This document shows, piece after piece, positions 1 through 64,000 of a stretch of DNA of 64,000 nt. The notes beneath the pieces are model-generated. The model made no database searches. It saw only the letters and a program-made list of their open reading frames with translations, and was not told where the DNA came from. The stretch is from Eledone cirrhosa (Eukaryota): NCBI GenBank assembly GCA_964016885.1, contig OZ024741.1, forward strand, positions 126,976,001 through 127,040,000. Direction: 5' to 3'. The position numbers and the translations under genes are program-made. Positions within the stretch are counted from its first letter, which is position 1. The number at the start of each line of letters is the position of its first letter.

Positions 1-566
1 ACTTTCCTGTACATACTGACAGGACCATAAAAGCAAATAGACCTGACATCATTATAAAACATCAACATAACAAGGTCTGTTTGTTGATAGATATGAGCAT
101 CCCATGTGATCACAATATCGCGGCAAAAGAATTTGACAAGCTACGAAAATATAAAGATTTGCTTATTGAAATTGAGAAAATGTGGCACCTCAAGGCCTTA
201 CAATACCAGTGATTGTGGGAGGACTGGGAATGATCAAGAAAGGAACAGAATAATATTTGCGAATGATTCCTGGTTTACCCTCTCTGCATGAGGTGCAAAC
301 ATTGTTTTGACTGATACTGCACACGTATTGAGAATAGCACTATCTCTGTAAGATTGATATCCCTCCTTGTATTTACATATGCATATGCACATGTGTATAT
401 ATGTATACTGTTTTTTTGTTTTTTTTTTATTATAATCAATGTGTTGTATTAACCGGCTTACCAATGCACACTGTGAATTTATTTGCCCTAGGTGTCATGA
501 AGCCACTCGGCATATATCAGAAACAATAATGAAAGAAAATAAAAACAATAATAATAATAATAATAA
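1..566 (+). mobile_element. 3' end of an R4/Dong-clade non-LTR retrotransposon (restriction-like endonuclease), degraded, ending in (TAA)n
   Basis: Frame from nt 3 reads FPVHTDRTIKANRPDIII...CLLIDMSIPCDHNIAAKEFDKLRKYKDLLIEIEKMWHLK, then after a frameshift TIPVIVGGLGMIKKG...TAHVLRIALSL*. This is the RPD...D...KY-type RLE tail. The 3' UTR runs into (TAA)n at about 546-566, the usual Dong target. Confidence 0.85.
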
Positions 567-1167
567 TATGAACGAGGTGTTAAATTTTCATTACATTTAT
601 TGAGGTGTGACGCGCGTTTCGCGATTGATTAGGTTATGGTTCGATCAGTATCGATTGGGCCCTACTCTGGAATCAAAAGCTCATCGGACTTCTGTTATGA
701 CAGAATGAAACTATATATATATATTAGTCTGTGATTCTTCCTCTTTTTCGTTAGAGGCAGAGTGTGAGAATGGCAAGAACTGCTAAATACCTTGTCCAGT
801 AGTAATGGCTAACACACACTATATAGACCTATCTTATGACTTGGGCCACCTGCTGATGACATATAACAACCCGGTATTCCGTGACTTTCTGAACATTGTG
901 GATGTAATATCTGCATTTGTGAAGTTATGTTGCACAGAAACGATACCGTCCAGGAGTTGAGATTTTTACCTTTCTCTCTACCAAAATACAGCCACCGTAT
1001 CTGCTATTAACTAAATGTGTGCACTCGGAACAGGTGATTGTTGCTGCATTATTGCAATTCAGCAAATTTATTGATTGACCTAAACGTTGGCCGGAGAACG
1101 TTGACTTTTATATCATTTATATATATATATATGTAGATACATTTGTCTAGACAATCTCTTATCCTTG

Positions 1168-1252
<85 letters not shown>

Positions 1253-1340
1253 GAAGTTCTATTTAAATTGTTGGGATACTACAACAAGCAAATATTTTTA
1301 TAACTGATATAAAGCACTCAACAAATTATTGGAGTAAAAA

Positions 1341-1881
<541 letters not shown>

Positions 1882-1912
1882 ACACGGGTGTGTATGATTG
1901 TGTATAGAAGAT

Positions 1913-2296
1913 TATATTAATAAAAGGAATTTCAACTTTGTCTGATTTACTCGTTTTATTTACAATCCTTTAAAATTTATAATGGTATTAGAATGAAATA
2001 GTATGGTAGAATATTAAATGTTAAGTGTTAATTGAACAAGTACTTTCATGCTTTCGCAATCTTCAGGTTCATAATGTGTGGTGACAGTCAAGTTTGCAAT
2101 TTTCAAGTTGAAAATTGCAAACTTGACTGTCACCACACATTATGAACCTGAAGATTGCGAAAGCATGAAAGTACTTGTTCAATTAACACTTAACATTTAA
2201 TATTCTACCATACTATTTCATTCTAATACCATTATAAATTTTAAAGGATTGTAAATAAAACGAGTAAATCAGACAAAGTTGGAATTCCTTTTATTA

Positions 2297-2301
<5 letters not shown>
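1913..2301. repeat. Near-perfect fold-back palindrome (about 194-bp arms, centre 2107) ending in (TA)n
   Basis: Centre ttttcaa-g-ttgaaaa; arms reverse-complementary out to tatattaataaaagg / ccttttattaatata. Confidence 0.9.
2142..2182 (+). ncRNA. Type I minimal hammerhead ribozyme (mirror copy 2032-2072, - strand)
   Basis: tgaac-CTGAAGA-ttgc gaaa gcat-GAAA-gtac-TT-gttca; palindromic stem III AGTACT. Confidence 0.75.
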
Positions 2302-2372
<71 letters not shown>

Positions 2373-2879
2373 CAAGGATAAGAAATATCTACACATTATG
2401 CGTGTTTGTACAATTCTATAGGCGCAATGACATAAGAAGGCCTGAGAGTAAGTTATTGTTTCACTGCTACTAATGATAATATTTTAATTCTATATTAGTA
2501 GACCTGACTTTAGGTGTTAACAGTAACTATTTTTTAGCACTTTGGCTAACCTATACTTTTGTCAGAAAACATGATTAATAATTTTAAGTATTAATCAATA
2601 TTTACGTGTGTGTGTAATATGTGCAACAGGGTAACATAGAACAGCTCATCGCCCTTCTTTTCACTCGAAAGAAATGAATGATATTTTCAATAATACAAGT
2701 CTATTTATAACGGGTGAAGGTTAGTATATCAATGCACAGGATAAAAAAATATTTGTTTCAATGTACATATATTTTAAAGTTTAAAATATTAGGCTAATAG
2801 AAAATCCTAGTGTATATTCTTGTTCGAATTTTGATCTCTAAAGTGAAGATTTACAAATATTTCTTCTAACAAAAAGCAA

Positions 2880-3140
2880 AGGAATCGATCCACAAAATCC
2901 CATGTCTCATTCACTTATGGAGTAGAGTGGAACTCGTCAAATCGGAACAAGGAAACAATGTTTCCTTTAGCCTTTCCATTGCAGATACTATCACAACTAT
3001 ACCGGTCACAACTCCTGGCAGAAAGAGCAATGTGAAATAAAGTGTCTTGCTCAAGAACAACATATTGCCCGTTACAGAAATCAAACTCGCAACCTCACGA
3101 TTGCGAACCCAATTTACTAACCACGAAGCTACGCGCCTTC
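2880..3140 (-). mobile_element. tRNA-derived SINE (same family as 31550-31850 and 33280-33470)
   Basis: Minus strand shows a tRNA-like head (gaaggcgcgtagcttcgtggttag...gagtttgatttc) followed by cttgagcaagacactttatttcac; body shared with other copies in the window. Confidence 0.7.
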
Positions 3141-4890
3141 TTCTAATAATCAGAAAAACTGATTGAAACAGCTTTCAGGAAAATTTATTTTTACATCTCT
3201 AAGTAGATATTTTCAAAATACTGAGTGATGTAATATTGACGATAAACAAGCGAAACGTTTCTAAATAATAAAGCTACAGATGTTTACAGGTGAACTAGGA
3301 AAGCCATAGTTTACAAAGTAGCCAACCAGTGGAGGTAGTTTACATTCATAAACAACCACATTTTATTTATTAACGCCTTCCACCTAAATGTATTCGACTG
3401 CTATTAATTTATGACGTTTAAACATGCAAAAAATACAATATCCTTCATGGAATAAACACTCCTAAAAAAAGTGTGTGCTTGCGAAGAGTGTTTACAATAT
3501 CTATGACGGCACATAGTCTAATAGTTAGGGTGTTGAACTTAGCATCATCAAGGTCATGTATCGGATTCCAAAATCGAGAGGTGCATTAGGTTCTTGAGCC
3601 AAAATATTTTAGGAGTTGGGAAAGGCAGATAATTTGATCTATGGACCTCTGTTGGTTACGACGACGAGCGTTCTCGTTGTTCGGTCAACACAACAGCCTG
3701 CTCATGAAATTAATGTGTAAGTGACTAAGTATTCCACAGACACGTATACTTTTAACGTAATTCTCGGGGAGATTCAACGTGATAGTGTGCGTGTGACAAG
3801 GCTGATTCTTTGAATTAGATGTACTTTTCACCCAACGGGGATCTAATTTCACTCACAAGACATGGGTAAACCCGAGACTATGGTAGCTGATGTTGCGCAT
3901 TGCAATCGAACCGGGATTTAATGATCGCAAAGCGAACGTTTTATCCATTCTGCCAGTTAGTAACAACAATAGAAAAACCAATGAACGGTCGGCTTCTTTC
4001 CTTTTTGTATATCCCTGTGCTTTACACGTATTACAAAGGTGAGATGAAGCTGAGTAACGGATGGATGATAAAGAAAATCAACGTTTTGTATTTCAATGTT
4101 GATGTTCTCATATGTCTCACAGAAAGATACAAATATATTTCGAAATATTAACCATATCATTGTGTATACTGTGTGGCCGTATTGTTAAAATGTTTATGTA
4201 CGTATCTAAGTGCGTTCTAATTATCTCTTTGAAATAGTTCACCAATAAAGACATATTTCATATAAAAAGAGGTGAAAATCATGTAAATAATTCATGTCAG
4301 ACTTTAAGACACTTAATGTGACAAAATTATTTAACTAGGATTTGATTAGCCGAGAAAATAGTTAGCACAGGTAACGCAGCAGTTTATAACCCAAGAGATG
4401 CCGCAGAAGTTTAGCTGAGAAAAATACGATTATATAAAAGAACTATATTATTGCTAATCGTTAAGAGTTTACCTTTATTCAATCACGAATGCCACTAAAG
4501 TAATACGAAAGTAAGGAAAGATTATTCTCGTTTAATTATTTTATAGCATTGTTGGTTACAGAGTTGTAACGGGGACTAGATTCTGGGTCCCATTGCATTT
4601 CTGATAGCGAAAGTAATTGGGGAATATTTGTGCAAGTCGATGCGAAATAAATACAACAAAGGATGTGAAGCGAAAGTAATTTTTTCTCGGTTTACTGGGT
4701 GTTTTTTTTTTTTGTTTTTATTTTACCAATGATCAGTGGTAAAATATGTACTTACACACATATATCTATATATTTATATGTACATATGAATATACATATA
4801 TTCACACACGCAGACAGACACACGCAGACAGACACACACACGTGTGTGTGTATGAATATACGTGTGTGTATGAATATATATATATATATA

Positions 4891-5682
<792 letters not shown>

Positions 5683-5869
5683 TGTACGCAAATAGTAAAC
5701 ATAAATAACAAATCAAATGACACAATACATTGAAGAAATATATTAGTTTAGCGCTTAATATAGTATTGAATGTATGTGTGTGATATAAGACTGCAATACA
5801 GTGATTGGTCTATTATAAACGTGTAAACAATGATGTCATTATTCACAAATTACCATACCAATTAAAATA

Positions 5870-6020
5870 ATTGTTTCTACTTTTAGTACAAGGCCAGCAA
5901 ATACCCAGTGTATTACTGGTACTTTATTTTATCGACCCCGTAAGGATGAAAGGCAAAGTTAACCTCGGCAGGATTTGAAATTAGAATGGCAAAGGCCGTA
6001 ACTCTATGCGTCAAAGCAAT
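5870..6020 (-). mobile_element. tRNA-derived SINE with a Meta-domain-like core; further copies at about 28636-28730, 29040-29195, 32050-32215, 32550-32720, 52695-52868, 55915-56140 (-) and 41678-41852, 48600-48780 (+)
   Basis: Recurrent motif ctttgcctttcatccttacggggtcgataaaataaagtaccag behind a B-box-like gagttcaaatcc. The Meta-domain assignment is from memory of the consensus. Confidence 0.7.
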
Positions 6021-6294
6021 TAAAATAATATGATTATCTTACAAGGTTAACTTTTGCTGATATTTACAACGTTCATGAATTAAGTATATACTATCAGTTA
6101 CTGCGTGAAAATATAATCGATTCACCTAAACTATTTTATCTTATGAACACCGCTTTAAGACTTTATTTTCATTTACTGTGAAAATACACAGATTAGTTTC
6201 GGCGGGATTTGAATACAGAGCACAGAGACCCGAGATAAATCTCAAAGCATTCTATCCGACGTTCTAACGACTCCGACAATTATCTCAACTATCT

Positions 6295-6484
6295 GGCCAC
6301 ACAACATTATAAGAACATAATGCTTTCTTACCTAACTACAAGGCCACACAACATTATCAGAATATAATGCTTTCTTACCTAACTACAAGGCCACACATTA
6401 TAAGAATATAATGCTTTCTTACCTAACTACAAGGCCACACAACATTATAAGAATATAATGCTGTCTTACCTAACTACAAGGCCT
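6295..6484. repeat. Minisatellite, about 47-bp unit x4
   Basis: ggccacacaacattataagaatataatgctttcttacctaactacaa repeated head to tail. Confidence 0.9.
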
Positions 6485-7039
6485 CAAAATATAAAGTTGA
6501 TTATTTCCAACTCATTACTTGATTTATATTTAATTTGCGGCCTTGTCTGCGGGGCGCAGCCCCAACACCGTTCCGCCTTAGAACCAGAACCCATCACCTT
6601 CCCCTTCCCCTCCCATTCTTCTGTGAGCCCAGAGGCTTTGCCTTTCCCTTCATTTTCCGTTTTTAAATATATGTAGCGTTGTTGTTATTTGAAATAGATT
6701 TATTTATGATTGTTTTGATTTTTATTAATAAAACGTTTTTAGAATAAAAAAAATATATTTTCGACTTGAAAGAATAAGTCGACTACGGCAGAATTTGAAA
6801 CCAGAACGTAACGCGATGTAACTTGTTGTGCCACTTACATAGATTACACATATGTTGTGTTTATAATGACATGGAACATGTTTGGATAAATGTAAACAAC
6901 AATGTTATTCATTCCTCCACCCAACTCAACCCATTTCTCACAATCATTTGTTCACATTTTCCAAAATCTATTCTATTACACATCACAACGATGGCTAAAA
7001 GCAGGAAACAGCTTATATGAGATCTACCTGTTTGTTATC

Positions 7040-7455
7040 GCTTTTGCGTTGGTTCCGATGACGTGTCTTCGAAATGTTCAAACAATAGAATAGATTGCTC
7101 GTGAAATTAACTTGCAAGTGGCTGTGCATTCCACAGACATACCGTGCACCCGTAACGTAGTTCTGGAGATGTGTGACAAACCTGATCCTTTGAATTAGAG
7201 ATATAATGGATCTTGTATTATTGTGGGAGTGGCTTATCATTCCACCCACACGCAACATAGTTCTCAGGGAGATTCAGCGTAGCACAGTATGTGACAAGGA
7301 TGACATTTGAATTAAAGCTAGAAATTATTTTTACTCCAGCTGAATGGAACGGAACAGCTGTTTTGCTGAAAGGCACAACAGATTGCCGGGAATCGAACTC
7401 ATGACTTTACGATCGTGAGCCGAACACTCTAACCACTAAGTCATGCGCCTTCACA
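7040..7455 (-). mobile_element. tRNA-derived SINE (family also at about 3640-3955, 44415-44697, 50955-51091)
   Basis: Minus-strand head gtgaaggcgcatgacttagtggttagagtgttcggctcacgatcgtaaagtcatgagttcgattccc (A and B boxes); shared body cagccacttgca...ttaatttcacgagc. Confidence 0.75.
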
Positions 7456-7670
7456 AAATCTACCTTAATCTATTGTTGAAAGGATCGGTCTATCCCCTTC
7501 GTTCTTTTTCTATCTACGGAGATATATAATAAATATTTGTTCATATTTATACAAGTCTCTTCCATAGCACATCCACAACTTTGACTAAAAGCAGATAACT
7601 TTGACTAGATTTACCTTAATGTACAGTTCAAAAGATTGAACAGACGTCGTTTTATGCATCAATCATTTAA

Positions 7671-7784
<114 letters not shown>

Positions 7785-8087
7785 CTGTCTGTTATATTTA
7801 TTTATATGTAATTGTTTATATCTGAGAGAAAGCTTGTGTTTGTATTTGCATAGCATATATGTGCTTCACTCAGTATGTATCTTTATTCTCTCTACTTACA
7901 TATAAATACGTGTATGTGTGTGTGTGTATGTGTGTGTGTGTGTGTGTCGGTGCTCTACTCACCATTGCCATCGCAATTCATTTTTCCTTTTCTTTTGTGA
8001 AAATATAAAACGTAAAGCAAAAGAGTTAACTGTTGTTTTGTCTTAATCCACTAACTTGCCTATAGTCCTGGCAATCCCGAAACAGCT

Positions 8088-8231
<144 letters not shown>

Positions 8232-8549
8232 GCGGCGATGCAGATACAGATACAATATAGACAAACACATATATATATAGTTTACATAATTTACATAAAT
8301 CTTTCGTTGCACATCTGCAACATCGTCAGTGGTGTTATATTCATTGTTCCTCCTGTTGTGTTGTATGTCTACGCCATTTTTTTGTGTTCAGTCTGTCTAT
8401 ATATTTATTTATTTATTTGCTTGTTTGTTTATCTTATTTTATTTTGTCTTCTTTGCGCATGCGTTTGCGTGTGTGTATAGTGTTATGTGTGATGTGTGAC
8501 TAGTGTGTATAGTGTTGTGTCTGCTGGGTGACTAGTGTGTGTTTATGTA

Positions 8550-9362
8550 TCCAGCATGTGCGACCCAACAGAAATGGAAGGACACATCCAACACTTCATC
8601 AACCGCATGCAGTTCTCTGGCTACAACCAAAGAGACAGAGTCAGAGTATACGAAGGAGCCATGGAAAAGTATAAGACCCTCATAGAACTGGACATGAAAG
8701 GAATTTGCCCACTATACAGGAGCAAATCATGGAATAGCTTAGATAGGGCTAGACATAAGATAGGGAAGGCCACATCATGGTACGACAACCAGAGATATCA
8801 GAGTGTCATGTTTGTGGACGCCACCCCTGGAGGGAAATTAGCTAACCAGTGTAGAAAGGCCCTGAGAAAGACCCACTTAAAAATAAAGGTGGTAGAAAAG
8901 CCAGGAACCACCATAAAATCCCTGATCAGCAAAACCTACCCTTTTAAGAAAACCCACTGTACCAATAGGAAATGTATCATATGTAAGGTGAACCCCCGGA
9001 TAAACTGTAAAACTAGAAACGTAGTCTATAGCATAAGATGTACAGAGGGTACTTGCAGAAACACGACAACAACATACATAGGTGAGACAGCTCGTAGCAT
9101 AGGTGAAAGGATAGACCAACACTGGGGGGAACTAAAAGGACGAAAAAACGGGTCAGTACTATACGAACATGCTAGACAACAACATGACGGTAACATAGAC
9201 AACATAGAAATTAGAATAATATCTAAACATAGGAATGACCCAGCAGATAGGCAAATCAGAGAGGCCAGTGAAATAGAAATTAGAAGACCAAAGCTAAACA
9301 GAAAGAATGAGTGGAACAACAACAACACCCAAACAAACAACACTGACCTAAGAGAAGTATAA
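8550..9362 (+). pseudogene. Duplicated C-terminal part (thumb, linker, GIY-YIG) of the PLE ORF within the upstream repeat
   Basis: Translation identical to the last ~270 aa of ORF 9964-13503 except GHIQ versus GYIQ. Confidence 0.9.
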
Positions 9363-9631
9363 ATAAATAAGTAAATTAAATTAAATAAAATAAGATAAAT
9401 AAATACATACACAAGCACATAAACACACACTAGTCACCCAGCAGACACAACACTATACACACTAGTCACACATCACACATAACACTATACACACACGCAA
9501 ACGCATGCGCAAAGAAGACAAAATAAAATAAGATAAACAAACAAGCAAATAAATAAATAAATATATAGACAGACTGAACACAAAAAAAAATGGCGTAGAC
9601 ATACAACACAACAGGAGGAACAATGAATATA

Positions 9632-9675
9632 ACACCACTGACGATGTTGCAGATGTGCAACGAAAGATTTATGTA
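9632..9675 (+). ncRNA. Hammerhead-like motif in the PLE pLTR (copies at about 13773-13816 + and about 8292-8335 -)
   Basis: CTGACGA-t-gttgca gatg tgcaac-GAAA-gatt-TA; core and stem II are good, stem I is weak. Confidence 0.6.
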
Positions 9676-9963
9676 AATTATGTAAACTATATATATATGT
9701 GTTTGTCTATATTGTATCTGTATTATTTTTGACCGCCGGTCAGTCAATGGCAACATTGAGGACCGAGTAAGTTAGATCGCAGATATATATATATAAAAGA
9801 CAGCGAGAAGCGAAAACCAACCAAACAGTGAGTGTGTTCTGTTATTAATTCTGGCAATATTACGCAAATATGACCCTCCCCAAATATAACAATATCTGTT
9901 TCGACACACGATTTCATATAAAAAAACCTCGCAAAACTAATTCATCGCCGCTATGGCATTAGC

Positions 9964-12900
9964 TTGTGCCAAGCTGAAAGGTTATTGAAAGACACTGTTT
10001 TCTGTTATATAAAAACTACAATAACAACAGAACAAATCCGCTTCTTAAAACACTGTGTTTCCTCCAAAACATACACAACAAACATATCAAAACAAGTAAA
10101 TAATTTATTATTGAACAAAACACAAGCTGAACGGCTAAAACACACAATAACAGTTAATATGAAAAGAACAACATACACAAAAGTCAACGCACTCTACAGA
10201 CAAAAACGCATCAACGGTAAGGAAATCCGAAATCTCATCACAGCAAACGAGAGAGATGACTTCATGAGCGTCATCCGACGCGAAACGAAATATGCTCAAA
10301 ACGAATGCTGTAGGCATTTCAAGAAGAAATTAGAATGGATGAATAAGAAAAAACTACAAGAAAGGAAAATCGAATATTCTCAAAAATACCCAGATAACAT
10401 CGACAACATCCGTATGAGTGATGTAAAACTACCGGAAGAATTTACCAATGACCACACAGTAAATATCTATGGGAACACTTTAATCAGTGAACAAGAACAA
10501 CAAATCCTAAAGTTACCACCAAAATTTGCCATCTACAAAAAGATTAACCCTATGGAATGCAAAACGGAGCTGGAAAAGTGTTTCACAAAAATACGTTGGA
10601 ATGCAAAGGTAAACAACAACAACAATAATAACGGTAGTAGTAATATAAACAATAACTCTGGGTATAGAAATAACAGCCATAACCATAACAATGGCAGGAA
10701 AGTGAGAAATAGTGATAATAGTAATAATACTAGCGATAGACAGAACAACAACAACCACAATAATAATAATAATAGAAACGTTAACCACAGACACAGCAAC
10801 AGTGACCACAGTAGTAATAACGGTAACAATACGAACAACAACAACAACAATAACCACAGTGGTAATAATGGAAATAGTACATGTAGCAACATCAACAAAA
10901 ACAAGAAACATAATAATAGTAACAACCACAATGGTAGAAATAGCAGTAACAACAACAACAATAACGGTGAAGTAAACAACAATACATCTAGCAATCATAA
11001 CAATAATAATATTAATGCTAATGATAGAAACAACAACAACCACCATGATAACAATAATAGCAACACACACAACTATGACGATAGAAATAACGACAACCCC
11101 TTAGAGAAACTATTTTTCAACCCAGCTGACAAAACATATAAGATGGGTAATATCTATCCTACGAGGTTACCCTTTAATAAAAGAGTTTGCATACCACAGC
11201 AAATAGATGACGAGACGGAGGCACAGTTCACCATAGCTAGAAATAAGATTAGACAAGTAGTAGACAGGTACACTATGAGACAGAGCAGACCAGAGGCCCA
11301 ACAACTTGGGATAAAACCTGTAGAAGGCTTGGTTAGCCTCAAGCAGCGCACAAGGGATGGTGAGGTAGTGTGTCTACCCACAGATAAGTCTGGTAGGATG
11401 TCAATAGATAGCATGCCGAACTACATCGAGGCAATGCAACCCCACATCACCAACACGAGCGAAGTTGCACAACTAACACACGATGGGAGAGAAAAAATCC
11501 TCAACGCTCACATGATGATGTGGACTGACATCCTAAAGCCAAGCAGACGCACTGCCAACAACTTCCAGGCGTCTAACAATGGCATACCACCCCTGTATGG
11601 GCTCCGCAAAGACCACAAGACAGTCGACGACCCGACAACAGGACCACCAACAAGACCCGTATGCGGAGCTAATATAGCTAGCAACTACAGGATCTCCTAC
11701 TTCCTCTCAATGGTTATACGCCCCATAATCAAGATGTCCCCAGATGTATGTGAAAGTACAGAGGACCTCCTCAGCAGAATCAGTGAGTGCAACAAAAACA
11801 GGAGCCTATCCAACTGCATAATAGGCAGCATGGATGTGGTGTCACTGTACCCATCCATTAACATTGATTTTGCTGTGAAAAGATGTGTGGAGATGATCAT
11901 TGAGAGTGAGGTGGAGTTCTGCGACATCGACACAGACGAACTGGGCCTCCTACTTAGACTTACCTACGACACTGACTACCTAGACAGCCATGACCTTAGA
12001 TGTTTCTGCCCTAGTAGACCTATAAGAGGTAGACCCCCCACCATAACCTCAATGGCTAAAAAGACTCCCATAGGAAGGTGGATTGGGTGGACCAAAGCTA
12101 TACGGACCCCCCAAAACACTGATCAGGTAAGAAAAATGGTCGCACATGCAATAGGGGCTAGTATCAAAACTACCCTAAAGGGCCACATATTTAAGTTCAA
12201 TGAGAAAATCTACACCCAAAATGAGGGAGCAGCCATCGGCGTCAGCATAGCTGGTGATGTTGCCAACCTTTTCATGGTATGGTGGGAAAGGAGACTTAAA
12301 GATCTCCTTAATGAAAGCTCCATAGACCTCATCATGTACTCTCGTTATGTAATCGATATCAATATAGTTATAAGAACACCCCCACTAGAGAGCACTAACA
12401 AGTTTGATTTAGAACGTAGCACGATGGAAAGCATCCAGCAGATAGCTAATTCCATACACCAGAGTATAACTGTAACTATAGACTTCCCTTCCAAACACCC
12501 TAACAATAGACTACCTGTATTAGACACAGAACTCTGGATTAACACTATAGACGAGAGAGCCCAAATTCTCCACTCACACTATGCTAAACCCATGGCCTCC
12601 AAATACCTGATACTCAAAAACTCAGCAATGTCCAGTAGTGCTAAGTTTAATATTCTGATCGCAGATTTGGTACGAGTGATGAAGAATGTGTCCAGCATGT
12701 GCGACCCAACAGAAATGGAAGGATACATCCAACACTTCATCAACCGCATGCAGTTCTCTGGCTACAACCAAAGAGACAGAGTCAGAGTATACGAAGGAGC
12801 CATGGAAAAGTATAAGACCCTCATAGAACTGGACATGAAAGGAATTTGCCCACTATACAGGAGCAAATCATGGAATAGCTTAGATAGGGCTAGACATAAG

Positions 12901-13503
12901 ATAGGGAAGGCCACATCATGGTACGACAACCAGAGATATCAGAGTGTCATGTTTGTGGACGCCACCCCTGGAGGGAAATTAGCTAACCAGTGTAGAAAGG
13001 CCCTGAGAAAGACCCACTTAAAAATAAAGGTGGTAGAAAAGCCAGGAACCACCATAAAATCCCTGATCAGCAAAACCTACCCTTTTAAGAAAACCCACTG
13101 TACCAATAGGAAATGTATCATATGTAAGGTGAACCCCCGGATAAACTGTAAAACTAGAAACGTAGTCTATAGCATAAGATGTACAGAGGGTACTTGCAGA
13201 AACACGACAACAACATACATAGGTGAGACAGCTCGTAGCATAGGTGAAAGGATAGACCAACACTGGGGGGAACTAAAAGGACGAAAAAACGGGTCAGTAC
13301 TATACGAACATGCTAGACAACAACATGACGGTAACATAGACAACATAGAAATTAGAATAATATCTAAACATAGGAATGACCCAGCAGATAGGCAAATCAG
13401 AGAGGCCAGTGAAATAGAAATTAGAAGACCAAAGCTAAACAGAAAGAATGAGTGGAACAACAACAACACCCAAACAAACAACACTGACCTAAGAGAAGTA
13501 TAA
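9964..13503 (+). CDS. PLE polyprotein: N-terminal domain with Asn-rich insert, reverse transcriptase, Cys linker and C-terminal GIY-YIG endonuclease
   Basis: Motifs PTDKSG, LYGLRKDHK, RPVCG, SMDVVSLYPSI, QNEGAAIG, RYVID (YxDD position), LPVLD, CTNRKCIIC, VVYSIRC...C...YIGETARS...RIDQH...EH...H. True start uncertain because the ORF call begins at TTG. Confidence 0.93.
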   Translation: MCQAERLLKDTVFCYIKTTITTEQIRFLKHCVSSKTYTTNISKQVNNLLLNKTQAERLKHTITVNMKRTTYTKVNALYRQKRINGKEIRNLITANERDDFMSVIRRETKYAQNECCRHFKKKLEWMNKKKLQERKIEYSQKYPDNIDNIRMSDVKLPEEFTNDHTVNIYGNTLISEQEQQILKLPPKFAIYKKINPMECKTELEKCFTKIRWNAKVNNNNNNNGSSNINNNSGYRNNSHNHNNGRKVRNSDNSNNTSDRQNNNNHNNNNNRNVNHRHSNSDHSSNNGNNTNNNNNNNHSGNNGNSTCSNINKNKKHNNSNNHNGRNSSNNNNNNGEVNNNTSSNHNNNNINANDRNNNNHHDNNNSNTHNYDDRNNDNPLEKLFFNPADKTYKMGNIYPTRLPFNKRVCIPQQIDDETEAQFTIARNKIRQVVDRYTMRQSRPEAQQLGIKPVEGLVSLKQRTRDGEVVCLPTDKSGRMSIDSMPNYIEAMQPHITNTSEVAQLTHDGREKILNAHMMMWTDILKPSRRTANNFQASNNGIPPLYGLRKDHKTVDDPTTGPPTRPVCGANIASNYRISYFLSMVIRPIIKMSPDVCESTEDLLSRISECNKNRSLSNCIIGSMDVVSLYPSINIDFAVKRCVEMIIESEVEFCDIDTDELGLLLRLTYDTDYLDSHDLRCFCPSRPIRGRPPTITSMAKKTPIGRWIGWTKAIRTPQNTDQVRKMVAHAIGASIKTTLKGHIFKFNEKIYTQNEGAAIGVSIAGDVANLFMVWWERRLKDLLNESSIDLIMYSRYVIDINIVIRTPPLESTNKFDLERSTMESIQQIANSIHQSITVTIDFPSKHPNNRLPVLDTELWINTIDERAQILHSHYAKPMASKYLILKNSAMSSSAKFNILIADLVRVMKNVSSMCDPTEMEGYIQHFINRMQFSGYNQRDRVRVYEGAMEKYKTLIELDMKGICPLYRSKSWNSLDRARHKIGKATSWYDNQRYQSVMFVDATPGGKLANQCRKALRKTHLKIKVVEKPGTTIKSLISKTYPFKKTHCTNRKCIICKVNPRINCKTRNVVYSIRCTEGTCRNTTTTYIGETARSIGERIDQHWGELKGRKNGSVLYEHARQQHDGNIDNIEIRIISKHRNDPADRQIREASEIEIRRPKLNRKNEWNNNNTQTNNTDLREV

Positions 13504-14027
13504 ATAAATAAGTAAATTAAATTAAATAAAATAAGATAAATAAATACATACACAAGCACATAAACACACACTAGTCACCCAGCAGACACAACACTATACA
13601 CACTAGTCACACATCACACATAACACTATACACACACGCAAACGCATGCGCAAAGAAGACAAAATAAAATAAGATAAACAAACAAGCAAATAAATAAATA
13701 AATATATAGACAGACTGAACACAAAAAAAAATGGCGTAGACATACAACACAACAGGAGGAACAATGAATATAACACCACTGACGATGTTGCAGATGTGCA
13801 ACGAAAGATTTATGTAAATTATGTAAACTATATATATATGTGTTTGTCTATATTGTATCTGTATTATTTTTGACCGCCGGTCAGTCAATGGCAACATTGA
13901 GGACCGAGTAAGTTAGATCGCAGATATATATATATAAAAGACAGCGAGAAGCGAAAACCAACCAAACAGTGAGTGTGTTCTGTTATTAATTCTGGCAATA
14001 TTACGCAAATATGACCCTCCCCAAATA

Positions 14028-14074
<47 letters not shown>

Positions 14075-14949
14075 TATACAAAAACATAAATGTGAGTGTG
14101 TATGTGTGTTTGTCTTAATCTTGACATTTTCGTTGTGTGAATATATCAGTGACTCTGTGTGTGTTTCTTTGTGTGTCTGTATGTCTGTGTTTGTGTGTGT
14201 GTCTATATGTGTGTGTGTCTGTGTCTTTACATGTGTTTGTATTTGTGCGTGTATCTGTATGTTTTTTTTAGTGTCTGTGTGTTTGTATTTGTGTGTTTGT
14301 GTTTGTGTCTGTGTCTGTGTCTGTGTCTGTGTGTGTTTGTGTGCGTTTGTGTCTGTGTGCGTGTTTGTGTGCGTGTCTGTGCATGTATATGTGTGTTTGT
14401 GTCTGTGTGTGTCTGCGTGTGTGTTTGCGCTTGTGTGTGTGCATGTATATGTGTGTTTGTGTCTGTGTGTGTGTTTGCGCTTGTGTCTGACTCCATTGTC
14501 AAACCGGGCAAGTTGAATGGTATGTAGTCGCCCGTTACGCTTAGTTCCATGAGAGGATAGTGAAGTGGTCGGAGGACAAGAGATATATGAAGTGGAAGGA
14601 GATTAAAAAGGTGCGAGTGTGTGTGTGTGTATGAAACGTAAATGAAAAAAAAACAACAGATGATAAAATACAATGAAGATATTTATTAGTTACACGGTTA
14701 ATATAATTGGAAAAGACTTAACGTTTCACCCGTTAACATTTTACATCATCTTCACTTTGTAGTTCACAAAGACAAGATGGTGTAAAACAGAACAAAGAAA
14801 AGACACAAAGTAACAACAAAAGTTCAGCACTTCACATTAGTCTTTTGTGTTGGGTCAATCAAGAAACCAACTGAAGATCACACTAACATCAAACGAATTC
14901 GATGCAATTCTGCGAGGGTAGATTTTGAGCTTTGGAAAGCTTATACTTC

Positions 14950-16705
14950 CAACAATTTTGATATCACAATGGGTGCTTCCGATCCATCGCAACTGACGGA
15001 CTTGATTGGTATCTTTATTTTCAATTCTTTAAATCGGAAAATTCCTCAACTTCGCGGTGGAATTTTTCGTGACGATGCTCTTTTTACTGTCTTAAACTGT
15101 AACTTAGTTAACCTTAATATTATTAAGAACAATATACTTGATCTATTTAAGCACCATAACCTTAAAATTGGATTTGATAACAACGTCAAACTAGCTAACT
15201 CCCTGGATATATCCCTTAATCTTGACACTGGTCTATATTACCCTTACCATAAAGACAATGAGAATATAAATTATGTTAATTTTAAATCTAACCACCCCAC
15301 TAACGTTTAAAATGCTATAGTCTGTAATATTGAAAAAAGAATCTCAAATCTATCCTCTAATAAAGTTATCTTCGACGCTAATGCCAATTACTATAATAGT
15401 AAAGCCGGTTATCCTGATAAAATTAAATACAGTAAAGAAACCAATCATCGAAGGACTTATAGTAAAATAGTTAATTATGAACATTCCAATAACTTAAATA
15501 AAAGACCTAGATACAAAAATATGATTTGGTATAATGCTCCTTTTTCTCTATCTATTACTAGTAATATTCCTAAACTATTCTTTAGGGCCTTAGATAAATG
15601 CTTCCCTCCCTCGCATATCTATAGTAAAATCTTTAACAAACATACAATCAAATTCTCTTATTCCACCACTTCCAACATCTCTAACATTATCTCTAAACAC
15701 AATAATAAAATATTAAATAATAAATTATATCCATCCAACACCGAGCGTCATAATAATAGCAATAGTATACCCGACGTCAATGTTAACTCTAGGCTAGATT
15801 CAGTAAATTTAAATACGACGTCAAAAGTAACTTCGTTGAATGTTTATAACACCAATCTAAATCAGGAAACTATAGTTCCTATCGTAAATAACTTCTCCAA
15901 TCCAATTCCTTCTATAAATAATACTAGGTCACTTGTTAATAACTCTGTTAATTTCTCTAATCGTAATTGTAATTGCCCTGTTAGAACTAAATGTCCTCTT
16001 AATAACCAATGTCTTAATAAAAACTTAGTGTATGAATGTAAGGTTATAACTGGTACTAATTCTTTTACCTACTTCGGTTCCACTTCCACTTCCTTTAAAG
16101 CAAGATTTTATAATCACAAATCGTCTTTTAAATACCAACTTAAAAGAACTAACACGGCACTTTCGGAATTCATATGGTCCTTAAAAGACAAACATATTAA
16201 CTATAACATCTCTTGGAGGAAGGTTTGCAACGCCTTTCCTTACCGGAATTCTTCCCTATCCAGAACATGTAATCTCTGCCTAGCCGAGGAATTTACCATT
16301 ATATTTATGAACCACCTAAGAGAACATTAGTCTACGACTTCTTTTATACCATAAACGTGGTTATGTCTTTGCGCGTAATTGTTTTTCACCGCTCCTATTA
16401 ATGACGCATTATATTCGTTTTTTCCCGTTCTTTGCCAGGGAACGTTTCCACGAACCAAAGTATCGTATTCCTGTCTTCCTCCGGTTGCAACGTTTTTTGA
16501 AATATCCACTTCTGCGTTTACAGATTGACTTTGTTAGTTTCAGAAGATCCCGTTAAGGGTGAAAGCAGCGATTCTTTGCTTAAACTTTAATCTGTTATTT
16601 TAATAAATATTTGCTCTACGGTTCTTATATATTTGATATATATTTATCCTATCGAGCCCTCTTTGAATTTTAGTCTTCAAATTTATTATTATAACTATTA
16701 TTAAT
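14950..16705 (+). mobile_element. 5'-truncated, degraded PLE (Hydra-like clade): RT end, GIY-YIG and 3' UTR ending at (TA)n
   Basis: NFDITMGASD, FRDDAL, SLDISLNL, PYHK...YVNFKSNHP, IWYNAPFS, CNCPVRTKCPLNNQC...LVYEC...YFGST...FKARFYNH, CNLCLAEE; internal stops. Confidence 0.85.
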
Positions 16706-16768
16706 ATATATATATATATATAGTAACGAAACATACGTCAATTGCATGAATTCATAATCCTTTATTTA

Positions 16769-16822
16769 CTGCTATATATATTTCGATGATAGCCATTGAA
16801 TGGCTATGACCTCATCAGGCAG
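16769..16822 (-). ncRNA. Type I hammerhead ribozyme (same family as 24750-24802)
   Basis: Minus strand: ctgc-CTGATGA-ggtcatagccattcaatggctatcatc-GAAA-tatata-TA-gcag. Confidence 0.8.
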
Positions 16823-16897
16823 ATAGTCAGTTCTTAGATATGCCAGCTCTGTGTTTATAGTGTTGATGGTACCAGAGCCTTGGGACATATATATATA

Positions 16898-16974
<77 letters not shown>

Positions 16975-16981
<7 letters not shown>

Positions 16982-17682
16982 GTTAGGTTTTTTTACAAAA
17001 TGAAAAATAACCGAGGTGTCCTACACGAATGAAAGTATAAAGAAAAAGAGATGAAATCGAAAATGCAACTGGAGTCTTATTTTTTAAAAATATATATATT
17101 TATTTGGTTCCTTTACCGGTTTCGCAGTTCTTCTGCTTTTCAAAAGTAGAGTTGAGATGGAGGGTCTGTGGTTTTTCTCACATCTGGTTGGTCTCTGAAT
17201 GTTACTTGTTTTATATGGAAAAAGTGGCTCGAAATGCCAGTTTTCTCGAGAAGTAATTTGATTGGTTGGTCAATAATTATATGAAATTTCGCGCCAGTTC
17301 GCGTTACAAATTTCTTCAAACAAGCGGGTGGGGGGGTTGTCACAGGTTGTTTTTTCATATATGAATGTTTGAATTTCTTTTTACTTAAAAAAAGGGGGCT
17401 CACGAAGGCTTTTTTTAATAAACGTAATTTGATTGGTTATAAATGAAATTATGGCTGTCACGTGAACAAGTTTTCATTAAATTTTCGCGCCCTTATTTGG
17501 AAATCCATTCTGTAGCGTTTTTAGAGAATTTTATGATAAGTAAAAGATAATGGTCAAGAGAAATGGGATGGGAGAATTGTTCTGGTTCAGTGAATATGGT
17601 TAGTTCGCTGGGGTGTCAGAATTCAGATTTTCTATTGAATAAAGAAAGTAAAGATATGTATGTTTATGTGTGTGCTTGTGTT

Positions 17683-17721
<39 letters not shown>

Positions 17722-17748
17722 CTGTGTGTCTGTGTGTGGGTGTGTGTT

Positions 17749-17822
<74 letters not shown>

Positions 17823-18267
17823 AATTTCTTTTTACTTAAAAAATAAAAAGGGGGCACGCGAAGGCTTTTTTTAATAAACGTAATTTGATTGGTTATAAAT
17901 GAAATTATGGCTGTCACGTGAACAAGTTTTCATTAAATTTTCGCGCCCTTATTTGGAAATCTATTCTGTAGCCTATTTAGAGAATTTTATGACAAGCAAA
18001 AGATAATGGTCAAGGGAAATGGGATGGTAGAATTGTTCTGGTTCGGTGAATATGGTTAGTTCGCTGGGGTGTCAGAATTCAGATTTTCTATTGAATAAAG
18101 AAAGTAAAGATATGTATGTTTATTTGTGTGTGTGTGTGTGTGTGTATTGGAAGATGATTCTCTTCGTAGAAATGGGGGAGGGAGTTGTGTGTGTGTTTAT
18201 GGGTGTTATGTGTGTGTGTGTGGGAGTATGGTTAGCATGTTAAGATGAAGAGAATATATATATATAT

Positions 18268-18349
<82 letters not shown>

Positions 18350-20620
18350 TGTGTGTGTGTGCGTGCGTGTGTGCGTGCGTGTGTGTGTGTGTTTGTGTGT
18401 GTGTGTAGGAAAATGATTCCTTTAGTAGGAATATTTTTGAATGAACATATTTTCCTTACTTATTCGTATTTGTTCTCTTGTATTGTCAGTGCAAACGTAT
18501 GTTAAGGTTTATTTAGTTCGGGTTTTTATTTTCTAAAGTAGAAGGTGTTATGTGTGTGTGTATGTGTCTGTTTGGATGGTTAGCATGTTATGGTGTTGAC
18601 AATGTATATTAAACCATATTTAATGCTGGTCTATATTTTTGAATAAACATATTTTCCTTATTTATTCGTATTTGTTCTGTTGTATTGTTAGCGCAAAGGT
18701 AAAATGGGAAGACTTGGAATTTGGGTGTCTTATTACTTGCGCATATGTCTAGATGTGCACTTAGTGGTATCTGTCTCGTGGTTGGATCTCGTAATTGTTG
18801 GCGATGAACTGTCATTCTGTTTCTGAGTGTGAGTTTAGTTTGTCCTATATAATCTTCATTGCATCCTTTATATTTAATGGCATAAATTAAATTTTTTGAT
18901 GAGCAAGTGAAGTGATTTTTTACAGTAAAATTTTGTCCTGATTTAAATGTATACGTGTTGCCTTCAATGAGGTGAGTGCAGGTTCCACAATTAGAGCGAC
19001 CACATTTTTTGACACTTGGTTGTGGGTTTGTGGTAGGTAATTTGGCATTGGTGAGTAATGTTTTCAGTGATTTCGGTTGTCTTTTGCTTTTGATTATTTT
19101 GTGTTTCAATGGCTTTTTTCATTCTTGGGTTTTGTTTTAGTAGTGGGATGTTCTTGTGAATAGTGTTGTAAGCTTCCGCATTTCTTGGGTTGTGTGTTGA
19201 GATATATGATAGAATATTGGACGTACCTTGAATTTGTTTCTGTTTTCGTAATTCATCAATGCCTATTGCTTTAGTCCTTTCTATTCCATTATGTATTAGT
19301 AATAGTGGGTACTCTCTTTCGAGTAGAATTTCCTTTAATTCTTGAAGTCTTTTATTTCGCGTTTCATAATTGGAGACAATTGTGCAAATTCTTCTTGCTA
19401 GGTTAAAAGGAATGTTCGTCTTCGTGTGCTTTGGATGTTTGGAGGTGAATAGCAGGTATTGTTTGGAATCTGTTGGTTTGTAGTGTATGTCAGTTTCAAT
19501 ATTTGTGTCTTTTTTAAAGATTAAGATGTCCAGAAATGGGAGTTGATCTTGGCTGTATTCCATTGTGAATTGGATGTGGTTATTGATGCCGTTTATTAAG
19601 TTTTTGAAATCCTTCAGTTGGTCGAGTGTGTGGGACCAAAGAATGAGACAATCAATTCTCTGATAAATATTTGTGGAAGTTCAATCCGTATTTTGATTTT
19701 GACTGTTCATATATCTGGACTTCTAAGTATGCCATGACTAAGTTGGCATAAGTTGAAGCGGCTTTTGTACCCATCGCAGTCCCCGATGTTTGCTTGTAAG
19801 TACTGCCATCGAAATCAAAAAAGTTGTTCTGTAAGATCAATTTTAATCCCTAGGTGATGAAGCTTTTTTCTATTCTGTCTGGTATCTCATTGGGATATTT
19901 CTCTAGCCAGAATCCTATTCCTTCTAGTCCGTATTGGTGTGGGATCGTTGTGTAGAGATTCACTACATCGAAAGACACAATAATAGTGTCGTTGTTGACA
20001 TGTTTGGGGAGGTGGTTTAAGAGGTCCAGATCGTCTCTTACAAGGCTTGGTATGTGTTTGAGAATTGGTTTTAGTAGTATGTTTATAAAGTTGCTCAGTC
20101 TGTGTGTTTCACATTGTGGGCCCGCTACAATTGGTCTTAATTTAAGGTCTGTGGGGTATTATGTGTTGACGCAGGCTGAGGTGGATTGTTTACAGGCATC
20201 CTTAATTATTTTACACTTGTGGATCTTCAGAAGTCTGTAAAGGTTGCTGGTTTTGTATTCAAAATGTGTTAAATAATCGCGTTCTTTTTTAGTTAGGTCT
20301 TCCTGGTATCGATAAATCAGTGTGTTTAATCTGGTCATTGTTTTTGATTGCTGGTAGTTTTTTACTCTTTCATAGTAATTAGTATTTTGTAAGAGAGATA
20401 ACATAGAATTTTTATATTTTTCAGCCTCCATAATGACAACAGTACTTCCCTTGTCCGCTTCCTTAATTATAATGTCCGTATTGTTTTTTAGTTCATGGAT
20501 AATCTCCCATTCGCTACGACTTGTGTTGGGTTTGGGTTTAGGTTGCGGTAGTTCATGGTATTTTTTTTTTTAAGTAAAAAGAAATTCAAACACACACACA
20601 CAACACACACACACAACACA

Positions 20621-20651
<31 letters not shown>

Positions 20652-21288
20652 GCCAAGCACACAAATAAACATACATATCTTTACTTTCTTTATTCAATAG
20701 AAAATCTGAATTCTGACACCCCAGCGAAGTAACTATATTCACTGAACCAGAACAATTCTCCCATCCTATTTCTCTTGACCATTATCTTTTACTTATCATA
20801 AAATTCTCTAAAAATGCTACAGAATAGATTTCCAAATAAGGGCGCGAAAATTTAATGAAAACTTGTTCACGTGACAGCCATAATTTCATTTATAACCAAT
20901 CAAATTACGTTTATTAAAAAAAAAGCCTTCGTGAGCCCTCCTTATTTTAAAGTAAAAAGAAATTCAAACACTCATATATGAAAAAACAACCTGTGACAAC
21001 CCCCCCCCCCCCCCGCTTGTTTGAAGAAATTTGTAACGCGAACTGGCGCGAAATTTACTATAATTATTGACCAACCAATCAAATTACTTCTCGAAAAACC
21101 TGGCATTTCGAGCCACTTTTTCCATATAAAACAAGTAACATTCAGAGACCAACTAGATGTGAGAAAAACCATAGACCCTCCATCTCAACTCTACTTTTGA
21201 AAAGCAGAAGAACTGCGAAACCGGTAAAGGAACCAAATAAATATATATATATTTTTTAAAATAAGACTCCAGTTGCATTTTCGATTTC

Positions 21289-21293
<5 letters not shown>
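16975..21293 (-). mobile_element. Degraded Neptune-like PLE with 3' UTR (16975-18608, internally duplicated) and an inverted 3' UTR copy at its 5' side (about 20570-21293)
   Basis: Minus-strand frames give ADKGSTVV, KIHK, GTAMGTKAASTYANLVM, LPFLDI, YKPTDSKQYL...HPKH...IPFNLARRI, KCGRSNCGTC, NLIYAI...YIGQT. About 17050-17840 is the reverse complement of 20570-21290. Several frameshifts, and the YxDD region is deleted near 19650. Confidence 0.9.
21192..21231 (+). ncRNA. Hammerhead with U3-A8 core (mirror copy 17109-17148, - strand)
   Basis: ctt-TTGAAAA-gcag aagaa ctgc-GAAA-ccgg-TA-aag; palindromic stem III ACCGGT. Confidence 0.65.
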
Positions 21294-21346
<53 letters not shown>

Positions 21347-22318
21347 GGAATTTAAAAAAAGAAGCGCACAAGACAGAAACAGCGGAAAAACAAACAATCC
21401 CTTCTCACGAGTGAACTTCTGTAAATCTTTATAGTTTCGGTGCATGTATGTATAGACACACACATACATATATATGTGTCTGTGTGTATACGCACGGATT
21501 TACGGTCAGGTACAATGTTTTGCGTTATTCCTTCCAGTTCTCTCTGCTCAGAATTCAATTCCTGCGAAGATCAATTTTTGCCGTTCATCATTTCTAAATC
21601 TATAAAAGAAATACCTGTCGAGTCAACTAACTTGGGTCAATTAACTCCAGGTTTAAAGTCAAAAGTCAGAGAAGATAACTGGGAAGACATTGCCTTATAT
21701 CGATCGTCTTGAAGGAAAGTAGTGTTTAATGGAAAGCAGGAATTTGAAAAATCTTGTGTGGAGCATGAAAAATTAAAGAGGGATCTGTATAAGGGTCTAC
21801 ACGATATTACTTTACCTAGATATTTGTGTGCTCAAAATGATTTGGGTGCAATTAGTCTGGTCGGGTTTGTCTCAGTAAAGCTGGTCTTAGAAATCATCAT
21901 AGAAGCCATGTACTAAATGGTATCGGGTATGGTCTCTATGGCATTTCTTCCTGCCAGGATTGTGTACAAAATATGCCTCGTTATTTGGACTTCAACAATA
22001 TTTCAAAGCTCACAAAATCAACAAAACAGTAAACCATAATGCGAGTAACGTTCACCACTGCAGCATATATAGAAAGTAATCAACAGATAAACATCTATCC
22101 GGTTATTAAACTAACCGACTGGGTAGCTATAATAAAAGTGCAACACATATGTGAAAGAACGATCAATGAAATCGAGATGCGTTATGTTCTTGAGCAAGAT
22201 ACTTTATTTCACGGTTTCCAATAGGAATGAATTGCAACGTCAGTGGTAAAAGCAGTATCGGCATTTGCCTTTCCCATGTATGTGTATATGTATGAATATA
22301 TATCTATATGTAAATATA

Positions 22319-22556
<238 letters not shown>

Positions 22557-22686
22557 GTGATATGTGCGTATGCTTCTGTGAATATGCATGTTTGTATATG
22601 TGCGTGTATGTACATATCTATCCATCTATCTATATATATATATATATATATATCTTGACAACTACAATTTTCCCATATAAGGAAGT

Positions 22687-22782
22687 ACCCCTTGAAAAGT
22701 TCGGCTATTTATTTACCAGACTAAAAATTTTAATTTAGTCCAGAAATTGCCCTCGAAACGGCTTGAGCTCTGCCGTCGGGGT
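22687..22782 (+). ncRNA. Hammerhead with U3-A8 core, long stem II and extended stem III
   Basis: acccc-TTGAAAA-(degenerate long hairpin)-GAAA-cggcttgagctctgccg-TC-ggggt; family fragments at about 23810-23850, 33520-33645 and 37281-37482. Confidence 0.6.
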
Positions 22783-22913
22783 CATATTTTTTCCTATATA
22801 TATATATATGTATATATATAGTAATAATAAATGTGAAGACAAAAACCCGTAGTTTCAGAAGATGCGGTAAAAGGGTGAAAGTAGCGATTGTTTACTTAAT
22901 CTTTAATCGGTAC

Positions 22914-23035
<122 letters not shown>

Positions 23036-23165
23036 CGTAAAATAAGAAAATTATAAAATTAACTTACTTACTTAAATTTCACTCCCAACTAATTAGTTTC
23101 TGAAAGGGATTAAACGTACTATCTGTGTATATCTGTGTATATATATGTTACTAGATATACTAATT

Positions 23166-23228
<63 letters not shown>

Positions 23229-23235
<7 letters not shown>

Positions 23236-23568
23236 AGATCAAAAGATGGTTAAAGGAGTTCCATGTATTTTATTATGCGCATTTCAAAATCAAACATCAT
23301 CATGCAATAATATTTGTGTTTTCATCAGATAAAACAGGAGAACATGATATGAAGGCTAAAAAACAATTGTGGATAGTGCAGTTTTAAATCAACATATTGA
23401 TATGTTGATTTAAAACTGCACTATCCACAATTGTTTTTTAGCCTTCATATCATGTTCTCCTGTTTTATCTGATGAAAACACAAATATTATTGCATGATGA
23501 TGTTTGATTTTGAAATGCGCATAATAAAATACATGGAACTCCTTTAACCATCTTTTGATCTTATATTA
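23229..23568. repeat. Fold-back palindrome (about 169-bp arms) in (TA)n; right arm extends unpaired to about 23654
   Basis: Centre caacatat-tg-atatgttg; arms reverse-complementary. Confidence 0.92.
23461..23531 (+). ncRNA. Type I hammerhead ribozyme (mirror copy 23266-23336, - strand)
   Basis: tgttttat-CTGATGA-aaacacaaatatta...tgatgtttgatttt-GAAA-tgcgca-TA-ataaaata; palindromic stem III ATGCGCAT. Confidence 0.85.
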
Positions 23569-23650
23569 TGTATACTCCAGTCCTACAAACTGTAGGGTGC
23601 TTCTTATCCGATATCTGCATTGCTTTATTGTACTACAATAAAACTCACCT

Positions 23651-23732
<82 letters not shown>

Positions 23733-23846
23733 TATATATATATATGTGTGTGTATAGATGCAAGATAATTGCGTCCGTAGGCGGTATGCCGAGTGAGCAA
23801 TCGATACTCTCGCAGAGCTCAGTCGTCGGGGTCCTGACTCTTTTCC

Positions 23847-23884
<38 letters not shown>

Positions 23885-24029
23885 AAACCCGTATTTTCAG
23901 AAGATTCCGTAAAAGGGTGAAATCAGCGATTCTTTACTTAAACTTTAATCTGTACATACACACACACACACATATATATAAATATATATATATATTATAT
24001 ACACACACAAACACACACACACACACACA

Positions 24030-24091
<62 letters not shown>

Positions 24092-24393
24092 GAGCTGCGG
24101 GTCTAGAGTACTGTACCAGCCATGTAATGGTGTCAATTAATCAACTTTCCCTGGTCCCTAAAATTGCTGATCAAGTACTTAAATTAGAAACCGTCTGGAA
24201 ATAGATGTGCCTCTGTGTGTGCGTGGGGGGGGGGGAGGCTGGGGATCTAGTCAGACCTCTTGAAGATGGTTGCTTCTGGCGGGACCTGCTGGAGTGAGTG
24301 TTTGAGAACTCTTCCCCCACGACCCTGTCAGGAATTAGTGAGCAAAGAAAAATAGGGTTAAAATTTTGCTAAATATAACCTGTTTGGTATGTC

Positions 24394-24424
<31 letters not shown>

Positions 24425-24514
24425 AGTATATGTTGGTTATTTACCGACACCTCAGTATGCAGATTGGAGCACTCGACCAAGTACGCAGGTTGGTTTGGTT
24501 ACTCCGGAGTAATG

Positions 24515-24852
24515 TAAAATAAAGTAATTAAGTCAAATATTTAAAATTTGGCTTCGTTTATTAAAGATGTACTGCTATATATATTTCGGTGACAGCCATC
24601 ATTGGCTGTGACCTCTTCAGGCAGACCGAATTGGTGATTCCAGTTCCTCAGAGAAATAACAACCCAACCAGGAGCTGGACATATCGGAGTATTGACGGAG
24701 TAAAACACTTTAACAACATGTGTACCTGTCTCTACCACACCAATTCGGTCTGCCTGAAGAGGTCACAGCCAATGATGGCTGTCACCGAAATATATATAGC
24801 AGTACATCTTTAATAAACGAAGCCAAATTTTAAATATTTGACTTAATTACTT

Positions 24853-24859
<7 letters not shown>
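24515..24859. repeat. Inverted repeat (about 122-bp arms, about 100-bp spacer) in (TA)n
   Basis: 24515-24636 is the reverse complement of 24738-24859. Confidence 0.9.
24750..24802 (+). ncRNA. Type I hammerhead ribozyme (mirror copy 24572-24624, - strand)
   Basis: ctgc-CTGAAGA-ggtcacagcca atga tggctgtcacc-GAAA-tatata-TA-gcag. Confidence 0.85.
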
Positions 24860-24944
<85 letters not shown>

Positions 24945-25052
24945 GACATACCATATATATATATATATATATATATGACATACCATATATATATATATAT
25001 ATGACATACCAAACAGGTTATATTTGGCAAAATTTTAATTTTTTTTTTATAT

Positions 25053-25090
<38 letters not shown>

Positions 25091-25113
25091 TTATATATAT
25101 TTATTTATTTGTT

Positions 25114-25148
<35 letters not shown>

Positions 25149-25152
25149 ACAT

Positions 25153-25320
25153 AGGCGCAGGCATGGCTGCGTGGTAAAAGTGTCTGCTTCGCAACCACAT
25201 CATTCTATGTCCAGTCCCGGTGCGTCGCACCTTCAGTGTCTTCTACTATAGCCTCCAGTTGACTGATGCCTTGTCAGTAGAATTTGGTTGACGGAAACTG
25301 CACAAAGCCGTTGTGTGCGT
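25153..25320 (+). mobile_element. tRNA-derived SINE, third family
   Basis: Head ggcgcaggcatggctgcgtggtaa...ccagtccc, body gtgtcttctactatagcc...gacggaaactg, then a (TG)n tail. Confidence 0.65.
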
Positions 25321-26869
25321 GTGTGAGTGAGTGAGTGTGGGTACGTGTGTGTGTGTGTGTGTGTGTGGTAGAGAAATTATATCACTAAAAATAGTACAGC
25401 TAAGTAATTAAAGTCTATGTTATGTTGATAGATGCTTCTGTTAAAGTAAAGATGTGTGAATCTCTGTTTTTGTGTACACCAGCCTGCGTGTGCAAGTGAG
25501 CGAGCGAAAAATTGAAGGAAGAGAGCAAGAGGAAGAGAGAGACTACAGGCGCGCATCAGCTGGGTCTTCTGTGAATGTTTTGTCCTCTTATAAACTATTT
25601 ATGAATGATCGTATGTGTGAATGTATGTCTCTGTTGTTCAGTTGTAGTAGTCGTGTAGTTTCTCTAGTTAGTGTTATTGGTTGTGGTGGTGACGTTAGTT
25701 GCGGTGATTGTAGTGACGACTGAGGTGGCGGTGGTGTTGGTTCTAGTGGTATTAAATGTGGTGGTGGTGGTGTTTGGAGTGGCTTTAGTTGTGTTGGTAT
25801 TTGTGGTGACGGCGGTGGTGGTGGTGGTAGTTGTGTTTGTGGTGTCGTTGGTGGCGATGGTGATTGTAGTGGTGGTGGTGGTTGTAGTGGCGCTAGCTGT
25901 GTTGGTTGTGGTGGTTGTAGTGGTGTTGGTTGTGGTGACGACTGTGGTAGCGTTGGTGTTGGGGACGTGTGGCTGGTTGGTTGTTTTAAACGTGGTTATT
26001 ATTATGTTGCCGTACATTATGTTTAGAAAAAGTGTAGTCATCTGAGTGAGAAAGAATGAGAGAGTGACTGCTATGTCGTAGAAAAGAGAGAAGTGGCTGT
26101 TCTGTGATAGAGTTTGGAAGAATTCTGTCCAACACACCCTTTTTACTTAAAAGAAAAACACTAAAAAATAAGCGAAGAAAATTAAAAGAAATTCGTTCCT
26201 TTCATTCTAGGAACGACTTTACATTACATTGGTGTCCGTAGAATCTTTTTTTTTTTTTCAGTTATTGGTGGTTGCTTTTTTTTTTTTTGCTTTTTGTTAT
26301 AACTGATAATACTGCCACAGACAAAAAATAAAATCCAGTTGAAATATTCTTGTAAGCAAAAAAACAAATGATGAAAAATGAAAAAAATCATTAAATAGAT
26401 GATAATTATAAAGAGACAATAAGAAAATAAACGATAAAATGTACGTTTTGTGGAATACGTTATAATTTATATGTATTGGTATGTGTTAATATGTTTGGTT
26501 GATTGAGTTCAAATTCCGAACTTTTATTTCCCGTAAACGTAAAAGAAAACCCTAACAAACAAAAACAAACAAAAAACGAAAAACTATCAACAGCTTCGTT
26601 TAAACGAGATTATCAGCAGCAGAGATGGCTGGTTGTCACTCCTCCACACATAGAGTTATAAATATTAAAGTTTGATCTCGTCAAATATGATCTCAAACAT
26701 AAACAAAAGCATAGGAGATCGAGGACTATAAACGGATAAACACGGAAGGAAAACAAACTAACATAAAACCCAAAATAAAATATATAGAAAAAGAAAGAAA
26801 AGGAGAGAATTATGCTGTGGAGAGATGAAATATTGATTGTAAGTAAATGTTATTTTACACATTAATCGT

Positions 26870-28505
<1,636 letters not shown>

Positions 28506-29741
28506 AGCTGGTGGGAAATATGGAAGTGTGTAAGCCATACTTGTTTGTTTCATAAAGTAAGGAAACACTTTAGTTTCACTTTCAGTATTAGAAAACATTT
28601 ATAAACTTGATCCGTTTATTTAAGGAACAATAAAATAATTGTTTCTACTTTTGGCACAAGGCCAGCAATTACCCAGTGCATTACTGGTACTTTATTTTAT
28701 CGACCCCGGAAGGATGAAAGGCAAAATCAAATAAAATAATGAGACATGAAAAGTATTGTAATGTATGAACATTCGTCGGTTTCGACGATGAATGTTCCAG
28801 TTTTTCGATTAATGGAATAACCTACTCATGGCATTATTGTGTAAGTGGCTAAATATTCTATGGATGGCCTCTATAGTCCTATAATTCCTGAAGGAGCCAT
28901 AGGGGTGCCGCATTGACATCTGGCGTTTCTAGAGCCTTCCTTTAAAACTGGCGGAACCAATCCCTTCTCCAGGTCTGAATACAGAAGATTTCTTCCGAAG
29001 AAGGATCGAGAGTGAGAGAGAGGAAGTGAGAAAGAGATATAGAGAAAAGATCAACCCTAGGACTAGACAGTTACGTTTTTTATCGACCTTCAATGGATGA
29101 AAGGCAAAGTTGATCCTGGTGGGGTTTGAACTCAGAGAACAAACAGCCGAAACGAATACTACAATGCATTCTATCTGATGTTCTAACGTATTCGCCACCT
29201 ATACAGATACTTTTACTCTGAACATAATTCTCAATGATGTTTAGTCTGACATGGTATGTGACAAGATAGCCATTTGAATTACTGTATATCTAACAGGATA
29301 CCAAACAGTTGCTTTCTACTCTATTTCCTTCACAAATAGGTCGACCAGAGTCTATGGTAAATGACACTTGCCTAAGATTCTACGCAATGTGATTGAACCT
29401 GGGTCCTAATAATTGCGAGGCGAATAGGTTAATGTTTATGTTGAGAGATATTTTTTTTAATACAGGAGTTTTAAACTTTCTAATCGATACGATGGATATG
29501 AACACACACACACACACACACATGTCTATGTATACATATGTGTGTGTGTGCATATATATATATATATGTATGTGTGTATGTGTGTGTGTTTATGTATGAG
29601 TGTGTGTGTTTGTGTGTCTGTGTTTATGTATATATTTATATATATGTATGTGTGTATGTGTATTTATAAGAATAACAATATGCGAATATATCATTTGTTT
29701 GATTATTACATGATACAATTGTTCATAATATACATATATAC

Positions 29742-29792
<51 letters not shown>

Positions 29793-30099
29793 AGAGTATT
29801 GAAGTTTGCTTGAAGCATTGTGGAATAATAGAATAATAGGTAAATATCTTTAAGTCGTTTGGAAGCCTCGACAATGCATATATGTATATATTTCGTTTCT
29901 GAATTTGTTTAGCAAGATTCTTTATCTGAAAACGTGTGTTGAAACCGATATTGTTATACTTTGGGAGGGTCATGTTGCCAATAAGAAACACACGCACCAG
30001 TTGCTTTCACTTCTATTTATTATAAATTAAATTCATAAATTTAAGAATTCATAAATTTCCGGTTGGTTGATTCCACAACCAGACGATTGTTCATATATT

Positions 30100-30142
30100 G
30101 TCAAAGTTCTTTCGTCACACATTCTGTGACCTCTTCAGTGAC
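30100..30142 (-). ncRNA. Type I minimal hammerhead ribozyme
   Basis: Minus strand: gtca-CTGAAGA-g gtcaca gaatg tgtgac-GAAA-gaac-TT-tgac, in a block bounded by (TA)n. Confidence 0.7.
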
Positions 30143-30172
30143 TGGGGATTCTTTTCTTTATTTAGTGCATCT

Positions 30173-30208
<36 letters not shown>

Positions 30209-33200
30209 CTGTGAACGAGTGATTGTGAGTGCCTCTATACAGTCGAAATACATTTCGGTGCGTGACGTGTCATCACTTTATTATGAGTTCAATACTTGAT
30301 CGTGTTTCACTTTTTTGACGAAAACATATAAATAATAGATCTGAGACCTATATAATCTTGGTCATTATCTTTGTTGCCTTCGTCGTTATCGTCGTCTTTG
30401 CCAACACTGTTATCGTAGTAATCATTATCCTCTTCATTTTGCGTCTATTCCTTCTTATTGACATAGGTTGGATAGGTCTATAACCATCATAGCGTTTCAT
30501 TGTAAGGTTCAGCAACAGAAGATCAGATATCGCCATGATTTTCCACCTTTTTTCTTCAGTTTTCCTCTTCTGAATTTTTATTTTCATTCCACTTTGATTA
30601 TTTCACCCAACTTAACCCAACTGCCATACTTTCTACATATCACATTTTCATACTTACACACTGACACTGAATCCTCTAATGCTCATTGTTTTACCTTCGG
30701 CTTACTTTTCTTCTGTCGGTCACGCATATGGATTGCGTACATCCAACAGATCTTTCTCGGCTCACTTCAACTATTTCCAACCAACACATATTCTTCATAT
30801 TCATTTCCCATATTATATAAATGTCTCACTTCGCACACAGTCATGTCATTTAACCCTTTACACAGCAAACCACCTGGAACCGCCGCCCCCGTATCTACAA
30901 TACAAAACTCTATATTTTGAAGTGTTTATATTTGCTCAAAAATCTTCCATCATAATTTTGTGTAATAAGCTTTGTGATGTTCGAAGTACAAGCATAATGA
31001 AAAAATTATATTATCAAATTCTTATATTTCTATATTTCTCGAAATTCTTGATTTTCAAAACGATTCGAAAACCATAGGCAGTGTCTTTCATTAGAAATAT
31101 GTTAATAAAAAGTTTAGAGTTTAAAAAGTTTAGAGTCTATATTTCTCTAAAACCATACCATCATAAATTTAAGAACCTTTTTCTTCTAGACAGGTTAATA
31201 CTGAGAAAGCTGGTTATATTATTAAATCATTCAAATTTCTTGATTAACATGAAAATCGTAGGCAGTGTATTTCATTAGAAATAAAAGGGTTTATATTTAT
31301 TTAAAAACCTTCCATCATAACTTTATGCAAGAACCTTTCTTAAATTATCTGTATATGTGTGTCTTTATACGTAAATATGTGTAGATAGCGACCAATGTTA
31401 GCGAGTGGTGAATATTTTTGACTAACTAGTAGGTCGTGCTCTTTATAGTGAATCATCCAATCTGGTCCAGATGTTTCATTGTTTTCCTAGTATTTATGGC
31501 TGGACTTTAATCTCTCACACCTCAATTATTTATTTATTTAAACAATTTAATCGTCTGTGTAGAGCTGGTAAGCCATGGCAGACTCGATCGATAGAATAAT
31601 CGACAAGATCCCAGACCTCATTCGCTTACCGAGTGGAGTGGAACTCGTCAAATCGGACCAAGAAAACAATGTTTCCATTGGTCTTTCCAGTTACTGATAT
31701 TATCTGCCGGTCGCAACTCCTGGCAGAAAGAGCAACAGGAAATAAAGTGTCTTACTGAAGGACATAACAAATCGCCCGATCCTGGAATCGAACTTGCAAC
31801 CTCACGATTGCGAATTCACTTCACTAATTACTTAACCATGCGCCTTCACAAAGGCAGATGGCAGACTAGTATGAATGTGTAGACTGGTAACCCCTGTTAG
31901 AGTCGTAAGGGCACCTTGGTGACATACAGCGTGACATGGACATTTTTTTTAAAACCTCTCCATCTCCTCTCTAAGATTGAATACAGCTGATTTCTTCCTG
32001 AGAAGGCGGGTGGAAAATAAGGGTGATAGAAAGGATGTTAGAAGGAGATATAGAGGAAGAATCGACCCAGTACTCGACTGGTACTCCTTTATCGATTTCG
32101 AAAGGATGAAAGGCAAAGTTGACCTCAGTGGGTTTTGAACTCTGACCTCAGAGAACCTGAACGATTACTGCAAAGTATTCTATCCAACTTTTTAACGACT
32201 CTACCAGTTCGAGGCCTTCAAGACGGACAGGGGGGATATCTAATATCTCTTCTATATAGCTGGTAAACGATGACAGGTTTGGAGAGGCATATAATACCCC
32301 TGTTTAGAAACATAAATGAGAGAGAGACACAGAGAGGGGAACATGAGGCAAAAGCAAAAATAAGAAAAAGGTGGAAAAATACACAACTAAAAAGTTAATA
32401 TTTCTGTTATTGAATCATTTCGTAGCCTCCATGTATTGGAAGATCTTATCTATAGTTCCTAGATCTTTGACAAAATATTGCAACTCCAATCCTAGTTGTT
32501 ATTTTTTAAAGATTATTTTCATATCTAGTAGGTTTTACATAGGAACAATAATGGTTTCTACTTTTCTACATTTGGCACATGGTCAGTAATTTGAAGGGAA
32601 GTAGATAATCGATGACACGACATCAGTGCATTACTGGTATTTAATTTTATTGACCTCGTAAGGATAAAAGGAAAAGTTAACCTCGACGGGGTTTGAACTC
32701 AGAACGTAAAGGGCCGTATGCCGCAATACTGCCTATCCACCGCCCTGGAACAAATAATCCCATACGGTTTCTGGATAGTCTTCACGGGAACATAGAGGGC
32801 GTTTCATTCTATCTCTTGTTTCTATGGCCAAAACTATTAATCTCACACAGCTTATTAATAGCTACCAAATGTTATCGCAGGCTATAGACAGGGACCCCAT
32901 CCAGAGAAAAGATCGGGTGGGGTTCATCTTTTTATCTGCTAGAGGTTGCGTAATCCGAAACAAATTCGCAATTAACTTTATGCACTCCTGTACCGAACGA
33001 TATAAATCATCATCATCGTTATCATCATATTCGAGGACACCACCACCACCACCACCACCACCAATAGCATCGTTATCGTCTTCGATAATCACCACTCCCG
33101 CCTTTATCATCAGTCCCATCATCCAAAATCATCCTTTATATGGATAAATTTACTTTACACACACGTGTATGTATGTTCAGACAAATATATATACACACAT

Positions 33201-33474
33201 ATCTATATATACACACAAATATATATACACACATATCTATACATGCAAATATATATATATATATATATATATATTGTTAGAGTATTGGATTCGCAATCGT
33301 AAGGTTGTGAGTTCGATTCCTGGACCAGGCGATACGTTATGTCCTTGAGCAAGACACTTTATTTCACGTTGCTTCTTCTACATGGAGTTGCGACCAATAG
33401 AAAGTATTAGCAATTGGAAAGACCAACGGAAGCATTGTTTCCTCGGTCCAATTTGACGAACGTCGATCGTTCCT

Positions 33475-33521
<47 letters not shown>

Positions 33522-33648
33522 CGGAGGAAATGTGGTAAGGAATCAGGTGGACCATAACGCACCAAAGTACTCAATACTTAGGGTAGTACAGTGGGTAATA
33601 GGAACGAGTAGGACCCCGACGGCTGAGCTCAAGCCGTTTCGACGTTCC

Positions 33649-33708
<60 letters not shown>

Positions 33709-33847
33709 AATGTTAATCAGGTTCATTGATTACTCAATGAATATAGTTTTACAATAGATTCAAAGCACTCTACAAAGAAGTTTTCTGGAGTTATTAATAT
33801 TATTCAAAATATTAATAAATGAAGACATTCACATAATCAAGATATAT

Positions 33848-33911
33848 GTTTTATTATATATATTTCGGAGGTACTGTGCTGTTTTTTCAGTACGTCCTCA
33901 TCAGATAAAAT
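33848..33911 (-). ncRNA. Type I hammerhead ribozyme inside a short inverted repeat (arms about 33797-33851 and 33974-34028)
   Basis: Minus strand: ttttat-CTGATGA-ggacgtactg...cagtacctcc-GAAA-tatata-TA-ataaaa. Confidence 0.8.
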
Positions 33912-34438
33912 ACATAAATTGATGTACGACAAACCACAACTGTCTTGATGGTTTAATTTCAGTCTTGGCTGCCAAACATATATTTTGATTATGCGAACGT
34001 CTTCATTTATTAATATTTTGAATAATATATATATATATATATATATATATTTGGGGGGCGGGGGGGGGGGGGTATGTCAATATTTATTTATAAAACAAAT
34101 CTGTATTTTATCTGAGGAAAGCGCACCATACTTTACCTTGGTCGCCCTTGAAGTATATATAATAAAATAATTATGGTTTTATAAATATAGTTTCCATTTA
34201 TTAATATATTGTATATTTACTCCACTAATTTGTTGAGTGCTTTATATCAGTTATAAAAAAAATGTTAAGCTTGTTGAATCCCAACAAATTAAATATAACC
34301 TCTGCATATATTCGGGAAAACTCTGGTAATGAGGTAATTATATCGTATTGTTTATTATACATTAAATTTAGCTCTGGTACTTACATAGAGCACTCTTCAC
34401 TCCTATGACTTTTTCAATTTTCAACGGAAACTTCAATA

Positions 34439-34521
<83 letters not shown>

Positions 34522-34523
<2 letters not shown>

Positions 34524-37018
34524 GTGGGAAAGTAAAAAATCGGAGAATAGACCGTTAAAACATGTTTATTTAAAATATCACCTACGTACGTTTCGCCCAG
34601 TTGGGCTTCTCAAGGGCATAAATAATCACAAGTGTTGCTTATATTGCTCGGAAAGAGTTTTGGGGGTTAAATCCAAATCAAGGTTCATTGCTCGCAAAAA
34701 TATCTTGTTTTGATTTTGCAGCAGGTCAAGGGAGGTAACTCTGGCCGGTGTTAGGGCAGTCTTTCCCGGACAATTTTTTTTTTTGTTTTTTGCCGCATCC
34801 GTTTGTCTGAGGCTGGGTCTGGTATGCAAGGATTGTTTAGTGGGTGTTATTTTGCAGCGCCTGCCCGCCGGGGTGTTAAGACTTGTTGCAGGGAGATCCA
34901 GTGTACTATTTCACTCTTCATCCTTAACCCATCTGAAGAAGGATATTTTTAAGCGATGTGTACAACTTATCGCTGTTTCAGCTCTGCTGTTGATGAGCTC
35001 GTGGGGTGCAGTTATGATGTGGTAGAGCTCCATGAGGCAAAGATCGCATTTCTTCTTGAAGTTGTACGGTGCAGCCCTGCCGACAATCTCCCAGTGCGTG
35101 GAGAAGCTGATGTTTAAGTCCTTTAGTGATGTGATGTAGTCCGCGAGCGAAGTGGAGTGCCTTAGTTTTCTATTTGTGAAAGAGTGGAGATGTGTTCGAA
35201 ACCTAATTTTGAACGGGCCGGAGGTGGCCCCTATATAATGTTTAACGGTATTGTGGCTAGTAATAGTGCATCTATATATAACCCTATCAGTCAAGCAGTA
35301 TCCCCTAAGGGGGCAGCGTCCTCTGTCGCAGCAGTTGCAATTTCTGTCGCGGTTCCGTCTATTTCCCACGGTAAGGCTATCATTGTTGCTGCCTGCGTTG
35401 TTACCTATGCTACCGCAGCTGTCGTTAGCACCATTACAACCCACAGCACTGCGGGATGGTGCGATTGTTATTCCGCACGTCATGTTCTGCATGTTCCCCA
35501 GTCATTTCGCGGTCATTCTGGTTGCGTCTGCGGATGCCGTTGCCAACACTATTGGATGCTGCCAGGGAGTTGTTAAGGCCGATATAGTTATTGTCAGGTG
35601 TAGGTGCGTCTGTGTCGAGGTGCTGTGTCTTGGTGATCTTACTGTGGTTCGTTGTTCCTATGATGTCTGCTAGGTTAGGAGTAGTAGAGAAGGATATTTG
35701 TATATTGTTCCTATTAAGAATTTTTCTATACCTATGGTTGGGCGGGAAGTTCTTCTCTAAGGCTTCGAAGAACATCCGGGGTATGTTGGAGGCCACACTC
35801 CGAGAGTAGGGGGGTGGAACCATAGGACGTTACGGTGGCGATTACGTGTCCTTGTACTTTTGTTACGGGTGGTTCCATCTAAGTGACCGCTCTTATGTGT
35901 GTTAATGCGCAGTCGCCCGTTCGGTGCCCCTTTCACTTTATGCTCGGGTGTACTCTTTCTACCTCTTCCATGTTTATGTACACGAAGATGTTGGTTGGAA
36001 GGCGTTGGTAGTAGGCCGTCGCCTTTGTTGGTTTTGTAATAGGGGAATAGTTTGAGTAATCTACAGTGTTCACCGTCGCCGGGGCCGTGATCTTTGGTGC
36101 GGTTATCTATTCTATTATATCCGACTTCAACGAGGTCGCCGCGTGATCGGTTATAGGTATGGCTTACTATAACGTTAGTTTTATGAGGGGGGGTGGTTTG
36201 TAGAGCTAGCTTTAGGGATGTAGGAAATTCCTCGGTTAAAGCCGGCGCTTATCAGGGCCCTATTGTAGTAATCAGCCGCTTTGTTGAAGATATCCTCATT
36301 GGCGGATAGCCTCGAGATTCTATGTGAGATACTATAGACTATGGAGTTGAGAGTCTGCTTAGGGTGGTTGGAGGCATAATTAATATAAGAGAGGCACTCT
36401 CCAGGCTTATGGTATGGCTTGTATAAGCCCGTACTCAACTCCAGGGTCACGTCCAGGAAGTTGACAACCCTGTGGTTGAGGTCCATAGTTACGGATAGGC
36501 CGTATGACTTAAAGAACCTGTGTATATGTTTGTTAAGGTTCTCTATCCTACGGGGGCTATGGTTCCTAACGGTAAACAGGACGTCGTCCCTATATACACC
36601 TCCTTGTAGGGCCGGTATTTCTTCCCTAAGCTTATGTAGGAGGTATATCCCGACCAGATCAGTTGCTTGCGCTGAGTCACTGGACCCCATCGTGACATAG
36701 AAGTTATCAGGACGGTTGGTTCTGGTCCAGTGGGTGCCTTCGAACTGGATAATGGTTCTACGTGCCGCTAGAATTATGTCTATTTCTTTTTTAGTGAGGC
36801 TAGTGTTAGATCTAGCTAAGATAAGTGCCTTATTTAAGAGTATGGGGGAGATAGAGGCGTAGTAGCTATCTATATCAAACTGGATGAATTTCAGGGTGGC
36901 TTTATCCGGCAACTCGGTGAACTAATTTATGACCTGGTCGGTGTTGCCCCAGAGGCAGACCTTAGCCTTTCTATTAAGCTCGAGTAGTACTCTGTCGAGG
37001 ATCACTTTACTAATCTTT
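34522..37018 (-). mobile_element. 5'-truncated, frameshifted PLE (Hydra-like clade) between (TA)n tracts
   Basis: FIQFDIDSYYASIS, NFYVTMGSSDSAQATDLVG, YRDDVL, NFLDVTLEL, PPPYSRSV, CNCCDRGRCPLRGYC...VIYRC...YIGAT...FKIRF...H, CDLCLME, INSRAE...CTH. Confidence 0.9.
34578..34618 (-). ncRNA. Hammerhead with U3-A8 core in the 3' UTR of the Hydra-like PLE
   Basis: Minus strand: gccc-TTGAGAA-gccc aact gggc-GAAA-cgtacg-TA-ggtg; palindromic stem III ACGTACGT; stem I short. Confidence 0.65.
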
Positions 37019-37051
37019 ATATATATATATAAGTAATATATATATATATAT

Positions 37052-37135
37052 ACAGAAGCGAAAAGCGAAAACCAACCAAACAGTGAGTGTGTTCTGTTAT
37101 TAATTCTGGTAATATTACACAAATATGACCCTCCC

Positions 37136-37141
<6 letters not shown>
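37052..37141 (+). mobile_element. Isolated 3'-terminal fragment of the 8.2-14.0 kb PLE family inserted in (TA)n
   Basis: agcgaaaaccaaccaaacagtgagtg...gaccctccccaaatata matches about 13950-14029 with few substitutions. Confidence 0.85.
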
Positions 37142-37182
<41 letters not shown>

Positions 37183-37361
37183 AATCAGGAAAGAAGGTTG
37201 ACATGGTTTGCATTTAACTATTATGGACTGCATTTAACTATTATTTGTTACCCCGTATATATATATATATATATATATATATAACGGAGGAAATGTGGTA
37301 AGGAACAAGGTGGACCATAACGCACCAAAGTACTCAATACTTAGGGTAGTAGAGTGGGTAA

Positions 37362-37482
37362 TAGGAATGAGTAGGACCCCGACGGCTGAGCTCAAGCCGT
37401 TTCGACGGCTAATTCTGGACACCAGTCCAGAATTAGCCGTCGAAACGGCTTGAGCTCAGCCGTCGGGATTCTACTCATTCCT
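37362..37482. repeat. Fold-back palindrome made of the 3' half of a hammerhead (22.7-kb family)
   Basis: aggaatgagtagg...gacggctaattctggac-acca-gtccagaattagccgtc-GAAA-cggcttgagctcagccg-TC-ggga...ctactcattcct. Confidence 0.85.
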
Positions 37483-37844
37483 GTATATATATATATGTGT
37501 GTGTATATATACTCATACACACACACATGCGTGTGTGTATGTGTCTTAGTGTAGGGTTAGCCAGCCGTAACTAGCTTACTGAAAAGAAATACAAATAAAA
37601 AAGATATCACGGATATTAAATTTTACTCTAATTCATGTAAGTGAATACTGCTACTATATATTTCTGCCCCGATATACAGCTATGATATAAATCCACCTCG
37701 TAAGAACAAACATCTTTATTTCTACAGATATGCCATAATGGTGGTAGTTAATAAACAAATAGATATAGAGAAAAAGAAAAAGAAAAAAATGGGTGGGAGA
37801 AAGATAAAGTTTTTAAAATGGTAGAAGCTGAGAGATAGTGAGAG

Positions 37845-37964
37845 GTGGTAGTGGTGGAGGGAGAGAGATAGAGAGAAAGTGGTGGTGTTGGAGAGAGAGA
37901 TAGAGAGAGAGAGAAAGTGGTGGTGTTGGAGAGAGAGAGAGAGAGAGAGAGAGAAAGTGGTGGT

Positions 37965-38003
<39 letters not shown>

Positions 38004-38010
38004 TGGTGGT

Positions 38011-38051
<41 letters not shown>

Positions 38052-38239
38052 TGGTGGTGTTGGAGAGAGAGAAAGTGGTGGTGTTGGAGAGAAAGAGAGA
38101 GAGAAAGGGAGAGAGAGAGAGAGAAAGAGAGGTGGTGGTGTTGGAGAGAGAGAGAGATAGTGGAGGTGTTGGAGAGAGAGAGAGAGAGAGATAGTTGAGG
38201 TGTTGGAGAGAGAGAGAGAGAGAGAGAGATAGTGGAGGT

Positions 38240-38284
<45 letters not shown>

Positions 38285-38330
38285 AGAGAAAGTGGTGGTG
38301 TTCGAGAGAGAGAGATAGAAAGTGATGGTG

Positions 38331-38372
<42 letters not shown>

Positions 38373-38380
38373 TGGTGGTG

Positions 38381-38415
<35 letters not shown>

Positions 38416-38545
38416 AAGTGGTGGTGTTGGAGAGAGAGAGAGAGAGAGAGAAAGTGGTGGTGTTTGAGAGAGAGAGAGAGAGAGAGAGTGAGATAGAAAG
38501 TGGTGGTGTTGGAGAGAGAAAGTGGTGGTGTTTGAGAGAGAGACG
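37845..38545. repeat. (GA)n minisatellite punctuated by aagtggtggtgttg
   Basis: About 19 units of the motif plus a variable GA tract. Confidence 0.9.
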
Positions 38546-39248
38546 GGGGGGGGAGAATTTCGCTGTATGTATGATAATGATAAACTGAGATGGGAGAGAG
38601 GGAGAGTAAATGTGTATTGTGTGTGTGAGAATGTGTGTGTGTGTGTGCGTTTGTGCGTTTTGCTGTGTATGTATGTGTTTTGCTCTGTCTGTGTGTGAGA
38701 GTAGGTATTTTAATGTGTATGTGAGTGTGTGTGTATGTGTTTTGCTGTGTGTGTATGTATTTTGTTGTGTCTGTGTGTGTGTGAGTGTCTATTTTGCTGT
38801 GTCTGTGAGTGTGTGTGTGAGAGAGAGTGTGTATGTATTTTGCTATGTCTGTGTGAGTGTGTGTGTGTGTGTATATGTTTGTATGTGTATATGTGTTTTG
38901 CTGTGTCTGTGTGTATCGGTATGTGTAAATGTATGTTTGCATATTGGTGTCTGTGTGAATACGTGTGTGTGTGTATGAATGTGTGTATCTGTGTATGTGT
39001 ATGTGTATGTGATTTGTTGTGTTTGTGTGTGTAAGTGTGTGTATGTCTGTGTGTGTGTGTGTTTTCAGATGTGTTTGTGAGTGTGTGTGATGTATGTAAT
39101 CCTGTATATATTCCTATATATATATATATATATATGTTGAAAAAAAATGAAAACGAAATTTCATTTCTCACTCTTAGTATGGCACTTACTTAAATGTAAG
39201 TATGTATGTATACGTACATACATATATGTATACAGACGTACGGTAGCA

Positions 39249-39344
<96 letters not shown>

Positions 39345-39681
39345 TATACACATATGCATACAGGTACACATACATATATGCACGCATCAGTTTAGCCGAC
39401 GTTTATTATAACGCCTGCTTTGTTCGTTTGTTTGTCAACAAATCGAACAGCCTGTACGTCTGTATACATATATGTATGTACGTATACATACATACTTACA
39501 TTTAAGTAAGTGCCATACTAAGAGTGAGAAATGAAATTTCGTTTTCATTTTTTTTCAACTTATCGTTCTCGGTATGCCTGACCGATTTAACTCACTCAAT
39601 ATGCAAATTAGGCTGCTCAGCCGTTAGTTTTCATAAGGAAAGTATATACTTTCGAACATTCAACTATCTGGCAGATGGGTA

Positions 39682-39726
39682 AACGGTGCTGATGATAGCT
39701 AACAAGCTTGAAACTAGTACATCGTT
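39682..39726 (+). ncRNA. Canonical type I minimal hammerhead ribozyme, copy 1
   Basis: aacggtg-CTGATGA-t agct aaca agct t-GAAA-ctag-TA-catcgtt; 7-bp stem I; palindromic stem III ACTAGT; predicted cleavage after GUA at 39719. Confidence 0.88.
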
Positions 39727-39896
39727 CCTGTGTCAGTGTTGAACAAAAAGGTGACGTGGTTGCCTTAACACCGTATGGCATAAATTCAGGCTGTTCGATT
39801 TGTTGACAAACAAACGAACAAAGAAGGCGTTATAATAAACGTTGGCTAAACTGATGCGTGCATATATGTATGTGTACCTGTATGCATATGTGTATA

Positions 39897-39990
<94 letters not shown>

Positions 39991-40224
39991 TGCTACTGTA
40001 CGTCTGTATACATATATGTATGTACGTATACATACATACTTACATTTAAGTAAGTGCCATACTAAGAGTGAGAAATGAAATTTCGTTTTCATTTTTTTCA
40101 ACTTATCGTTCTCGGTATGCCTGACCGATTTAACTCACTCAATATGCAAATTAGGCTGCTCAGCCGTTAATTTTCATAAGGAAAGTATATACTTTCGAAC
40201 GTTCAACTATCTGGCAGATGGGTA

Positions 40225-40269
40225 AACGGTGCTGATGATAGCTAACAAGCTTGAAACTAGTACATCGTT
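40225..40269 (+). ncRNA. Canonical type I minimal hammerhead ribozyme, copy 2
   Basis: Identical to copy 1 and 543 nt downstream; predicted cleavage after 40262. Confidence 0.88.
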
Positions 40270-40439
40270 CCTGTGTCAGTGTTGAACAAAAAGGTGACGT
40301 GGTTGCCTTAACACCGTATGGCATAAATTCAGGCTGTTCGATTTGTTGACAAACAAACGAACAAAGCAGGCGTTATAATAAACGTCGGCTAAACTGATGC
40401 GTGCCTATATGTATGTGTACCTGCATGCATATGTGTATA

Positions 40440-40483
<44 letters not shown>

Positions 40484-40545
40484 TGCTACTGTACGTCTGT
40501 ATACATATATATATGTACGTATACATACATACTTACATTTATATA

Positions 40546-40582
<37 letters not shown>

Positions 40583-40672
40583 TTGTATATATATATATAT
40601 ATATACGTTATTCCGGGTTGAATCGGAGGTAACCACAGTAAGTAAGGTACTCAATACATTGTAGAGTATAAA

Positions 40673-40799
40673 AGTTTTAATATAGAGGAGATTCTACAGG
40701 ACTAGAACTGTTTCATTCTTTAGAAATCATCAAGATTCCTGATGATTTCTAAAGAATGAAACAGTTCTAGTCCTGTAGAATCTCATCTATATTAAAACT
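40673..40799. repeat. Short fold-back palindrome with a truncated hammerhead core
   Basis: Arms of about 60 bp around agattcc; the right arm has CTGATGA-tttctaaagaat-GAAA-cagtt but lacks the 5' strand of stem I. Confidence 0.8.
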
Positions 40800-41244
40800 A
40801 TATATATATATATATATATATAGTGGCTGCCAACTCGTTTTCGAGTACGGCCACTACTTTATATCCATGTAGGAGAACCCCTAATGATGCGCTGAACGAG
40901 TGTGACTTTTTAGTCCAGCCAGCGACTTGAAAACTCTGGTACAAACACTAAACTTGTGACAATTATTGACACATAGTGCTGGGCCCATGGTACCATGTGA
41001 CGACAAGTGCAGAGAGAACTCCAGATATAAAGCAATGCCTGTGCCGTGAAGCTTTTATAGTGAGCAAAGGCACTGCACAAAGCCAGTCCCACTCTCTTAA
41101 CCAAGATGATATTTACCATCATTGAGTCGTTGCCGACTAAACTGGCAACCCCACCAAGGTTTCTTGGTGAGGAAGGTGACTTTGGACATCCTGCAGGATA
41201 TATATACATATATATATATATGCACACATATATATATATTCCTG

Positions 41245-41277
<33 letters not shown>

Positions 41278-41278
41278 T

Positions 41279-41350
<72 letters not shown>

Positions 41351-41854
41351 TTTGGTTGTGTGTAATTAGTTCTTTAGACATTTCGTTAGTTCATCTCGGT
41401 ACTGCATCAATGTATCATGTAATGTTGAGAAACACTAAGATGATGTTGCATGTAGCTGCTGCTGTTGCTGCTGCATGTTGCATGTTGCATGCAGCAGCTG
41501 TGTTATTTGATCAGTCTAGATGTTACTGTTGTTGTCATTGCTGCTGTTACTATTGTTGTTTTTGTTATTGTTACTGCGGTTGTTGTTGTTGTTACTGTTC
41601 TCATTGCTGCTGTTACTACTGTTGTTTTTGTTATGTTACTGCGGTTGTTGTTGTTGTTATTATTACTGTTGTTGCTAGGGCGGTGCATTGGCAGTATCGG
41701 TAGAGGGTCGGACGTCATGCTTTACAGCATAGAGTTACGGCCCTTTATGATCTGAGTTCAAATGCCGCCGAGGTCAACTTTGCTTTTCATCCTTACGGGG
41801 TCGATAAAATAAAGTACCAGTAATTGCTGGCCTTGTGCCAACAGTAGAAATAAT

Positions 41855-44345
41855 TATTACTGCTGCTGTTGTTGTTGTTGTTGTTACTGTTGTTGTTGCT
41901 GCTGATTGTTACTGTCGCTGTTATTGTTTCTGTTATTGTTGCTGCTATTTATGTTGCTGTTGTTGTTGTTACTGCTGTTATTGTTACTGCTGTTATTGTT
42001 GTTGTTACTGTTGTTGTTGTTGCTGTTGTTGTTGTTACTGTTGTTGTCATTGTTGTTGTTGTTGTTACTGTTGTTGTCATTGTGCTGTTGTTGTTACTGT
42101 TGTTGTCATTGTTGCTGTTGTTGTTGTTACTGTTGTTGTCATTGTTGCTGTTGTTGTTGCTGTTGTTGTCATTGTGCTGTTGTTGTTACTGTTGTTGTCA
42201 TTGTTGCTGTTGTTGTTGTTACTGTTGTTGTCATTGTTGCTGTTGTTGTTGCTGTTGTTGTCATTGTTGCTGTTGTTGTTACTGTTGTTGTCATTGTTGT
42301 TGTTGTTGTCATTGTTGCTGTTGTTGTCATTGTTGCTGTTGTTGTTACTGTTGTTGTCATTGTTGTTGTTGCTGTTACTGTTGTTGTCATTGTTGCTGTT
42401 GTTGTTGCTGTTGTTGTCATTGTTGCTGTTGTTGTTACTGTTGTTGTCATTGTTGTTGTTGTTACTGTTGTTGTCATTGTTGCTGTTGTTGTTACTGTTG
42501 TTGTCATTGTTGCTGTTGTTGTTACTGTTGTTGTCATTGTTGCTGTTGTTGTTACTGTTGTTGTCATTGTTGCTTTGTTGTTACTGTTGTTGTCATTGTT
42601 GCTGTTGTTGTTACTGTTGTTGTCATTGTTGCTTTGTTGTTACTGTTGTTGTCATTGTTGTTGTTGTCATTGTTTCTGTTGTTGTCATTGTTGCTGTTGT
42701 TGTCATTGTTGCTTTGTTGTTACTGTTGTTGTCATTGCTGTTGTTGTTACTGTTGTTGTCATTGTTGTTGTCATTGTTGCTGTTGTTGTTACTGTTGTTG
42801 TCATTGTTGTTGTCATTGTTGCTGTTGTTGTTACTGTTGTTGTCATTGTTGCTGTTGTTGTTGCTGTTGTTGTTGTTGTTACTGTTGTTGTCATTGTTAC
42901 TGTTGTTGTTACTGTTGTTGTCATTGTGCTGTTGTTGTTACTGTTGTTGTCATTGCTGTTGTTGTTGTTACTGTTGTTGTCATTGTTGTTGTTGTTGTTA
43001 CTGTTGTTGTCATTGTTGCTGTTGTTGTTACTGTTGTTGTCATTGTTGCTGTTGTTGTTACTGTTGTTGTCATTGTTGCTTTGTTGTTACTGTTGTTGTC
43101 ATTGTTGCTTTGTTGTTACTGTTGTTGTCATTGTTGCTGTTGTTGTTACTGTTGTTGTCATTGTTGCTTTGTTGTTACTGTTGTTGTCATTGTTGCTTTG
43201 TTGTTACTGTTGTTGTCATTGCTGTTGTTGTTGTTACTGTTGTTGTCATTGTTGTTGTTGCTGTTGTTGTCATTGTTGTTGTTGTTGTCATTGTTGCTGT
43301 TGTTGTTACTGTTGTTGTCATTGTGCTGTTGTTGTTACTGTTGTTGTCATTGCTGCTGTTGTTGTTACTGTTGTTGTCATTGTGCTGTTGTTGTTACTGT
43401 TGTTGTCATTGTGCTGTTGTTGTTACTGTTGTTGTCATTGCTGCTGTTGTTGTTACTGTTGTTGTCATTGTGCTGTTGTTGTTGTTACTGTTGTTGTCAT
43501 TGCTGTTGTTGTTGTTACTGTTGTTGTCATTGTGCTGTTGTTGTTGTTACTGTTGTTGTCATTGCTGTTGTTGTTGTTACTGTTGTTGTCATTGTGCTGT
43601 TGTTGTTGTTACTGTTGTTGTCATTGCTGTTGTTGTTGTTGTTACTGTTGTTATTGCTGTTGTCGGTACTGTTATTGTCGTACTGTTGTTGTTCTTACAG
43701 TTGTTATTGTTACTGTTGTCGTTACTGCTGTGTTACTGCTGCTGTTGATGTTGCTGCTGCTATTGTTATTTGTGTTGCTGCTACTGCTATTGATGTTGCT
43801 GTTGTTGTTGTTATTGAAGTTGTTGTTATTGCTGCTGCTGTGATTGCTACTGTTGTTGTGGTTACTGTTATTGTTACTGTTGTTGTTGTGGTTACTGTTA
43901 CTGTTACTGTTGTTGTTGTTGTGGTTACTGTTATTGTTACTGTTGTTGTTGTTGTTACTGCTGTTATTGTTACTGCTGTTATTGTTGTTGTTACTGCTGT
44001 TATTGTTACTGTTGTTACTGTTGTTGTTATTGTTGCTGTTGTTGTTACTGCTGTTATTGTTACTGTTGTTGTTGTTGTTGTTACTGCTGTTATTGTTACT
44101 GTTGTTGTTGTTGTTGTTACTGCTGTTATTGTTACTGTTGTTGTTGTTGTTACTGCTGTTATTGTTACTGTTGTTGTTGTTGTTATTACTGCTGTTATTG
44201 TTACTGTTGTTGTTGTTGTTACTGCTGTTATTGTTACTGTTGTTGTTGTTGTTGTTACTGCTGTTATTGTTACTGTTGTTGTTGTTGTTACTGCTGTTAT
44301 TGTTGCTGATGCTGTTGTTGTTACTGCTGTCGTTGCTCTTGTTGT
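41855..44345. repeat. (GTT)n-derived minisatellite, about 30-bp unit gttgttgttactgttgttgtcattgttgct
   Basis: About 2.5 kb of cryptic trinucleotide repeat with 1-nt indels that shift frames. Confidence 0.92.
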
Positions 44346-45153
44346 AATAAGGCATTGAATTGGTAGAGTCGTTAGTGAGTCGAACATAATATCCTGAGGT
44401 ATTTGATTGATGGAATGGAATATACCCTCCGTCGGTTGCGACGACAATTATTTTTTATCAAGGGAGCAGAATGCTTGTATAATTAATGTCATGGGCTGAG
44501 CATTCCACGCGATACAGTATGAAACAGTGTGTGACAAGGCGGATCTTTTGAATTATATGTTCAACTCATTTTTGTCAGCTTATTCAACAGGAGTCATGTG
44601 AAATAAAGTGTCTTTCTCAAGGACATAATGCATCAGTGGGAATCGAACACACAACCTTATGAACCTGAACCGAACCACTAAACTATCTGCCTTCACATAT
44701 CATGTGGTATCCATGTCTATGGAAGATTTCTGTCACTGTTCATGTATTCCCATTATCCACTTTGCAGCTTAATATTTATTGTAGTAACATTTAACTTAAA
44801 TTCTAAAACTTCTACTTCGGTATAACCTTTACATCCTGTACAGACATTCTCTGTCAGTCAGGCATTTGCCGGAGTTTATATTATACAAATATATAAATTC
44901 ACAGCTACTTCAATCAACGAAATATGATCAGACAGGTGAGGCGAATGTTCCAACCCTTCTTAAGATCTTACTAGCACCATGTTGCGTACATGTCAAATAC
45001 ACTGCTTTCGTTACATTTTTGTTTTTTCTTGTCTTGGTAAACAAATTTGTTAAACAGAAGTAACCAATAATGAAAGTATTTAAAATAGGTTAGAATAACA
45101 TGCCGGAATAGAGAGAAAGAGGGAAGGAAAAGAGGAAAACTCTATACCCTATG

Positions 45154-45350
45154 CAGACCTGTCAACCTCTAAAATTCCAAACAGGGTGTAACATGACAAA
45201 AAGTGCCCCCAAAACGGGGAAAAATGAGACAAAATTGGGAGATTTTACATAATGAAAGCTATATCTATTTTCACAAGAGAAGACATCTTTTACCCCCTTT
45301 CAAAGTGGATGGGAGATCTCCCCGTCGGACGAGGAGAGTTGACAGGTCTG
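45154..45350. mobile_element. MITE with 13-bp TIRs and a 7-bp target-site duplication
   Basis: ccctatg|cagacctgtcaac ... gttgacaggtctg|ccctatg. Confidence 0.85.
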
Positions 45351-45654
45351 CCCTATGTTGAGTGGTATATTTCATCCGTGTCCCGCGAACTAGATAGTAA
45401 AACATTTCTGCAGAGTACAACCAGCGACACATGTGTCTCCTACCTTAAGTGAGATGCACTCCACCAGGGGTTAAATCTGCAATCCCTGGGCGGAGGACAC
45501 CATATGTCTTGACAGTAACCAATACGAAAATTAAACGGGTGGTCAAAACCCTATATTTTGATATTTTCTACTTTTCTCCGTTATTTCTTAATTCCGGGTG
45601 TAGCCACCAAGAAGGTGTGCAATATCGAAAATAATTAAATTACTGCAATAAATA

Positions 45655-45900
45655 TCGAGATCGCTTTATATTTGACACAAGTTTTCGTCCATTTGTTGCC
45701 CTGGGAGAGCCGCTAAAAGCACCGAGAGCATTTTATATCTAACACAAGATTATGATTGTTCGTTGTCCTGGTGCAGCTGCTAAAACACCGAGAGCGCTTT
45801 ATATCTAACACAAGATTATGATCGTTCGTTGTCCTGGTGCAGCTGCTAAAACATCGAGAGCACTTTATATCTGACACAAGTTTTCGTTCGTTTGTTGTCC
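45655..45900. repeat. Degenerate tandem repeat, about 66-bp unit x3-4
   Basis: gctaaaacaccgagagcgctttatatctaacacaag...gttcgttgtcctggtgca recurs. Confidence 0.8.
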
Positions 45901-46233
45901 GGAAATGAAAAAGAAACAGTTGCTTATGACAGGACCCGCAGGAAAGCGTACTTTGATGTCTCGGCTATAACGACTCTTCCAGGAATAAGTGGATGATGAA
46001 GAAAAACAACAACAACAAACATACCGTTTCTGTTCATTTTTGATTACCTAAGAGGCAATTTATGAGAACAAAGTGTCGCAAAATTACTATGGCTACCTGT
46101 GTATTTCTGTGCCCACACACACAAACACACACATTTGTAAGTATGTGTGTTGGTATGTATGAGTGTGGGGGTTTTATTTGTGTATATACATGGTGTGTGC
46201 CCCTGTTTGTATGTGTGGATGCAAGGATGTGTT

Positions 46234-46271
<38 letters not shown>

Positions 46272-46858
46272 GATAGATAGATATAGATATATATATGCTT
46301 ATAACTCACTTAAACTTGTCACTAGATTTAATGTGAACACGCGTTCATTGCAGAAAATCTTTAGAATGATATCATTTCAAATTAATACTTTCATTGTCAT
46401 GTTTTAATGAAAAACATTACTTAGAATTTAAAATCATTTTGAAAATAATCAAGAATTTTGTGGGATATATAACATAACTAGTTCTTTTTGTTATCAAGCT
46501 GGTCTTTAGAATACAATAATAAATATTTTTACATAAAATTTCGATGGCATGCTTTTAGGCAAATATCAACACTTTAAATCTCTTTTTATCGTAGAACCAG
46601 GGGCAGTTTCAGTGGGGTTAGTATCAAAAGGGTTAAATATAGTTGGTATTGACAAAGTCTTAGATCGGCTTTGTCCCCTGCTCACACAATATCAGCGGAC
46701 ATTGACTGAAGCCGGTATTCCCCCGCTCAGATCGTTGTTTTTTAACATGTGGTATTATTTTATTAATCTCTGTTTCATGAATCGCTATGTTGTGTGACAT
46801 TATCAAAACAAATTTACACCACAGACACTCACAAACACACACACACATACATACATAG

Positions 46859-46991
<133 letters not shown>

Positions 46992-47030
46992 TATATATAG
47001 AGATATATATACATATATATATAGATATAT

Positions 47031-47268
47031 ATAAATAAATTATACAATTATCAAAGTTGTGTTCAAATCATTTAATAGCTGACAATCGTTTCTTCCAAAC
47101 TTTCGTTTGGAGTCATCGGAGCATTATCAATGTTCAGTTGAATAGGAGGGTAATTATATGTGCAAACATTGATAATGCTCCGATGATTCCAAACGAGATT
47201 TTGGAAGAAACGATTGTCAGCTATTAAATGATTTGAACACAACTTTGATAATTGTATAATTTATTTAT
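47031..47268. repeat. Inverted repeat (104-bp arms, 30-bp spacer) carrying a hammerhead with a CCGATGA core (47174-47225 +; mirror 47074-47125 -)
   Basis: aatgct-CCGATGA-ttccaaa cgagat tttggaa-GAAA-cgattg-TC-agctatt. Confidence 0.8.
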
Positions 47269-47525
47269 TTAACTTCTCTGTAAAACAACTGATGTTCATA
47301 CATTGAGCTATTTCTCTTACTGGTAATAAGGTAAGTAAGAAATTACTGACCTTCCTGTTTATAGTTGTTTATACTATATACATAACTATAAATAGTATTA
47401 TTATTATTATATATATATATATATATTTATTAAAATAACAGATTAACGTTTAAGCAAAGAATCGCTGCTTTCACCCTTAACGGGATCTCCTGAAACTAAA
47501 TATATATATATGTATATATATATAA

Positions 47526-47799
47526 CGTATTCGCGGCATTCGCGGTCCCGGTTATTTTCCTTAGAACCTAACTAATAATTGTTCGTGGAAACCACCGCAG
47601 AATAGTAAAAATTTTCGCGACTTTTTTGTGGCTTTTTTCGTGGCAATATATATTTTTTCACTCTTATTAACGCTAAATGATTAATAACAATATATGTTTT
47701 GATGTTTCTAGGAATGTTTATGGACCACATCCAATATTCACGGTTTTTCACTCTTCGCGGGTGCTCTAGGAACGCAACCCCGCGAATACCGGGGGACAA

Positions 47800-47802
<3 letters not shown>
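47526..47802. mobile_element. Probable pogo/Tigger-type MITE with the left end truncated
   Basis: gtattcgcgg at the left is inverted relative to ccgcgaatac-cgggggacaactg at the right (CAGT-type terminus). Confidence 0.5.
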
Positions 47803-47832
<30 letters not shown>

Positions 47833-48015
47833 ATAAATATACGTGTGTTTGTGTGTTTCCCTTCCACTGGGTGGGTAAGAGGCACCATCATCGAAACTTC
47901 GAAGTCACTGCCACATTTTTCTTCGGAAAATACAACTTATACTATGATCATGTATACTGAATGCTCATTCAGTTTGTATTTGATTGTTCTTTGCATGCTT
48001 ATACATAGACCATAC

Positions 48016-48049
<34 letters not shown>

Positions 48050-48193
48050 AGGGAGACAGGCAGAGGGAGTATAAGATGTTGCTAGACAAGTAATACTTTT
48101 AAAGATGTAGAGTGGCAATATTATATTGTAAACCCGATGATCAGCCTTAAACCATTTCGACAGCTGATGTTCAGTTAAGGCTGGACATCATTA

Positions 48194-48283
<90 letters not shown>

Positions 48284-49104
48284 ATTATATATGAGAATAT
48301 TAGCACATACTTGGCTCAAATTTGTGGCCATGTGCTTTACAAACAAGGACAATCCGTCATTTTACATCGTGATTTTACTGAATTTGAGAGATTCTATACG
48401 ATGTATAATTGTATTTTATGTATATGATTAAATAAACGTCAATGTAGATAAAATAACTTAGGTCGTTGAGTAAGTTTTTATTATGACCGAAGTTAGCAAT
48501 ACAATAACATTGAGAAATGTCTGAGCATCATATCTTATTGTCCACACTTCTATATAGTTTCGTCGTAGGTTATTTACGACCATTAATTACAACATGTATG
48601 GAAGGGCGGTAGAGCGTCAGACATGATTTGCAGCATAGAGCTATGGCCCCTTGCGTTCTGATTTCAAATCCCACCGAGATTGGCTTTGCCTTTCATCCTT
48701 ACGGGGTCGATAAAATAAAATAAAGCACCAGTAATGCACTGGGGTAATTGCTGGCCCTGGTCCAAAAGTAGAAACAATTAATTACAACACCTTGAGCGCT
48801 TCTACCAGCTCTGCCTTTGCACCAATCTCAACATTCATTGGAGTAACTTTGTTACCAACAAATAAAGCCCTTGTACAAGCAGAGATCAGCAGTATCGTGA
48901 TCATGTGGGATAGTCATGAGATCATCGAATAGAAGGCTTCGTGATAATTGCTTTGGCTCTTCGCACTTTCAGTTTTAATGTCGTCAGTCGAGGTCAACTT
49001 TGCTTTTAATTATTTTGAGGTCGATAAATATAGGATCAGTCCAGAACTGGGGTCGATTTTTCTATATATCTTTTTCACTTCCTCTCCCTTACTCTGTATC
49101 TCTC

Positions 49105-49187
<83 letters not shown>

Positions 49188-50627
49188 GGAAAGAGGAAAT
49201 GGGATATGGTGTATGATGTATGGTGGGACCCGGAAAGGGATAAGCTTCACCGGGTTTGATATGGCCAACACGTTCCGTATATCTCCACGGTGCTCCCTAC
49301 GACACAAACGAGAGTTCAGTCTCTTTATATTGGGATTTGGGCTGTCAAAATTCTAGTATGGCAATGCTTTGTATCTTGAGAGTGAATTTATTGACATACA
49401 AATGTGTTATGTTGTCTTGTATTTATTTACGATAATTAAATAACGGGCTTTCACTGAGAGTTCCTTTTTTGTTCTGGTTGCCATCGAAACCTCCAATGTC
49501 TTCGTTCCTAGGACTGCCATTTTCCCTCCGCAAAATCGGGAGGACGGCATCTTGTCTGATGTGGGTATTGCTGGCTGTTCTCTGTGGCAATGCTTTCGGC
49601 ATTTTGTACCCCCTCTCCATCCCCAGCCAAAGATGTAGAGTGTTCCCGTGGTTTCTTTTTTATCTCTCTTTCTCTCCACTCCCTTTTCATCTTTTTCTTA
49701 CTTTCTTCCTGTCTGTAAGGAGTATGAAATTTTGAAATTTAATTTTACAAATATGTTTGAAAAATGCTGCTAAATAATTCCTTGTTTGTTGTTCAGTGAA
49801 AATATATGAGTGCACATATTTATGTTGTATTTATAAACCAAACGCCGCGTATAAAATCGATGAATACGATCAATGGATTTCTCGATTGATTAATGAAAAT
49901 GAAAATTAACGAAACCTATTATCATCTAGCACAACAACACAAACAACTCCCAAACAATACATCGATAATGCTAATACTCTTTCTAAAGGGTGTTATAGTG
50001 AAGGGCGAAAAGAAATTATTCAAGAGAAATTTACAGTGAAGTGAGGAGAAGGGATACAAGATATATTTCATGTATATTTCATGTTCTAATTTGATAGCAG
50101 CAATTCAATCTTTAATGACTATGGCTAGAACATCAATAGTTGTTTTTTTTACTTGAAATCTCCCGCTTCGTGGAAGACCAATAGACCGCTTCTAGGTTAG
50201 GAATAAGCAGAAGTGACATTAATGCCAGAAAAAAATTCTATATACTGCATATTCTTGCATATTTAATATAGCAAATAATAGATGTCGATAAAATAATTGA
50301 TGAAAAAAGATGTAATTGAAATGTGATGCGAATGTAACAAAAGAACAGATAAAAGAAATGATGATAACATCATTTAAAGGGAAGAATGATATAACAAAAT
50401 AAAATATCAATAACAGAAAACGATACAAAAAAATTAAATTGAAGAAACTAACATTAAGCAAGGTACTTGTTAAACCTTGAAACAATTATATTTGGTATTA
50501 AAACTTGTTAACCCTGGTTATATATTAAAACGATTCAGTTACTTTCAGGAAATGTTCCTGACTGGAGCAAAAAACGGATTAGTCCACTCTCTCTCTCTCT
50601 CTCTCTCTTTCCTTCTCTTTCTCTTTA

Positions 50628-50659
<32 letters not shown>

Positions 50660-51202
50660 AGCTTTGGGAAATGTTCTTAAATCAACCGACTGTTTACATT
50701 TCTATCTACATGCATATAATCTTCTAAAAAGACAGAATTAGTGGCCTTGCACGTACACCTATCCATGACTTTTACTGCAGGGGTTTTTATTCTATTTTCT
50801 AAACTATTTACTGTTTGACTGTTATAGTAATTTACATTGCGATAACTACAGTAAAACTTTCGAACTTTCTCTATGCTTTTTAAGTCAAACTATTAAATAC
50901 GTTATATATATTATCTATACATATTCGAAGCCGGCTTTGTTACATTGTGTGTTATGCGGAATCTCCCTGACAACTACGGTAAGAGTACGCGTGTCTGTGG
51001 AATGTTCAGCCACTTGCACATTAACTTCACGAGCAGGCTGTTCCGATGATCGGATCTAGAACACTCGTCGTCGTAACCGATGGAGTGCCAGTTAGTTCCA
51101 TATTATATATACTATATATTATATATATATAACAACGCTGGTTGACTAAAGAAACATAGAGAATATATTTTATATATGATAAAACCTTTATAAATACAGA
51201 GA

Positions 51203-51254
<52 letters not shown>

Positions 51255-51549
51255 TCATATGCCAAAATATATGAATTTCTCCGTAAATTGTTAAATTGCT
51301 AACATCTTTAATTGTTGGACTCTCATCTAAAGACGTGTATATCATCTAATCAACCACAAGAAAATACCAATTTGCTCTCAGTATTATTCTGAAATTTGTA
51401 TATAATTAGCGCTCGTGTTAATAAGTAATTAAGATATATAGGTAAAAGTTTGGTAGCAGCCGAAGTGTAAGATAAAGATATATCTGTATAATTACAAAGT
51501 GTGTAACTGAGATTTCACCAACGTATATATATATATATATATTATATAT

Positions 51550-51603
<54 letters not shown>

Positions 51604-51607
51604 ATAT

Positions 51608-51655
<48 letters not shown>

Positions 51656-51659
51656 ATAT

Positions 51660-51744
<85 letters not shown>

Positions 51745-51842
51745 TTATTTATTTATTCCCTGTCTAGCTGAGGGGCTGAAGCTATACTGGGACTCCGCCA
51801 TATATGTATATATTATATTATATATATATATATATGTGTATG

Positions 51843-51899
<57 letters not shown>

Positions 51900-52417
51900 T
51901 GTGCGTGTGGTGAAAAGCTGAAAGCAAGAATGAATGAATAAAAGGATATCAAAGAAAAAACGATGCAAGAAAATGAAGAAAGGAAAGTAATAGAGGAGGA
52001 TGGGAGAGTGAAACAAACAAGAATGTATATAGTGGAATTCTGCTGCCAAGGGCAACTGTGATTGATAGTTGTAGAAGAGATGTAGAACGGCGAGAGTGTA
52101 TCCCTCTACAATGTGTATAAGTATGGATTAGTGTTCGAAAATATATATGCCCGCACACATACATATACGCCTCTACATGTACATATATACACACAATAGG
52201 CTGACACGCATCTATATATAAGTATATACGCTCAAAAGACGAATATATACACACATATGCATATGCATATGCATATATACACACACTTACGCATACACGC
52301 ATATGCTTACGTACACACATACGTATAAACACATACATGTATATGTGTAAGCACATTTTGTACACAAACAAAAATTCTTTTCTCCATACGCTAGTAAATA
52401 ATGATGTGTGTGTGTGA

Positions 52418-52475
<58 letters not shown>

Positions 52476-53459
52476 ATGCTCACACATGCGCGCATACACA
52501 CATCTGTGTGTAGACATATGTTTAGTAACAGGTGTATACACGGTCACTGTTCTCCATAATAAATAGTGATATATATAATGCCTCTGTCTGTGTGTGTATG
52601 TGTGCGTGAGTGTGTGTATGTGTGCGTGAGTGTGTGTATGTCTGCGTGTGCGTGTGTGTGTACCGAATTATAATTCTATAACCTGTTAATGATAATTGTT
52701 TCTACTTTTGGCACAAGGCCAGCAATTTACCAGTGTATTACTGGTACTTTATTTTATCGACCCCCGTAAGGATGAAAGCAAAGTTAACCTCGGCGGGATT
52801 TGAACTCAGATCGTAAAGTGACGCAACTACGCTGGAAAGCATGTGTGACCCTCTACCAATACTCCCAGTTCACCGCCCTTAATGATAATACATTGTAACT
52901 TCGAGTTTCATTCTAAGCAAATATCCGCGTGATATGCGGTATTATATGAAGCTTTTGGCAATGCATTTAATTTTAAAGTTTTAAAGAGTGCGGTTAGTTC
53001 ATAAAATATTAATACAGCTGGTGTGCACCATTGTGATCAGTTGAAATTATTTCAAAATGTATGAAATGAAAGCCACACAAAATATATATAAATATATATA
53101 TATATAAAATATGAAATCAGGAAAAAGGAGATAAAATATAACATAAAATGAAAGAAAAAATTGTTGATTATATGGGCATCAGTAGAGAAAGTTAAGTATC
53201 AGGAACGGCTGTAATGTTTATAAGCTGCTGTAGCAAGTGCAGATAATGGGAATGTTTTTAATAAATAGTTAAATATAAAATCCTTCTGTTATATGGGAAA
53301 AGATTTGAAAATGTCAAAATGAACATTTTCTATTAATGGAAATGTACCATTGTATTTAATTGTTGTTCTACGTGTGCAGTTAGACTCATTATATAGTTAG
53401 TTTACATGCCATATGGTATTACTGCTCCTATTAAATCTTTCTGTCATGGTGACTGATTT

Positions 53460-53680
53460 GGATAGGAATATTTTAGCAATATTAGATTTAAAATTTCATG
53501 AAACAGAAATCTTGAGATAGATTTTCTTACGTCTTTTCTTGGTGTTGGTTGACGGGGGATGGCTATACATGATCTTGTCATTGAATTCACTAGCTTCTAA
53601 TATTGTACTGTAATAGGGAGCTGGCTGATCGAAGATATCTTTTTTATGTCAGGCTTGGGATTCTAATATGTATGTTGACC
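53460..53680 (-). pseudogene. Old Hydra-like PLE fragment (RT thumb and linker)
   Basis: KDIFDQPAPYYSTILEASEFNDKIMY...KKRRKK resembles EDIFNKAADYYNRALISAGFNRGISY of the 36-kb element. Confidence 0.55.
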
Positions 53681-53929
53681 CTTAAAACTATTAACTCATA
53701 ATTCATGACAGGAAAGCCCAAATACTAACAAAATATATCTTGCAGTTATTTCAATAACATGTTACATATTGGGTATGAAACTTACAAGCAATTAATACGA
53801 TGATGTTTTATATCATATTAAGAAGACCTGAAAAACAAACACAGAGCATGGAATAGGTTTGAACAAAGAAGTTTCGCACGTGGACACAGGCATCATATTT
53901 GATGATGAATTTTACCCGCCCTAGAAAGA

Positions 53930-53971
<42 letters not shown>

Positions 53972-53973
<2 letters not shown>

Positions 53974-54460
53974 TAAAATAACAGATTAAAGTTTAAGCAA
54001 AGAATCGCTGCTTTCACCCTTAACGGGATCTTCTGAAACTAACAAGGTCAATCTGTGAACGCAGAAGTGAATATTTCAAAAAACGTTGCAACCGGAGGAA
54101 GACAGGAAGACGATACTTTGGTTCGTGGAAACGTTCCCTGGCAAAGAACGGGGAAAAACGAATATAATACGTCATTATTTGGAGCGGTGAAAAACAATTA
54201 CACGCAAAGACAAAACCACGTTTATGGTATAAAAGAAGTCGTAGACTATTGCAACGTTTTTTGAAATATTCACTTCTGCGTTCATAGATTGACTTTGTTA
54301 GTTTCAGAAGATCCCGTTAAGGGTGAAAGCAGAGATTCTTTGCTTAAACTTTAATCTGTTATTTTAATAAATATTTGCTCTACGGTTCTTATATATTTGA
54401 TATATATTTATCCTTATCGAGCCCTCTTTGGATTTTAGTCTTCAAATTTATTATTATTAC
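53972..54460. mobile_element. Inverted pair of 3' UTR/pLTR pieces of the 15-16.7 kb PLE family
   Basis: 53972-54248 is the reverse complement of about 16328-16605; 54249-54460 is a direct copy of about 16484-16695. Related pieces lie at about 22845, 23885, 47430 and 63860-64000. Confidence 0.85.
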
Positions 54461-54483
54461 TATATATATATATATATACATAT

Positions 54484-55100
54484 ATGCTGAATATAAAACC
54501 TTCTCCCAATCTCCATGTCTCCTCCGATAAAACCAAAAACGTTTATGAGGTAGACCCACAAACCTATAATAAGCTGGCAAAAAATGCCATCACGAACATC
54601 TACAAAAAGGTAAATGAGATGGCATTGACTGAGACAAATGCGGCCGGAAAAGAAATCGCTAAATCCCTTAAATTACACGACCGAACCGAACCTTTAAGGG
54701 TAAAGACCCCGCACTTTACCCTGAGGACCACAAGAGAAATTTCCTCAACAAACCATCAGTTAGACTTATCAATCCCACACGTTCGGACATCAGCTCTATC
54801 AGTGAAAAGATCCTCGATAGAGTTCTACCATCATTGCGGGCTGCCTCACCACTCCCACTCTGGAGCAGAACATCTGAGGCAATATCTTGGTTCCAAGAAT
54901 TGCCTGACAAACGCCACACTCGCTTCCTGAAACTTGACATAGAAAACTGCTATGTTTCTATCTCAGAGCCCCCCCCCCCCCCCCAAAGGACGCACTTACT
55001 TTTGCCAGGAATTTTACCACCATAACTGACGCTGAGCAAGATGTTATCCTCCATGCCCGTAAGACCTTCCTATACCACGAGGGATCTTACTGGATGGAAT
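54484..55100 (+). pseudogene. Hydra-like PLE RT N-terminal fragment, frameshifted
   Basis: SSDKTKNVY...YNKLAKNAITNIYKK...FTL/DHKRNF...VRLINPTRSDIS...LWSRTSEAISWF...FLKLDIENCYVSIS. Confidence 0.8.
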
Positions 55101-55111
55101 AATATATATAT

Positions 55112-55470
55112 ACTACTACTACTACTACTTTGACGCTATACTCCCCCCAGTTGCAGACTGCATATAAACATGAGATATTTTTCTTCGCAAAGTTCGATCA
55201 CCAACAGCAGAGTTTAAAGAGCAAAGATAAAGTCCAGTCCATAAGTTAACATTATCAAGCCATCGTTTTGGTTGCGGGCCTTTGTTTTAGCCAACCTTCC
55301 TTCCGGACATAACCTACTCACACCGCGAGTTGATCTTTTTATATTACCGCATACTTTGAGTACACTTGACTTGACAATTGATGTAATTGGTCTAAGTTTG
55401 GTAATGTTGAGCAGCTCGCTGATATAGATACGGTCGCTGAGCCGCTTGCCAGTCCTGCCAATGTTATTTA
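55112..55470 (-). mobile_element. 3' fragment of an RTE-clade LINE with a (TAG)n tail
   Basis: Minus-strand remnant LLNITKLRPITSIVKS...CPEG...PKRWLDNVNLWTGL followed by gtagtagtag. Confidence 0.6.
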
Positions 55471-55558
55471 AATATATATTTTGTAAATAGACGTAACGGT
55501 CTTTCAGGGAAACAGTTTACTGCGTATATATTTATAAGTAATATGTTGCACAGTTATA

Positions 55559-55637
<79 letters not shown>

Positions 55638-56152
55638 GCATATAATATGATATACGAGTATGCACGTACACAAAAGAGGGGTTCATAGATTCCCACTCGT
55701 ACATAGATTTACATTCGTATTTGTGTATATTGTGATTGCACTTCTCTACTGCAACTAGTAGTTTCACCATTATGATGGTCACAATATGAACACCATTCAC
55801 TACGTAGTAACATATTTTTGAACATGATGAGAGAATATAGCAGCTGAGATGAGTATGAAACATCATAGCATACTTCGCCCGTTCTCTTGAAACTTAAAGC
55901 ATTACAAGGATAAAATAATGGTTTCTACTTTAGGCACAAGGCCAACAGTTTTGGGGGAAAGGAGAAGTCGATTAAATCGACACCAGTGCATTACCGGTAC
56001 TTTATTTTATCGACCCTGTAAGGATGAAAAGCAAAGTTAACCTCGGTGGGATTTGAACTCAGATCATAAAGGGCCGTAACTCTATGCTGCAAAGCATGTT
56101 GTCCGACGCCCTACTAATACTGCCGATCAGCTGCCCTCACCGAACATAAAAT

Positions 56153-59100
56153 AATTCTTTCTTTATTAACCACAAGGGTTGACACAAAGTATAACATTAA
56201 GGACAACACAGGACAATACAAATGGGCATTTCTGCATGTAAAAAACAAAAACAGAGTGTGACAAAAGGAAACAATGAAAAGTTCCCAATAGGGGGAGACC
56301 TCCGAGGGTTGCTCGTGGAGAAAGACCACAAGAAAAGCCATGGTTAGCCTGACAAATGCCCTCTTCCAGTTTTCCTCTTACAATGCTACAGGCACACGCT
56401 CGGGATAGACCCATTCACACGGGCCATTCTTTCCTCTCTCACCCACCTTTCAACAAACTGGCTGGAGGTCAGCACTTCCCTCTCCGCCCTGATTTTCCTC
56501 TTCAGGTGAAACCTGGAAAGGTTAATGAGGGCGTCACCGGCAGATAAAATCTGCCTGCCCTTCTCGGCTAAAGGAAGGCGGCGAGGCAATCTTCACGATG
56601 GACTCAGCTGATAGCCGGATCCGTTCTACACGTGACAGCAGGTGTTCGGCATAAACCCAGAAATCAGCAATGCTCGGACGCTGGACGAGTGCGTGCAGGA
56701 CAGTTTCATCGCCCTGTGCGCATCTCAGATAGGCTCGGCTGACGGCACTTCTATGCCTGTAGAGTTTATCCCGAACTGGCAAAGCTCCTCCGTAGCACTG
56801 CCAGGCCAGGGATTTCTGGAAATTGTCCATGGGCCCCGGCCCGAAAGTTCTCCCGAACGGATTGGCTAGTTGGTTTACGTCGACGCCTAGAGTCTCCCCA
56901 AGGAAGTCGTTGCTCTTTCCTTCCACTAATCCTCTATAGAAAGCCAAGGTGGAGTTTCCAGCGATTGTATTGCTCGACTGGTCGAGGGCTGTAAGCGCCT
57001 GAAGACATTCTAGTCTCCAAGCGCTTGCTCTCGGTCTTCGCTTGACCCAGGACTGCAACTCCGCCAAGGAGACGAGCAGAGTAAACATGTGTCTAGCAAA
57101 GGGCGACCACACCTGATCACCGTCGAAGAAGAGGTGGAGATGCCGTAGCCTGAGCGCATGTCTGCGCATCATTAGCCATGGCATGGCCAGCCCTCCGCGT
57201 AGCGGGTGTTGACAGCAGATGGACCGCCTGACCATCGGAGCACGTCTCTTCCACAAAAAGCCAAAGAACAAACGCTCCAGTGCAGTCAGGCGAGGCTTAG
57301 GACAAGGCTCGACGGTCAGGCGGTAGTATATGACGGACGCGATGTACGCATTCTCCACCTCCACTCGACCTTTCTGGGATAGCTTCCTCTCGGCCCATTT
57401 ATGGGTGAGAGAAAACAACTTGCACGTGGCCTACTCCTAGTTTTTGTCCGTCTGGAGGTCCGGACCGAACCAGACCACTAGCAATTTAACCGATCCGTCC
57501 GCCAGAGCCCAACGACCCTGTTAGGCGGCATGGACTTGCCTCTCCAGGTGCTGAGTTGAAGGCTTACTGATTTTTCCTGGTTGATCATTGCTCCTGTCAC
57601 TACCTCGTATTCTCTTAGTGTGGTACCGATTGCCTCGATGTGTTTGGTGTTCGACACCACTACGGTGATGTCGTCTGCATAAGCTGACACTTTTCTTCCG
57701 CATACTAGTTCACGTGGGATCTCCTTCAATGTCTCCAGTTTGTGCAGTAATGGCTCAAGAGTCAATACGTACAAAAAGGATGAGAGAGGACATTCCTGGC
57801 GCTTATCGAGCGCATGATGTTGAACGGTTCCGAAAGGTGACCGTTCACTCTCACTACAGAGCAGATATCGCTGTGCATGGTAGCAATCCAGCCTCTGAAG
57901 ATAGGCCCAAAGCCAGCTGCTCTTAGGACTGCTGCCAGATACGATGGTCGACCCTATCGAAAGCTTTTGACTGATCTAAATTGATCAAAGACCCACCCAT
58001 ACCAGGTTCCCTAGCTACCCTTTCTACGATGTATCGCATGAGATGGAGGTTGTCGTGGATGGATCTGTTTGGAATGGCGCATGTTTGCGCCTCTCCCACC
58101 AGACCACCAACGACAAGCGCCAACCTCTTTGCTAGCACCTTAGCCAAAATTTTGAAGTCTGTGTTTAGCAGAGTTATGGGCCTGGAATTTTCTGTTATTC
58201 TCCTTGTTCTGATCCTTTCTCAGCAGCGCCACCGCTCCTCGGCTCACAGAGCTGGGAATTCTCCCGTTCTGCTGCCAGTTGCAGCAGACGTCTGCCAAGA
58301 GGTCTTCGAACAAGTCTGGCATATGTATGTAAAATTCGTAGGGCAGACCATCCAAACCAGGCGATTTACCCAGTGTGCAGCTAGTCATTGCCTCCCGTAC
58401 TTCAGCAGCTGTTATCCGACTTTCGCAACACTCCGCCTCAATTGCCGAGAGCCGCGACAGTCCGTCGAGGTAGGCATTGAAGTCCATTCCACGATGCGGC
58501 TCGTCATTGCCCCGGAACAGCTGAGCAAAGTGCTGCTGAAAAGCCGCATACATCTGCCCGGGATCGAATATCATGTGCCCGTCGTGGTTCGCCAAAGACC
58601 GGATCGTGGCTTTGTTGCCACGACGCGCCTCCGCCACCTGGGCCCATTGAACGGCTTTTGACCCTCGTGTCTGAGAGCACGCACCCTAGCTCTGACAACG
58701 CAACTTTCGTGCTTAGCGTTGAAAAATTGATCGAGAGCCAATTTCGCCGCAAGTACGTCGGTCGCGAGGCCTTTACTAAGCGCCTCGTCTAATTTCTTAA
58801 CTAGATTTCCTTCTCCTCTATTTTTCTCTGTTACTAGCGCTTTACTAAACCTAATGGATTCTATTCTAATCGCTCTCATCAGGGCAAACCACCATTTGTT
58901 GTTGACGATAGCCTGTCAAAACGACGCGTTTAGTTTCCAGTAGCCGGGTTTCTGTCTATGAAGCCTATCTAAGTCAATCACACAGATCACGAATTTGTGG
59001 TCCGTGTAGCTGACTATCTTGAATTGTGGACAGCCTATGCTAGACCTATCTATTTCCCTACAAAATACTCTATCTAGATATAATCTGGATGACCCGAAAC

Positions 59101-61980
59101 GGTTTGTCCAAGTCCACATTGGCACATTCGGGAAATCCAATCGGTACCTGTCCGACAGTTGAAAACGCCTGATTAGGTTTGTGAGGCTTTTACACCCTCC
59201 TCCCCTATCCACTAATCCCATACAATCCCAGCGTGCATCTAAGATCCCATTCCAGTCGCCCACTAACACTAAAGAGCGGGACGTTCCAAGAAAGGTCTCC
59301 AGACGCCGGAAGAATTCAGGCCGTCCTACTCCTGTTGGGGCATAGGTTGTCCTTCTCCGCTGGCCATGTCCAGTACCACCAACTTACCCTCGGGGTAACT
59401 TACCCTCGGAATATCTCGAGATCCAGACTTCTCTGGAACAACACGGCCACCACCCCACCCCTCACCCCCCACCCCCGATCCGGGACGGCTTGGATATGTG
59501 TACACCTCGTAACCGCCGAAAATGGGTGCGAATGCCCGTGCCTCGAAGATTCTGGTCTCGCTGATTGCCACCACATCTATGTTTAGCGACCTGAGATCGT
59601 TCAGCAGGTGACTCTGCTTCCAAGACGACCCCAGGCCAGGTACATTTATCCTACCTATTCTGAGAGAAGCCATATTGGCTAGGATAGGAGGAAAACAAGT
59701 GAGAGGGAAGAAGTACAAAAATTACATGTGGCTCTTCTTTAGGAAGGGGTGGGTGATCCATCCCTCCGACCATTGGTGCGTCTCTCCACGAGAATATTCG
59801 TGAATATTCTTTTGGTGATGTTCCCTTGGTAGTCTCGAATTGATGTGGGGAAAATTTTTGTTCATGTTATGTAATTTTTTTGTGTAATTTCTATTATTTT
59901 TATGTATGGGGGGGGGGGGGGGGTTGGAGTGTATTTTTGGTGGTTTGTACGTACTTTGTTTCTGTGATGTTGGTGTGGTGTTGAATTTAATTTAAAAGCT
60001 TTGTGTTGTCTGTGTATTGTGTCTGCTGTTGGGGTGTTGGTGCTTTCTGTGTTTGCTCTCGTGTTGTTGGAGGTGACGATGGGGTAGATGCCAAGGGTGG
60101 AGGTGTTGGTGGTGGTGGTGGTGGTGATGGTGTAGATGGTTGTGGGGGTGTGGCTGTTGATGGTGGTGGAGGAGGTGGAGTAGTTCTCATTTTCTTTTTT
60201 TAGGGTTTTTTCTTCCTCTTTTTTTATTGGGGGGGGGTGAGGGTAGGGAGTTCTTCCTTTTTTGTTGGAATAGTCCTCCACTCTTCGGCCTCATCGCACT
60301 CCTTGTCCGATTTAGCTATATCAGGAAGGGGTATGGTTTCCATTGGTTCTGTGGGTGGTGGAAGAGATGGTGCTTTTGTTGTTGGGGATGGTAATTTCCC
60401 TTCTTCCACTGTGGTCTTTGTTTGTTTGTCCGCTCCTGTTGCGGGACACGGCGTGGGGAGAAGGGGTGGGCGCATCCATGACACCTTGAGCGCCTACCTT
60501 CGACAGTCACGGGTAAATAGCTGTCATCGTCCAGGTCTATTACATTGGCGATGGCCTCAATGCTCTCATGGTTTGCTTGGATGATTAGCTCAATCCCCGA
60601 CCCTGTCCAATTTTCCTGTATTATTCGCATGACGTTGAGTATGGTTGTTGAATCCTCAACGTCAGTACGGACAGCCGCAGTCAACCCCGCCATCTCCACT
60701 GAGGGAGAAACCTGGGCCACTCGAACCCTCACGACTCTCTGGTCGCAGTATGTGGGCATCATTATGATTTTGTCACTGCGGAGTGGCGCAATGGAGTGTG
60801 CTCTGGCTTCTTCTGGTGTAGCGAAGAACACATCCACAGTGCCATATCTCGATCCCCGGGCTATATATGTTTTCTGTGCCCAGTCGGTGCCCATAACTCT
60901 TTGGACCTGTGACTCCGTTGCCCGTTCAACTCGCCGCGATTTGGATTCGATCGTGCGATAACTGACCGAACACAAAAGCTTGTTTCTTATTATCTCAGCT
61001 GGGCGGGTGAGACTTACCCTGTGTCCGGTCTTTTTAACCAAGACCTTTGCTTGTTTTATTTATTCGTTAGTGATGTGTACTTGTTCAAAATTATTCGTCG
61101 CTTTAGCGAAAGACTAGCAGATTTACCCGGCGTTGCCCGGGGTTTGAAATGCAACAAAGAATAAACAAGAAACAAACGATAAAATTAGTGATTTATCTTC
61201 AAATGAATCTGATGTTTATATTTCTGTCAATAAAGTTGGTTATCTCCCTTACATCAATTTTGCTACCGATAATTTTGATATCGATTTTTTATTGCTCAAC
61301 GTGGGTCGATTTGAAATATTTTTGTGATGTGACCATCTTAGCGACCTGTACAACGTGCGCAGAAAATATGGTCAAATTCCGTTGGTAATTGTAAAAGCCT
61401 TAGGTATCCAAAGTTGTACACAGACACACACACATCCTCGCTTGTATATATATATAGATGTGTTTGTTTGGATTTGTGTTGACTCATCACTAGTTTTGTC
61501 TTTGTTGCCGTCGTTGGTGTTTTTTTTTGTTTTTTTCCTCTGTGTTGCTGCTATTATAGTTGTTGTTCTTTGGGTTCTTTATGGCTGTTGCTGTTGTTAT
61601 TGGGGTGGTGGTGGTGGTGGTGTTTAATTTTTCTAACGTAGGGAAGTTTTCGTTGTAATTTCCACTACTGCTACTACTGTTCCAGTGGCCGCTGCTGCTG
61701 TTGTACCTACCACTGTCGCTGTCGCTGCTGCTGCTGTTTCTCTTGTTTTTTACTTTGCCTTGTGATTGGGTGGAAATGGCTGTTCCACCCTCCGAACAAC
61801 TCGCTGTTCCTCCCTGTGGACAATTTTTTTTGTCCGCCATGTTTTTTAAAACAATTTTTTTTCTTGGGGGGGGGGGGGTATGATTGTAAATAAATGCAAA
61901 TTTAGCCCTCAAGGGCGTGAGATACAGTTAAAAAACCACCTTCTTTGACAGAGAGGTTCTTTAACTACACACCGATGTAA
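56153..61980 (-). mobile_element. Near full-length degraded Tx1/L1-clade LINE (ORF1 about 61840-60200; ORF2 about 59673-56340)
   Basis: APE motifs INVPGL...ISETR, VGDWN, YLDRVF, TDHKFV, PGYWKLNAS. RT motifs KSPGLDGLPYEFY, LDQSKAFDRVDH, AYADDITV. zf-RVT LPVRDKL...RC...ETVLHAL. AATAAA at the 3' end. Many frameshifts. Confidence 0.92.
61114..61458 (-). mobile_element. Non-autonomous Helitron inserted in LINE ORF1
   Basis: Minus strand begins a|TCtatatata and ends CTAG|t, with subterminal hairpin cccgggcaacgccggg; removing it restores a continuous frame (DESTQIQTNT-SFAKA). Confidence 0.8.
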
Positions 61981-62829
61981 AAAATAGTATATAGAACGTT
62001 CGATAACTCATAAAAATTCAACTAACTTACTCCGCCGTAGTTACCGCCGTCTCATAATAATAACAACAACTAATAATAATATAATGACACATAAGTAAAC
62101 AAGTTTAAAAAAACTCGGTTAGTTTGATTAATGTGTAAGCGTGGTAATTTAATATGAAAAGTCTTCACTACGGCCTGGATTAGAGAAGAAGGTTAAATGG
62201 GTAGAAGGAGCCATTTAATATTGGAGCGTCAATTAACTTATTTTTCAAGTACCAAATTTGGGTTGCAACGCTAATGAAATCTTATTTCTCCTAATTGCTG
62301 ATATCGAAGATTAAATGGATTTCAAATTAATTCTATATATATCATCAACGTTCTATTTGAACAGATAACTGTATGTTATTGATAACTATAATCAAGCGAC
62401 CAAAGTTTCCTGAATTTTAATTATACATTGAGTTGCTGGTGTTATTTGATCTTGATAACCCAAATTTATCTTTTGTTTTTGTTTTTGTTTTTGTAAAATT
62501 ATTCATACTTGATAAGATATTCGTTAATATTGAATAGCTAATTTTCTGTGAATTTATGCTACAGACTTTTACTGAATACTGACTTTGATGGAATATGTAT
62601 AGTTAAATCACCTGAGCTTTCTTTTTCATTTTCTATTATTACGTTACGAAGTATATAAGAGATATCATCCAATGGTTTCTTAAAAACAGCTGGATAATAG
62701 TACATATAATTTCTACCTTATAGAATAGCGTACGTCGTGTGATATTGACTGAGATAGACTTCACTCGGTAGGAGGTTATCTAATAATACATGATGGGTAT
62801 TTAGAATTATATATATATATATATATATA

Positions 62830-63270
62830 TATTGTCTACAAATGTAAAGATGAAACACCCACGTCCCGTAAGGGCTACATAAGGTTAACCGCCAATAGAT
62901 TCAAGCATCGTCTTTACATGCATACCCATTCTTTTCTTAACCTTTTAAGAAAGAATAGGACGTCACTTTCAGCTTATATCTGGACTCTAAAGGACAACCA
63001 CACCAAATATAAGTTACACTGGGAGATCCTAGCTAAAGCTAGATCGTATAACGGAAATAAAGGACCATGTGACCTCTGCGCCGCTGAAGCCCTGGAAATA
63101 CTCTACGCCAAAGACCACATCTTAAACAAAAAATCTGAGGCAATTTCGGCTTGTAAACATAAATTGCACAAAACTTTCAGGTATTACAGCCCCACATTAT
63201 ACCCTAACAGATAGTACGAACTATACGCGGATATTTTACGTCTTGATGTGGTAGCTAAGTACATGTTGTT
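62830..63270 (+). pseudogene. GIY-YIG fragment of a Hydra-like PLE starting at (TA)n
   Basis: VYKCKDETPTSRKGYIRLTANRFKHRLYMHTHSF...TSLSAYIWTLKD...WEIL...CDLCAAEALEIL...LNKKSE...CKH. Confidence 0.85.
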
Positions 63271-64000
63271 TATACCATTACTTATTTATATAGGTAAGTA
63301 TATATTACCTGTATGTGTTGTGAAGGTATGTATACTTTCTCGTACGTATATTTGCTTGTATATTTTATAGGCGTATATGTTATATTATATATACTGGTAC
63401 ATGTGCATATGGTTATGTGTATACGTACGTTTTGCGTCTGTGTGAGTATGCAGGTTCGTACGTATGTAGGGTGTGTGTATATGTGTACTTTATGTTTTGG
63501 TTGACGTTCTTTTAGCGAACATATGTGCATTTACATGTAGGTATGTGTGTGCGCGCATTATATACGTATTTATGTGTGTATATTTATATACGTTTATATA
63601 ATTATATGTATACACGCGCACACACATATATATTTTTTTTTTATGTGTATTTGGTGTATACGTTCGTATGTGTGCAAGTACAGGCGTTGCGTGGGTTCTG
63701 TATGTGCGTGCGTGTTTTTTTGTGTACGTGATTGTATTTGCATACCCATGGCGGGTGTTTTCACGTATGCATGTGTATGTACGTATATGGATGCGTGCAT
63801 GTATATATTTAATTTTTGTTGATTTCAATTACCTCTGTAATTTATTTACATTATTCTTAACTCTGAAGCAGAGAATCATTCGGTTTCCTAAATAGAATTT
63901 TAGTCTAAGACTTCAGTTATACCATGAACGTGGTTTTGTCTTGGCGTGCAATTGTTCTCAACGGTCCACATAATGACGTATTATCTTCGGTTTTTTCGTC

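Follow-up and report, generated by a model that had tools for sequence, protein, structure and literature searches.

The array and its hammerhead motifs

The window analysed here is a 64,000-nt stretch of the Eledone cirrhosa genome, and the locus under study within it is a tandem of repeat units. Its forward part (39452-40541, plus strand) comprises 2.1 units in head-to-tail order: copy 1 (39452-39995, 544 nt), copy 2 (39996-40488, 493 nt) and a partial third copy (40489-40541, 53 nt), which stops at a right insertion end corresponding to unit position 40048. Copies 1 and 2 differ at six of 448 aligned positions and by one T. Upstream lies an inverted, 5'-truncated copy without a hammerhead (39136-39454, minus strand), which is the reverse complement of 39787-40102 and meets the forward part head to head through a 3-nt CTG microhomology at 39452-39454. 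A preliminary, sequence-only reading of the locus had reported this inverted segment at 39135-39454 together with its ctg joint; the joint stands, while the homology begins one base to the right, at 39136. The array is flanked on the left by a (TA)n tract of 21 nt (39115-39135), inside which a target duplication, even of the larger kind described for some retrozymes, would be indistinguishable, and on the right by a TA-rich tract (40542-40605). The unit also carries a TA tract of its own, measuring 87 nt in the inverted piece (39252-39338), 85 nt in copy 1 and only 35 nt in copy 2 (40446-40480), so that the locus holds a single full 543-nt monomer.

Polarisation with the variants of a public sequencing run (X1, see below) assigns four private changes to copy 1, two to copy 2 and one each to copy 3 and the inverted piece. 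These are small numbers; nearly all differences are nevertheless private, which suggests that the pieces of the array probably arose together. A single site (39242/39997) sets the inverted piece apart from all three forward copies. An assembly artefact was rejected, since the copies bear private changes.

The array had been described as retrozyme-like and lacking coding capacity, and this holds: the 19 ATG frames of at least 30 aa include no credible ORF, all being translations of TA repeats or no longer than 54 aa, and no ORF combining reverse transcriptase (RT) and GIY-YIG domains between pseudo-LTRs lies within or adjoining the array. The predicted monomer has a GC content of 31%, and the units follow each other seamlessly, with an LTR/PBS/PPT layout judged absent from the unit anatomy. 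A bacterial promoter scan was set aside as irrelevant for this host.

A descriptor scan of the window revealed 13 hammerhead-like motifs, seven of them under strict rules, as against a mean of 0.01 and a maximum of one for the strict descriptor in 100 dinucleotide shuffles. The scan confirmed that the array carries two identical type I hammerheads 543 nt apart, as previously noted. The first spans 39658-39744 with its predicted outer helix I (plus strand; core helix I 39682-39726, C3 at 39689) and is predicted to cut after 39719, while the second spans 40201-40287 (plus strand; core helix I 40225-40269, C3 at 40232) with a predicted cut after 40262. The coordinates of the cut-to-cut segment, 39720-40262 on the plus strand, were thereby upheld; its release as a 543-nt monomer and its circularisation are predictions.

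Helix I consists of 7 bp and continues beyond a 3-nt bulge into a long outer stem, predicted to pair 40201-40216 with 40274-40287. Helix II consists of 4 bp stacked on a U·U pair at its base, which the earlier reading had not mentioned, and helix III of a 6-nt palindrome, i.e. one pair and a palindromic tetraloop. The canonical animal motif is described as having a helix I of 6 bp, a helix II of 4 bp and a helix III of 1-2 bp with a palindromic loop, whereas the hammerheads of Penelope-like elements (PLEs) are usually minimal, with a long helix II and a short helix I (PMC4209133). The geometry of the array hammerhead is canonical, not minimal. The assignment to a dimer-type, type I motif with a palindromic helix III is thus retained, and only the label 'minimal' had to be dropped; that type accounts for most other hammerheads of the window, unlike the array motif.

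Rfam returned no match at gathering score over the locus; both copies matched Hammerhead_HH9 weakly, at 18.5 bits and an E-value of 0.2 (cut-off 52), and matches to microRNA families were dismissed as TA and hairpin noise. A 26-nt pattern of the hammerhead core had no match in metagenome and viral contigs. A 16-nt core pattern matched 114 metagenome loci, none of which extended past 35 nt, indicating that these are chance matches. A phage collection yielded no match.

Among axolotl retrozyme motifs, one whose palindromic helix III has a single pair and one whose helix II starts from a U·U pair are both reported to be far more active as dimers (PMC7229834). In constrained folding of 39640-40310, the double hammerhead reached -234.1 kcal/mol, two single hammerheads -229.4 and the unconstrained fold -244.6. 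The dimeric active fold therefore beats two monomeric active folds by 4.7 kcal/mol, and is 10.5 kcal/mol less stable than the free minimum, in which core bases pair with helix III/I. Of the two active forms these models favour the dimer, yet an inactive pairing (probability 0.86) competes with it. One of nine predicted retrozyme dimers of Xenopus cut in vitro in the assays described (bioRxiv 2026.07.22.740005). For naked dimeric RNA of the present unit, the balance tips modestly towards predicted self-cleavage.

RNA fold and variation of the repeat family

Folded as a circle, the unit is predicted to have 71% of its bases paired. Without its TA tract it folds at a z-score of -8.4 relative to shuffled sequences, and the segment 40056-40396 at -5.9 when read on the strand of the hammerhead, compared with -2.5 on the opposite strand; for three stretches used as comparison the values were -1.3, -3.0 and -0.7, the first of these belonging to the spacer of the PLE-like ORF of the window. 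The TA-like sequences flanking the tract (39854-39877 and 40006-40029) are predicted to pair in a 24-bp stem with five G·U pairs, which closes the 85-nt TA tract of copy 1 (39903-39987) into a rod (39854-40029, plus strand). The energy of this stem is -34.3 kcal/mol on the plus strand as against -16.9 on the minus strand. The tract is present in all three copies that span its place, and hence was already in the template. We infer that it forms a structural arm of the unit, as the fold models suggest, rather than a target scar of the present event. The earlier reading had remarked on an internal (TA)n tract, the PLE target here, as unusual; the tract belongs to the unit, and a role as priming site was rejected because neither insertion end falls inside it.

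Four public sequencing runs (X1, X4, X20 and X24) were aligned on 39988-40435, a stretch that leaves the TA tract outside. Run X1 contained 4,783 variant contigs, with 1,131 at 99% identity or above, 1,587 at 95-99%, 1,781 at 90-95% and 284 below. Depth was present in 26 of 30 bins, and the fraction of contigs running into unlike sequence was 0. The library type of this run is not on record and its summed depth does not equate to copy number; this spread of variants implies either a high number of copies or an abundant RNA of very mixed composition. Judged by these variants, the unit belongs to a large multi-copy family. This supports the multi-copy family implied by the first account, at the level of unit contigs rather than of ORF-less tandems.

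The variation respects the predicted RNA structure. When 18 variant rows were set against the predicted circle, 14 fell on unpaired positions, two kept a pair and two broke one. With the row found mainly in X4 dropped, the 17 rows that reach at least 8% in X1 gave two pair breaks where 6.2 were expected (P 0.007), the fold being derived from the window sequence and the null model ignoring CpG bias and relatedness. Each pair break, moreover, is accompanied by a nearby change of similar frequency that re-forms a pair (40172/40174 at 0.54/0.54; 40340/40341 at 0.91/0.94), and the two changes of each couple appear to be linked. Between C3 and the cut site (C3-H17), variation in X1 is confined to N7 (40236) and loop 2 (40246). 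The change 40225 A>T, present at 35% in X1, shortens helix I, and one X1 subfamily, seen in one loose end, is additionally altered in helix I, on the 5' strand, with the partner change unseen. At 40111, 40340 and 40341 the window copies bear alleles seldom found in X1, which implies that X1 represents another mix of subfamilies or a relative. The 7 loose ends inspected, of 103 in X1, resemble variants of the unit. A more diverged subfamily was also observed beside the main one (X4 record 10; X1 loose ends at 40088 and 40130).

Across 20 public runs (15 studies, 16 organism codes), none of them recorded as RNA, 0.30-0.77 of the unit's words were recovered. Run X4 held two contigs at a depth of 3.6-5.6, run X20 had no unit contigs in about 44% of the run, and run X24, consisting of raw reads and sharing its organism code with run X7, had none in 1.9 Gb. 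With X4 shallow and X20 and X24 empty, these four runs do not support horizontal spread; the word matches in other organism codes are probably trace DNA of an abundant repeat.

The insertion footprint and neighbouring elements

The insertion ends of the array correspond to unit position 40048 on the right and, in the inverted piece on the left, to unit position 40102. The 54 nt between them (unit 40049-40102) are present at the inverted end (39136-39189, minus strand) and missing at the right end, and we read this one-sided stretch as a PLE tail by analogy with published insertions (PMC8557442, PMC11167929). Indeed, the marks described for PLE insertions are a partial tandem, an inverted truncated head, a tail and a bias towards microsatellites (PMC8557442, PMC3846280), and the TA tracts on both sides of the array are the kind of microsatellite or AT-rich target expected of such insertions. 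The PLE protein is reported to cut and extend both strands, to prefer AT-rich DNA and to start at two internal sites whose distance equals the tail (PMC11167929). Inverted head, 54-nt tail and TA target thus support the earlier suggestion of a PLE as the likely mobiliser.

This footprint is not peculiar to the array. Ten of the 11 window regions checked have inverted arms, the array included, and six other insertions that were measured have one-sided tails of 91, 37, 78, 90, 79 and 67 nt adjoining a TA or GA tract. The inverted head and tail recur in unrelated families of the window, which points to the insertion process as their source. The array does differ in that its ends lie 329 and 383 nt past the cut site, compared with a distance of 22-125 nt to the end of the arm in five neighbours. 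Evidence of PLEs in the same window includes a GIY-YIG domain at 18612-19118 (Pfam, E-value 1.5e-6) beside RT-like frames and inverted repeats; no helper was found in the window. No end sequence in common with an autonomous PLE was found within the 64-kb window, where a BLAST search of the locus returned only TA-like matches outside itself.

A number of other elements populate the window. Directly adjoining the array is a separate insertion (40606-40799, plus strand) with a type I hammerhead (C3 at 40739, cut at 40777) whose helix II again rests on a U·U pair and whose helix III is 4 bp long. This hammerhead lies in a 127-nt palindrome, and the insertion has a 67-nt one-sided tail. Four palindromic microsatellite insertions (1250-1717, 1877-2301, 23223-23652 and 24422-24862), representing three or four families, each carry a pair of opposed hammerheads together with a tail of 37-91 nt on one side. 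A palindromic stump at 37284-37482 has a 79-nt tail, which resembles 40606-40672 (76% over 25 nt) and 33521-33644 (97%), and an apparent 3' half-hammerhead with a long helix III.

One PLE-like element (8244-14036) has a partial tandem (8545-9314), an inverted head (8244-8548), hammerhead cores at 8329 (minus strand), 9638 and 13779, and a frame of 1193 aa (9922-13503) with an Asn-rich insert, in which RT-like and GIY-YIG-like motifs were read by eye and the RT catalytic motif looks altered. This ORF had no match in Pfam or among PDB sequences; its PLE identity leans on the by-eye motifs and on weak pairwise similarity (E-value 0.003) to the window's GIY-YIG frame. The broken PLE that contains the GIY-YIG domain (17051-21290, minus strand) has RT-like frames up to 20569 and is flanked by inverted repeats of ~620 nt, in which the hammerhead core is altered (17319, 21021). 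Further PLE-like frame fragments with related ends occur at 14786-16656, 34911-36921, 53921-55025 and 62753-63994. The window also holds a broken LINE-like element (56534-61059, minus strand), within which lies a sub-threshold endonuclease-family match at 58919-59383, and a SINE-like repeat of ~150-190 nt in at least seven copies (5863-6018, 28631-28725, 32535-32718, 41677-41860, 48607-48785, 52692-52879 and 55902-56127).

Origin of the array and relation to known elements

We consider it likely that the ORF-less 543-nt tandem is a non-LTR retrozyme that was moved by the protein of an autonomous PLE into a TA microsatellite. In the mechanism we propose, self-cleavage, circle, helper and priming sites being predicted components, a read-through RNA would fold both motifs into a double hammerhead, their palindromic helices III pairing mutually, and would be cut after 39719 and 40262, whereupon a host ligase such as RtcB might close the 543-nt piece. 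The PLE endonuclease would nick both strands of the (TA)n target, and reverse transcription would start within the unit at two sites, unit 40048 and unit 40102. One cDNA would run for ~2.1 units across two hammerhead sites and the other for 316 nt, and the truncated cDNA ends would be joined through CTG.

The forward part crosses two cut sites, and the template was therefore longer than one monomer. This bears out one half of the initial idea that a circular or multimeric RNA was reverse transcribed. The other half, in which the inversion was taken as a sign of a circle, was rejected: the inverted head is part of the ordinary PLE footprint and routine in such insertions, so it says nothing about a circular template. 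In the only PLE studied in vitro, uncut RNA is described as the main template (PMC11167929), and for this reason an uncut multimer accounts for the tandem no worse than a circle would. The two come out nearly level, the multimer slightly ahead; birth of the tandem by duplication after insertion is less likely. A fuller scheme would combine rolling-circle reverse transcription by a PLE protein, through 2.1 turns of the 543-nt circle, with a second primer 54 nt off, a (UA)n rod as structural arm and a family that is very abundant in its host. As a whole this combination is doubtful, but if true, its two mapped priming sites would let the mobilisation of retrozymes by PLEs be tested directly.

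In the leading alternative, an abundant autonomous PLE would be the parent and the unit its pseudo-LTR region, the array being a rare ORF-deleted by-product and the X1 variants deriving from the ends of the parent. The spacer between the tandem copies of the window's PLE-like ORF is indeed of similar build, measuring 559 nt and containing short TA runs as well as a hammerhead core, but it is unstructured (z of -1.3) and its motif is of the minimal type, as PLE hammerheads usually are (PMC4209133), whereas that of the array is canonical. Dispersed animal hammerheads are described as mostly the ends of truncated PLEs (PMC4209133); plain 5' truncation, however, leaves a single hammerhead and not a seamless pair of units. 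An ORF occupying the position of the TA tract would escape notice, given that the tract lies outside the stretch aligned with X1. Against this, the flanks of the tract pair in the 24-bp G·U-rich stem, no X1 contig runs into unlike sequence, and the 7 loose ends inspected, of 103, look like variants of the unit. On this evidence we regard a pseudo-LTR origin as improbable.

More improbable still is the insertion of a single monomer that was later duplicated or inverted at the DNA level, through slippage, unequal exchange between TA tracts or template switching, with the hammerhead as a mere minisatellite passenger. The unequal TA tracts (87, 85 and 35 nt) and the site 39242/39997, which splits the inverted piece from the three forward copies, would suit such a history, and local amplification has been favoured for the birth of tandems (bioRxiv 2026.07.22.740005). 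The changes are almost all private, however, so that copies 1 and 2 resemble the inverted piece no less than they resemble one another; moreover, the inverted head and tail are also found in unrelated families of the window, and X1 variation respects the RNA fold. As for movement by a LINE (RTE, CR1 or L1/Tx1) through twin priming, with the array as a SINE-like passenger, 5' inversions with microhomology occur in L1 and the window holds LINE fragments (the endonuclease-family match at 58919-59383, below cut-off), but the array lacks a poly(A) or LINE-type 3' repeat tail, its inverted and forward parts share ~108 nt of unit sequence, and its one-sided tail and TA target fit PLE insertions, making this scarcely credible.

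Non-LTR retrozymes, the preferred assignment, are known among animals from coral, mussel and axolotl, with units of 150-450 bp in the species described (Cervera and de la Pena 2020, PMC7229834), and have recently been characterised as non-autonomous PLE sequences of 51-972 bp (Li, Clavereau and Pollet 2026, bioRxiv 10.64898/2026.07.22.740005). Like them, the array has a complete type I hammerhead in two consecutive units, no ORF, a GC content below 50% and a monomer predicted to be highly self-paired. Its unit of 543 nt lies above the former size range and inside the latter. It differs in its internal TA rod and in its clear PLE footprint, with cleavage and circle being predictions. At the level of the motif, the one-pair helix III with palindromic tetraloop recalls axolotl HHR_Amex1 and the U·U at the helix II base recalls HHR_Amex2 (PMC7229834), a likeness of published description rather than of sequence; the array differs from both in uniting the two weak features in one motif. 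In the literature searched, which omits most subscription papers, we found no cephalopod retrozyme, and the terms 'ribozyme' and 'retrozyme' are absent from the main text of an octopus repeat annotation (PMC13282606). The same literature gave no account of a PLE footprint on retrozyme arrays, though supplements may list such elements.

With endonuclease-bearing (EN+) PLE insertions the array shares the partial tandem, the inverted 5'-truncated head, the one-sided tail, the microhomology, the TA or AT-rich target and the repeat hammerhead (PMC8557442, PMC3846280, PMC11167929). It is distinguished by the absence of an RT/GIY-YIG ORF, by its canonical hammerhead and by ends far from the cut site; in addition, the EN+ PLE tails reported in these accounts measure 30-40 nt, against 54 nt in the array and 37-91 nt in the window insertions. 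Non-autonomous Chlamys PLEs such as MRC1 are similarly ORF-less, multicopy head-to-tail insertions with pseudo-LTRs (PMC8557442), but are described as having the 3' sequence of a known autonomous family and as mostly devoid of hammerheads, whereas the array has hammerheads and no such partner in the window.

The array defines no novel class of element, and the evidence comes from one locus. It bears on the question of what mobilises animal retrozymes: in the text consulted, a 2020 review states that retrozyme repeats carry no motif indicating a helper (PMC7761336), and the PLE helper has since been argued from co-occurrence in frogs and likeness to pseudo-LTRs (bioRxiv 2026.07.22.740005). To these the present locus adds evidence of another type, an ORF-less tandem with canonical hammerheads that bears a PLE footprint, and its two exact predicted priming sites suit the published in vitro PLE assay.
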